From assembly GCA_964016885.1 (NCBI GenBank), contig OZ024741.1, positions 43,214,001-43,278,000 of the forward strand: a stretch of 64,000 nucleotides of DNA, read 5' to 3'. Positions 1 to 64,000 of this stretch are shown piece after piece. A program made the translations under genes and the position numbers. How positions within the stretch are numbered: the stretch's first letter is position 1; the number at the start of each line of letters is the position of its first letter. Source of the stretch: Eledone cirrhosa (Eukaryota). The notes under the pieces were generated by a model, which saw only the letters and a program-made list of their open reading frames with translations, was not told where the DNA came from and did not search any database.

Positions 1-193
1 CTTACAGGCAACGGAATAATAGATAACGAATGACACCAGCCTAAACCAACCAATGAACTACATTTACGCAGAAACAATATTTAATGACATAATAAAATAA
101 CGTTCACTATTAAATATTTCTTGACTGTTCAACAAAATTTGGAAGGAGTGTTTGATGACTCTGACCCCATGACCCTCTCAGGAATAAGTGGGT

Positions 194-270
194 GAAGAAG
201 AAGAAGAAGAAGAAGAAGAAGAAGAAGAAGAAGAAGAAGAAGAAGAAGAAGAAGAAGAAGAAGAAGAAGA
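194..270 (+). repeat. (GAA)n microsatellite
   Basis: Pure GAA run; explains the poly-Ser ORF 178..369. Confidence 0.98.
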
Positions 271-728
271 TATATATACGTGTTCGTGTATGTGTTTGTT
301 TGTATATGCGTTTGTGTATTTAAAAAAAGTCCAATGGAGATAAACTACACTGGAGAACAGAACACTCAAATTATGCTATATTTTTTAAACACTTCATTTA
401 GTTGGAATAGAATCTTAACGTACGGGATGTTTCAATGGAAAACAGAAAAATAGAAATAAGTGAGATGTTGGTCAGTAAGGAGACAAACGACGACAGACGT
501 AAATGAAACGTCCAAAAGAGTAGAATGTAGAAAACATACGTTATGTGGCTGTTTAGCCAACATGTCAAATGATTGTTAGGAAATACATTCAAGAGGAATT
601 AATCATCACTAGTGGTAAAAAGCAAATGTCTGGTTGTGTTTGTGTGCCTGTGCGTGATTTTCTGTGTACGTGTTTCGTCCCTGTTCTGACATATGCATAT
701 ACATTTGCATACACACACACAGACACAT

Positions 729-772
<44 letters not shown>

Positions 773-870
773 GTTTAATGAAAAACAGTTAGTTGATTTA
801 GAATCAGCTGACGTTTATATAACAGATGCCAAGCACTCAACTGTATATGTTTATCCGGAGTTTTAACAAT

Positions 871-998
871 AATAATTGTTTCTGCTTTTGGCACAAGGCC
901 AGCAATTATCAAGTGTAATACTGGTACTTTATTTTATCGACTGCGTAAGGATGAAAGGCAAAGTTAACCTCGGCGGGATTTGAACTCAGACCATAAAG
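871..998 (-). mobile_element. tRNA-derived SINE fragment (cephalopod-type)
   Basis: Reverse complement has GAGTTCAAATCCCGCCGAGGTTAACTTTGCCTTTCATCC...GTCGATAAAATAAAGTACCAG, shared with many copies in the window. Confidence 0.85.
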
Positions 999-1054
999 GG
1001 AGTTTTAACATAATAATAATAAACGAAAGACAGTTACTTTAGTCATCCCAATTT

Positions 1055-1126
1055 ATTTTATTATACGTATTTCGAAGATGCAAGGCTTATGTATAACAAT
1101 CCAAACTTGTTCTCTTCAGATAAAAT
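1055..1126 (-). ncRNA. Type I hammerhead ribozyme in the PLE 3' region
   Basis: Minus strand: attttat-CTGAAGA-gaacaag...cttgcatcttc-GAA-atacgtat-A-ataaaat; 7-bp stem I, intact core, palindromic stem III. Confidence 0.8.
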
Positions 1127-1989
1127 CCACGGGATATGTAAAATTCATTTGATATGCAGACGGTCAGACGAGCTGTTCAGATCCGTATCCGCAAGCATAT
1201 GAGTTAAAAAACACAACCTCAACACAGAGATATTATATGAGTGGGAGAAATATCATAGTTGGTATTGACGTTTTTGAAATGACAAGAGTATGGTGATACC
1301 GGATTGGTAAAATCAAATCAAAATAAAAACAAATATTGAGCGTTAGTCTATTTATTTATAACTTATGTTAGATTAAATTAGGTATTATACTAAAAAATAT
1401 ATTCGAAGATGCTAATGTAATATTGTAACTATATAATAGAGACAAATTTCTAAATTACTAATTTCGTAGACAAATTATCTTAGTTTACGTATACAATTTA
1501 ATTTAGTAGGTATGAGTGTGGAAAAACATATTTAACAATTGGTATCGCTATTTTATAACTGGGTAGTTTATCATTATATGATATTATTCAAATGGTTCAA
1601 TGGAAAAGATCTATTTGTTGTAACCTAATTATTTAAAAGGAAAGATGCCTAATTTGACAATTTATATTAAAATTAATTCATTTATATACTAATTAAAGTT
1701 AAAATAGATGTAAAAGTTGTGATGAAATACTATAACACTCATTTGTTTTATTTAGCTTATTAACGATTAAAAAATAAAATAGCTTAAAATCTATATATAA
1801 CGAAAATTGATTATTACTTATTTAATAGTCTATTTTGTTTAGAATTTAACTAAATACCCTATGAAACGTTTTGCTAAACTTATGAAGTCAAGAACTAAAG
1901 GTTTTCAAGCGTTTGTTTATAATGAATTGCCTATTACGAATGATGTGGCGAATCCCTGTTGTACAGAGGTAATATCCCTTAGATATAGA

Positions 1990-2885
1990 TGCATTTTCAT
2001 AAGGTAAAGCATGAGTTTCTGCTAAGAAAGGGAATATTCAATATTATTATTTTTAAGCGACCAAATCCATTCAGAGAGGGCCGTGCTAAATCTTTTATCT
2101 TTTCTTTTACACGTGTAGTGATGGTTATACCACCTTTCTTTAAATGTAGAAGATGTAGCACCAATGTAACTGCACGACTTATCATTCGTTTTAATTATGC
2201 ATTTATAAATCAAGTTACGATCAAGACAGTTATTATTAAGTGGACAAGGAATACGATTTTTACAACTACAATTATTCACGTTACTATTTAAATTTCCCTC
2301 TCTGTGTCCATAAGTCGGTAGATTTCCCTCGTCTATGTTAATGTAATTATGACTGTTATTTGAGATGTTGTTAATTTCATTAGTGATTGTACGATTATTG
2401 TGAATTATTTCCCCATGTTTAATTCCAATATTTCTATTGTTAATTTTAGCTATATTTTGTGCAAAAGTTTTTGTAGTCGAGATAATTGTGTGTCGGTTAA
2501 AGATTTTACTGTATTTATGCGAACTTGGAAAGCATTTCTCAAGTGCGCTAAAGAAAAGACTAGCTAAGTTCTTAATTCCAATAGATATTGGTGGATTATA
2601 CAACAGAACAGAACGAGATCGAACCCTCTTATGTGGCTTTTTGGTTGTATAGGAGGTGTATTCATTAGAAATCTGATTTGTCCTGACTCTATAGTTTAGG
2701 TTTCGGATACCTACATTATTATAATTGTCATAAACCGTATGTATATTGGTGTTAATATCTGTTGTTTGTCTATTTCTATGCGGTGGGGTGTAATTATGTT
2801 TTATCAATATCTATGTACTCAATTTCATCATGGGAACCAGGTCTCTTTAATGCATTATTATAGTAACTAGCCTTACAATCGAAAA
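1990..2885 (-). pseudogene. PLE linker plus GIY-YIG endonuclease
   Basis: YYNNALK, LLYNPP, KIFNRHT, CSC..CPL..NCL..NLIYKC..SYIGAT..FKERWYNH motifs; frameshifted. Confidence 0.85.
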
Positions 2886-3235
2886 TTTACAGAAGATTAA
2901 CTGAAGTTGGCGGAGGTTTGTACCGTGATGATGCTCGTTTTACATTAGTTAACCATAATAATACTGCTCTTAATAGGAGAAAGAAAATAATAATTGATTT
3001 TTAAAAATAATTATGGTCTTAAACTCGAAATTGAAAATAATAATGCAGTAGTTAACTACCTAGACATAACGTTAAACTTCAATTCTGGCATTTACTACCC
3101 ATACCATAAATTAAATGAAAATCTTAATTATGTTAGCTACCACTCAAACCAACCTAGAAACTTAAGAAGGCAATAGTTAATAGTGTTCGACAACGAATCC
3201 CCAGACTCAGCTAATAAGGACGTTTTCGATTGTAA
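2886..3235 (+). pseudogene. Inverted PLE reverse transcriptase fragment
   Basis: GLYRDD, VNYLDITLN and YVSYHSNQP motifs. Confidence 0.85.
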
Positions 3236-3599
3236 ACGGTATTCAGTTTGAGCGATTTCAATACTTTTTAAAAGCCTTGCCTGTGATTGTAAGTCTCCCT
3301 CCCAAATTTCTATTTACATAGGAGGAAATAGAGCAGCTGCTAACATGTTAAACAGTAGTCTCTTTTCTCTCTCTAACATCACGAAATTCATGGAATGAAT
3401 TAGGAGCAAAGTGATCCTGATTTAGAAAATTATTTCATGCTACCCAAAATCTATAGAATATAAGGTTTGTACTGAGGAATTTACTCAACTATTCAGATGT
3501 CGATGGGATATATCTTGAATCTGCGAAATCATCGATAAATGTTCATCATAAACTGCTAAATCTTTGCAGATCAGGAAATATACAGGAGTAACAAAACAA

Positions 3600-3950
3600 C
3601 AGAGATTCTAGTCAGTACCTGTCCCTGTAATGCAGCCAAATTAACACGGTGGAACACATGCTCTCTTCAATCTTCCAGAATCCCCCACCCTGGTTCAGGG
3701 GATGCCTGGCCCTTCTGGTCCTGCCTGAATCACCTTCGAACAACTGTCCGTCGCCGTAAAGCTTCAGAAATGGAGAGATGCCACCGATGATGATTCCAAA
3801 TGCCAATGCAAGCAGTTACAAACTGTGAAACACCTAATTTGCCCAATCTTTAAGATTCATGCACACTTAACGACCTTGAAATATTAACACACTGGGAATG
3901 GCTCTGTGCAATACTGAATGTGTGTGGTCTAGCGACCCAATAAAAAAACT
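3600..3950 (+). mobile_element. 3' fragment of an I-group (Vingi/Ingi-like) LINE
   Basis: Frameshifted translation PG..AWPFWSCLNHLRT..LQKW..CQC..QTVKHLICP..CTLNDL, followed by AATAAA and an A run. Confidence 0.6.
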
Positions 3951-5110
3951 GAAAGATTTTCTAAGATCTAGAATTTAGACAGTTGTAGTCATCAATGTAC
4001 TCTTTCTTTCTTTCCTTTTTCCTTGCTGAGAAGTAAACATTAAATCTACGTGGATTTGCTTGGGGAGCATTCGTGGGTGCCAATTGCATTTTCCGTATTA
4101 GTTCTCATTCATGCCCTTCGCTTTGCTAATGGCAACTCTCACTGTATATACAGACGGTTTCAAAACCAAAGAAAACTGAAGATGTTTTAAACATTCAGTC
4201 AAATCCCAGTGAAATATGTGCGTGTGTTGAATGAACAGCATGCTGGAGAACAAAAGTGTGCTATGGGGAATATTTGGCTGATATTTCTAGTAAGTGGAAC
4301 TACTATTTTTCATGTTACTCTGTTCCTTATTATTCTGCTGGATGAACATTAGAAAGCGATGCAACATAAACACATATGTAACTTAGATAATTATATGAAC
4401 ATGTTCTGTAGTATTGGTGATAGGAACCACCTTCATCGGTTAATCTTGTCAGAAGAAGGTGGGCTATGCGCATTTGTATGAATATATACCAACCACAGAG
4501 CCTCATCAGACCAGCACTTGTCCTGGGTTCATTGGCGTTAACAGGTAGAACATGACTGATTGTGGGGATGATCATGGTAGTGGTGGTGGACTTAATGGGT
4601 AAGGTGATGATGATGGTGGTGGTGGCAGTGGTTGATTTAATGGGTGTGGTGATGAAGATAGTGATGGTGATACTGCTTAAATACATTTTTATATAGATAA
4701 TACAAACAACCACAAGGATATGGTCCCAACGTGGAAGAGCCGAAGTCACACTGTCATGATAGTAAGTCCCAGCACATTAACCACTATGCCGCGCGGTTTC
4801 ACATTAATAAAATACCCATAAAGTTATCTTCAGTATCATAATTCAATTTCTACAGGAGCTTATATTACTTTTCACCTGTTTCACATCAAGAAAATAATCA
4901 CAAAGAATATAATGGTTTCGTGTCTATCCCATATAAGCTTCTGCCTAATGAAAAGAAAATTATTTTTCTCTCTTGTCTTTCTCTCCCAATACAGATGATA
5001 GATATAATGTATTTGCGTGAAAAAATATTGGGTAATTGAAAACAAATATCAAACGAAGGGGTAAAAATAGAGATTTTGAAAAGAAAAGATACTATATTAT
5101 TCCTTTCTTT

Positions 5111-5196
<86 letters not shown>

Positions 5197-6674
5197 CGTA
5201 TATATTATTATACTTTGGGAGGGTCATATTACACAAACCAATATAAATAGGAAAAAGCGACATATATGCGAGTGTATGTATATTTATATATATATATATT
5301 ATATGTGTATATACGTACATGCATACATACACATACATACATACATACAAACATACATACATATATATATATATGTGTACATATATATATATATATATAC
5401 ACATTATATATATTGACACATACACATACCTATATATATATATTTATATATATATATATATATATTAACGTCCGTGCTCCTGTGTGTTGTATTACTACGA
5501 AGGACATCGAATATTGCATTTGAAAAAAAATCTCCATTTTCTTTCTCTGCTTAACTATTCTTGAAGGTTTAATCTAATAAAATAAATTGAAACGTCTTAC
5601 TAAAAGAAGAAATGATAAACGAACATAAAGTCTAAAATGGATTAATGCTATAAACTATATCAAAGTGGAACATGAAAGAAATTCTTGAACTAAACGCATT
5701 GCGAAAGTAAAAAGGAATTATTTTATTTCTGTATTCTGTAGAAAGAAAAAATCATATGAAAGCATAATTTTTCATATTTCAATATAAATGAAGACACTGA
5801 AAGTAAAAATGAGTGAATATAGAAAATAGCAGTCTTCTAGGTATTATTAATGTTTTCATTTCATTATTTTTTCACTGATGTATATTTTTTGTTTCGCTGG
5901 AATGTAGTGTGCTTAAGCAAAGATATTCCACTTTTAGATTTTATTCTATTTACTAGGTAACATACGATGTCATTTTGACTCTTATCTCTTTCATAAGTCG
6001 ATAATCAAGAAATGTGTAGATTCGTGGTGTGTGAGCTCATGAAATCAAAAATCTAAATACCAGCTGATATGTGGTGTGGAAAGATTCTTCAATTTCACCA
6101 TTATTATTATTCCCTCTAAATTTCTATGTTCATGTAATAAGCTTGTAACTCGTCATTTCATATGTTTGTGGTAGTTCAATATGAAAGGAAACCAACAATG
6201 CCAAGGCTTTTAATAGAAAGATTTCATCTTATTCATGTCAGCAATTATTGTAAATAATGTTTACTTCAATTTCTCGTCGGGATATTCTATGGGAGTCTGG
6301 TTAAGAGGTTCACTTTGCAGACATGTAGTCTCCGAGTCGGTAAGACTGGTAGAGAGAAGTTTGAGTACGTTTCTGCTACTAACATCTCGGTTTCATCAAT
6401 GCCTGGTGGGTGGAATATGGTAGACGGCAACTACACAGAATCCTTCTGTATGTATGTATATATAAATATACGTATTCAATCTCTCGAGCCTTCACGAAGC
6501 GCTAAGAGGATAAAGTTAATGTAAAGTGTGGTGTCCTCATGCCCAGAGACGCTATACAATAGTTTATTAATTAGGGTGAAAACCCTTAGAGACGCTACTT
6601 GGATTCGAAGTTATCCCCATAATCTAGGCGATTTCAACCATTTAGCTTAATGTAATATATATATAATAAATATA

Positions 6675-6759
<85 letters not shown>

Positions 6760-6839
6760 GTTAAAAATGTACATCCACATATGTATACTGAAATACTAGT
6801 ATGCATATGAATACACACACGTATACATATGTAGATGTA

Positions 6840-7286
6840 CCGAGTTTTTTCACTGGTCACTTTACTGTGAGTGTCCAGCTATTCTGTATGTAAATACACA
6901 GACAAACCGGTTTTTAGAGTCATACTGGTTTTTGAGGAAACACCTTTCCTCTATTCTCCAGAAAGCCAGACAAGGAATATTGAACTAGTTTCGTTGTTGT
7001 TACAACTCATCAGCAATATTTACCTATCTTCCGGCCTTTCTAGAGAATCGTAAAAGCACATATCGTTATATGCTTTTTCTATGAAAATTAGTAGTGGGCA
7101 GACTAATTTGCATAGAGCGTGAGTACGTACCGGTTCAACGGAGACGATAAAAACAAATAACGAAACGAAATTAAATTTCGTTTCGTTTGTAACTCACTTT
7201 TGTATGACTGACGCTTAAACAATTAGCGTCAGTCATACAAAAGTGAGTTACAAACGAAACGAAATTTAATTTCGTTTCGTTATTTG

Positions 7287-7290
<4 letters not shown>
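6840..7290 (-). mobile_element. Solo HHR-bearing non-coding element with a terminal fold-back
   Basis: HHR, octamer at 7106-7113 and block 7067-7090 resemble the 500-bp array unit; ~65-bp inverted arms at 7151-7215 and 7225-7289; next to (TA)n. Confidence 0.7.
6976..7020 (-). ncRNA. Minimal type I hammerhead ribozyme
   Basis: Minus strand: aatattg-CTGATGA-gttg(taacaa)caac-GAA-actagt-T-caatatt; canonical core, GUU cleavage triplet. Confidence 0.88.
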
Positions 7291-7314
<24 letters not shown>

Positions 7315-7317
<3 letters not shown>

Positions 7318-9046
7318 GTAAACGGAATATAAAATGCTGACAAATTGTTCACAGTTGAAAAATAGTTTAATTAGGAATAAAAGAGTATTAGTAATTGTAT
7401 TGGTTAGTATTCAGTTTTGGTTTTAAATTTTTGGTTCTGTCGGTTTTTAATCTATTTAATTCTTCCCATTCTTTCTTGTTGAGGTTTGGCTTGTGTTTTT
7501 GTCTGTGCAAGTGTTGGTAAGGTAAGTTTGTGATGTGTTCACAGAATTCGTCCAGGATTTTATTCCTGCCTTTTGAAGGGGTGTAATTGCTTCTATTTCT
7601 GGCTAATGATTCATCCTCATTGTACTGGTCAAATAGTTGTTCACTAAGTCGTAACTTTCTACAGAAGTCTGTGATGTCTTCCTTCATTTCATAGTAGTTA
7701 GGACGTAGTGGGGTCGGTGTGAATTTAAGACCTTTGGAGAGTAAGTTGATAAGGTTGGGTGTTGGTTCTGCACTAGTAAGATTGATAATCTTTATTACTA
7801 TCGGTTTCTCTTCCCTGTCTTGTGTTATTTTGTTTGCCTGTATCTGTGTGCTGTGTCTAAAAAATGGTTGGGGTAGAGGGGTTGTCTGCTGATGTTAAGT
7901 GTTATCCTGTGTTTGTTATATTCCTTTTTGGTGTAAAATGTGGTTCGGGTTGGTGGTTGTAGATTCAATGGGGTGTTCCTGTACTGCGAGTATGGGTGTG
8001 TGTTTCTATGTGCCATGTTGTATTGTGGTGTTATAAGTGGCCTACGTTGTTTGTTGTATCGTGTGGTGTGGGTTTGTTGTGTATTGTGGAAGCGAGAGTT
8101 GAGAAAATGGTAATTACCTTGCTGTCCCCTCATCGTCAAATATAGGGAAAAGATACCACCACCATGATAGATGTAACAACTTCCCCGCTTCAACGGGACA
8201 GCAAGGTAATTACCATTTTCTCAACTCTCGCTTCCACAATACACAACAAACCTACACCACACGATACAACAAACAACGTAGGCCACTTATAACACCACAA
8301 TACAACATGGCACATAGAAACACACACCCATACTCGCAGTACAGGAACACCCCATTGAATCTACAACCACCAACCCGAACCACATTTTAAAACAACAAGG
8401 AATATAACAAACACAGGATAACACTTAACATCAGCAGACAACCCCTCTACCCCAACCATTTTTTAGACACAGCACACAGATACAAGCAAACAAAATAACA
8501 CAAGACAGGGAGGAGAAACCAATAGTAATAAAAATTATCAATCTTACTAGTGCAGAACCAACACCCAACCTTATCAACTTACTCTCCAAAGGTCTTAAAT
8601 TCACACCGACCCCACTACGTCCTAACTACTATGAAATGAAGGAAGACATCACAGACTTCTGTAGAAAGTTACGACTTAGTGAACAACTATTTGACCAGTA
8701 CAATGAGGATGAATCATTAGCCAGAAATAGAAACAATTACACCCCTTCAAAAGGCAGAAATAAAATCCTGGACGAATTCTGTGAACACATCACAAACTTA
8801 CCTTACCAACACTTGCACAGACAAAAACACAAGCCAAACCTCAACAAGAAAGAATGGGAAGAATTAAATAGATTAAAAACCGACAGAACCAAAAACTTAA
8901 AACCAAAACTGAATACTAACCAATACAATTACTAATACACTTTTATTCCTAATTAAACTATTTTTCAACTGTGAACAATTTGTCAGCATTTTCTATTCCG
9001 TTTACCAATATATAATAACTTGTGTGTTACACCTCTATTCTTTTAA
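7315..9046. mobile_element. Long inverted repeat of a PLE N-terminal fragment joined to a PLE 3' end
   Basis: ~814-bp arms (7315-8128 and 8195-9008) with a 66-nt spacer; arms encode IINL..LLSKGLKFTPTP..FCRKLRL; 3' tail shared with the 61660-61889 element. Confidence 0.85.
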
Positions 9047-9210
9047 CTATATATATATATGTGCATATATATATATATTATAAAAAGTCGGCTGATCCAT
9101 TGCCGACTTTTTATAATATAACCATCTCTTACTTCCTCCCATATCGAGTACTCTATTGAGTAATAGTCTACCCAGTTTCAAACTAAATCCATCCTGATAC
9201 ATGTGTATAT

Positions 9211-9275
<65 letters not shown>

Positions 9276-9435
9276 GAAAAAAGATGAAATCGAAAATGCA
9301 ACTGGAGTCTTTTTTTAAAAATATATATTTATTTGGTTCCTTTACCGGTTTCGCAGTTCTTCTGCCTTTCAAAAGTAGAATTGAGATGGAGGGTCTCTCG
9401 TTTTTCTCACATCTGGTTGGTCTTTGAATGTTACT

Positions 9436-10750
9436 TATGTTTTTAGGATTTTGGCTAGAGAAATATCCCAATGAGATACCTGACAGAATAGAAAAAAGCA
9501 TCATTACCGAGGGATTACAATTTATGTTACCGAGCAACTCTTTTGATTTCGATGGCAGTATTTACAAGCAAATATCGGGGACTGCGATGGGTACAAAAGC
9601 CGCTCCAACTTATGCCAACTTAGTCATGGCATACTTAGAGGTCCAGATATATAAACAGTTCAAATCAAAATACGGATTGAACTTCCACAAATATTTATCA
9701 GAGAATTGGAAACGCTACTTGGATGATTGTTTCATTCTTTGGTCTCACACACTCGACCAACTAAATGATTGCAAAAATATAATTAACCACATCCAACTCA
9801 CAATGGAATACAGCCAAGATCAACTCCCATTTCAGGACATCTTAATCTTTAAAAAGACACAAATATTGAAACTGACATACACTACAAACCAACGGATATC
9901 AAACAATACCTGCTATTCACCTCCAACCATCCAAAGCACACGAAGACGAACATTCCTTTTAACCTAGCAAGATGAATTTGCACACTTGTCTCCAATTATG
10001 AAACGCGAAATAAAAGACTTCAAGAATTAAAGGAAATTCTACTCGAAAGACAGTACCCACCATTACTAATAAATAATGGAATAGAAAGGGCTAAAGCAAT
10101 AGGCATTAATGAATTACGAAAACAGAAACAAATTCAAGATACGTCCAATTTTCTATCATATATCTCAACACACAACCCAAGAAATACGGAAGCTTACAAC
10201 ACTATTCACAAGAACATCCCACTATTGAAACAAGACCCAAGAATGAAAAAAGCCCTTGAGTCACACAAAATAATCAAAAGCAAAAGACAACCGAAATCAC
10301 TAAAAAAAATACCTCACCAATGCCAAATTACCTACCACAAACCCACAACTAACTGTCAAATGTGGACGCTCTAATTGTGGAATCTGCACTCACCTCATTG
10401 AAGGCAACACGTAACATTTCAATCAGGACAATATTTTGCTGTAAAAAATCACTTCACTTGCTCATCAAGAAATCTAATTTATGCCATTAAATGTAAAGGA
10501 TGCAATGAAGATTATATAGGACAATATAAACTCACACTCAGAAACAGAATGACAGTTCATAGCCAACAATTACGAGATCCAACCACGAGACAGATACCAT
10601 TAAGTTCACATCTAGACATATGCGCAAGTAATAAGACACCCAAATTCCAAGTCTTCCCATTTTATTTTTGCGCTGACAATACAACAGAACAGATACGAAT
10701 AAATAAGGAAAATATGTTTATTCCAAAATATAGACCAGCATTAAATATAG
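9436..10750 (+). pseudogene. PLE RT, Cys-rich linker and GIY-YIG (disrupted)
   Basis: GTAMGTKAAPTYANL, WKRYLDD, SNHPKHT, CGRSNCGIC, FTCSSRNLIYAIKCKGC..YIGQ; contains stops and frameshifts. Confidence 0.9.
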
Positions 10751-10944
10751 TTATACATTATGTCAACACCATAACATGCTAATCAACCAAACAGACACAT
10801 ACATACACACATAACACCTACTTTAGAAAATAAAACCAGAACTAAATAAACCTTAACATACGTTAATACTCTAAAACCTTAACATCCTAACTCTCCCCCC
10901 ACACACACAAATCCCTCCCCATTTCTACTAATAGAACCATCTTC

Positions 10945-10987
<43 letters not shown>

Positions 10988-11304
10988 AGCACACAAATAA
11001 ACATATCTCTACTTTCTTTATTTCAATAGCAAGTCTGAATTCTGACACCCCAGCGCACCAACCATATTCACTGAACCAGAACAATTCTCCCCATCCCATA
11101 TTTCTTGACCATTATCTTTTGTTTGGCACAACATTCTTTAAAAGGCTACAAAATAAATTCCCAAATACGGGCGGGAAATTTAATGTACTTGTTCACGTGA
11201 TAGTTATAATTTGATTTATAACCAATCAAATAACATTTCAGCACATCAGTCATACTCAGAACAACTCTCTCCATCCCTTTTTCTTGACCATTATCTTTTG
11301 TTTG

Positions 11305-11494
11305 GTAGTGGATTGGCAGTATCGGTAGAGGGTCGGACGCCATGCTTTGCAGCAAAGAGTTACGGCCCTTTATGGTGTGTGTTCAAATCCCGCCAAGGTT
11401 AACTTTGCCTTTCATCCTTACGGGGTCAATAAAATAAAGTACCAGTAATACACTGGGATAATTGCTAGCCTTGTACCAAAAGTAGAAACAATTA
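11305..11494 (+). mobile_element. Full-length tRNA-derived SINE with target-site duplication
   Basis: A-box and B-box-like head; ATTATCTTTTGTTTGG duplicated on both sides. Confidence 0.85.
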
Positions 11495-11940
11495 TCTTTT
11501 GTTTGGCACCAAATTCTCTAAATGGCTATAAAACTATTCCAAAATACGGGCGCCAAATTTAATGTACTTGTTCACGCGACAGTCATAATTTCATTTATAA
11601 TCAATCAAATTACATTTATAAAAAAAAGCCTTCGTTATCCACCTTTTTTTAAGTAAACAAAATTCAAACACAAACTCGCGCGAAAGCTGATGTGCTTATT
11701 CACGTGACTGTATCAACCAACCAAACTTCACTCATATATGAAAAAAACAACCCCCCTTTGTCTGAAGAACTTTGTAACGTGAACTGGCACGACATTTATT
11801 ATACTTATTCACCAACTAACCAACCAACCAAATTACTTCTCTAAAAACCTGGCATTTCGAGCCACTTTTTTCCATATAAAACAGAAGTAACATTCAAAGA
11901 CCAACTAGATGTGAGAAAAACGAGAGACCCTCCATCTCAA

Positions 11941-11984
11941 TTCTACTTTTGAAAAGCAGAAGAACTGCGAAACCGGTATAGGAA
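11941..11984 (+). ncRNA. HHR variant (UUGAAAA core) in the pLTR; mirrored at 9337-9380 (-)
   Basis: TTGAAAA-gcag(aagaa)ctgc-GAA-accggt-A; stem I is imperfect. Confidence 0.65.
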
Positions 11985-13519
11985 CCAAATAAATATATAT
12001 TTAAAAAACAAAAAGACTCCAGTTGCATTTTGGATTTCATCTTCTTTTCTCATACTTCCACTCGTGTAGGACACCGGTTATTTTTCATTTTGTAAAAAAA
12101 CCTCACTTTCTAATATATATATATATGTGTGTGTGCGTGTGTGTGTGTGCGCGCGTGTCTGTGTGTGTGTGTGTGTATGTGTGTGTGTGTGTGTGTGTGA
12201 GTGTGTGAGTGTGTGTGCGTGTGTGTGTGTATGTGCGTGTGTATGCGCGCGCGTGTGTGTGTGTGTGTGTTTTTTTAGATATCGATATATAGAAAAATAG
12301 AGATATATACTAAATTAGATAATATCAACAAATCCATTGATAGAACAACAGCTGGTTAAAGCCCGAGAATTAGGGCAAAAGGGAATTAGTGCATGTCTTT
12401 GAATCCAATAGGATTAAGAATTGAATAATCAATGCACAAATATTTCAAAATACTAAACTATGTTGTATTTGATGTGTTTAATTCTTTGAATTACCCCGCA
12501 CACACAATCATGTCTCAAACACAAATACATTAAACACAGTACGGATCTAGATATTTTGTGTTTGAAGCTTTCCTAACCATAATTCCAGTGAAATACAGTG
12601 CCAGTAGAGTTATGAATGTGGTGTTTAGAATATAACGTTTAAAATCTCTAAAATTTTGAAATGGCATTATAGAAATAAGGATAGTCGCAGGTGTGTTGAT
12701 ATTAAAGGGGTTAAAAGTGTCTTGACAACGTGTTAAACGTTGTCACCGATAGCCTATAAACAAACGATATCATGGCTTATTATCTGCTATGTTATTTCTC
12801 TTTCTTTTCTTTTGAGTGATGTTTGTAACTTATATGGGTATACGACATGTTATATCCTATATATATTCATATCTCTATTTTTAACAAAACTTCTTATATT
12901 TAGTTGTTAAAAGCTCTTGTTTCCATAATGCCGTTTATAGAGTTCGTATATAAACTACAGTATTGCATCAACATTTTATGTAGGAAATGTTCTACTCATT
13001 ATATTTTAAACATGTATTTGATAATGAAAATATCAGTTATTTTATTAAATTACTCCAAATTATTGATAATTTTCAAAATGAAATAGAAACTAGAATAGGA
13101 AGTGTAGTTCATTAAGTAACCATAAAATAGCTAAATCCACGCTGTTTTCGTATGTATACGTGTTTGTGGGTGTACCCGTGTTTGTGTGTTATTTGTATAT
13201 AAATAGCTCCCTCGATAGATTCGTGTAGTAATTTCCTCAGACGAAAACGGAACGATTGTGAGGTATCTCATATTGGCATTGCGATATATTTGAGCCCCGA
13301 ATATATAAATATATATATATATATATACTTCATAAATAATAATCAAAGAGTGTTTAAAACATTTAATCACTTACGATCGTTACATCCTAGGCAGCTTCCA
13401 TCGGATATATAATAAATGTTGAAACACAAATATATCAGAAGTTTTGCATATGAACATTAGGAGGATTCACAATATAGGGAGTAAGGATAAGTATCAACAT
13501 TTATAAAAGAAAATATGTT

Positions 13520-13612
13520 GTGCTTTTGCGGGATTTGAACTCAGACTGTAAAGGGACGTAACTATGCTGGAAAGCATGGTGTCCGACTCTCTACCGATAT
13601 TGCCAATCCAAT
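13520..13612 (-). mobile_element. SINE 5' fragment
   Basis: Reverse complement of the SINE head. Confidence 0.75.
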
Positions 13613-14127
13613 TTATCTTTATGACTGAATGACGCTGTCGAACTCTTTATATTCAATATTCAAAATATTTTGGGGAGATGTATTTATACATTTTCGAAAT
13701 TATATTTGAACTGTACACCTGCTCTTATTAACTTTATAAACTTTTTTAATACTCATGATATATGTTTATTTACTAATTATGATATATGTCTTTTACTTTA
13801 CTTAACCTTTCTATAGCAGCATGTTTCTCTATAGCGACCTTTTTCTTTTCAATTTGTTATGCTTTTAGCCTCACCTAATTTTATTTTATTGTATTTATAT
13901 ACTCATATTTTTCATATGCTTCTTCCGCCTTTGCTATCTTTTCTTATATAAATGTTGATACTTATTCTTACTTCCCATTTTATGTATCCTCCTAATGTTC
14001 TTATGATAAACTATTGATATATTTGTGCTTCGACCTTTATTATATATATATATCAATAGCGAAACGCGCTTCACTACTAAAAAAACGTAACAAATAGGCC
14101 TCCTTTTTATTATTATTATATATATAT

Positions 14128-14278
14128 ATGCTTTGCAGCACAGTTACGTCCCTTTACGGACTGAGTTCAAATCCCGCCGAGGTTAACTTTGCCTTTCATC
14201 CTTACGGGGTCGATAAAATAAAGTACCAGTAATACACTGGAGTAATTGCTGGCCTTGTGCCAAATGTAGAAACAATTA
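14128..14278 (+). mobile_element. SINE, 5'-truncated
   Basis: Matches the SINE consensus in this window. Confidence 0.85.
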
Positions 14279-14294
14279 TATATATATATGAAAA

Positions 14295-14465
14295 TGTATA
14301 ACCCCGATGGCAGAGCTCAAGCCGTTTCGACGGCTATTTGTGAACCTAGTCTTGAGCTCTGCCGTCGGGGCTAAACATTTTCCTATTACCCACTCTACTA
14401 CCCTAAGTATTGAGTACTCTGGTGCGTTATGGTCCATCTGGGTCCTTACCACACCTCATTCGTTA
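14295..14465 (+). mobile_element. Fold-back mini-element family F1 (internally deleted copy)
   Basis: Shares the palindrome arms and the tail CCTATTACCCACTCTACTAC...CTTACCAC with the copies at 27720 and 63738. Confidence 0.75.
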
Positions 14466-14667
14466 TATATATATATATATATATATATGTTCACAACAGA
14501 TATATATTTATAACATGATCATTCTGTTCTTTTTATCCAAAGAATGTAAATTATGTCGTCCTTAATGAAAGAGAAGATAATTAATTGTGAGACGACGTGT
14601 GAGATATATTTCTTGATATTAATTAGTGCAGTGTTATGATGTGGTGTTGCTTGATATATATATATAT

Positions 14668-14731
<64 letters not shown>

Positions 14732-15706
14732 CGTAAAGTAAGAAAAAATATAACAAGAATTTCCAAGTTTAACATATATTTCATAGCATTTCCTGCTTAA
14801 GACCTATTTTCCAATGACAACAAATAAATAAACGGACTGTGTTTGCGATGGTGAGCTGTACCCACGAAATATGAACTCATGAATTATCAGATGAAAATAT
14901 TTTATTTCTAAATTGTATTCTATTGGTTTTTCAAAAACAATTTGAATCACATATTTCACAATCCTCAACATAAACTATACAAATATGTAGTTCTTTATTT
15001 TGAACGCATAATATAATAAAAAAGAAGCAATAAATGTGTCATAAATAAAGAATACTTATCACCAGAAAGAAAACGAAAAGTTTACTTAAAACAAATCACC
15101 ATATTTACCGCTATCCCTTTAACGCCTGGAAAATGTTGATGTTGCTGATACTGTAAAAGTTCAGTCAAAAGTTACAAAGAACATACAATAACTGCTGAAG
15201 CTTCCAACATTGATAATGTAGAAAGCTATTAATATTATTTATTCTGAGTCTCCAAAGATGTATAATAATATTTGTTTCAGAAATTAAGTCCAATCTTATT
15301 TATTTTCTTCCCTGTGAGGGGGGAAATACAGCACGGTTAACAGTTTGTATCCTGTATCCACATATCCAGATGTGTGCACTAGTTAAGTGGGAAGCAGAAG
15401 TCTAGTTGTAAGTCTGGTGTTAGGTTGATGTAACGAAACCGGGCCATCAGGGGCTTTTTTTGACAATGGGAGAGATCATCGATTCTCATTTGGCAGTTAC
15501 CACTCGCTCGAAGCTGGGATACCCCCAGCCAGTACGGCTAACCTCACTGAGTGCGTGGGGTTCAGGATAAAGACCGACAAGCGATTTGATAAATGAGTAA
15601 AAGGAAAGATAGTTACCTGTCAAACCCAGAACCGGCTTTGCGCCACAAACAGTCTCGAGAGATTATGCAGTATACAACTGCATATTCTCTCAAGATTGAC
15701 AGATCA

Positions 15707-15799
<93 letters not shown>

Positions 15800-15864
15800 G
15801 AAAAGCTTCAGGACCTCGTCGGGTGAGCTCTGGCTGTTTCGACAGCTAGATCCGAACTCGATGA

Positions 15865-15963
<99 letters not shown>

Positions 15964-16384
15964 TTATATATATATATATATATATATATTCATATATCGG
16001 AAAACCATGTGACCGCGACCAGTGTTTACTGCTAAAATTCACTACCGGCGCGGCTGAGAGCGGATACCTGTTGAGAAAGTGAATCCTCTGTTCGATCTTC
16101 CAAAACCAATAACTTGCATGCCCCGCAAGTGGATTTTGTTAATTTCGGATTCACAGAAACCTAGCGGAGATATTGCATAATACTGACGCGATGGTCCAAG
16201 TTTGTCAAATTATCCTGAGTCAGTTTTCTCGTTGTTTTGGTCACCGCGGCTGGCTTACTTCGACTTTACTCACATTGCTGCAACTTCAACTTTACTCACA
16301 TTATTGTTATATATATGTATATACATAAATAATATATATATCTTTACACTTTACCCTATATATATATTATGTATATTGGGTTAA

Positions 16385-16690
16385 GTGGAAAGATCCCTTT
16401 CATTCACAAGTAAGCATGGGATTTGCACCTAGAAAGTTGCCCACCGAGGATCAAATCCGGTTATGGTCGTTTGTGAAAGGAGAACAGTTACCCATGCATA
16501 CTAATCTCCCCTCTCCACGCCACCGATGTTGTCTAAGGGAATGGCTAAGGCATAAAATTCTGACACCAGTGACGTCGCAACTCATTTCTACAGGTGCATA
16601 AGCTGGAGCAACGGGAAATAAAATGTCTTGCCCAAGAACACAACATACAGCCCTGTTCGACCACTAAGCCGCTAAACCATGTGCCTTCAG
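16385..16690 (-). mobile_element. Second cephalopod-type SINE family
   Basis: CTGGAGCAACGGGAAATAAAATGTCTTGCCCAAGAACACAAC, a SINE-like segment recognised from memory. Confidence 0.6.
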
Positions 16691-16707
16691 CCCACAGAAA
16701 ACCGTAT

Positions 16708-16900
16708 GTGGTGGATTGGCATTATCGGTAGAGGATCGGACGACATGCTTTGCAGTATCGAGTTCGGCCGTTTATGATCTGAGTTAAAATCCCACCGTGG
16801 TTAACTTTACCTTTCATCCTTACAGGGTCGATAAAATAAAGTACCAGTCACGCACTGTGGTCGATTTAATCGACTTTCCCGTCCCCCAAAATTGCTGGCT
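16708..16900 (+). mobile_element. SINE
   Basis: Matches the SINE head and body. Confidence 0.8.
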
Positions 16901-16903
16901 ATT

Positions 16904-17544
16904 GTTTATTTATGTTCATGGAACAAAGGCGCTACCCAAGATTTCAAGGTTCAAATATGACCATACCTCCAGAAAACAAGAGGCATAAAAAAAGTAACCT
17001 TTCTTCAGGCGCTAATATAACTTCATAAGATACCTTTTGCTAAGAAAGCATGTTTACGAAAGATAACGTCAAAAACTAAGGGAAGTAATTGCTTGCTAAG
17101 TGGAAATATTCAACAAGTCTGACCGATTTTCAACCACCTTAATTTGATTTATATACTTTCTTTATGGGTTTTCTTTCTCCTTTTCTTTACACACTTACAA
17201 AATAGAGCACACCTTCTATACTACTATACTCAATACATTAATAAATATTACCATCTCTATATTACATTCCACCACTTAATAAAATTCTTCTACTATATTA
17301 TGCCAACACAAACACAGTTTGAGCTCATAATTCATATTTACATAATATTTTTTGACGTTATCTTTCATAAACATTCGTTCTTATGAATATTTATTTTGAA
17401 AGGTGTCTTTAAATAAATATAAATTCGTATTAGTGATTGAGGATAGGCTGCTATTTTAAAGCCTCTCGTTTTCTGGTGCTATGGTCAAATTTGGACCTTG
17501 AAACTTTGGGTAGCGCTTTTGTTCTGTCTATGAACGTAAATAAA
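16904..17544. mobile_element. MITE-like element with ~80-bp imperfect terminal inverted repeats
   Basis: GCGCTACCCAAGATTTCAAGGTTCAAATATGACCATA versus TATGGTCAAATTTGGACCTTGAAACTTTGGGTAGCGC; non-coding interior. Confidence 0.7.
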
Positions 17545-17694
17545 TGATATAATATTCTGCTCTCTTCCTGGTTCAGCACTGTTTTCCTTTTGCCTTTTCA
17601 CATAGGCAGATATTGTTATCTACACACACACACATGTATACATACATACACACATCTATATATATATACATATATATATACACACAGGCGCAAG

Positions 17695-17730
<36 letters not shown>

Positions 17731-18246
17731 GTATATATAAATATACAAATACACACACACACACACACATATATATAGATGGATAATCTATGTGCTCATA
17801 TGCATGTGTGTATACTATAACTATTCATGTATATTTGCTTGTGCGTTTGTGTGTGTGTTTTGATATATGTCATTTCGAACGTAGAGAAACTATCCTATTT
17901 TCCACGAAGTGAATGATAAGAGTTTAGAATTGAAAAAAAAGGTAATTAAATAACCGTTTATTTGATTAACGGTCTTGCAAAGCTAGCCTTTTGAAGACAA
18001 ACTGTAGAATTTATCTTATTTAGAATAGGAAAAAATATATATGCTAATATAAATGTGATATATAACTAAAGGCAAAGCGGTAATACTTTACATATTTATT
18101 CTCCCAAGAAAAACGCTGCAGTGTCTTCGACATTTCAGCTTTGAGCTTATTCCGAATGTGATGAAGTGACGTTTGTTTTAGTAAGACGTTGAACATATTG
18201 AGGCAAAAGAAAATGACAATCGAAATATATATATATATATATATAT

Positions 18247-18379
<133 letters not shown>

Positions 18380-18408
18380 GGTTACGGACGCTTTAAGCAT
18401 CCAACACC

Positions 18409-18507
<99 letters not shown>

Positions 18508-18521
18508 CATACATATATATA

Positions 18522-18969
18522 TGGTGGCTGCCAACTCGTTTTTGAGTACGGCCACTACTTTATATGAATGTAGGAGAACCCCTACCGATGCACTGAACGT
18601 GTGTGACTTTTTAGTCCAGCCAGCGACTTGAAAACTCTGGTACAAACACTACACATGTGACAATTATTGACACAGAGCTGGGCCCATGGTACCATGTGAT
18701 GACAAGTGCAGAGAGATCTCCAGATATAAAGCAATGCCTGTGCCGTGAAGCTTTTATAGTGAGCAAAGGCACTGCACAAAGCCAGTCCCACTCTCTTAAC
18801 CAAGATGATATTTACCAAAAAGAAGAACAAGTCAACATCATTGGATACCATCAGGGTTGCAGGTGTTATATCAGAGTTTTCCTTCTAGAATTCTGCCTTG
18901 ACAAAGGCTAAAGGGTCATCTCTCCCGGTGATTTTGGATGGCCATTGACCTTATGAGCTCCCTTGCCCT

Positions 18970-18970
<1 letters not shown>
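18522..18970 (-). mobile_element. RTE-like LINE 3' end
   Basis: C-terminal C2H2 motif [22 protein letters not shown] then stop; 3' tail repeated at ~19895-19950. Confidence 0.6.
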
Positions 18971-19003
<33 letters not shown>

Positions 19004-19895
19004 CACATACACATACATACGCATATACATACACATATACACATGTATATACATATACATACATCTACACATGTACATGCATATACATACACACACATAC
19101 ATACATATACATATATATACCCACACATATACACATATATATACATATACACATATACATACATACAAATGCATACACATACACATATATATATATATAT
19201 ACACACACATACATATATATATACATATACATACCCATACACATATATACATATATACACACCCACATATACATACATATATATATACACATACACGCAC
19301 TTATACACACATATACACGCACATATACATATATATATATATATACGTACATATACACATACATACACGCACATACACACATATATATACGTATATATAC
19401 ACACATACAAACGTATATATACACATATACACGTACATATACACATATACACGTACATATATACACATATACACGTATATACATACATACATATACGTAT
19501 ATATACATACATATACATATATACATATATACATATACATACACATACACATATATATATATACATACACACATATACATACATACACACATACATATAC
19601 ATACATATACACATACATACACATATATATACATACACATATATATACACACACATACATATACATACATATACACATACATACATATACACATATACAT
19701 ACATATATACACATACATACATATACACATATACATACATATATACACATACATACATATATACATATACATACATATATATACTTATACATACACATAC
19801 ATACACATACATATATACATATACACACATATACATACATACACACATATACATACACATACACATACATATACATATACATATACATATATATA
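18971..19895. repeat. Compound (CA/TA/TACA)n microsatellite
   Basis: Low-complexity tract; source of spurious long ORFs. Confidence 0.95.
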
Positions 19896-19958
19896 TGGTG
19901 GCTGCCGACTCGTTTTCGAGCACGGCCACTACTTTATATCCATGTATGAGAACATATA

Positions 19959-20044
<86 letters not shown>

Positions 20045-20392
20045 GCAGACCAGACCCCTTCTTCCTCCCGTTAGACCTGTGCGAAATGCCTTCCTTGCTC
20101 ACATTTCAACCATGTTTGATGGTCTTTATTCTCTCTTTCACGATTCCACCGAATTTATATTCATAGAAATCTGGGACTTGTTTCTTCTTCATCACTTTCT
20201 GCTGCTTAAACCATTTTGTCTGTTTACCCTAGCGTCCCCTTTATTTACGTGTCCCAACGACCTTCTTTAGCCGTTGCTCGCACCAACCTGAGGTATATGG
20301 CCTTTAATGCGACGAAATGCCTACGACGGTTGGAAGGCCACTGATGAGGACACACTTTTTCATATGTAACCCATTTGCAGCGCCGCAGCTCC

Positions 20393-20485
<93 letters not shown>

Positions 20486-20543
20486 GTATATATAACATAT
20501 GTATATATATATATATATGTATATATATATGTATATATATATG

Positions 20544-20742
<199 letters not shown>

Positions 20743-20824
20743 AGTTTTACATTTACATAAAGTTATAGATATATATGTTGCAACCGGTCACTATTTTATC
20801 TAATAATTCTAAACACATGATTTA

Positions 20825-20905
<81 letters not shown>

Positions 20906-21076
20906 CAATATCGGAGAAAGCTTTTTAGCGATACTCCGGCCAAATTCCAACTCACTCAACAAAGATTAGGAAATAAGTGATTATATTCCCAATTATGCGT
21001 TCGGGGTGCTAACTAAACGTATTGCGTGGAAAATTGGCTGTATTATTTCAAATGAGACATATCTAATATATCTCTT

Positions 21077-21203
21077 CCCAGACGGATGTCTCGTTTTATT
21101 ATAGGATTCCTACAATTTGGGTGAAATTATACCAATTTATGTAGGAGCTTGTATACCATCAATAGATATATATTCAAGTGGGCTCCTATAATTCATCAGT
21201 GGG
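21077..21203 (-). ncRNA. HHR with a long stem II and a G12>A change
   Basis: Minus strand: ccca-CTGATGA-attatagg...cctataat-AAA-acg(agacatc)cgt-C-tggg. Confidence 0.6.
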
Positions 21204-21452
21204 TGCCCCAATAATGCTAATATTGATAATCTAACCAACATAAGCATTTAGCGATAATCACTTTCTGTGCCTGAGATATCTGTCAGGTTGCCAGTCCAGC
21301 AGTTCTAACGAAGTGCTCGAACTGATTAAAAAAATGAGGAAGTGAATTACCGCAAAAAAAAACAATACATGCGCGTGACAATGGACTCTGAAAGGAATTC
21401 AGGCCACGTGCTAAGAACTCAATTTGAAATATATATTGGATATATATATATA

Positions 21453-21541
<89 letters not shown>

Positions 21542-23913
21542 ATATATATATATATATATATAGGAACTTTATTGATTTTTGTGTTTCAATTGTGGGTTCA
21601 TTAATTATATTTCATCACGTTGATAAATATTCATTAGGCATATTAAAAAAAGAAAATTCTGTGTATTCCGTTTTGCACAAGTCCAAATAATTTAGTAGGG
21701 GCTCTTGAAAGAGAAATACATGAAATATTGAATAACAAAGGTTTAGAAACAATTCCATTAATTCATGCTTTTGTTTAGCTTGATGTCACATATTTTAATT
21801 TGGTTCATTGTTATTATTATTGACTCTTTCGGTGTTTGTGTTTGAGTCAATTCTTCAAGCTTTGAGTCATTTTGGTTTTTATTGGATACATTGTTGTTAG
21901 GAAATTGGTTTTTTGGTGTTGTGGTGATTCTTGTATTGTTGATTCAGTCACATAGTGTTTATTGTAGGGTTGGGTTCCATTGCATTCGTGGATCTTTAGA
22001 AGGATCAGTCTGTACAGGGAAATTGCTGTAATAGTTTAAGCAGTATGAACAATGATTGCAGTTATTTCTGTACACCAATTCGTCACCACCCCCACGTATA
22101 TATATATATATATATATATATATAATGAAAAAAATATTACAGCACGTAGTGAAGGCCCTGTTGACCATGGCTGATCAAAGATACGCATTTGGAAAATTCC
22201 TCTCTAATGTGTTAAGCTGGGAGAAGCAATTCTGTAAAACCAGCAGCCTTCCATTCATGCAACTTTACCCTGTCCACACCATCGATGTTGTCAACAGATG
22301 GGAAAGACCTGTACTACGTGCCACTAATCTAGTCTCATGTCAATTCAGAAAGTTAAATGGCTGGGAAACGTTCGCGTATGGCATGACGTTTGACAAGATT
22401 ATTCCAGTAATCTGGCTCCTTGTACATGCATGTTATCTATATTTTCCGTAATGTACGGAAGCAAAGTTGAACCCGGTGGTATTCGAATTCAGAGTGACAG
22501 GGCCGGAACAAATAGTGCAACATATTTTATCCAACGCTCTGATGACGATTTACCGCGAACTACTGAGACAAATTATGTATTTATTGTTAGCTAATCTATC
22601 TGCTCAATCCTCTAGGTACATGTTTTCCATACAATCCCTAACGGGGACTTTATACTTACCGTTTTACACAGTAAAGTGTGAACTCCAAATTAATTGATCA
22701 GTGTCTACCTGTGACAGACTTGAAAGGTAAGGTTATAGGTTTAATTATGATGAGTACAAAGATTAAGTTTACAAACCAGAATGTAGAGAGAAAGGAAGTT
22801 GTAGTCTGGTTGACAGCAATGGGAGATGAAGAAGGAATCAATGAAAGGAGATGTGAGATATATATATTAGGTAAGAATGGACAGCTAAATGGAAGTATCT
22901 TAGCTCTTTCCTTTCACGTTACTAAATCACTCCCTCGTATGAGCTTCAGTGTTTAATGTGATACGGTGGGCCGTAGTTGGCAAGCGAAAAGAAAACGGTA
23001 TGGTTTGTTCGAATACGTTTTCATCATGATTGTTTGAGCAACAATAGTCAATCGACCTGCTAGATATCTCGCATATATTCTACCTAAAGTGACAACTACT
23101 AATTTTACACCACGAAGGAAAATTTTGAACGTAGATAAGCTGGTCTTGGCTGGATCGTGTTCGATCATAAATATATTCATTCAGGTATGACGCAGGGCTA
23201 AACAACAATAGGAACAATAACTGTTATTGTTATGTAGGGCTGCTTTTTTGACAATACACATACATACAAAAAGTATCAAACAGCAACGTAAACTCAGTAT
23301 CACCCATCGATCGTTTCAATCTTGTACCAATAACAGCAGTAATAATAACAATGACAGCAACAATGACTTTACATAATCTTTATACTTTATAGCCTATCGA
23401 TCTGGTATTTCTTTTCAATTGCGTTTACCTTCCAACAACAAACTTTCAGAAACGAAATCAGAATAGAAAACACAGTTACGTTATTCAGTTCTCCTAAGTT
23501 CTATCTAAAGCTACAATATAGAAATATACCACATCAACAATAACAATGATTATAAGAGTAAAAACATAATAGTATGTAATATTATTTTACAATATTATCG
23601 CAAAGGATAAATACGAAGCTTGACAAAAATAACATATTCCAGAACAAGCAAATGGACTTGTACATGAAAAGATTCGATACAGATCGATAATGCAATAATT
23701 CAAGAATAGAATAATAGAATCATGGCATGGATTTATTTCCAGGAAAAGTTCCATGGTGGTTCCTAATCGTGGATTGTGGAAACCTTATCCATAAGCACGT
23801 TAACAGCATTAACCAATAGCTACACCACACCAATCATTTATAAATATCAGTTGTGCCAGTACGAAAAAGGAGAACAAAACGATTTCTGTTAGAAGCGGGA
23901 GGTTCCAGATAGA

Positions 23914-23994
<81 letters not shown>

Positions 23995-24002
23995 TTCTTT
24001 CT

Positions 24003-24064
<62 letters not shown>

Positions 24065-24805
24065 CTCTTTCGCCCTCGTCAGTTCATTTTCTGCATGGCG
24101 CTTAGACATCAAAGTAACTTTCAAAATGAATGTGGTAGGCTTACAAATACAAATGCTACAGTTTGACATTCAAACATATGCCTTCAAGAGAAAACAAACT
24201 GTTTTAGTAAACAAACATAGCGCCAAATTACATTTAAAATAATAAGTCAAGTCAAACATCAGAAGTGAAACATATCGAAAACAATAGTATCTTGTGTGTT
24301 ACTAAAGAATTAAATATAGTAAATAGTAAATTGCAAACACATTTGAGTTAATGAACAAAGAAAGATTATCAAAGAACATTAGCTTAAGATATACCATGAG
24401 GAAGTGTGTTGAAATAGAAAATTAGTCATTGCATGATTTCTTCTGGCTCTTTACATTCTATGTTCGAATCCTGCTGAAGTCAACTTTGCTTTTCAACATT
24501 CTGCGACGATAACATAACTAAGGTTAATTTGACCAACTGTGCCGTTCCCTTAAATTTGGTGCCTTGTGTCTAAATAAAAAAATCAATATTTGCCACATAT
24601 TAAATGCTAGGCGTACCTATTGTGTATCATCTTGTTAGATTTTCCAGTAATAAGATGCAATCTTATAAGCTGGAAGCAAGGATAATTAGTAAAACTAGGA
24701 AGGAGAAGGAAGAAAAAGAAAATAATGATTGCATTTAATGTAAACACGTAAAGAAAAACAGGAAAAGGTGTATTTACAACGACAATTGGAAAGGATATAT
24801 ATATG

Positions 24806-24851
<46 letters not shown>

Positions 24852-24895
24852 ACATATATATATAGGTAAGGATCGATCGACTATCGGCAAATCGA

Positions 24896-24926
<31 letters not shown>

Positions 24927-25266
24927 CATATATATATAGGTAAGGATCGACTATCGTCAGATCGGACCGAAGAAAACATGTTTCCGTTCGTCTTTCCAGT
25001 TGCTAGTAGTATCTATCGATCGCAACACCAAGTATATATATATATATGAACAGTATTCCTTGAATGGCCCTGTTATTTTTCTCTAAAAACATTTTTTCCG
25101 ATTCCGCCCCGCCCGTCCCTTCAATTGTACTAATTTCTCATTCTTTATTCTGATGAAGGACTAACATCCGAAACTTTAAGACCCTCTTCCTGCTATTTCA
25201 AGCGTTAACCTAATATATTCCTTTCATATACTCTACCGATTGTGTTGTTATTTCTGTTTAACTTTT

Positions 25267-25310
<44 letters not shown>

Positions 25311-25410
25311 TTGGAAGAGATTTTTTTTTGGGGGGGGGGGGGGGGGCGGAACAAGCAAGAGAAAGCTCAACATTCTAGTTTTCAGTTATGATGGAAATTT
25401 TTTTAATAAA

Positions 25411-25808
25411 AATAACAAAAATACAGATGCTGATGTAAAATAAATCGTTTAATCATCGTAATTATTTCCATGCTTCTCCATGCAACCAAGAAGTCTTTCA
25501 TGCATTTGGTGTTGTTATGAGAACGGTATCCTCAGATGAAATTCGATTAAGTGATATGCTGCCGACAGGAAAAAATCCACCTCCTACTGCTCGTGTGTCC
25601 AGCAGACACATAGGTCTATATCTGGTGGACACACGAGCAGAAGGACATGTTTTTTCTGCCGGCAACATGTTACTAAATCGGATTTAATCTGAGGATACCG
25701 ATCTCATAACAACATCAGATGCATGAAAGACTTCTCGATTACACGGAGAACCGTAGAACTGATTATAATAATTAAATGATTTATGAAACATTAGCCTTTT
25801 TATTTTTG

Positions 25809-25812
<4 letters not shown>
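25411..25812. repeat. Diverged fold-back with ~195-bp arms
   Basis: For example GAAGTCTTTCATGCAT/ATGCATGAAAGACTTC and CTGCTCGTGTGTCCA/TGGACACACGAGCAG; ends in (TA)n. Confidence 0.8.
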
Positions 25813-25845
<33 letters not shown>

Positions 25846-25847
<2 letters not shown>

Positions 25848-26033
25848 TTTATCCCGGGTTCAATCGGGGAAACCACAGTAAATAAGGTACTCAATACAAA
25901 GCAGAGTATACATATTTAATATAGAAAGGCTTCTACACGACTAGAACTGTTTCATTCGTCAGAAATCATGGGCTCCCTGGTGATTTCTCCCGAATGAAAC
26001 AGTTCTAGTCCTGTAGATGCCTTTGTATATTAA

Positions 26034-26040
<7 letters not shown>
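25846..26040 (-). mobile_element. Fold-back mini-element with tail; partial copy at ~50560-50682
   Basis: Inverted arms ~25908-25968 and ~25981-26040; shared tail AAGTTTATCCCG...AAGGTACTCAATACAAAGCAG. Confidence 0.75.
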
Positions 26041-26070
<30 letters not shown>

Positions 26071-26130
26071 TGTGTGTGTGATTGTACGCGCGTGTGTGTG
26101 TGTGTGTGCGTATCCATTTATCTATCCATG

Positions 26131-26163
<33 letters not shown>

Positions 26164-27092
26164 CCATCTATCTATCTATCTCTCTCTATATATAATACAA
26201 CTTTTTATTATAATATATTTAAAGTAGCACTACAGAAAGGTACATGATAAAAATGAAAGATATTTTGATGCAAAAATTCGTAAAAACTGGAAACTTATAA
26301 CGTCCTGTTCCACATGAAACCGTATAACATAGTGCAAAGGAGAAAACTCTAATTCCTAACGCAATCATTATTTTCTTGAATTGTCAGATTCTCCAAAGAA
26401 ACTGACATTACGCTTTCTCTATATATGTTTTGAAGATACGTGTTTGAACAACAGTAATGTTGCATTCTCCAAGGCCGAACAATATATTCCATACTGCTTT
26501 CCTATACACAGATAATTAGTTGAATACGATTATGATTTATTGCTCTCAAATCAGGGCTTTCTTCTCTTTCTAATTGTTCATGACATTTTGTTGGTAATAG
26601 TATCTCTACTTAGCCTCTTTTGAGGTGTTTATCGGCTTCCATTTTCAAGTCCATAGAATATAGAAGATTGGCAATTATATACCTATTATTAATGTAATAT
26701 AAAGAAATTGCCACATTATGAAACGTATCTCGGGAACATAATTGCGACCTATGTTTTATTCTCAAGGAAATGGCGTGCATGTTGTCAGAATACTTTCCAA
26801 CGATGCATGCATATTGCAATTCTAGTGAGCTGAAAATAGAGATATATAAATCATATTGCAATTTTTCAAAGGAAAGTAAACTGGTCATTTCCATTTTCCT
26901 TTAAAATAAAGCATAACATCTTTTGTTCCTATGTTCATGTCTCTGTCTTATTCATTTTACTCTTTATTCTACAGAAGGCATGTACAATTTTTGCGCAAAA
27001 AAAAAAGCAATCCACCAACATATAATACTATTTTGAATGTGCTGTGTATGTGCGTATCTACGCGTATGTGTGCCTATGTATGGGTATGAGTG

Positions 27093-27150
<58 letters not shown>

Positions 27151-27173
27151 TATGTGTGTGTGTGCGTGTGTAA

Positions 27174-27237
<64 letters not shown>

Positions 27238-27684
27238 ACATACATCTGAAACATAGATATACAGTTGAACTATGCAATGACGGAAATAACGTAGAAGGTG
27301 GCATAAAGTATAACAGAGATTTAATCACCTGTTTACACAACGTGTAAATGGGGTTTTCTAGCTATTACATGCAGAAAATAGGCTTCACTGGCTTTAAATG
27401 TCCCCCACGCAATGGGAAGTTCACACTAACAAGGTGATTATTCTATAGGGATCGATCCAAAGGCATGATCTTTATAAAGATACACATTTATAATCATGTG
27501 TTCTAAAAAATAAAGCTCGAGCCTTTAAAAACAATTAAATAAATAATCTGTAAATGCCTTCTGCCTCTATAACCATTTCGATGTATGAAGTTTCCATCTC
27601 TAACGTGATTCTATCACCCATACACCTTTTCGATACTATAATAATGCCTAGCAATATACGTAAATATATACGTATATATATATG

Positions 27685-27719
<35 letters not shown>

Positions 27720-27724
<5 letters not shown>

Positions 27725-27923
27725 AACCAGTAAGACCCCGACAGCTGAGCTCAAGCCGTTTCGACGGCTAATTCTGGACTGAATGTCCAGAATTAGCCGT
27801 CGAAACGGCTTGAGCTCAGCTGTCGGGGTCTTACTGGTTCCTATTACCCACTCTACTACCTCAAGTATTGAGTACTTTGGTGCGTTATGGTCCACCTGGT
27901 TCCTTACCACATTTCCTTCGTTA
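27720..27923 (+). mobile_element. Fold-back mini-element family F1 (perfect copy)
   Basis: Perfect 60-bp arms at 27720-27779 and 27785-27844, 5-nt loop, ~80-bp tail, inside (TA)n. Confidence 0.9.
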
Positions 27924-27959
<36 letters not shown>

Positions 27960-28328
27960 TATGTATGTATATATATATATATATATATATACATTTAAAT
28001 ATATACATATATATATATCTATATATCTATACATATATACATACATATAACATATATATACATATAACATATATATAACATATATATACATATAACATAT
28101 ATATACATATATATACATACATATAACAATAATGATACTATTTATAGTTATGTATATACTATAAACAACTATAAACAAGAAAGGTCAGTAATTTATTACA
28201 ACCTTATTACCATTGTCAGCAATAACAGCATTTGAACATAACTTTGATAATTGTGTAATTTACATACATATATACATATTTACGTACATGTATATATGTG
28301 TGTGCGTGTGACAGCGCGCGTGTATGTG

Positions 28329-28404
<76 letters not shown>

Positions 28405-29199
28405 CATATATATATATACATGCACACACGCACACGTGTGTGTATGTATATATATATATACATATACACACGCACACACACACACGCACACACACATCGC
28501 GCGCGTAACACAACCCTCCCCACACTCACACACTCATATATATATGTATATAATTATATATATGGTGGATAGTGCGTGAGAATGTTTCTAATGCATTACA
28601 AATGTCTACGTATATGGTAAAATAAAGTGGCACATATTAGATAGAATCAAATTAGTGGAAAAAAGCAAATGTAATAAAGTGGTTATATAGGTTGCTGTCA
28701 TTTATAGACTGCATACATGCTTTGGAGGCGTTCCGAGTGTTTGTTTCGAACGTAAACTTTTAAACAAGAGACATATCTCTCTCTTGATATGAAATTGACG
28801 GCGTGTGTGCACGTATGTGTCCACTACTGATGCTAATATTTCAGCTACGAGATTCTGCTTGCAAGCTTAAACTATCAGGCGCAACATATACAAAAAGACA
28901 AAATCAAACTAAATTAAATGTATAAAGAAGAAAAGACTTCATTATATTTTAATTAATTTCAGTCATAATGGATGAAGAAACTATATCGCTGGAGCCCCTG
29001 GATGGCAATATTTATGATCTTTAGACCATGAAGTTAAAAGGATAACAGTCCCAAGCAGAATCACACGATCGCTGAACAGAATCGACTTCGGATTCAGTTA
29101 TCACGATCACCGGAAAAACAAGAACTGTCAAACACTCGATGAGGGCAGAATCAGTTATAGACGATAGAGTGGCGTTTAACATTTAAGGCAAAGGTAATT

Positions 29200-31200
29200 G
29201 GTAACACTCTGATGGAGGATTACATTGATTATTCAGAATTAGCAATTGGTGCCATGTCAAAGATATGTGATTTTGCAAAACAAAAACGTTTCATGTAGAA
29301 ATTGCCGTCTAGATCCAACTACGCCACTTAGATAACCCACTACAAAGAATGAATGCCTTATAATGATTCACGTCATTTTTATGAGACACAGTTTCAAATG
29401 ACGTCTTGTGTTCCTTAATATATGCCAATATTCCATATTAAGAACTGGCATCTTATCAAATAGAATCTTCTTTTTACCTTCCTAATCTTATAAGTTTTTC
29501 CAAATAAATTCTTGGAAAGCATCAACGAAAAAAATGTTGATTTATTATTTTGGGTTCACATGTTAGAACTAGAAAATTCGTCCCACTGAATTTTATTCTG
29601 GCCATACGATCCGGAATTACCGTTAAATTGCTGGAAGGAAGCAGAAAAGTGCATTCATTATTGAAACTGCCACTTAAACAGGCAGTAACATAAAACTCCA
29701 TGTACAACATGAAGTAAATGGATCTCCAAAAGTTTTGTCCAAATTTATTGTTCGGAAGGAGCATAGGATACCTCAAAAATTGCCATTGGAAACATTGAAG
29801 CCTACACTTCGTGATAACAAGAATAATGATGAACTATTTCGTAGCTTTACCGTTGTTATATCAAGAGAATTTCGGGAAATTAATCCCGTTATTTCCAGTA
29901 TAAGATGAGATACTGAATGTATCAAGTCATAGATTCCATGGAATTTTATAGAAGGTATACATTTACGACCTACATGAGAATACATTTACATGTCGACAAC
30001 TTGGTTAGAGCATTTGCAGCATCATTTCTCAAGATTAGAAATGGTCTCATTTAAAAACAATTGTCATTCCTGAGAGTTGTGGAAAAGGGATATCTGAATC
30101 GTAGTTACATAAAGGAAAACATGTGAAAGTGCTATTCCTATACCTAGAAATGTAATAGGTAATCTGGAATGCCAACACATACGAGGGTCGGCTGAATAAT
30201 TCATAGATTGACTATGAAGGAGTGATGCTAGAGCTGTAAAATCTTGCATGCATTAATTTTACCTCTTCTTATTAATAACTGCATTGTTTCTTTCCAGGGA
30301 CTATGTTGTAAAATAAATCTCATTTGGTTATTTCATGAGACTATTTTGGTCTGCCTAAGAGCTTTTCAGCCTATGAAGCTTTCAGCCGAACCTCGTCAAC
30401 TAAAACTCAGGTTGGGAAACCCATCATACTGTTATATTTATCTAGATCCACCAAACATGATTCGTTGTAACATTGATGTTTTCAAACCTTATAAAAGGAA
30501 TCATTATCTCTTAACCTGGGAAAGGAAAATATGTTTTCATATCAGAGATATAATCATATCTCCAAATCTTCCATACGAATTTAAAAGGGCTCAATTCTAC
30601 ACGAAGCCAGATTTTGCAATGTCAACTAACGAGTATCACTAATATTATTGCTGTGCTTAGATATGCATAAGCTTGCTTTTCGCATGGACAATATTAGGTT
30701 GGTTGCTCAAATTTTGATATCCAGTTAACTTGATATTTCTACTGAAGATAAAAAACCCAACAAAACAATGCTCATGCAACGGCACTTGAAACCCGTTGAT
30801 TTCCTTTAATAGTTTCTTTAAGGCTTTGTTTCATTCATCGAAGTTTAACTCCTTCAATTTAATTTTATTTAATTTTTTTATCATTTCTGGTTTAATTTTT
30901 GCATAACTTCGGTTTTGCATAATTTGATTCTGGATTTTTTTAGGTTTCTTATTTCATCTTTATTGCGTGTGCAATTACAAAACTCTAGCGTTTCAGGATT
31001 AATATCCATCTTCAGTGACGTTTACTTGCTTCGTACTAGGGCAAAAATATATTGCATCCCATAGATTTTTCGTATAAAACATTGGTTGGAGGATCACATT
31101 TGCATATGACGTAAGCTTGAGGGGCTGATGGAAATTAAACATAGCATCAATATATCCTGAATCATAATACACGTTGTTCTTCCACAAGTATTGAATATGT
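29200..31200 (-). pseudogene. Possible decayed Toll-like receptor / LRR gene
   Basis: Scattered motifs across frames: LKELNF, GFKCRC (LRR-CT-like), WHSR, PNNKFGQNFWRSI (TIR box 3-like), SSNLTVIP, LSKNLFGKLIRL, LDLDGN. Confidence 0.35.
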
Positions 31201-31699
31201 AAACGCCGTTGAAGTTAGATAGAAAAACTGAAACACCATTATTGAGGTATCTGTATCATTATCACTGCTAAAAAATCCCACAGTGGGAGTTTATAATACC
31301 TAAATATACAGTATCTGCAAAATCCATATAAAATATAGTTTACACTTGTCCTTTTAGCTAGTGTGTTCACTTCACTAAGAATGGATATCTATGCTGAAAC
31401 ATTGGAGTCTGTCTCACTAAGACATGCACAGAGGTAGTTGTGAGATGGTTACTGCTTTAAACAGCCATTATGTTTATTATACATAAATATAGAGTATATG
31501 GTTTGATATTTGCCGATAATAGGAATTAGGCAACGTTAGTACTACTGCTTTCACACACACACACACACATACATACACACACAAACATACACACAGATAT
31601 ATATATATTATATACATATATATATATATACTTATAAATGCAGACATAACTTTGGTAATTTTGATAGTTTTCGGCCAGTATTGGCCCAAGCCATGCCTA

Positions 31700-33420
31700 A
31701 CTAAATAGCACCAAATGGCGAAGTCTTTCAAATCAGTATTTGGACAACATGGCCAACTCAAGAAGAGAGTTATCGTTTATGTATGGAGACATATCCGGTG
31801 GTCGAGGTTTATCCAGGATTTCTTGAAGGAATTTGTCCAAAGGCCTTTTGAACTTTATCGGGTCTGTTCCTGTTTTAATGTATTTTGGTGTAATGTTAAA
31901 GAGAGCGGAACCAATTGAGGTGAAATAATTGTGTCGTAATGTTGTTATGAGATGCGAGTATGATTTTTGTTGTAAGCAGATAGTACGCGACCAAAGTCTT
32001 AGGTGTACTTTAAAGGTGATGCCAACATCATTTAGGCAATGTTAATGGAATATTTTCCACATGATCCAGATAATGTAGAGCTCGTGGCGGTATTGGAGAG
32101 AATAAAGTTTGAGCTTTATTAGTCGACCTCAATAGTCAAGGCCTGTCATGCCATCTATCCTTTTCGTGATTAACCTACTTGAGTGAGGTGTTTCAATTGT
32201 CATGATAATTTGTTCCGTGTGGGGAGACCACAGTGGACAATAATATTCAAGATGTGGTCGAGCAAAATCAGAGAAGAGAAGGATAATGGTGTGGATATCT
32301 CCCACGTGGAAAGTTCTGAGAATCCAGGAACACATGTCAACTTTGTTGTTTATATGGGTCGCCGAGCTTATGGTGTTGTCAACAATTACACCCAAGTCTC
32401 TGATGTTGTTGGATGCTACGAGAGCATCACCTTAAATAATGGAATATTGGAACTTCACTATATCTTTTTTTCCAAAGTCAAATTTATCCTCGTTCAGCAG
32501 CATATTGTTCTTTTCCACACATTGGATAACAGACAGTAGATCTGATTGAAGGGATGTCCGGACACCCACTTCATTGATGACCTTCTGGAACTTGGAATAA
32601 TCTGCAAAGATGTTGCTGTGCTTGATGACGTCAGTAACGTAATGTATATAGAAGATTATATAGAAGATTATATATGTATAAAGAAGATTATATAGATAAT
32701 GAAAGCAGTGCTTTGTGAAACGCAACTACTGACTTTGGTTGGGCTTGGTCTTACTTCTACTACCACGTGTTGGACTCTGTCTGTCAGAAAACATTTGATC
32801 CATTGAAATAACTTTCCAGAGACACCAATGATGGATGGCTTTTCAGTAGAATGTTCTGATGAACTCTGACAAAGGCCTTGCTGAAATTAAGGTAGATGAC
32901 ATCAGTGTTGGAGCCCTGTCCCAGGGGCTCTTACAATTTCATCAAAGTGATGAGGAGCCTCATTAGGTAGTCCCTTCCATTACGGAACCCATGTTGGTTG
33001 GAGTTCAGCAACCTGTTGCGTTCAAGGAAGTGAGTTATTCGTGATCTCACCAGCCTTTTAAATACCTTAATGATATGCAAGGTGAGTGATATCGGACGGT
33101 AGTTCCCAGCAAGTGACATGTTTCACTTTTTGAAAACTGGGCCAACAGACTGGGACAGAATGTCCTCAAGAATGTAAGAATAATGCAATGAGTTCCCCCG
33201 CAGATTTACACGAGGAGATGCTAGTTGGTGTCAACACACATTCAGGATACAAGAAGGGAACCTATCGGGGCCTACTGCTGAATTGTGTTTAATTTCGTTT
33301 ATTCCCGCTAAGATACCAGGGTCAACAAACGTTATATCCGATATAGTGTGTTGGGAATTAACATCACTGATACAGCGCAGATCGGCTATATAAGGATTGC
33401 TGAAAACAGACCACTTTGTT
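31700..33420 (-). mobile_element. CR1/L2-group LINE RT, degenerate
   Basis: AVGPD, NYRPISLT, NQHGFR, IYLNFSKAF, FAD(Y), RPHLEY..LWSPH. Confidence 0.85.
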
Positions 33421-33470
<50 letters not shown>

Positions 33471-33751
33471 GTAATAATAATAATAAAATAATAATAAGTA
33501 TTTCTTTATTAACCACAAGGGTTTACATAAAGTAGACATTAAGGACAGTGCAGGACAATAAAGGACGGTACAAATGGGCATTTCTGCGTGTAAAAAACAA
33601 AGACAGAGGATATAACAAAAAAATAACAATGAAAAAAATTCCCCAATAGGGGGGAGACTTCGGAGGGACATTTGTGGAGAAAGCCCAGTAAAAGGCCACA
33701 GTGACCCTGACCACCAAGGCAAGTGCCCTCTCCCAGTTTTCCACCTTTAAT

Positions 33752-36700
33752 TTACAGATATATACTCAGAGTATGTAATAAATATCGGGCCATTCTTGCT
33801 TCTCTCACCCATCTTTCAACAAAATGCTGGGAAGAGAGCACTTCCCTCTCTACTCTGATTTTCCTTTTCAAATGAAATTTGAAAAAGTCAATCAGAGCAT
33901 CACCGAAGAGGTAAGTGCTCGTCTTCAGCCCTTTCAAACGTGTCAACCATACTATCTCTTTCGCCATGGCCACCAGACAGATAAAAACTGCCTGCCTGCC
34001 CTTCCCGGCTAAAGGATGAGGGCGGGGAAATCCCCACGATGGAGTCAGCTGATAGCCGGATCTGTCCCACACGCGACAGCAGGTGTTCGACATAAACCCA
34101 CAAGTCAGCAATGCTCGGACACTGGACGAGTGCGTGCAGGACGGTTTCGTCGCCCTGCGCGCATCTCGGACAGGCCCGGCTGACAGCACCTCCATGCCTG
34201 TAGAGTTTATCCCGAACTGGCAAGGCTCCTCGGTAGCACTGCCAGGCCAGAGATTTCTGGAAGTTGTCCATAGGCCCTGGCCCGAAAGTTCTTCCGAAGA
34301 GATTGGCTAGTTGATTTTCGTCGACGCCTAGAGTTTCCCCAAGTACGTCGTCGCTCTTCCCCTCCACTAATCCTCTATAGAACGCCGAGGTGGAGTTTCC
34401 ACCGATCACATTGCCCGATTGGTCGAGGGCTGTGAGCGCTTGAAGACATTCCAGTCTCCAGGCGCTCCCTCTCTGTCTTCGCTTGACCCAGAACTGCAGC
34501 TCCGTCAAGGAAACGAGATGGGGAAATACGTGTCTAGCAAACGGCGACCACACCTGATCACCGTCGAGGAAGAGGTGGAGATGTCGTAGCGTGAGCGCGT
34601 GCCTGCACATCATCAGCCACGGAATGCCCAGCCCTCCACGTAGCGGGTGTTGACAACAGATGGACGGCCTGACCATCGGATCGCGTCCCTTCCACAAAAA
34701 GCGAAAGAGCAAACGCTCCAGCACAGTCAGGCGAGGCTTAGGACAAGGTATGATGGTCAGGCGGTAGCAGATGACAGACGCGATGTACGTGTTAGCCACC
34801 TCCGCTCGACCTTTCAGGGATAGCTTCCTCTCCACCCATTTCTGGGTGAGAGAAGCCACCCTGCTCGTAACCTCGTCCCAGTTTTTGTCCGTCTGGAGGT
34901 CCGGACCAAAACCAGACCCCTAGCAATTTAACCGGTCCGTCCGTCCAGCGTCCGACGACGCTGTTGGACGGCTTGGACCTGCCTCTCCAGGTGCCGGGCT
35001 GCAGGCTCACTGACTTTTCCTGGTTGATCATTGCTCCTGTCACCGCTTCGTATTCTCTTAGTGTAGTGCCGATCGCCTCGATGTGTTTGGCGTTCGACAC
35101 CACTACGGTGATATCGTCCGCATATGCTGACACGGATCTTCCGCATCCTAGTTTGCGCTGGACGCCCCTCAACGTCTCCAGTGTGTGCAGTAATGGCTCG
35201 AGAGTCAATACGTACAAGAGGGACGAGAGGGGACATCCTTGGCGGACTGAGCGCATGATGTTGAACGGTTCCGAAAGGTGACCGTTCACTCTCACCACAG
35301 AGCAGATGTCGCTGTGCATGGCAGCGATCCAGCCTCTGAAGACGGGCCCAAAGCCAGCCGCCCTCAGGACTGCCGCTAGGTAACGATGGTCGACCCTATC
35401 GAAAGCTTTCGACTGTTCTAAATTGATCGAGGACCCACCCGTGCCAGGTTCCCTAGCTACCCTCTCTACGATGTATCGCATGAGGTGGAGGTTGTCGTGG
35501 ATGGATCTGTCGGGAATGGCGCATGTCTGCGCCTCTCCCACCAGACCACCAACGACAAGCGCCAACCTCTTTGCTATCACCTTCGCCAAAATCTTGAACT
35601 CTGTGTTTAGCAGAGTTATGGGCCGGAAATTATCTAACTTATTCCCCTTGTTCGGATCCTTTCTCAGCAGTGCCACCGCTCCTCGGCTCACAGAACTGGG
35701 AATTCTCCCGTTCTGTTGCCAGTTGCAGTAGACGTCCGCCAAGAGGCCCCCGAACAAGTCTGGCATCTGTACGTAAAGTTCATAGGGCAGACCATCCAAA
35801 CCAGGCGATTTACCCCTTGTGCAGCCAGTCATTGCCTCCCTTACTTCAGTGGCTGTTATCGACTTTTCGCAACACCTCGCCTCAGTGGCCGAGAGCCGCG
35901 GCAGTCCGTCGAGGTAGACACAACGGTCCATCCCTCGACCCGGCCCACCGCTGTCCCCGAACAGCTGAGCGAAGTGTCGCTGAAAAGCTTCACACATTTG
36001 CCCGGGATCGCGTAGCATGCGACCGTCGTGGTCCACCAAAGACCGGATCGTGGCTTTGTTGCCACGACGTGCCTCCGCCACTCGGGCCCATTGAACGGCT
36101 TTCGTCTCCTCGTGTCTGAGAGCACGCACCCTTGCTCTGACAACGCAGCCTTCGTGCTTTGCATTGAAGAATTGATCAAGGGCCAATTTCGCCGCAAGCA
36201 CGTCGGTCGCAATGCCTTTGCTAAGCGCCTCGTCTAATTTTCTAACAAGTTCTCCCTCTGCTCTATTTTTCTCTATTGCTAAAGCCTTACTAAACCTAAT
36301 CGATTCTATTCTAATCGCTCTTTTCAGAGCAAACCACCACTTGTTGTTGACGATGGCCCCCGTCAACGCCCGCTTAACTAGTTCGCTAATCCGGTCTCTG
36401 TAGGCCTTGCGAGCTGGTAAGGACGCGTTTAGCTTCCAGTAGCCTGGTCCTCGTCTATGAAGCCTATCTAAGTGAAGCACACAGATCACGAATTTGAGGT
36501 CCGTGTAGCTGACTATCTTGAATTGTGGACAGCCTATGCTAGACCTATCTATTTCCCTACAAAATACTCTATCTAGATATGATCTGGATGACCCTATTCG
36601 ATTTGTCCAAGTCCACATTGGCACATTCGGGAAATCCAATCGGTACCTGTCCGACAGTTCAAAACGCCTGAGCAGGTTGGTGAGGCTCTTGCACCCTCCA

Positions 36701-37176
36701 CCCTTATCCGCTAATCCCACACAGTCCCAGCGTGCATCTAAGATCCCGTTCCAGTCGCCCACTAACACTAAAGAGCGGGACGTTCCAAGAAAGGTCTCCA
36801 GACGCCGGAAGAAATCAGGCCGCCCTGCTCCTGTCGGGGCATAGACGGCCACTAGCCTGAAAGCTTGCCCGTCTCCGCTGGTCACATCCAGCACCACCAA
36901 CTTACCCTCTGGGTCCAGGAAGATGGCCCGTATGGCGAGATCCAAACCTCTCCGAAAAAGCACAGCAACTCCTGCCCCCGATCCAGGACGGCTGGGAGAT
37001 GCGTACACATCGTAGCCGCCGAAGATCGGTGCGAAGGCCCGTGCTTCGGAGATTCTGGTCTCGCTGATGGCCACTACATCTATGTTTAGTGACCTGGGGT
37101 CGTTGAGCAGGTGACCCTGCTTCCATGACGAACCCAAGCCACGCGAATTTATGCTGCCTATTTTGAGTGAGGTCAT
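33752..37176 (-). pseudogene. Tx1 ORF2: APE endonuclease, RT and zinc finger (frameshifts near 34900 and 34000)
   Basis: SINSRGL, ISET, VYAP, GDWN, SYLD, WKLN, KSPGLDG, FRPITLLN, KAFD, QGCPLS, YADD, CPRC..ET..H..C. Confidence 0.92.
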
Positions 37177-37295
37177 GTTTAAAATAGAGTGGAAATGATG
37201 GGAAAGACCACTTACAGTACTTTTCGTAGAGGAGGGATGGTTTTTCCATTCCTTTTCACTTGATCGTCTGGTGAAGGGACCGTTGAATCGTCCCT

Positions 37296-39349
37296 TCAGC
37301 TGGTCGTCGGCTCTTCTATGAGTATGTCCGAATATACTCTTCGGTTGATAGTTCCTCCTAGGTCTCTGAAATCACCAATTGCGTTGGGGAATTTCGTTTT
37401 AATGTTTGTGTATTGTTTCTGTGCTATTTTTAGCAGTCTTATGTTAGTTGGCGTTTTGATTGGTGCTGGTATTATGTAGTCGTGTTGTGAAATGTCTGTG
37501 TGTTCAATTATGTAAGTCATTAGTTTCTTGTTGTGTGTATTTATTGCCGTGCATTTGTTTTTCTGGGGGTGGGGTTGGTTCTGCTATCTTCTTGTCGTTG
37601 TTGCTGGGTGTGTGTGTTTTGTTGTTGTGTTTGCGATGTTGGTGCTTGTGGTGGTGGTGTTGAAGGTGTTGTTGGCGGTGGGGTTATCGCCGGTGGTGAT
37701 GGTGGTGCTAGTGTGGGTGGTGATGGTGTTGGTGGTGTTGCTGCTGTGAGTCTCTTTGCAGTAGACTTTACTCTTTTTTCATTTCTTTCCTCCCTTTTCA
37801 AAGGCGATGATGCGGTGCTTCTGCGTTTGTGCCTTCTTACGACCTTTTGCCATCCCTCTCCCACCTCACACTCCATGTCTGATTCTGTGATGTCGGGGGG
37901 GGGGGGGGCAGCTCCACTCTTTCACTTGTTGTTGTTGGTGATGTTTGCACTGGAGTCTCTGTTGCAGTTGCATTTGGTATTGCTGTTGTTGTTGTTAATA
38001 TTTCCACTACTGCTGCTGTTTTTGATTTCCGTGGCGTGGGTATGGGTGCCACGGATCTATCGTTCCTGGTTGCTGCTTGTCCTGTTGCTGGTAGCCGTGG
38101 AGCCGGTTTCGGAAGGAGGTGGGTTTTCTCCTTTCTCAGGGTCTTCTCGTTGCAGAAAGCCCTGAGGTGAGTCTTCGATCCACAGCGAAAGCATTTCGTG
38201 TGGTTGCCCTCAACACTTATGGGTAGTTGAGTACCGTTATCGAAGTCTATCACATCCGGGATAGCTTCGATGCTCTCCTGGTTGGTTTGGATTAACATCT
38301 CAATGGAGGTGCCGACCCAATCTTCTCTTACTTTTTTCTGTACTTGCAGTACAGTTGTTTTGTCCTCGATTCCGATGAGGACAGACGCGGCCAGCCAAGA
38401 AGGGGCCATTCCGGGGGGAACGTGGGTCAGTTTGACCCTCACAATTTCTTGCCCGCAGTAGGAGGGCACCAACACCATTTCCTGGCTCCTTAGGGTCACT
38501 AAGAATTGAGCCTTTGCCTCCTGGGGTGTGGCAAAAAGCACGTCTACAGTGGCATATTTCTTGCCTCGGGTGATGTGCGTTTTCCGCTGCCACACAGACC
38601 CCAAGGCTTTTTGTATTTGAGACTCTGTGGCTCTTTCAACCCTACGGGATTTTGTGCTTATTGTACGGTACGTGACCGTACAGTGCTGTTTGGTTTCGAA
38701 AAATGTTTCGGCTGCCTTGCAGATTGCTCGGTGTCCGGTTTTCGTCACCATCTTGTTCGCTTCCTCTAATTCCTCATTTGTTATGAGGATGGTTTCCAGG
38801 TTCTTTGCGATACCTGCAAACGAGATTGGTTTTTCTTTGTGGCTGTTGTGTTGTTGTTGTTGTCGTCAGAGCTGCTGTTACTTTTGTTGTTGCTGCAGTT
38901 ACTACGACTACTGCCGTCGCTGCTGTTGCTGTGGTTGTTGTTGTTGCTGCTGCTGCTGTTGTTGTCTTTCTGTTGCTGCTAATGCTGTTGTTGTTTATGC
39001 TGCTGCTGAAGCTGTTGCGGCTGCTACTGTTGTTTTCCTTGTCACTGTTGCTGCTGCTGCTGTTATTACGACTGCTACTGCTATTATTCCTGACGTCAGA
39101 CGAATGAAATGGGTTTTCGTATTTCACGCACACCTTTTTCGTCGTTGTCGTCGTCGTCGTGGAGAAATCTTGCACGCTTTGCACGTGATTTTTCTTTTCT
39201 GGCGTCGCTTGCGAAAGAGAAGGGAGGGAGAGAGACACATTTAGAGAAGGGAGGGAGAGAGACAATCTTCTCTCTGCTGTAGTGACGATTGAGGAAGAAG
39301 AAGACGGAATGAGTGGGAGTGACCTATGAAAATTCTTTTTCGTGGCCAT
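37296..39349 (-). pseudogene. Tx1 ORF1 (gag-like), frameshifted
   Basis: MATKKNF start, low-complexity N-terminus, CCHC knuckle CFRCGSKTHLRAFC, Pro/Thr-rich C-terminus. Confidence 0.75.
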
Positions 39350-39584
39350 GTTGTTTTTTTGTTTAAAATAAATATTGGGCACAAAACCCCAATAAGCGAT
39401 TATTTAACCCCGAAGGGCCAAGTAACGGGCAGAAAGACCCCTCTCGCGAGGAGGGGGGGGGGGTGTTTTTGTCTACAATTTGGTTAAAGTTTTAAACAAT
39501 TTACAATTGTTATAGCGTTCAAAATTTACAATACCTTACAGAGCCGAGCCTCCGTCAACCATAGCATTCAATAATAATAATAAT

Positions 39585-39765
39585 AATTGTTTGTACTTTA
39601 GGCTCAAGGCCAACAATTACCCAGTGCATTACTGGTACTTTATTTTATCGACCCCGTAAGGATGAAAGGCAAAGTCAACCTCGGCGGGAATTGAACTCAG
39701 ATCGTAAAGGGACATAACTATGCTGGAAAGCATAGCGTCCGATCCTCTAGCGATACTACCAATCC
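39585..39765 (-). mobile_element. Full-length SINE
   Basis: Matches the SINE consensus; flanked by (AAT)n. Confidence 0.88.
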
Positions 39766-39789
39766 AATACTAATAATAATAATAATATT

Positions 39790-42700
39790 GTAAAAAAAAA
39801 GTTACTAACTGATATAGAAATTGATCAGATCAAGCTATTAGCACGAAGTCAGCGAAGGGAAAATGAAACATGTGTCAGTGATAACGTGGTAAATTGTAAC
39901 ACTTCGAATCCCAGGGTTGGGGCGAAATCACTGACAACAGAACAAATTAAAGAAAGGTTCGAAAAAGTGTAGGGAGTGCATGCTCAAGATGAAACTCCAA
40001 ATGAAAATAATGAGATCGTAAATGATAAAGAAATGAATGAGAATGAACTTGCCAACTTGAAGGATGAAACTATGATCGAATGGATGAGAATGAAAGAATC
40101 TGACATGGGGGAACGAGACACCCTCCCTAAGATCCAGAACTCCAAACAGAACCAAAAGATAATACACAAGACTAACATAATTCTCAAAAACATTATCATC
40201 ACAAACAAACTAAACATTACTGATTTAAATCATCTCTATTATGTATCGGCTAAAGTCACCACTCACTTATGTGGAGTGAAGATGAAAAAACAAAGGAATT
40301 CCCACAAGAAATCTACTTGGCAAGAGAACATCAATCGCCAAATAAACCTTCTCCGATCTGACATAGAAATTTTAAAAAACTATAAAGTATGTGAACATGT
40401 TAAACAAACTAAACTTAGAAAATTGAAAAGAAAATACAGTTTAAAATCAACAAGTGACATAGACATGCTGATTGAAATAATCAAGCAAAAAGTGTCGGCC
40501 AAAGCTGCTCGTATAAGGCGCTTTGAAAAATGATCTAGATTCTATAAGGACAATAATATGTTCAAAACCAACCAAAGAAACTTCTACAGAAAAATTGGTT
40601 AGTCAGCAATAACTGCTAAATCAATATCACCCAAGGAGGAAGTGCAAGAATTCTGGGAAAAAGATCTGGGCCGAAGAAAAAGTTCATAATATACATGCCC
40701 TATGGATAGACAGACAAATGAAAGATACAGCTCACCTTGAGGAACAAATATGGGAAAATATAACAGTTGAACAGTTGCGTTTGGTTCTAAGAAAAACCAG
40801 CAAATGGAAATCCCCAGGAAAAGACAAAATATAACATTTTTGGATAAATGCCTTCACAGAGAGTAATGAGCTGTTAGCCCAACTTTACAATGAAATAGTT
40901 AAGGAGCCAGAAAAGATACCATCATGGCTAGTTAACGGCATTACATTCCTGCTTCCGAAGAATGATGAGACAAACAATCCCAAAAATTACAGACCGATAA
41001 CTTGCTTGACCACAATGTATAAAATTTTAACATCAGTCCTAACTGAATATACATATGACCACCTGATAACAAATGACCTATTTCCCATTGAGCAGAAAGG
41101 GTGTAAACGAGGCTCATATGGCTGTAAGGATCAGCTTTTGGTTAACAAAATGATACTGGAAGATTGTCATAATAGACACAAAAATCTATCGATTGTTTGG
41201 ATAGATTATAAAAAAGCATTCGATAGTTTGCCACACAGTTGGATTGAAAAATGTTTAGAGATTTTCAAAATATCTCCCGTTGTCAGGAGGTTTTTGTCAT
41301 TCAGTATGAAGACATGGAAAACGACACTCCTTTCGAATAGTGAAACAAAATCACTGAAAGCTGGAGAAATTAATATTAATTGTGGAATGTTTCAGGGTGA
41401 CTCTTTATCACCGCTTTTATACCATCGCACTTATACCATTAAGTAAAATGCTCAATGAAACAAAACATGGATATAAAGTCTATGACAAAACCATTAATCA
41501 CTTGTTCTACGTGGATGACCTGAAACTATTTGAAAAAAATGATGAACAATTGTCCACTATTATCCACTGTGGAGCAGTTCAGTGATGACATTAAAATGGA
41601 GTTTGGACTAGATAAATGCGCCAAAGCAGCGTTCACCAGAGGAAAGCTGCTGAAAAGTTCAGACATTAATCTTGATCGAGGGAATGTGATGAGAGAACTT
41701 GATCAAGAGGTAACTTACAAATATCTAGGTGTTTGTGAAGGAGACGGAATCAAGCACTCGACAATGAGGGAAAGGATAAGGAAGGAAATTTTACCGCAGA
41801 GTAAGAGCAATCTTAAGAACGGAATTGAATGCAAGGAATAGGATCGATGCCATAAACACGCTTGCCATAACAGTAGTAACCTACAGTTACAATGTCATCA
41901 ACTGGTCAAGCACAAAGATCCGTAGGCTCGATACAAACATTCGAAAATTCTTAACCATGCACAGAATGCATCACCCTAAGGCAGATACAGATAGAATATA
42001 TCTCCCTAGGAAAGAAGGAGGACGTGGGTTAATCCATTTAGACATTGCGTTGAAAACTGCAACAATTGGATTATCTACATATCTAAGGGAATCACATGAT
42101 TGGATGATCAAACTCGTTTTGAAACACAAAAGCATCAAATGATCATACTCCATTACAAAAGATGCACAAAGATACAGTAATGGACTACACATTTCAGAAG
42201 TCCCATTTACTGCTGAAATTGAAAATACAGAAAAAGCAAAGCAGGTGAAAGTAACTGCAAAGAAAGAACTGCTACAGAAACTGACTAAGAAATGGCAAGA
42301 AAAGCCTCTGTATGGAAAATACCCAGAACGAGCTAACAATCCTGATGTTGACAAAACTTTAACCCATCAGTGGTTGGCATCCTCTGGACTGAAATCGGAG
42401 ACTGAAGGACTGATTATATCAGCACAAGATCAGTGTCTGCCAACAAAAAATTACCAAGCCAACATAATAAAAAATGGATGCAGCCCATTATGCCGTGTAT
42501 GTAAAAAACAACCAGAGACCATTGACCATATAATTTCAATGTGCAGTCCTATAGCTCCAACCGAATACCTAAACAGGCATGACAGAGCTGCACAATACGT
42601 ACATTGGATAATGTGTAAGCATTTTGACCTGCCCCATCAAAAGAATTGGTGGGAGCATCAACCACCTCCCATACTTAAAAAAGATCACATCTCAATCTTG

Positions 42701-43198
42701 TGGGACTTTAGCATCCAAACAGACCGAAAAATAGATGCAAATAGACCTGATATAATATTGAAGGACTTTAAAATAGGGTATGCCTGCTAATTGATATGTC
42801 CGTTCCAATAGACAAGAATGTATCTATAAAAACATTTGAAAAATTGAGTAAGTATAAGGACCTGGAGATAGAAATTGGAAAAATGTGGAAATTGAGAACT
42901 AAAACAATACCAGTGGTTGTAGGCGCTCTAGGAATGATACCTAAGGGGTCTAATGATTACTTATCGCAAATCCCAGGAAACCCGCGTATAGGAGAAACAC
43001 AAAAGATAGTACTAATGGGAACTGCCCATATACTAAGGAAGATTCTGTCAATATAAGTATATCACAAGTCTAAACACTAAAGATGCATGTGTGAGTATGT
43101 ATGTTCTTTCTTGAACATGGCGGACCTTGTTGTCTCTTGAGGTCACTGGTTGTGACTTGGTGATAACTCGTATGAACATAAAGCAAGATAAATGCAGC

Positions 43199-43266
<68 letters not shown>
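39790..43266 (+). mobile_element. R4/Dong-type RLE LINE, degenerate
   Basis: NYRPITCL, WIDYKKAFD, FQGDSLSP, YVDD, CRVC..H..C, RHD, RPD, KLSKYKDL; ends in (TAA)n. Confidence 0.92.
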
Positions 43267-43268
<2 letters not shown>

Positions 43269-44490
43269 GAAGAAGACGCACGAGCTGACGGAGGTCATGA
43301 AATCGCTCCCGTAAGTTTTGAATTTTTAACATATTTAAATCATTTGTTAAATAACAACTCTTAGTACAAATGCTACGTAAAGCACCCGGCTTGAGCCCCC
43401 AAAAAATTCGGACCCAAAATATATTGTTATAAGGCTCAAATATTCAAATATTCAACTTTGTATTGTACACTGTATATCCAAAAAAAAATGGCTATAAATG
43501 GAAGAAGAAGAACCCCCCCCCCCACCCTCCTCTCCTCCTATATAGGACAGCTAAACTCACCAACACCAGAAACTAGATACACCACCCACCCCATCATCTG
43601 TGTACACTGAACACAACAGCATTTTCACCTTCACCGCCACCGCTCACTACGGCCATCATTACCACCACTATCCCATCACCGCCGCCACCACCCCTTGACT
43701 CCTTCACTGCTGCTGCCACCGCTACAGCACCATCACTACAGTAATACGGCTCAAATATTCAAATATTCAACTTTGTATTGTACACTGTATATCCAAAAAA
43801 AAATAAAATGGCTATAAATGGAAGAAGAAGAACCCCCCCCCCCCCTCCTCTCCTCTGGCTACACTATATAGGACAGCGAAACTCACCAACACCAGAAACT
43901 AGATACACCACCCACCCCATCATCTGTGTACACTAAACACAACAGCATTTTCACCTTCACCGCCACCGCTCACTACGGCCATCATTACCACCACTATCCC
44001 ATCACCGCCGCCACCACCCCCTGACTCCTTCACTGCTGCTGCCACCGCTACAGCACCATCACTACAGTAATACGGTCGCATCACCGCCACCACTGCCTCG
44101 GTATCGACATCACCACCACCACTGTCTCAGTATCGCCAACGCCGCCAGTCTCTGCTGGCTACCACTTCCACATTATAGAATTCCTACTACTAACAAAGAG
44201 GAAGGCATCAAAATATATAGATAGACTCAAAAGAAAAAAGAAAAAACAAACAACAAAAGCAGCACAGCAACAACAGTAAAAAACGAGAAAAACAGAGAAA
44301 AACAAAAACAAAAAAAGAAACCCCAAAAACGTAAAGAAAATAAGAATGAAGAGAGAAGCAGGCGGACGGACAGAGAAGAGGGGGGAAAAAGTAAAACTTA
44401 AAAAACAAAAACTAAGTCAGACATTCGAATACTACATTACAATGAAACTTATGCTTATTCATTTTTGGGGCCCTTTCTGCCCGTGTGTTT
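43267..44490 (+). mobile_element. Tx1-related 5' UTR/ORF1-like fragment with an internal ~320-bp tandem duplication
   Basis: Shares TGACGGAGG, GTAAG and CTTTCTGCCCGT with the Tx1 5' end; units at 43433-43747 and 43748-44073. Confidence 0.5.
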
Positions 44491-44644
44491 GTTTGTTTAT
44501 GTGTGTCCGTATACAGCGTGGTGATAATGCCACACAAGGGCCAAGTGGGATGGCGGATCCACAGATGGCTATGTAAACATACATTCGCCAATCCTCGATA
44601 AGAGTGTTTAAATATCGAACATAAACAGTTCGAATAACGGTGAA

Positions 44645-47600
44645 ATGGAGACTAGAACGTCATGTGACAGACTCTTACCCAACAGGTGCCCCCTGGCTCA
44701 GCAGCAGGAACCTGACTGTCAACCAAATACTGCTGATGTTGGAGGAAGAAGAAGAAGGAAAGGGGCCAGAACCAACTGGACGAAAGAATTGAATAGAACT
44801 GTTATGCAATGCTACCTGAAAAGTAACCCCAAGGAGAGGGGCTACAGGAGACGGATGCATAACATCTGGAACGAGATTGGTTTATTTAAATTAGATGAAC
44901 AAAAATTGGCCGGGCAGGCTCGGGTAATAAGAACTAATGGGTGGATAAGCGAGCTGGAACTGGAGGAACTGAGCAGAGAGAATGGCTTGGAGATGGCGGG
45001 TGTAGTATGCCAGACAAGCGAGCCGGCGGGAAATGAAGGTGAGGAGGTCCTGAGAACGGAGGAACCACCCGAAGTAGACAATGATCTGAATACTGAGATA
45101 AATAATACCTGGAACAGAGAAACGGCCACTGAGGAGATGAATGCTGACGGGCTAGGACAAGATTCGGTTGACATCCTAAATTTAGTGGTAGATGAGTTGA
45201 ACAATGATAGTGGGAGACCTATGAACCTAAGATTTGTAGACAGGAAAAAGTTAAAAGAAACAACAGCTAAGGTAAACAAAGTCATCCCATACCTTGAGGC
45301 GAGGAGTCTTCACCAGTGCAACAATATCCTCAAAGCAACAGCAAATACGGTGAGGAAACTACTTGGTATAAAAGCGAGAGGAAACAACAGACAAGAAAGA
45401 GCAGAGCCGTGGTGGAAGAAGCGACTGGGTGGGCAAATCGGGGAAATGAGAAATGACATAGGAAAGCTTGAGTCACTACTGAATGGGACACTAAAAAACA
45501 TAGGCACTAAAAATAGACTGGAAATAAAATACAAAACTAGGAGTAAAAAGCTAAATATTATCATAGAGGAATTGAAGCAACGCATTGTAGCAAAGAGTGC
45601 CAAAATCAGGCGATACGAGAACAGAGTCAGTCAGTATAAACAGAACCGCATGTTCGACAACAACCAGAAGATGTTGTTTGGACAGCTTGAGGGGAAAGAA
45701 AGAGGCAACGACTTGATCCCTGGGGCGGAACAAGCTAAAACATTCTGGAGAGGAATATGGGAGCAGGATGTTAGAAACAATGCCCAGGCAGGGTGGATTG
45801 AGACAGTACAGAGGGAGATCGGTGAGCAGGCACAGCAACAGACTGATTTGAGTATCACAGTTGAAACTCTTAAGGGGCAAGCCAAAAAACTAACCAACTG
45901 GAAATCACCAGGCCCAGATGGTGTGCAGGGGTATTGGATTAAACATTTAACATCCCTCCACCCGAAGCTGACGGCCATGTTCAATGACTGCTTGGTGTCG
46001 GGTGAGGTGCCAGAGTGGTTGACAAAAGGTACCACAGTTCTGATAATGAAAGACCGAATCAAGGGTAATGATGTTACCAACTATAGACCTATCACATGTC
46101 TGCCCGTAATGTGGAAACTGTTGACGAGCATTGTGTCTGAGGAAATCTACCATCACCTCCACACAAACAACTTGTTGCCGGACGAACAGAAAGGATGCCG
46201 AAAGAAGTCACGTGGTACAAAGGACCAGTTGCTTATTGATAAGATGGTAATGGGGAATTGCAGGAGGAGACACACTGATCTTGCCATGGGATGGATAGAC
46301 TACAGAAAGGCATTTGACATGGTGCCTCATTCCTGGATCACCAAAAGCCTGGAGATCTTCAGGGTGGCAGATAACATCAGACAGTTGCTGGGCAGGAGTA
46401 TGGGGTCCTGGGAGACAGAGTTGACATCAACTGGAGTATCCTTGGGAAGCGTGAAGATCAAGAGAGGTATCTTCCAGGGAGATAGCCTGTCCCCTCTGTT
46501 GTTTGTCCTTGCCCTGATGCCCTTGACCATTATGCTGCGAAAAGTGAGAGCAGGATACAAGTTGGGAAGGGGAGAGCTTACCATCAATCACCTCCTCTTC
46601 ATGGACGATCTTAAGCTCTTCGGGAAAAGTGAGAAGGAGTTGGATGTGCTTGTTGGCACTGTCCGTATTTTCAGCAGTGATATATGTATGCAGTTTGGTA
46701 TTGGTAAATGTGGAGTCATTGTGATGAGGAGGGGTAGGTTGAGCAGAAGTAACGGGATCCAGATACCAACAGGTGAGATGATAAAGGAAATTGACTCTGA
46801 GGAAGGATACAAGTATTTGGGCGTTCTGGAGGCTGATGGCATAAAGAACAAAAAAATGAAGGAATTGTTAAGAACTGAATACATTCGGAGAGTAAGGAGC
46901 GTATTGAAGTCACATCTGAACAGCAGAAATGCCATAAGCGCAGTAAATTCCCGAGCTGTGTCTATTATTAGGTACAGTGCGGGAATTCTGAGATGGAATG
47001 TTGCTGAACAAAAAGAAATGGATAGGAAGACTAGGAAGCTATTGACTATCTACAACATGTTCCACAAGAGGAGTGATGTCGATAGACTCTACCTAAGGAG
47101 ATCTGAGGGTGGAAGAGGTCTTATCAGCATAGAGGACTGTGTTCAGATGGAGAAAAACAACCTATACAAATACGTGAACTATAGTAAGGAGCCAATGCTC
47201 AGAGCTGTACTGAAGGAGGGGACAGTAGGCCAGGGGATACCCAAGGAGGAAATAACATCAAGGAGGAAGAGCAGCCTTAAGGGAAAATCCCTTCATAGTA
47301 CCTTCTTTGAGAAAACTGAATTTAGAGATCCACAGACATGGAACTGGTTGAGAAGAGGAGACCTCAAAAAGGCTACAGAAGGAATGCTAATGGCTGCGCA
47401 GGAGCAGGCCCTCAAAACGAAGTGGTTGAAGCACCATATCTACAAGGAGGAGGCTAGCCCACTGTGCAGGATCTGTGGAGAGAGAGAGGAGACTGTGGCT
47501 CACATTGTGTCCGAGTGTAAACACCTAGCCCAGACCCACTATAAGGGCTGGAGACACGATGTGATGGGCAGGGTGATCCATTGGCACCTGTGCAAAGTAA

Positions 47601-48037
47601 ACAATCTACCACATTCTGAGAAATGGTATGAGCATAGGCCAGAGGCGGTGATGGAGAACAGTCAGGTGAAGGTGCTGTGGGATTTTAGGATACAGACGGA
47701 CAAAAAACTGGAACACAATAGACCTGACCTGGTGGTTGTGGACAAAGAAAAAAGATCGTGCCTGATTGTGGATGTGGCCTGCCCGTTCGACACGAGAGTG
47801 CAAGAGAAGGAGAGGGAGAAAATTAACCGATACCAGGACCTAAAGTGGGAGGTGAAAAGGATTTGGAACTGCCATGAAGTCAAAGTGATCCCGATTGTCA
47901 TAGGCGCACTGGGGACTATCTCCAAAGGTTTCCAGGGATGGTTAAAGAAAATCGGCCCCTTCACGCTTTTTGGAACGCTTCAAAAGGCATGCTTGCTTGG
48001 AACGGCAAGAACCCTCCGAAACGTCCTGAATATCTGA
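44645..48037 (+). CDS. Intact R4/Dong-type retrotransposon protein (Myb-like N-terminus, RT, zinc knuckle, restriction-like endonuclease), 1130 aa
   Basis: Uninterrupted ORF with KSPGPD, YRPITCL, DYRKAFD, FQGDSLSP, FMDD, CRIC..H..C, RHD, RPDLVV, VDVACP, KINRY; short 3' UTR then (AAT)n. Confidence 0.95.
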   Translation: METRTSCDRLLPNRCPLAQQQEPDCQPNTADVGGRRRRKGARTNWTKELNRTVMQCYLKSNPKERGYRRRMHNIWNEIGLFKLDEQKLAGQARVIRTNGWISELELEELSRENGLEMAGVVCQTSEPAGNEGEEVLRTEEPPEVDNDLNTEINNTWNRETATEEMNADGLGQDSVDILNLVVDELNNDSGRPMNLRFVDRKKLKETTAKVNKVIPYLEARSLHQCNNILKATANTVRKLLGIKARGNNRQERAEPWWKKRLGGQIGEMRNDIGKLESLLNGTLKNIGTKNRLEIKYKTRSKKLNIIIEELKQRIVAKSAKIRRYENRVSQYKQNRMFDNNQKMLFGQLEGKERGNDLIPGAEQAKTFWRGIWEQDVRNNAQAGWIETVQREIGEQAQQQTDLSITVETLKGQAKKLTNWKSPGPDGVQGYWIKHLTSLHPKLTAMFNDCLVSGEVPEWLTKGTTVLIMKDRIKGNDVTNYRPITCLPVMWKLLTSIVSEEIYHHLHTNNLLPDEQKGCRKKSRGTKDQLLIDKMVMGNCRRRHTDLAMGWIDYRKAFDMVPHSWITKSLEIFRVADNIRQLLGRSMGSWETELTSTGVSLGSVKIKRGIFQGDSLSPLLFVLALMPLTIMLRKVRAGYKLGRGELTINHLLFMDDLKLFGKSEKELDVLVGTVRIFSSDICMQFGIGKCGVIVMRRGRLSRSNGIQIPTGEMIKEIDSEEGYKYLGVLEADGIKNKKMKELLRTEYIRRVRSVLKSHLNSRNAISAVNSRAVSIIRYSAGILRWNVAEQKEMDRKTRKLLTIYNMFHKRSDVDRLYLRRSEGGRGLISIEDCVQMEKNNLYKYVNYSKEPMLRAVLKEGTVGQGIPKEEITSRRKSSLKGKSLHSTFFEKTEFRDPQTWNWLRRGDLKKATEGMLMAAQEQALKTKWLKHHIYKEEASPLCRICGEREETVAHIVSECKHLAQTHYKGWRHDVMGRVIHWHLCKVNNLPHSEKWYEHRPEAVMENSQVKVLWDFRIQTDKKLEHNRPDLVVVDKEKRSCLIVDVACPFDTRVQEKEREKINRYQDLKWEVKRIWNCHEVKVIPIVIGALGTISKGFQGWLKKIGPFTLFGTLQKACLLGTARTLRNVLNI

Positions 48038-48123
48038 GGCTGCAGGTAGTGGCTTGATATTCAATCCAACGGACTTTCCAGTTAACCAACATCAATGACT
48101 GAGATTCAAGGAATAACAATAAC

Positions 48124-48159
<36 letters not shown>

Positions 48160-48920
48160 TGAAAAGAGGAGACCTTAAAAAGGCTACAGAAGGAATGTTA
48201 ATGGCTGCGCAAGAGCAGGCCCTTAAAACGAAGTGGTTGAAACACCATATTTACAAGGAGGAGGCTAGCCCATTGTGGAGGATCTGTGGCGAGAGAGAGG
48301 AGACTGTGGCTCACATTGTATCTGAGTGCAAACACCTAGCCCAGACTCACTATAAAGGCTGGAGACATGATGGGCAGGGTGATCCACTGGCACCTATGCA
48401 AAGTAAACAATTTACCACATTCTGAGAAGTGGTATGAGCATAAGCCAGAGGCGGTGATAGAAAACGATCAGGTGAAGGTGCTGTGGGATTTTAGGATACA
48501 GACGGACAAGAAACAGGAACACAATAGACCTGACCTGGTGGTTGTGGACAAAGAAAAAAGATCGTGCCTGATTGTGGATGTGGCCTGCCCATTCGACACG
48601 AGAGTGTAAGAAAAGGAGAGGGAGAAAATTAACCGATACCAGGACTTAAAGTGGGAGGTAAAAAGGATTTGGAACTGCCATGAAGTCAAAGTTGTCCCGA
48701 TTGTCATAGGCGCAGTAGGTACTATCTCAAAAAGTTTCCAGGGATGGTTAAAGAAAATTGGCCCCTTCACGCTCTTTGGAACGCTTCAAAAGGCATACTT
48801 GCTGGGAACACCAAGCACCCTCCGATACGTCCTGAATATCTGAGGCTGCAGGTAGTGGCTTGATATTCGTTTCAACAAACTTTCCAGTTAACTAACATCA
48901 ATGACTGGGACTCAAAGAAT
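48160..48920 (+). mobile_element. 5'-truncated copy of the same Dong family, in the TAA tail of the intact copy
   Basis: Near-identical to ~47348-48112, with a frameshift and a stop. Confidence 0.92.
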
Positions 48921-48929
48921 AATAATAAT

Positions 48930-49026
48930 AATTGTTTCTACTTTTGGCACAAGGCCAGCAATTATCCAGTGTATTACTGGTACTTTATTTTATCGACACT
49001 GTAAGGATGAAAGGCAAAGTTAACCA
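48930..49026 (-). mobile_element. SINE 3' fragment
   Basis: Matches the SINE tail. Confidence 0.8.
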
Positions 49027-49254
49027 AAGAATAATAATAATAATAATAATATATAAGGGAACAAATAATCAGTGTTGCAACATATAGATATTTAATTACA
49101 TATTACATATGTTTCACTGTCGATCAGCTCGAGGAACGATTATTATTATTGATACTCTGTTCCTCACGAGCAACGACTTCTCTTATCTGCATACTGCCTA
49201 TGGATGCTTTAATACATACATACCTATATATATATAGAGAGAGAGAGAGAGACT

Positions 49255-49560
49255 GGACAATCTGCTGATATGCAAATCTGGCGGATAACTGGATCTGCTA
49301 ATATGCAGATCTGACTGATCAGCCAGTCTGTTAATATGCAAATCAGGCCGATCAGTCACTGTGTATTTTTGAAAATAGCATATATTTTCACTGGCTCTGA
49401 CGGTTGGCAGGTGAACACTGAGCTTTTCTGATGAAGGGTGACACCCAGAAATATTAGTCTCTGCAGTTCTGTTTACATGCCAAGACAAGAGCAAGAATGA
49501 AGGGTTCATTCTACTGACATGGCTTTATCACTGAGGCTTGTTTGCATAATTGCAAATGAA
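49255..49560 (+). mobile_element. Element with octamer repeats and a degenerate HHR
   Basis: Three ~33-bp repeats containing ATGCAAAT or ATGCAGAT, then CTGATGA-a-gggtg(a)caccc-a-GAAA-tatta-GTC at 49428-49459. Confidence 0.5.
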
Positions 49561-49584
49561 TCGAATGTTATTATTAATATTCGA

Positions 49585-49758
49585 GGGCGGTGGATTGGCA
49601 GTATCGGTAGAGGGTCGGACGCCATGCTTTGCAGCAACGAGTTACCGCCCTTTATGGTCTGAGTTCAAATCCCGCCGAGGTTAACTTTGCCTTTCATCCT
49701 TACGGGGTCGATAAAATTGGGATAATTGCTGGCCTTGTGCCTAAAGTAGAAACAATTG
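49585..49758 (+). mobile_element. SINE
   Basis: Matches the SINE consensus. Confidence 0.85.
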
Positions 49759-50209
49759 TTAATATACGAAAAACTCAGATTGCATTTATTATATACATAT
49801 ACATTTATATATATACATATACATATATTTATGAGTGTGCGTGTGCGTGTTTGTACATGAACATAGATACATAATTAAATACATACCTTCACAGATATAT
49901 GAGATTCACACATATATATATTCAATATATCATGCGAATGTACACATTCATATACTCACGATAGCGAAAGAGAAACGCTGTAGAAGACATAATAAACAGA
50001 TTGAGCGAGAGAGACAGACATAGAAATAGAGATAGAAGGGTGGTATGGCGAGTGTATGATTTATCACTATTGACAGTTCAAGTCTAGACTGCATTTTATC
50101 ACATATTAACAATTCTGGGTATAGATCAATTGATGTCACTCAGGACAGGTCTAACATGACTATAGATATTTCATGATGTAGAAATAAGCCAGGTTACATA
50201 TATGAATGC

Positions 50210-50306
<97 letters not shown>

Positions 50307-50681
50307 CATATTACTCGGAGTACCGATATTACCTTAATGAAACGGCGATAGGGACATTAAAGTGAGCAAGAAAAGATTTTTTTTCTTAATTTGTTTGCTT
50401 TCCCTTATTTGAATTTATTAGGCTCTGAATCTGTTAATTTTATTAACTCTTTCATAGAACCAAACTCCGTATAAGTTGGACACTCTGTATGTATGTATCT
50501 ATACTTGTATCTATACTCATGTAGAGATATATATACTTCTTCCTTTAATATATATATATAAGTTTATCCCGAGTTTAATCTAGGGTACTCAATACAAAGT
50601 AAGGTACTCAATACAAAGCAGGGTATAAATATTTAATATAGAAAAGGCTTCTGCTGGACTAGAACTGTTTCATTCGAGAGA

Positions 50682-50782
<101 letters not shown>

Positions 50783-50789
50783 TTGTTTT

Positions 50790-51487
50790 GTTTTTGTTTA
50801 TGCCACGAAACTACGTAGTCGAGGAATCTAGGAGCAGTTTAGGTATGATACATTTTATTACTAATTATATCTAAATGTTTCTTCTCTCTTCATAATGTAC
50901 TTTTAGCTCTGATACAGGTTCAGTCTAATTCAACCGGATTGGTCTGTCCCAGTCATTCATAGAGCAACATCGGTAAGGTTGGCACCATTAACTCACGGTT
51001 GGATGTGGATGCATTCATGTATATGTGTGTGTTCGCATGTATCTGTGTGTTTCTAAATATATTGTTCATAACTCCCTCTGGCCGAGTAATCTTTGAAGTG
51101 TGGTGACTGCTGGAAAGCTGCCATTACTCATACTTCTCGACTCCTTCACCACCTCATCTACGGCTTCGATATAAATACCCCCTCCGCCTCCGTGGTATTT
51201 TCTTCGGTGTTATAAGAGGCTTAGCTCTGTTTCTTGACCGTTGTATCACGTGACTATCTCCCCCTCCGCCTTTTGGGATTCTTTCTCACATCATATAGAC
51301 GCGTTCTTGAAGCTAGTAAAACGAGGTATCCACTTGATAAGTCGGCAGACCTCGCACAAACTCTATATCTTTATGATGTATTGTTTTTTTTTATGCCACG
51401 AAACTACGTAGTCGAGGAATCTAAGAGCAGTTTAAGCATGATACATTTTATTACTAATTATATCTAAATGTTTCTTCTCTCTTCATA

Positions 51488-51488
<1 letters not shown>
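50790..51488 (+). mobile_element. Retrozyme-like element with ~105-bp direct repeats containing HHR 3' halves
   Basis: GAA-actacgtagt-C at 50807-50820 and 51400-51413 (593-bp period); flanked by (TA)n. Confidence 0.6.
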
Positions 51489-51561
<73 letters not shown>

Positions 51562-51614
51562 GTAAGTATGTATGTATACGTACATACATATATGTATACA
51601 GACGTACAGTAGCA

Positions 51615-51678
<64 letters not shown>

Positions 51679-51834
51679 TACATACAGGTACACATACATA
51701 TATGCACGCATCAGTTTAGCGGACGCTTATTATAACGCCGCTTTGTTCGTTTGTAAACAAACTGAACAGCCTGAATTTATGCCATACGGTGTTAAGGCAA
51801 CCACGTCACCTTTTTGTTCAACACTGACACAGGA

Positions 51835-51877
51835 ACGATGTACTAGTTTCAAGCTTGTTAGCTATCATCAGCACCGT
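51835..51877 (-). ncRNA. Minimal type I HHR, array unit 1
   Basis: acggtg-CTGATGA-t-agct(aaca)agct-t-GAA-actagt-A-catcgt. Confidence 0.85.
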
Positions 51878-51911
51878 ATACCCATCTGCCAGATAGTTGA
51901 ACGTTCGAAAG

Positions 51912-51959
51912 TATATACTTTCCTTATGAAAATTAACGGCTGAGCAGCCTAATTTGCAT
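51912..51959 (-). promoter_or_regulatory. Candidate snRNA-type promoter (octamer plus PSE-like block), repeated in each full unit
   Basis: ATGCAAAT at 51952-51959 and TAATTTTCATAAGGAAAGTATATA at 51912-51935; the same arrangement is at 7067-7113. Confidence 0.45.
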
Positions 51960-52112
51960 ATTGAGTGAGTTAAATCGGTCAGGCATACCGAAAACGATAA
52001 GTTGAAAAAAATGAAAACGAAATTTCATTTGTCACTCTTAGTATGGCACTTACTTAAATGTAAGTATGTATGTATACGTACATACATATATGTATACCGA
52101 CGTACAGTAGCA

Positions 52113-52176
<64 letters not shown>

Positions 52177-52332
52177 TACATACAGGTACACATACATATA
52201 TGCACGCATCAGTTTAGCGGACGCTTATTATAACGCCGCTTTGTTCGTTTGTAAACAAACTGAACAGCCTGAATTTATGCCATACGGTGTTAAGGCAACC
52301 ACGTCACCTTTTTGTTCAACACTGACACAGGA

Positions 52333-52375
52333 ACGATGTACTAGTTTCAAGCTTGTTAGCTATCATCAGCACCGT
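52333..52375 (-). ncRNA. Minimal type I HHR, array unit 2
   Basis: Identical to unit 1. Confidence 0.85.
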
Positions 52376-52610
52376 ATACCCATCTGCCAGATAGTTGAAC
52401 GTTCGAAAGTATATACTTTCCTTATGAAAATTAACGGCTGAGCAGCCTAATTTGCATATTGAGTGAGTTAAATCGGTCAGGCATACCGAAAACGATAAGT
52501 TGAAAAAAATGAAAACGAAATTTCATTTGTCACTCTTAGTATGGCACTTACTTAAATGTAAGTATGTATGTATACGTACATACATATATGTATACAGACG
52601 TACAGTAGCA

Positions 52611-52676
<66 letters not shown>

Positions 52677-52832
52677 TACATACAGGTACACATACATATA
52701 TGCACGCATCAGTTTAGCGGACGCTTATTATAACGCCGCTTTGTTCGTTTGTAAACAAACTGAACAGCCTGAATTTATGCCATACGGTGTTAAGGCAACC
52801 ACGTCACCTTTTTGTTCAACACTGACACAGGA

Positions 52833-52875
52833 ACGATGTACTAGTTTCAAGCTTGTTAGCTATCATCAGCACCGT
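52833..52875 (-). ncRNA. Minimal type I HHR, array unit 3
   Basis: Identical to unit 1. Confidence 0.85.
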
Positions 52876-53110
52876 ATACCCATCTGCCAGATAGTTGAAC
52901 GTTCGAAAGTATATACTTTCCTTATGAAAATTAACGGCTGAGCAGCCTAATTTGCATATTGAGTGAGTTAAATCGGTCAGGCATACCGAAAACGATAAGT
53001 TGAAAAAAATGAAAACGAAATTTCATTTGTCACTCTTAGTATGGCACTTACTTAAATGTAAGTATGTATGTATACGTACATACATATATGTATACAGACG
53101 TACAGTAGCA

Positions 53111-53174
<64 letters not shown>

Positions 53175-55662
53175 TACATACAGGTACACATACATATATG
53201 CACGCATCAGTTTAGCGGACGCTTATTATAACGCCGCTTTGTTCGTTTGTAAACAACTTATCGTTTGATGTATGTCGGAGATGTATGTCAACAAATACGG
53301 GAACTTGCCCAAGGAATCAGTAACAGAACATCCAATATGGCGGCCGCTCTCAGCCTATAACCAATCAAACCCCCCTCCTCCCCTAATAAACCCCCACCCA
53401 AATAGATTCCCCTCCCCATTCTCCCCCACTCACTTCTTTTGAGTTAGTTCTTCTTTATTATAGTGGTTCATTTTGAGTTATTTCTTTATTAATAGTGATT
53501 TCTTTGTATATTACCACGGTTGACTTAATGGGCTTGGAGAGTTGACTCCCTTGATGTCTGACCGCTCGATAAGTTAGGGGTTGTGCCCCTTGAGCAGGGC
53601 TGTGTCTAGCTGGTCTACCTGCTGTCTGCTACTACCCGAGACTGGACACGGTCGTAGCCACAGGCCAGCGCGTGCGCGATAGCATGGAATATATATTTTC
53701 TGCTAGTCACCCCGTGTAATATGATACCCCAAGATTCCATGCATGAGATTCACCGAAGCATGCGCAGTCTTAACAGGGAGATGACAAACGAACTTGAAAA
53801 TAACACAAGAGAGACCCTTTGGATAGCGTAGACGCCGGACCATACCCGCAAATATATACAGACCTGTCTTGAATATGCATGGCTGACGCAATATGGATAA
53901 CACGACCAACATCTAAGCTGGAACCGACCCCTACAACAAACAAAGAGGGGAGAGCCCTTCGCATTTGATCAGTCGCGTGTGTGCTTGGAGTTCGTAGTAT
54001 ACCACCCCAGTCAAATCCACACTGGTTTTTTTGCCAATATAGCATGTAAACCAATACATCCTATGCAGCGAGACCTTGGATTTAGAACCGGCAGCGTGCA
54101 ATCCCCGAAACTAAAAGATCGAACGGACCACACCCAGCAACCAGTAGCTATTTGATCCACAGGTACATTTCCCAGAGAGTCCACGAAGCTGATAGTGAAT
54201 CCCAGCTGATTCGTGAACTCTGAACTTTTAAACAAGACCAAATGTGCCTGGAGCTATGCAGATGACTACATACGCATAATGGATATCGCGCCCACAAGGT
54301 CACCTGTATTGTTTATCCTGCTGTATGTGTGTAAAGTATCCGTGCGTGGGATATCCCTGAGTACATTTTCTTGACTATCAATTGTTAATTGATTGTTTGT
54401 TAATTACGCAGGAGTATACCATTATGTCTTTGTTAATCATATGTGATGCTGTATGTGTGTAAAGTATCCCTGAGCTAATTTTGTTTGACTGTTAATTGTT
54501 TATTGATTTTTTTGTTAATTAGGCAGGAATATATTATTATGTCTTTGTTAATCCTGTATCAATAATTTTATAGTAATTTTTTAATCCTGTATCAATAGTT
54601 TTATGATAATTTTGTAATAATTTTATAATAATTTTATAATAATTTTGTGATAATTTTATAATCATTTTTTGATAGTACATTATTAGATTACTGAAGCTAC
54701 CTTATACCTTCTTAAAAATACATTTTATAATTATTGCTTTTTAAAAATACATTTTATAATTATTGTCTTTTTGCTTATGTATTTTCTTACTTATAATTTT
54801 CTTTTATCTTGTCCAACTTGATAAGCTCTTTGAATTGCTCCCTAATTAAATTACTTAAATTACTTAAATTATTTTATCTATTATACCTAAGTTGTATCTG
54901 TTGAAGCAGCCCTTTGAAAATTCCTCGGATATCCCAAATACCGTAATTTTTAACTTTTAATTCATAATTTTCCTCAATTCGTTTATATATATCCTTAAAG
55001 GCTCTCTAAAATTTTAATTCTTCGAAGGGTCTCTCGGAGGAGGTTCATATTAAAAATATTAAAGGGGACTTTTCTGAGGGGTTTATTGAAGGCTTTTTGA
55101 ATTAACCTTTAATTGATTAGTTTCTTTCAACTTAGTAGAGATTATCAAAACTTCGTAAATTTTCTGAAATTTTTTAACGAGATCTCTGGGGAAGAAAGTT
55201 TTTTTCTTTCGAAAGAAATTTTTTCTCTCGAGGGAACTTCTTGGGAAACTTTATATTTTTTTAGGGAAACTTTATATCTTTATTTTTTATTTTTTTTATT
55301 TTATTTTATTAGTCTCTTAATCTCTTCTAGTTTGTTAACTTTATTGGGGCTTGTAAGCTTTAGGCACTTATTGAGGGATTTTTTAAGGTGTTTCTACGAG
55401 ATCCCAAGTCTTTTACTTTTAATGCGTAAATTATAAATTATCTAATTTTTAACCTTCAATCCCTGACTCTTAGGCCATTTTCAAATTCTCTTAACTCCCC
55501 ATAACCCATCCCTTTACAATTCCGACAACTAATATAAAAGAGCCCCCTTAGAATATAGACCCCAAATATACAAGCGGAGCTGCTGATGTATACCACAATT
55601 TCAAACTGCTAGTCTTAAGTGATACGTTGATGTAAATAATGAACTTACAATCACATGTTATA

Positions 55663-55709
55663 TGCCTTGAAAAGTCCCACCGTATGGTCGGACGAAACGG
55701 CTGTCGGCA
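55663..55709 (+). ncRNA. HHR variant (UUGAAAA core)
   Basis: tgcc-TTGAAAA-gtcc(12 nt)ggac-GAA-ac(ggct)gt-C-ggca, followed directly by AATAAA. Confidence 0.72.
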
Positions 55710-55753
55710 ATAAACTTGTTATAATGTCATAATAGTTCCTTTGTTCTTTTTCA

Positions 55754-55795
<42 letters not shown>

Positions 55796-56068
55796 GTATG
55801 TAATAAGCGACTATGTGCAGGTATAATTTATAGAAGTATGTAAGTGTTTAGATACATACTTCAAAACGTACAGACCCACATAAAAGTCGCATAGAAACCT
55901 ACACATATACACACACGATAGGCTATTTGAAGAAATCTCTCTAATGGGGATGAATTTTACAAAATGCGACCACCATACAAAAATAGATACAAAATCATTC
56001 TCATACATATTTAATTCATACATTCACACATATGTATATATGCATACACACACGCACACACACACACC

Positions 56069-56137
<69 letters not shown>

Positions 56138-56191
56138 TACTCTTTTACCTGTTTCAGCCATCCGGCTGAGGCCATGCTGTGGCACCGCCCT

Positions 56192-56290
<99 letters not shown>

Positions 56291-56449
56291 CTTATATGTA
56301 TATATATATATATGGTTGATGGCTGAGAGAATAAAATATTCTATACCGAAGTAGAGATTAATTATTTATTATATTAAGGCTAAAACCTTCTTCTCTGAAG
56401 ACCCTGTGGTAACAAGACTCACTATTTTGTTTTAACATAGTGGATATAA

Positions 56450-56529
<80 letters not shown>

Positions 56530-56549
56530 TTATATGTATATATACATAT

Positions 56550-56639
<90 letters not shown>

Positions 56640-56718
56640 GAGATGAGCGGAACAAGTAAACATTAAACAATCTTTTAAATAAATTAAAATACGATTTAAA
56701 TATTTACCTATCCAAAAT

Positions 56719-56798
56719 GCTTTTACCGGCGGTTTCGCTTCACAAAAGATTGGAAATTCAAAGGATTTCCAATGGAAAAGATGAATTCCTCAGAAAGC
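56719..56798 (-). ncRNA. Type I HHR with an extended stem II
   Basis: gcttt-CTGAGGA-attca...attggaaat/atttccaat...tgaagc-GAA-acc(gcc)ggt-A-aaagc. Confidence 0.68.
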
Positions 56799-57349
56799 TA
56801 TTTCCATTCTATAGGACGTAAAGTCTCACAGTTTGTAAATATATCGGCTACTGCCGGCTAGCATAAGGTCAGGTCGTTAAAATGACCCACGCATTAGCTT
56901 GTCGTTAGTAAAAGCGGGAATATTATAGACGTGTTGTTTGCCTCGCTACTAAAAATAGCAGTTAGATACAACGTCTTTCTCTCTACGCAAACGCATGCGC
57001 AAAGAAGACAAAATAAAATAAACAAACAAACAAATAAATAAATAAATATATAGAAAGACTAAATAAAAATGGCGTAGATATACAATGTAACGGGAGGAAA
57101 CAATAGCACCACTGACGTGTTGGAGATGTGCAACGAAAGACCTTTGATAAACTATATATATGTGTTTGTGTCTATATTGTATCTGTATCATTTTTGACCG
57201 TCGGTCAGTCAATGGCAACATTGAGGACCGAATAAATTAGATTACCGATATAAAAGACACAGAAGCGAAAAGCGAAAACCAACCAAACAGTGAGTGTGTT
57301 GTGTTATTAATTCTGGCAATATTACACAAATATGACCTTCCCCAAGTAT

Positions 57350-57414
<65 letters not shown>

Positions 57415-57840
57415 TATATATATATATATGTGTGTATGTGTGTGTGTGTGTATATGTATATGTATGTATATGTATGTGTATATGTATGTATATGTATGTA
57501 TATATGTATATATATATGTGTGTATGTATGTATATATATATGTGCGTATATATATTTATATATATATATGTGTATGTATATATATGTATATATGTAAATG
57601 TGTGTGTGTATATGTATATGTATGTATATGTATGTGTATATGTATATATATATATATACATGAATGAATATATATGCATCATGAATATATATGCATGAAT
57701 ATATTATGTATATGAATACATATCCAATTGCTAATGCTAGAATGTATATTTCTGTATAGAGAAATAGTAAAACACATATACGGGATTATGAAGCACCATG
57801 GTACTTTTTCTCTCACGTATTTCCTGGGTGACTGGTACTC

Positions 57841-57890
<50 letters not shown>

Positions 57891-57893
<3 letters not shown>

Positions 57894-57941
57894 TATGTAT
57901 GTATACGTACATACATATATGTATACAGACGTACAGTAGCA

Positions 57942-57999
<58 letters not shown>

Positions 58000-58107
58000 C
58001 AGGTACAGATACCTATATGTACGTATCAGTTTGTTTACAAACGAACAAAGCGGGCGTTATAATAAGCGTCCGCTAAACTGATACGTACATATATGTATGT
58101 GTACCTG

Positions 58108-58153
<46 letters not shown>

Positions 58154-58258
58154 TGCTACTGTACGTCTGTATACATATATGTATGTACGTATACATACAT
58201 ACTTACATTTAAGTAAGTGCCGTACTAAGAGTGAGAAATGAAATTTCGTTTTCATTTT
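57891..58258. repeat. Fold-back derivative of the 500-bp array unit
   Basis: Plus-orientation unit segment joined at TCAGTTT to the reverse complement of the unit. Confidence 0.85.
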
Positions 58259-58264
58259 ATTACA

Positions 58265-58338
<74 letters not shown>

Positions 58339-58342
<4 letters not shown>

Positions 58343-58741
58343 ATCAAAAGATGGTTAAAGGAGTTCCATGTATTTTATTATGCGCATTTCAAAAACAAAC
58401 ATCATCATGCAATAGTATTTGTGTTTTCATCAGATAAAACAGGAGAACATGATATGAAGGCTAAAAAACACTTGTGGATAGTGCAGTTTTAAATCAACAT
58501 ATAACTGCACTATCCACAAGTGTTTTTTAGCCTTCATATCATGTTCTCCTGTTTTATCTGATGAAAATACAAATATTATTGCATGATGATGTTTGTTTTT
58601 GAAATGCGCATAATAAAATACATGGAACTCCTTTAACCATCTTTTGATCTTATATTATGTATACTCCAGTCCTACAAACTGTAGAGTGCTTCTTATCCGA
58701 TATCTGCATTGCTTTATTGTACTACAATAAAACTCACCTCC

Positions 58742-58745
<4 letters not shown>
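58339..58745 (+). mobile_element. Fold-back element with an HHR on both strands plus a 3' tail
   Basis: ~150-bp arms at 58339-58488 and 58503-58652; embedded in (TA)n. Confidence 0.88.
58551..58619 (+). ncRNA. Type I HHR (mirror copy at 58372-58440 on the minus strand)
   Basis: gttttat-CTGATGA-aaatacaaat...gtttgttttt-GAA-atgcgcat-A-ataaaat. Confidence 0.8.
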
Positions 58746-58785
<40 letters not shown>

Positions 58786-58957
58786 TTGCAAGGTGTTTGC
58801 TATGAAATCGTGTGTTGAAACAATTATTGTTATAATATTGTGAGAAATAATAAAACACACTCGCTGTTTGTTTTGGATAGGTTTTCGCTTCTGTATATTT
58901 TATATCCTTCTAGTTAATTTAGCTGGCAATCAATGTATATCATTGATTGACCAACGG

Positions 58958-59014
<57 letters not shown>

Positions 59015-59017
<3 letters not shown>

Positions 59018-61266
59018 AGATCTCGGATGTACTTCACAAACACACACACACTACGCACAACACACAACCTCACCAAATCTCAACTCACCACTCTCTCCAA
59101 CCTAAAATCGAAGAACCTTATCTACCTACCCCCGACAAGGGAAAAGAATTCTGCGTCAAAAGCAGAGAGGCCTACAACACCCTGGCCCTCCAACAACTTG
59201 ACGTTGACAACCTCTACTCCAGGGTCACTGGAATCACTCCCGCGCAGATAGAGAGCACATCAACGCCGCCTGGGCCAACATCTGCGACCGGTGGAAGCTC
59301 AGGAAGAAGCTGAGATACAACCTCCTCACGAAGAACAGCAGACTACTCACCTTCTATCACCTCGTGAAAACACAGAAACAGGGACCCGACATGAAGATCA
59401 GGCCCATTGTATCGTGCGTGGAAGGACCACTCTACAAAATTTCATGGCTCCTAGCCAGAATACTCAAACCCATCTTCGACACCTTGCCGAGACACGGTAA
59501 CAGCTCGAAGAGGTGTTGAAGCGCCTGCATCAAATGGATCCCGACACCAGAAAGAATAACAGATATGCCTTCAGCCTTGATGTAGTCGATCTCTACACCT
59601 CGGTCCCGGCACTCCTGGCCGTCAATATACTGATGGGACGCGTCCAATCCACCGACCTACACTGCTTCCATCGTCGTCGACAACACCTACTTCGGATTCC
59701 TGGACCAAACATACCAACGAAGCTCGGGACTGCCCATGGGATCAAGCCTGTCGGGTGTGCTAGCGATCTCTTACATGGACAGCCTCGAGCGCAAGGCACT
59801 CAACGCCTGCCACCCCAACGCCATCGCCTTTTTCTCAAAGTACGTGGACGATATCCTCATCCTCACATCTTCCCAAGACATGGCGAACACAATCTATGAG
59901 ACGTTCAACAACACGGACGAGAACATTGACTTCAGTGTTGAACACCCCAACGACGACGGGTCACTTGCCCTCCTCGACTTCCGAATCAACATCACGGAAC
60001 AGGGAGGGATCCACTGCAACTTCTACCGAAAGGCAGCCTGCAGGCACCTGTTCGTCCACTACAAGTCCGCCGTCCCTAACTGTGCCAAAAGAGGATACAT
60101 CACGAACGAGATCGCGCGAATCAAAAACAGATGCAGCGATCCCGCAAGTGGTGTCACTCATACCAAGCGATTCCTCGAGGTGCTGGAGACGAACGGGTAC
60201 CCTACCTCGCTCACAGAAAGAGTAGGAGACACCAGACACAAGAGACAGAGAGGCACCCAAGGCAAGTACTTCCTTAAAATGCCATACCTGGGCGAGAATA
60301 CCACCAAAGCTATCCGCAAAGCTATACGGAGAGAGGACCTCCACATCCACCTGGCCCAGATAGAATGTAACAAGTGCAACCAATACTACATAGGTAGCAC
60401 AATCCGGCCGTTGCACATCCGGATCAAGGAACACACTAAAACCAGGGCATCGTCTTTCCGGAAACACATTGCCAAATGCGGAAACAAAGACGGAAGGCCC
60501 ATTGTCACAATTCTAGCGACAGAAAGAAACGTCGGCACGTTACGTATCAAGGAAGCACTTTGGATCAAACGCCTAGGGCCACAACTAAATAACCGATCCG
60601 AGAGAAGCGAAATGAGGTGGTTGGTTTAAGTTAACAAACGATAGCAACAACACACGCACACACACACAAGCGAGACAGCAACACACGCACACAAACACAC
60701 ACACACACAGTTGCATTCCACCATACGAACATACTACACTGACAATACAGAGGAACAAGGCAACAACACACGCACACACAGACACACAGTAACATTCACC
60801 AAACAGGCAGAGAATGGACTGACAGCTAGCGCCACCCCACTCCCACAATTGAAATAACTACTTCGGCCTCTGACCTCTGCCTGACCGACCCCATTTCACG
60901 CGCACGCGCACTGTGCTGAGTACCTCAGATATTCAAAACAACGAACACCGGAGGACACGTTTCGCACCTTTCCGACAGACAACTTTCATCCCCCCCCCCC
61001 CCCTTCCACCGGAAAAAAACCCAGTTGATGGATGTGAATCCGAAATATATAGGGACAATTAAATCTTACCCAAGGTAACTCTTTCTCGTGTTGTTATTTT
61101 TATTTTTATCCTTTACGCTCATTCCTTCATTCCTCTACACGTTACAATCTTATACACGCCACGCTTCTCAACGTACATCCACTTACATCTCTCTCTCCAC
61201 CACCGGATCCTGTTACCCGGAGATTTACCCATCTGCATTGTCGAGGCTTCCAAACGACTTAAAGAA

Positions 61267-61268
<2 letters not shown>
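59015..61268 (+). mobile_element. Penelope/Poseidon-like PLE
   Basis: IRPIVS, SLDVVDLYTSVP, MGSSLS, KYVDD and GIY-YIG; degenerate HHR at ~61020-61054; flanked by (TA)n. Confidence 0.88.
59736..60629 (+). pseudogene. C-terminal open part of the PLE RT and GIY-YIG
   Basis: YVDD, LALLD, CNKCNQYYIGSTIRPLHIRIKEH, IKEALWI..PQLN; the upstream part is frameshifted. Confidence 0.88.
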
Positions 61269-61297
<29 letters not shown>

Positions 61298-61659
61298 CAT
61301 AGTCTATAAAAGTGATACTATTATGTTTCCTCACGTTGTATTGTAATGACTACTCTATTTGGCCCAGTATTAAAACTACTCTATAGGGCCACACGTTTAA
61401 ATTTAATGAGAAAATTTACACAGGGTGTGAAGGAGCAGCCATTGGAGTCAGCATAACTGGCGAAGTTGCCAACCTATTTATGGTATGGTGGGAAAGGAAA
61501 CTCCTAGAAGAGAACTCTATAGCCCTCGTCATGTACTTTCGAAGGATAGATGATAAAAATATAGTAATAACCCCCCCCCCCCCCCCCCAACCACCCACAC
61601 ATGAGAGTACCAACAAACCCAAATTAGAAAATAACACAATATATATATAAACATATATA

Positions 61660-61889
61660 TTGGTAAAAGGAAAAGAAAATGCTGACAAATTGTTCCCAGT
61701 GAAAAATAGTTTAATTAGGAATAAGTAAAAATTAGTAATAGTATTCAGTATTCAGTTTTGGATTTAAGTTTTACCGGTTGCGCATTTCTAATGCTTTTCA
61801 AAAATAATTTTGAGATAGAGCGCCCGTGATGTTTGCTCTCATCCTTTTACCAATATATCATAACTCGTGTGTTACACCTCTATTCTTTT
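61660..61889. mobile_element. PLE-derived mini-insertion with an inverted pLTR carrying a UUGAAAA-type HHR (61769-61804, -)
   Basis: Minus strand: ttt-TTGAAAA-gcat(tagaa)atgc-GCA-accggt-A-aaa; termini and tail shared with 7315-9046. Confidence 0.7.
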
Positions 61890-62649
61890 ATATATATATA
61901 TATATATATATATCCGAGGCTATGAGAGATGACACTTCCATCTGCCCATGGTACCACGCAGCGTGATCGAATTTTCAATTTATAGTTGTGAAGTGAACGT
62001 CTTAAATATTCGGCCATTTTGTCCGTAGGAACACTAAGAATATACCATAGCTCAAACCCAGTACCGAAACACATATGAAAAGAACTCTGTTTGTCAGGGG
62101 CTTACCCTACCTACAGTGTTTTACTAAAACATATACATCTTTTATTTCTACACTAGTCTAATTGTTATTTATGTGTTGTTTAGATTATAGATCTATTAAT
62201 AACCAAGTTGTAATTTATAGAAGACTGGACATTATATTTCCTTTGAGCTGTCTATATTGTACATCTATTGACAGGGAAATATATCTCTATATAATGGACA
62301 TAATATTTCTTTATGGTGTTATCTATATTAGTTTTACTAACATCTAAATTACCTCGTTATATGATGGTCATATGATTTCATTATGTTCTGACTATATCCA
62401 ACTTCCATTTAAATCTAAATTATGGACACACACACACACACATTTATATATGTATATGTGTGTGTGCGTGGACGTGTGAGAGTCTGTGTATGTGTGTGAC
62501 TGTGTATGGGCTTGTGGCCGTATGTACATATATATATTGATATTAATATATATATATATTTATGTGTGCGTGTTTATGAGTGTATGTATGTACATGAATG
62601 AATATGTATATATATATATATATAGCGTCAATGTGTAAGTGTGTGTGTA

Positions 62650-62683
<34 letters not shown>

Positions 62684-63077
62684 TAGATCTATATACATAG
62701 TTATGTACGATATTTTTATTCATATATCTCGTTATGATGGTGATACACAAAATGTATTTAAGATGCGAGTATAGCTTATTCGAATTTTAGTAGCGATTGA
62801 GTAAACATCGCTGATGATAGATAAAACATCTTGAAAACACTTGTGTTTCGCGTTCTTATACAGCTATTGAGATTGATATTGCATGATCAGAGTTTAAACC
62901 TTCATAGTAAGATTTATGTATCTTCATTACGCATACGCCTTCATATAATAGTCTTTTATGAATCGCAGTATGTTAGTTATAATAGAAATAAAAGTATACA
63001 TACACATCTTTTCCTTTGTTGATGCATTCACCGACGTCCACCTGAAAATATGCCGAGAATAAAGGAAAGAATGGAAA

Positions 63078-63174
<97 letters not shown>

Positions 63175-63181
63175 ACGAGAG

Positions 63182-63432
63182 AATTAGAATTTAGCTTCGA
63201 ACATAGCTGTATATAAGTATGTATTTGAATTTCGTATTTCTAAAGAAATACCGTATGATTATAAATAAACGTTTAGTAATCCATAACTATTAATACCACT
63301 GGCAGCTACTGCCAGCAGGCGGTGCCTGGCAGAAACAAGAGGGACATATTTATAATCATATCGTATTTCTTTAGAAATATGAAATTCAAATACATATTTG
63401 TATACTGCTATGTTCGAAGATAAATTCTAATT
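63182..63432. repeat. Fold-back with ~85-bp arms
   Basis: AATTAGAATTTAGCTTCGAACATAGC versus GCTATGTTCGAAGATAAATTCTAATT; a further inverted copy at ~63650-63722. Confidence 0.75.
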
Positions 63433-63737
63433 CTATTATATTATAAGTTGAGCCAACTTATACAGCTTCATATGCAAATGAGATTAATCACCTAATTTAC
63501 ATAGACGAAAAAAAAAAACTATATATTTTCGCATGTTTCAAAGGCCAGCAGTAGCAAGAGCGGGAGAGATCGTCCTGACGAGTACCAGTTGAGTTTGAAA
63601 TTCATTGACGATTGTCCCTCTTGCCTTCTGCCGGGTACGGCCCGGTGGCGTTAGCTGCCAGTGGTATTCATGGCTATAGATTTCTACGTGTTTATTTATA
63701 TATAGAAATACAAAATTCAAATATATATATATATATA

Positions 63738-63933
63738 TAGGGAAAAGTATGACCCCGACGGCAGAGTTCCAGCCGTTTGGACGGCTATTTCTGAGTCCAG
63801 AAATAGCCGTCGATACGGCTGGAAGTCTGCCGTCGGCGTCATAATTTTTCCTATTACCCACTCTACTACCCTAAGTATTGAGTACTCTGGTGAGTTATGG
63901 TCCATCTGGTTCCTTACCACAATTCCTTCGTTA
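63738..63933 (+). mobile_element. Fold-back mini-element family F1 (diverged copy)
   Basis: Imperfect palindrome plus the same tail as the copy at 27720. Confidence 0.8.
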
Positions 63934-64000
63934 TATATAAAAGGATCGATCGACTTTCGTCAAATCGGACCGAGGAAACAATGTTTTCGTCGGTCTTTCC

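What the first reader, a model, noticed from the sequence alone, without database searches (positions are those of the whole stretch)
51878..51960. Octamer plus conserved PSE-like block just upstream of the ribozyme: internal snRNA-type promoter
Seen: ATGCAAAT followed ~17 nt later by TAATTTTCATA(AGG/GAA)AAAG(T/C)ATATA lies 35-47 nt upstream of the HHR in both the array units and the diverged solo element (7067-7113), while the surrounding sequence has diverged. A third element (49270-49459) also has octamers, then GAAAATAGCATATA, then an HHR-like motif. Known: newt satellite 2 is transcribed from an snRNA-type octamer/PSE promoter. Inference: each unit is a self-transcribing and self-cleaving module. 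The T7 run on the transcribed strand argues for Pol II rather than Pol III read-through.
Basis: partly seen in the sequence, partly recalled or inferred. Interest (0 to 1): 0.75.

Follow-up and report, generated by a model that had tools for sequence, protein, structure and literature searches.

The report
Ribozyme repeats with hybrid snRNA promoter
These 498-base repeats carry, just ahead of a hammerhead (self-cutting RNA) motif, a box matching this animal's own U6-type RNA promoters but spaced like its U1/U2 promoters, so they likely hold a built-in promoter for an RNA that is predicted to cut itself and is likely pasted around the genome by Penelope-type enzymes.

Summary
The octamer-then-hammerhead pattern has 34,912 matches in this genome against 2 for the control, in at least four lineages of non-coding retrozyme repeats with Penelope-type insertion ends. 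The octamer is the best-conserved stretch of the unit.

The interpretation needs correcting.
The PSE-like core lies between the two.
- The extended octamer matches this genome's Pol III genes (5 of 5 U6, U6atac and MRP promoter types) and none of 17 Pol II types.
- The TATA-like box sits 4-5 nt closer than in those Pol III genes, at Pol II spacing, and a Pol II PSE core is full or partial in two lineages.
- The T7 run occurs only in the youngest subfamily, but insertions show that the copied RNA crosses the T runs, which favours Pol II.

Odds: promoter about 0.8; Pol II 0.5, Pol III 0.3. No RNA data were found. Precedents are newt satellite 2 and schistosome repeats. The scan noted this cassette before on other DNA of this genome.

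The parts
51557..53256 (-). Family A retrozyme array, 3.4 units of 498-500 bp, 3' end joined to (TA)n
51949..51960 (-). Extended octamer box TATGCAAATTAG (also 52447-52458, 52947-52958); matches the -76 to -78 box of host U6/U6atac/MRP promoters
   Evidence: 19.0 bits on the host Pol III matrix, host leave-one-out 14.1-18.3
51939..51944 (-). PSE-like core CTCAGC at octamer+15; partial match to host Pol II PSE core ATCAGT
   Evidence: 2.3-3.3 bits, background p 0.004; best offset in +8..+24
51925..51935 (-).
   Evidence: (z -2.2)
51912..51917 (-). TATA-like box, 42 nt from octamer start, 27 nt from PSE-like core
51887..51887 (-). Predicted transcription start (TATA+30, an A after C); inferred only
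   Evidence: host genes have the TATA-like box at about -30
51826..51890 (-). Type I hammerhead, extended stem I, core CTGATGA..GAAA 51871-51847, palindromic 2-bp stem III, predicted cut after GUA at 51841
52005..52011 (-). T7 run, young family A only, about 50 nt before the next octamer
51995..52001 (-). TTAT|CG motif, one of two preferred 3' ends of family A insertions
   Evidence: 27 of 58 distinct ends in bins -50 and -40
52052..52065 (-). Short hairpin ACTTA-CATT-TAAGT, the other preferred 3' end of insertions
   Evidence: 25 of 58 distinct ends in bins -110 and -100
6754..7289 (-). Family B insertion in (TA)n: one whole 466-bp unit (6754-7224) plus inverted tail piece (7225-7289); cassette 7066-7114, HHR 6976-7020
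49270..49460 (+). Family C copy: repeated octamers, exact ATCAGT at octamer+15, TATA-like box, decayed HHR
63472..63625 (+).
30991..31105 (-). Octamer 90 nt before an HHR-like core without a clear stem I; uncertain, possibly chance or a relic

Best explanation
The block is likely an internal snRNA-type promoter of a protein-less hammerhead retrozyme: an octamer box like that of the host's U6-type genes, a PSE-like core and a TATA-like box at the spacing of the host's U1/U2 genes, which likely recruit SNAPc, a POU factor and RNA polymerase II. Shown: the motifs, their spacing, their match to host promoters, their retention in four lineages, about 35,000 genomic cassettes, and Penelope-type insertion ends. 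Inferred: transcription would start about 16 nt before the ribozyme core and run through the T runs and the next unit's promoter. Two hammerheads, probably acting as a dimer, would then cut out a monomer that holds the promoter and may be circularised. A Penelope reverse transcriptase/endonuclease would start copying at one of two internal sites and paste promoter-bearing copies into (TA)n.
For: Pattern count 17,926+16,986 against 1+1. In 1.13 Mb taken at fixed intervals, 7 of 58 structured HHRs have a sense octamer in the -125 to -68 window and 0 of 58 an antisense one. Across families A, B and C (46-61% identical), the longest invariant run is TATGCAAAT (9 nt; 0.025 expected), ahead of the HHR core (7) and ATATA (5). 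The extended octamer scores 14.9-19.7 bits on the host Pol III matrix; 17 of 17 Pol II promoter types score 1.5 or less. The TATA-like box is at octamer+41 to +43 in 7 of 8 family A, B, C and E representatives, against +46 to +48 in 5 of 5 Pol III types; the exception has an expanded A run. Counted from octamer+15 this is 26-28 nt, inside the host Pol II range of 25-29. Drosophila separates Pol II from Pol III snRNA promoters by a like 4-nt shift (PSEB 30-37, TATA 34-41; PMC1761439 passages). PSE core match at +15: C 10.1 bits, A 3.3-4.8. Insertion 3' ends lie beyond T runs, and at the same place in subfamilies without T7. Whole-unit insertions include promoter and T runs. In B, stem I pairs with bases 5' of the predicted start. 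The octamer arm stays fixed while its pairing partner varies.
Against: The strongest single match, octamer plus (T/G)AG, is specific to Pol III genes here. The Pol II PSE core is absent in B (-11.4 bits) and weak in E (-1.3 to -5.6), within the range of the Pol III genes for B. The AATTAA box of Pol II genes is missing (4.5 bits or less; 12 of 17 host types score above 8). T runs of 4 or more cluster at the end of the unit as a Pol III terminator would, although their absence from the body is not significant (P 0.13-0.48). Octamer and block form an RNA hairpin in A and B (z -2.2, -3.8). The Pol III matrix rests on five promoters. The four lineages are related, so retention is by descent, not independent. 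50 of 58 structured HHRs in the sample have no octamer. No transcript or start site was observed.
Confidence: 0.5

Rival explanations
1. The cassette is a U6-type (type 3) RNA polymerase III promoter. Most transcripts stop at the oligo(T) runs near the end of the unit, and rare read-through supplies the promoter-containing RNA that is mobilised.
For: Octamer box at -76 to -78 in 5 of 5 Pol III promoter types and 0 of 17 Pol II types. Element TATA boxes score 7.3-9.3 bits on the Pol III matrix in 7 of 8 representatives. The T runs of 4 or more lie at the end of the unit or in the promoter. Schistosome HHR repeats are reported to use Pol III (PMC6765202 passage). Several earlier scan notes read it as U6-like (leads only).
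Against: Octamer-to-TATA distance is 41-43, not 46-48, about half a helical turn off. Young family A, with many 99-100% identical copies, would have to be copied across T4+T7, and family B across two T5 runs. Insertion ends do not sit at the first T run. Body T4 depletion is not significant.
Confidence: 0.3
2. The block is not an active promoter. It is kept as an RNA hairpin or protein-binding signal of the retrozyme RNA, or is a relic, and the units are transcribed by read-through from host genes, as reviews assume for animal retrozymes.
For: Octamer and block pair as a hairpin in A and B, with one T-A to G-C double change in E. PMC7761336 (passage) says retrozymes do not seem to harbour promoters. 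A tandem 311-bp HHR repeat without octamer exists in L262. The cassette fits neither host promoter class fully.
Against: The hairpin is absent in C and in the window's E copy (z 0.4, -0.8). The octamer arm is invariant although mismatched partners are tolerated. Family C has multiplied octamers. The motif, its 3' extension and a TATA-like box recur in the same order and strand as in host promoters.
Confidence: 0.17
3. Chance resemblance of AT-rich motifs between two related repeats.
For: 10 octamers in the window is within chance; A and B are 61% identical.
Confidence: 0.03

Closest known systems
Newt satellite 2 (Coats, Zhang and Epstein 1994; paper not held; seen only as cited in PMC2220036 and PMC6765202 passages)
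   Same: Tandem HHR repeat with an internal snRNA-type promoter, reported as Pol II-transcribed.
   Different: Invertebrate host; at least four lineages; octamer box matches the host's Pol III genes; Penelope-type insertion ends documented here; the newt motif layout (octamer, PSE) is recalled, not read.
Schistosoma Sm-alpha/Sj-alpha HHR repeats (PMC6765202 passage; primary paper not held)
   Same: Promoter placed before the ribozyme, so it ends up at the 3' end of the cleaved monomer and drives the next unit.
   Different: Reported as a Pol III promoter (tRNA-like by recall); here an upstream-type snRNA cassette with octamer and TATA.
Metazoan non-LTR retrozymes (PMC7229834 passages and discussion read; bioRxiv 10.64898/2026.07.22.740005 parts 1-3 of 5 read; PMC7761336 passages)
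   Same: Tandem non-coding units with a type I HHR, co-occurring with Penelope-like elements.
   Different: Units of 420-500 nt; those papers report no internal promoter, and one review says none seems present; no cephalopod mentioned in PMC7229834, no mollusc sampled in the preprint.
Penelope-like elements, e.g. Anolis Poseidon (PMC11167929 parts 1-2 of 4 read)
   Same: Two internal 3'-end sites ('tail'), AT-rich targets, inverted pieces, short palindromic stem III.
   Different: No ORF; the 4 sampled HHRs near PLE-like ORFs have no octamer.
Host U6/U6atac/MRP and U1/U2/U4/U5 promoters (this genome)
   Same: Octamer box and TATA as in the Pol III genes; PSE core position and spacing as in the Pol II genes.
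   Different: Lacks the Pol III spacing, the AATTAA box of Pol II genes and the distal TTACCTCCCTT motif.

Membership tests
Non-LTR retrozyme | Tandem units of a few hundred nt, each with a type I HHR | tested here: met
   498-bp x3.4 array, one HHR per whole unit; B arrays of 466 bp
Non-LTR retrozyme | No protein-coding region | tested here: met
   Only a 110-125-aa stop-free frame running through the TA repeat; not scanned against Pfam
Non-LTR retrozyme | Co-occurrence with PLEs and PLE-type insertion marks | tested here: met
   RT plus GIY-YIG frames in the window (partly below Pfam cut-off); inverted copies; two 3'-end sites into (TA)n
Non-LTR retrozyme | Self-cleavage and circular RNA | not testable with these tools
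   No RNA run listed
Host type 3 (U6-like) Pol III promoter | Octamer box ATG(C/G)(A/T)AAT(T/G)AG | tested here: met
   14.9-19.7 bits against host 14.1-18.3
Host type 3 (U6-like) Pol III promoter | TATA 46-48 nt from octamer start | tested here: not met
   41-43 in 7 of 8 representatives
Host type 3 (U6-like) Pol III promoter | Transcript ends at an oligo(T) run | tested here: inconclusive
   T runs cluster at unit end, but copied RNA must cross them and T7 is not conserved
Host U1/U2-type Pol II snRNA promoter | PSE core ATCAGT at -55 to -59 | tested here: inconclusive
   Full in C, partial in A, weak in E, absent in B
Host U1/U2-type Pol II snRNA promoter | PSE core to TATA-like box 25-29 nt | tested here: met
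   26-28 counted from octamer+15
Host U1/U2-type Pol II snRNA promoter | AATTAA box 31-34 nt before the PSE core, no proximal octamer | tested here: not met
   Box score 4.5 bits or less; octamer present
Host U1/U2-type Pol II snRNA promoter | 3' box (AATCAGA-like after U4/U5) | tested here: inconclusive
   One loose match in A at +183, none in B
Any snRNA-type promoter | SNAPc/POU binding and a mapped start site | not testable with these tools
   Needs ChIP, 5' RACE or CAGE

The most novel reading that the evidence does not exclude
An ancestral retrozyme took a U6-type (Pol III) octamer-TATA promoter and switched it to Pol II by a 4-5-nt shortening and gain of a U1/U2-like PSE core. This let an upstream-type promoter, normally lost on retroposition, travel inside a ribozyme-cut circular RNA through oligo(T) runs. 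The roughly 35,000 copies would then be POU-responsive transcription units and a natural mutational series for polymerase choice at snRNA promoters in a little-studied animal group.
Probability: 0.3. Interest if true: 0.72.

Novelty: new variant of a known kind. Interest (0 to 1): 0.52.

Why it matters
A review states that animal retrozymes seem to lack promoters, which leaves their high expression unexplained; only newt and schistosome repeats are cited as exceptions. Here four lineages keep a cassette that can be matched part by part to the host's own snRNA promoters. This makes the promoter question, and the Pol II versus Pol III choice, testable with a short reporter. It also yields a first description of this animal's snRNA promoter grammar and puts tens of thousands of octamer sites across the genome. 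The layout itself has precedents, and activity is unshown.

Tried and rejected
Expression: no RNA holder was listed; this is no evidence either way. Four runs of unknown kind, laid as contigs, gave only sequence variants.

Rfam: no HHR at gathering score in the window.

Generality: a metagenome scan gave 113 loci, of which 1 passed the HHR structure filter; treated as chance, no conclusion drawn.

T-run depletion in the body as a Pol III sign: not significant. T7 as the argument for Pol II: rejected as stated, because it is subfamily-specific.

The 'block' as the PSE: rejected. My own first reading, a plain U6-type promoter (note), was weakened by spacing and read-through.

Family A 3'-end mapping was swamped by the TA repeat and redone. 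Family E gave no whole unit, so it is missing from the unit alignment. The element at 31105 and three diverged hits (L324-L326) fit neither model well and were not counted as lineages.

Rows left out of the promoter sets: U6 L084 (no anchor), L085 and the L077 type (no or interrupted promoter), U6atac L094-L098 (look like retrocopies), U4 L204-L213 (not examined), and near-duplicate array copies.

Primary papers on newt and schistosome repeats were not held. Supplements of the bioRxiv preprint were not seen and could list promoter features.

Full report
Setting. The window lies in G000:C2:43214001-43278000 of a 3.0-Gb animal genome. It looks octopus-like to me, which is a recalled impression and comes from no call. 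The finding sits in a 3.4-copy array of a 498-bp unit, 51557-53256, read on the minus strand.

Observation. The octamer, the block TAATTTTCATA, the AAAG(T/C)ATATA box and the hammerhead core are present at the stated places in the array and in the solo element at 7113-6976. The third element at 49270-49460 has the described order, with a decayed ribozyme. The ribozyme of family A reads CTGATGA, a 4-bp stem II, GAAA, a palindromic 2-bp stem III, GUA, then stem I. Rfam finds it only weakly (HH9, E 0.053; nothing at gathering score). PMC6765202 (passage) describes this short palindromic stem III for Penelope-element ribozymes.

Is it chance? Wider tests settle it. TATGCAAAT followed 72-100 nt later by the HHR core occurs 17,926+16,986 times, against 1+1 for the reversed pattern. 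In 800 kb taken at fixed intervals, 7 of 70 octamers precede an HHR core, against 0.0019 per random position. With a stricter HHR filter on 1.13 Mb, 7 of 58 HHRs have a sense octamer and 0 of 58 an antisense one; 50 of 58 have none. The 97 distinct cassettes in hand fall into 7 clusters and four lineages, A, B, C and E. Across A, B and C (46-61% identical) the longest invariant run in the unit is TATGCAAAT, longer than the ribozyme core.

What the element is. Copies form arrays and carry inverted pieces. Their 3' ends join (TA)n at two preferred sites per family: A, 25 and 27 of 58 ends; B, 10 and 10 of 22; C, 14 and 18 of 41. This resembles the two internal reverse-transcription starts, the 'tail', and AT-rich targets shown for Anolis Poseidon (PMC11167929, parts 1-2 read). 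Frames with RT and GIY-YIG matches lie in the window. The units are therefore non-LTR retrozymes of the kind linked to Penelope-like elements (PMC7229834; bioRxiv 2026.07.22.740005). The 4 sampled HHRs near PLE-like ORFs lack the octamer, so on this small sample the cassette belongs to the non-coding units.

Host snRNA promoters. I read upstream of U1, U2, U4, U5, U6, U6atac and RNase MRP genes of the same genome. The 17 non-redundant Pol II promoter types share an AATTAA box near -90, ATCAGT at -55 to -59 and a TATA-like box near -30, with no proximal octamer. The 5 Pol III types share ATG(C/G)(A/T)AAT(T/G)AG at -76 to -78 (3 exact octamers, 2 with one mismatch) and TATA at -30. Polymerase labels for these genes are from established knowledge.

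The cassette is a mosaic. Its extended octamer scores 14.9-19.7 bits on the Pol III matrix (host leave-one-out 14.1-18.3; Pol II genes 1.5 or less). Its TATA-like box lies 41-43 nt from the octamer in 7 of 8 representatives, against 46-48 in the host Pol III genes. At octamer+15 there is a hexamer with CA(G/C) in all four lineages. It matches the Pol II PSE core fully in C (10.1 bits), partly in A (3.3-4.8), weakly in E and not in B (-11.4). From that hexamer to TATA is 26-28 nt, inside the Pol II range of 25-29. The AATTAA box is missing. In Drosophila a 4-nt shift of the downstream box marks Pol II against Pol III snRNA promoters (PMC1761439 passages); that this rule holds here is inference.

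TAATTTTCATA is the reverse complement of TATGCAAATTA at 10 of 11 positions. It folds with the octamer in A and B (z -2.2 and -3.8) but not in C or the window's E copy. It varies within family A: changes at 51929 and 51931 carry about 54% of depth in run X1. The octamer arm stays fixed against varying and mismatched partners. So the block is a hairpin arm or a second, inverted POU-type site, not the PSE.

The T runs. T7 is confined to young family A; other subfamilies have T4-T6, B has two T5, and the C unit examined has T9+T5. The runs cluster at the end of the unit, which suits Pol III, but their absence from the body is not significant. Whole-unit insertions contain the runs and the promoter. 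Insertion ends fall beyond the runs, and at the same motif in subfamilies without T7. In B, stem I pairs with bases 5' of the predicted start. The copied RNA therefore crosses the runs, which is natural for Pol II and needs leaky termination for Pol III.

Mechanism. Shown: motifs, spacing, match to host promoters, conservation, copy number and insertion marks. Inferred: SNAPc and a POU factor bind the cassette; Pol II starts near 51887 and reads into the next unit; paired hammerheads release a monomer that holds the promoter; it may circularise; a Penelope enzyme copies it from internal sites into (TA)n. I give 0.5 to this, 0.3 to a U6-type Pol III promoter with read-through, 0.17 to an RNA-level signal or relic, and 0.03 to chance. 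No RNA holder was listed, so expression is open.

Novelty. Newt satellite 2 (snRNA-type, Pol II) and schistosome repeats (Pol III) are precedents, seen only through citing passages. PMC7761336 says retrozymes seem to lack promoters. My searches (listings only, except for the papers named) showed no description of this cassette in a cephalopod or of mollusc snRNA promoter motifs; the library omits most subscription papers. Earlier scan notes describe the same cassette elsewhere in this genome, some as U6-like; they are leads, not support.

Noticed in passing
L097:1390-1620 (G000:C19:7531494): A U6atac retrocopy is joined directly to an inverted family C retrozyme piece, which would fit template switching by a Penelope-type enzyme between a retrozyme RNA and an snRNA.
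   Followed up: no
L051-L056, L031, L033, L071-L073, about -250 to -290: Several host U1, U2 and U6 genes share a distal motif TTACCTCCCTT (or close variants) instead of a distal octamer; it is not seen in the retrozyme units printed.
   Followed up: partly
U1, U2, U4, U5 loci (L031-L070, L154-L203): Pol II snRNA genes here carry a TATA-like box at -30, so TATA alone cannot select Pol III as it does in vertebrates; U4 and U5 are followed by an AATCAGA-like 3' box.
   Followed up: partly
L073-L090 (G000:C19:31.78-31.84 Mb): Tandem array of variant U6 genes with changed 5' stem-loop and an ATGCTAAT box; some copies have a short repeat inserted in the promoter.
   Followed up: no
L262:8749-9682: A 311-bp tandem hammerhead repeat with no octamer upstream: a retrozyme family without this cassette, a useful control.
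   Followed up: no
window 7388-10782 and 59501-60629: Broken Penelope-like elements (RT and GIY-YIG frames), the first with an inverted 5' part, next to the family B insertion.
   Followed up: partly
window 51906-51921: The TATA-like box of family A lies in a palindrome (GAAAGTATATACTTTC); B and C have hairpin-like flanks around theirs.
   Followed up: no
L324-L326: Diverged relics with octamer plus (T/G)AG and an HHR-like core, perhaps older lineages of the same system.
   Followed up: partly
window 44612-48037 (-) and 33900-37371 (-): Long retrotransposon-like frames of 1141 aa and 859+339 aa; by my reading non-LTR elements, not scanned.
   Followed up: no
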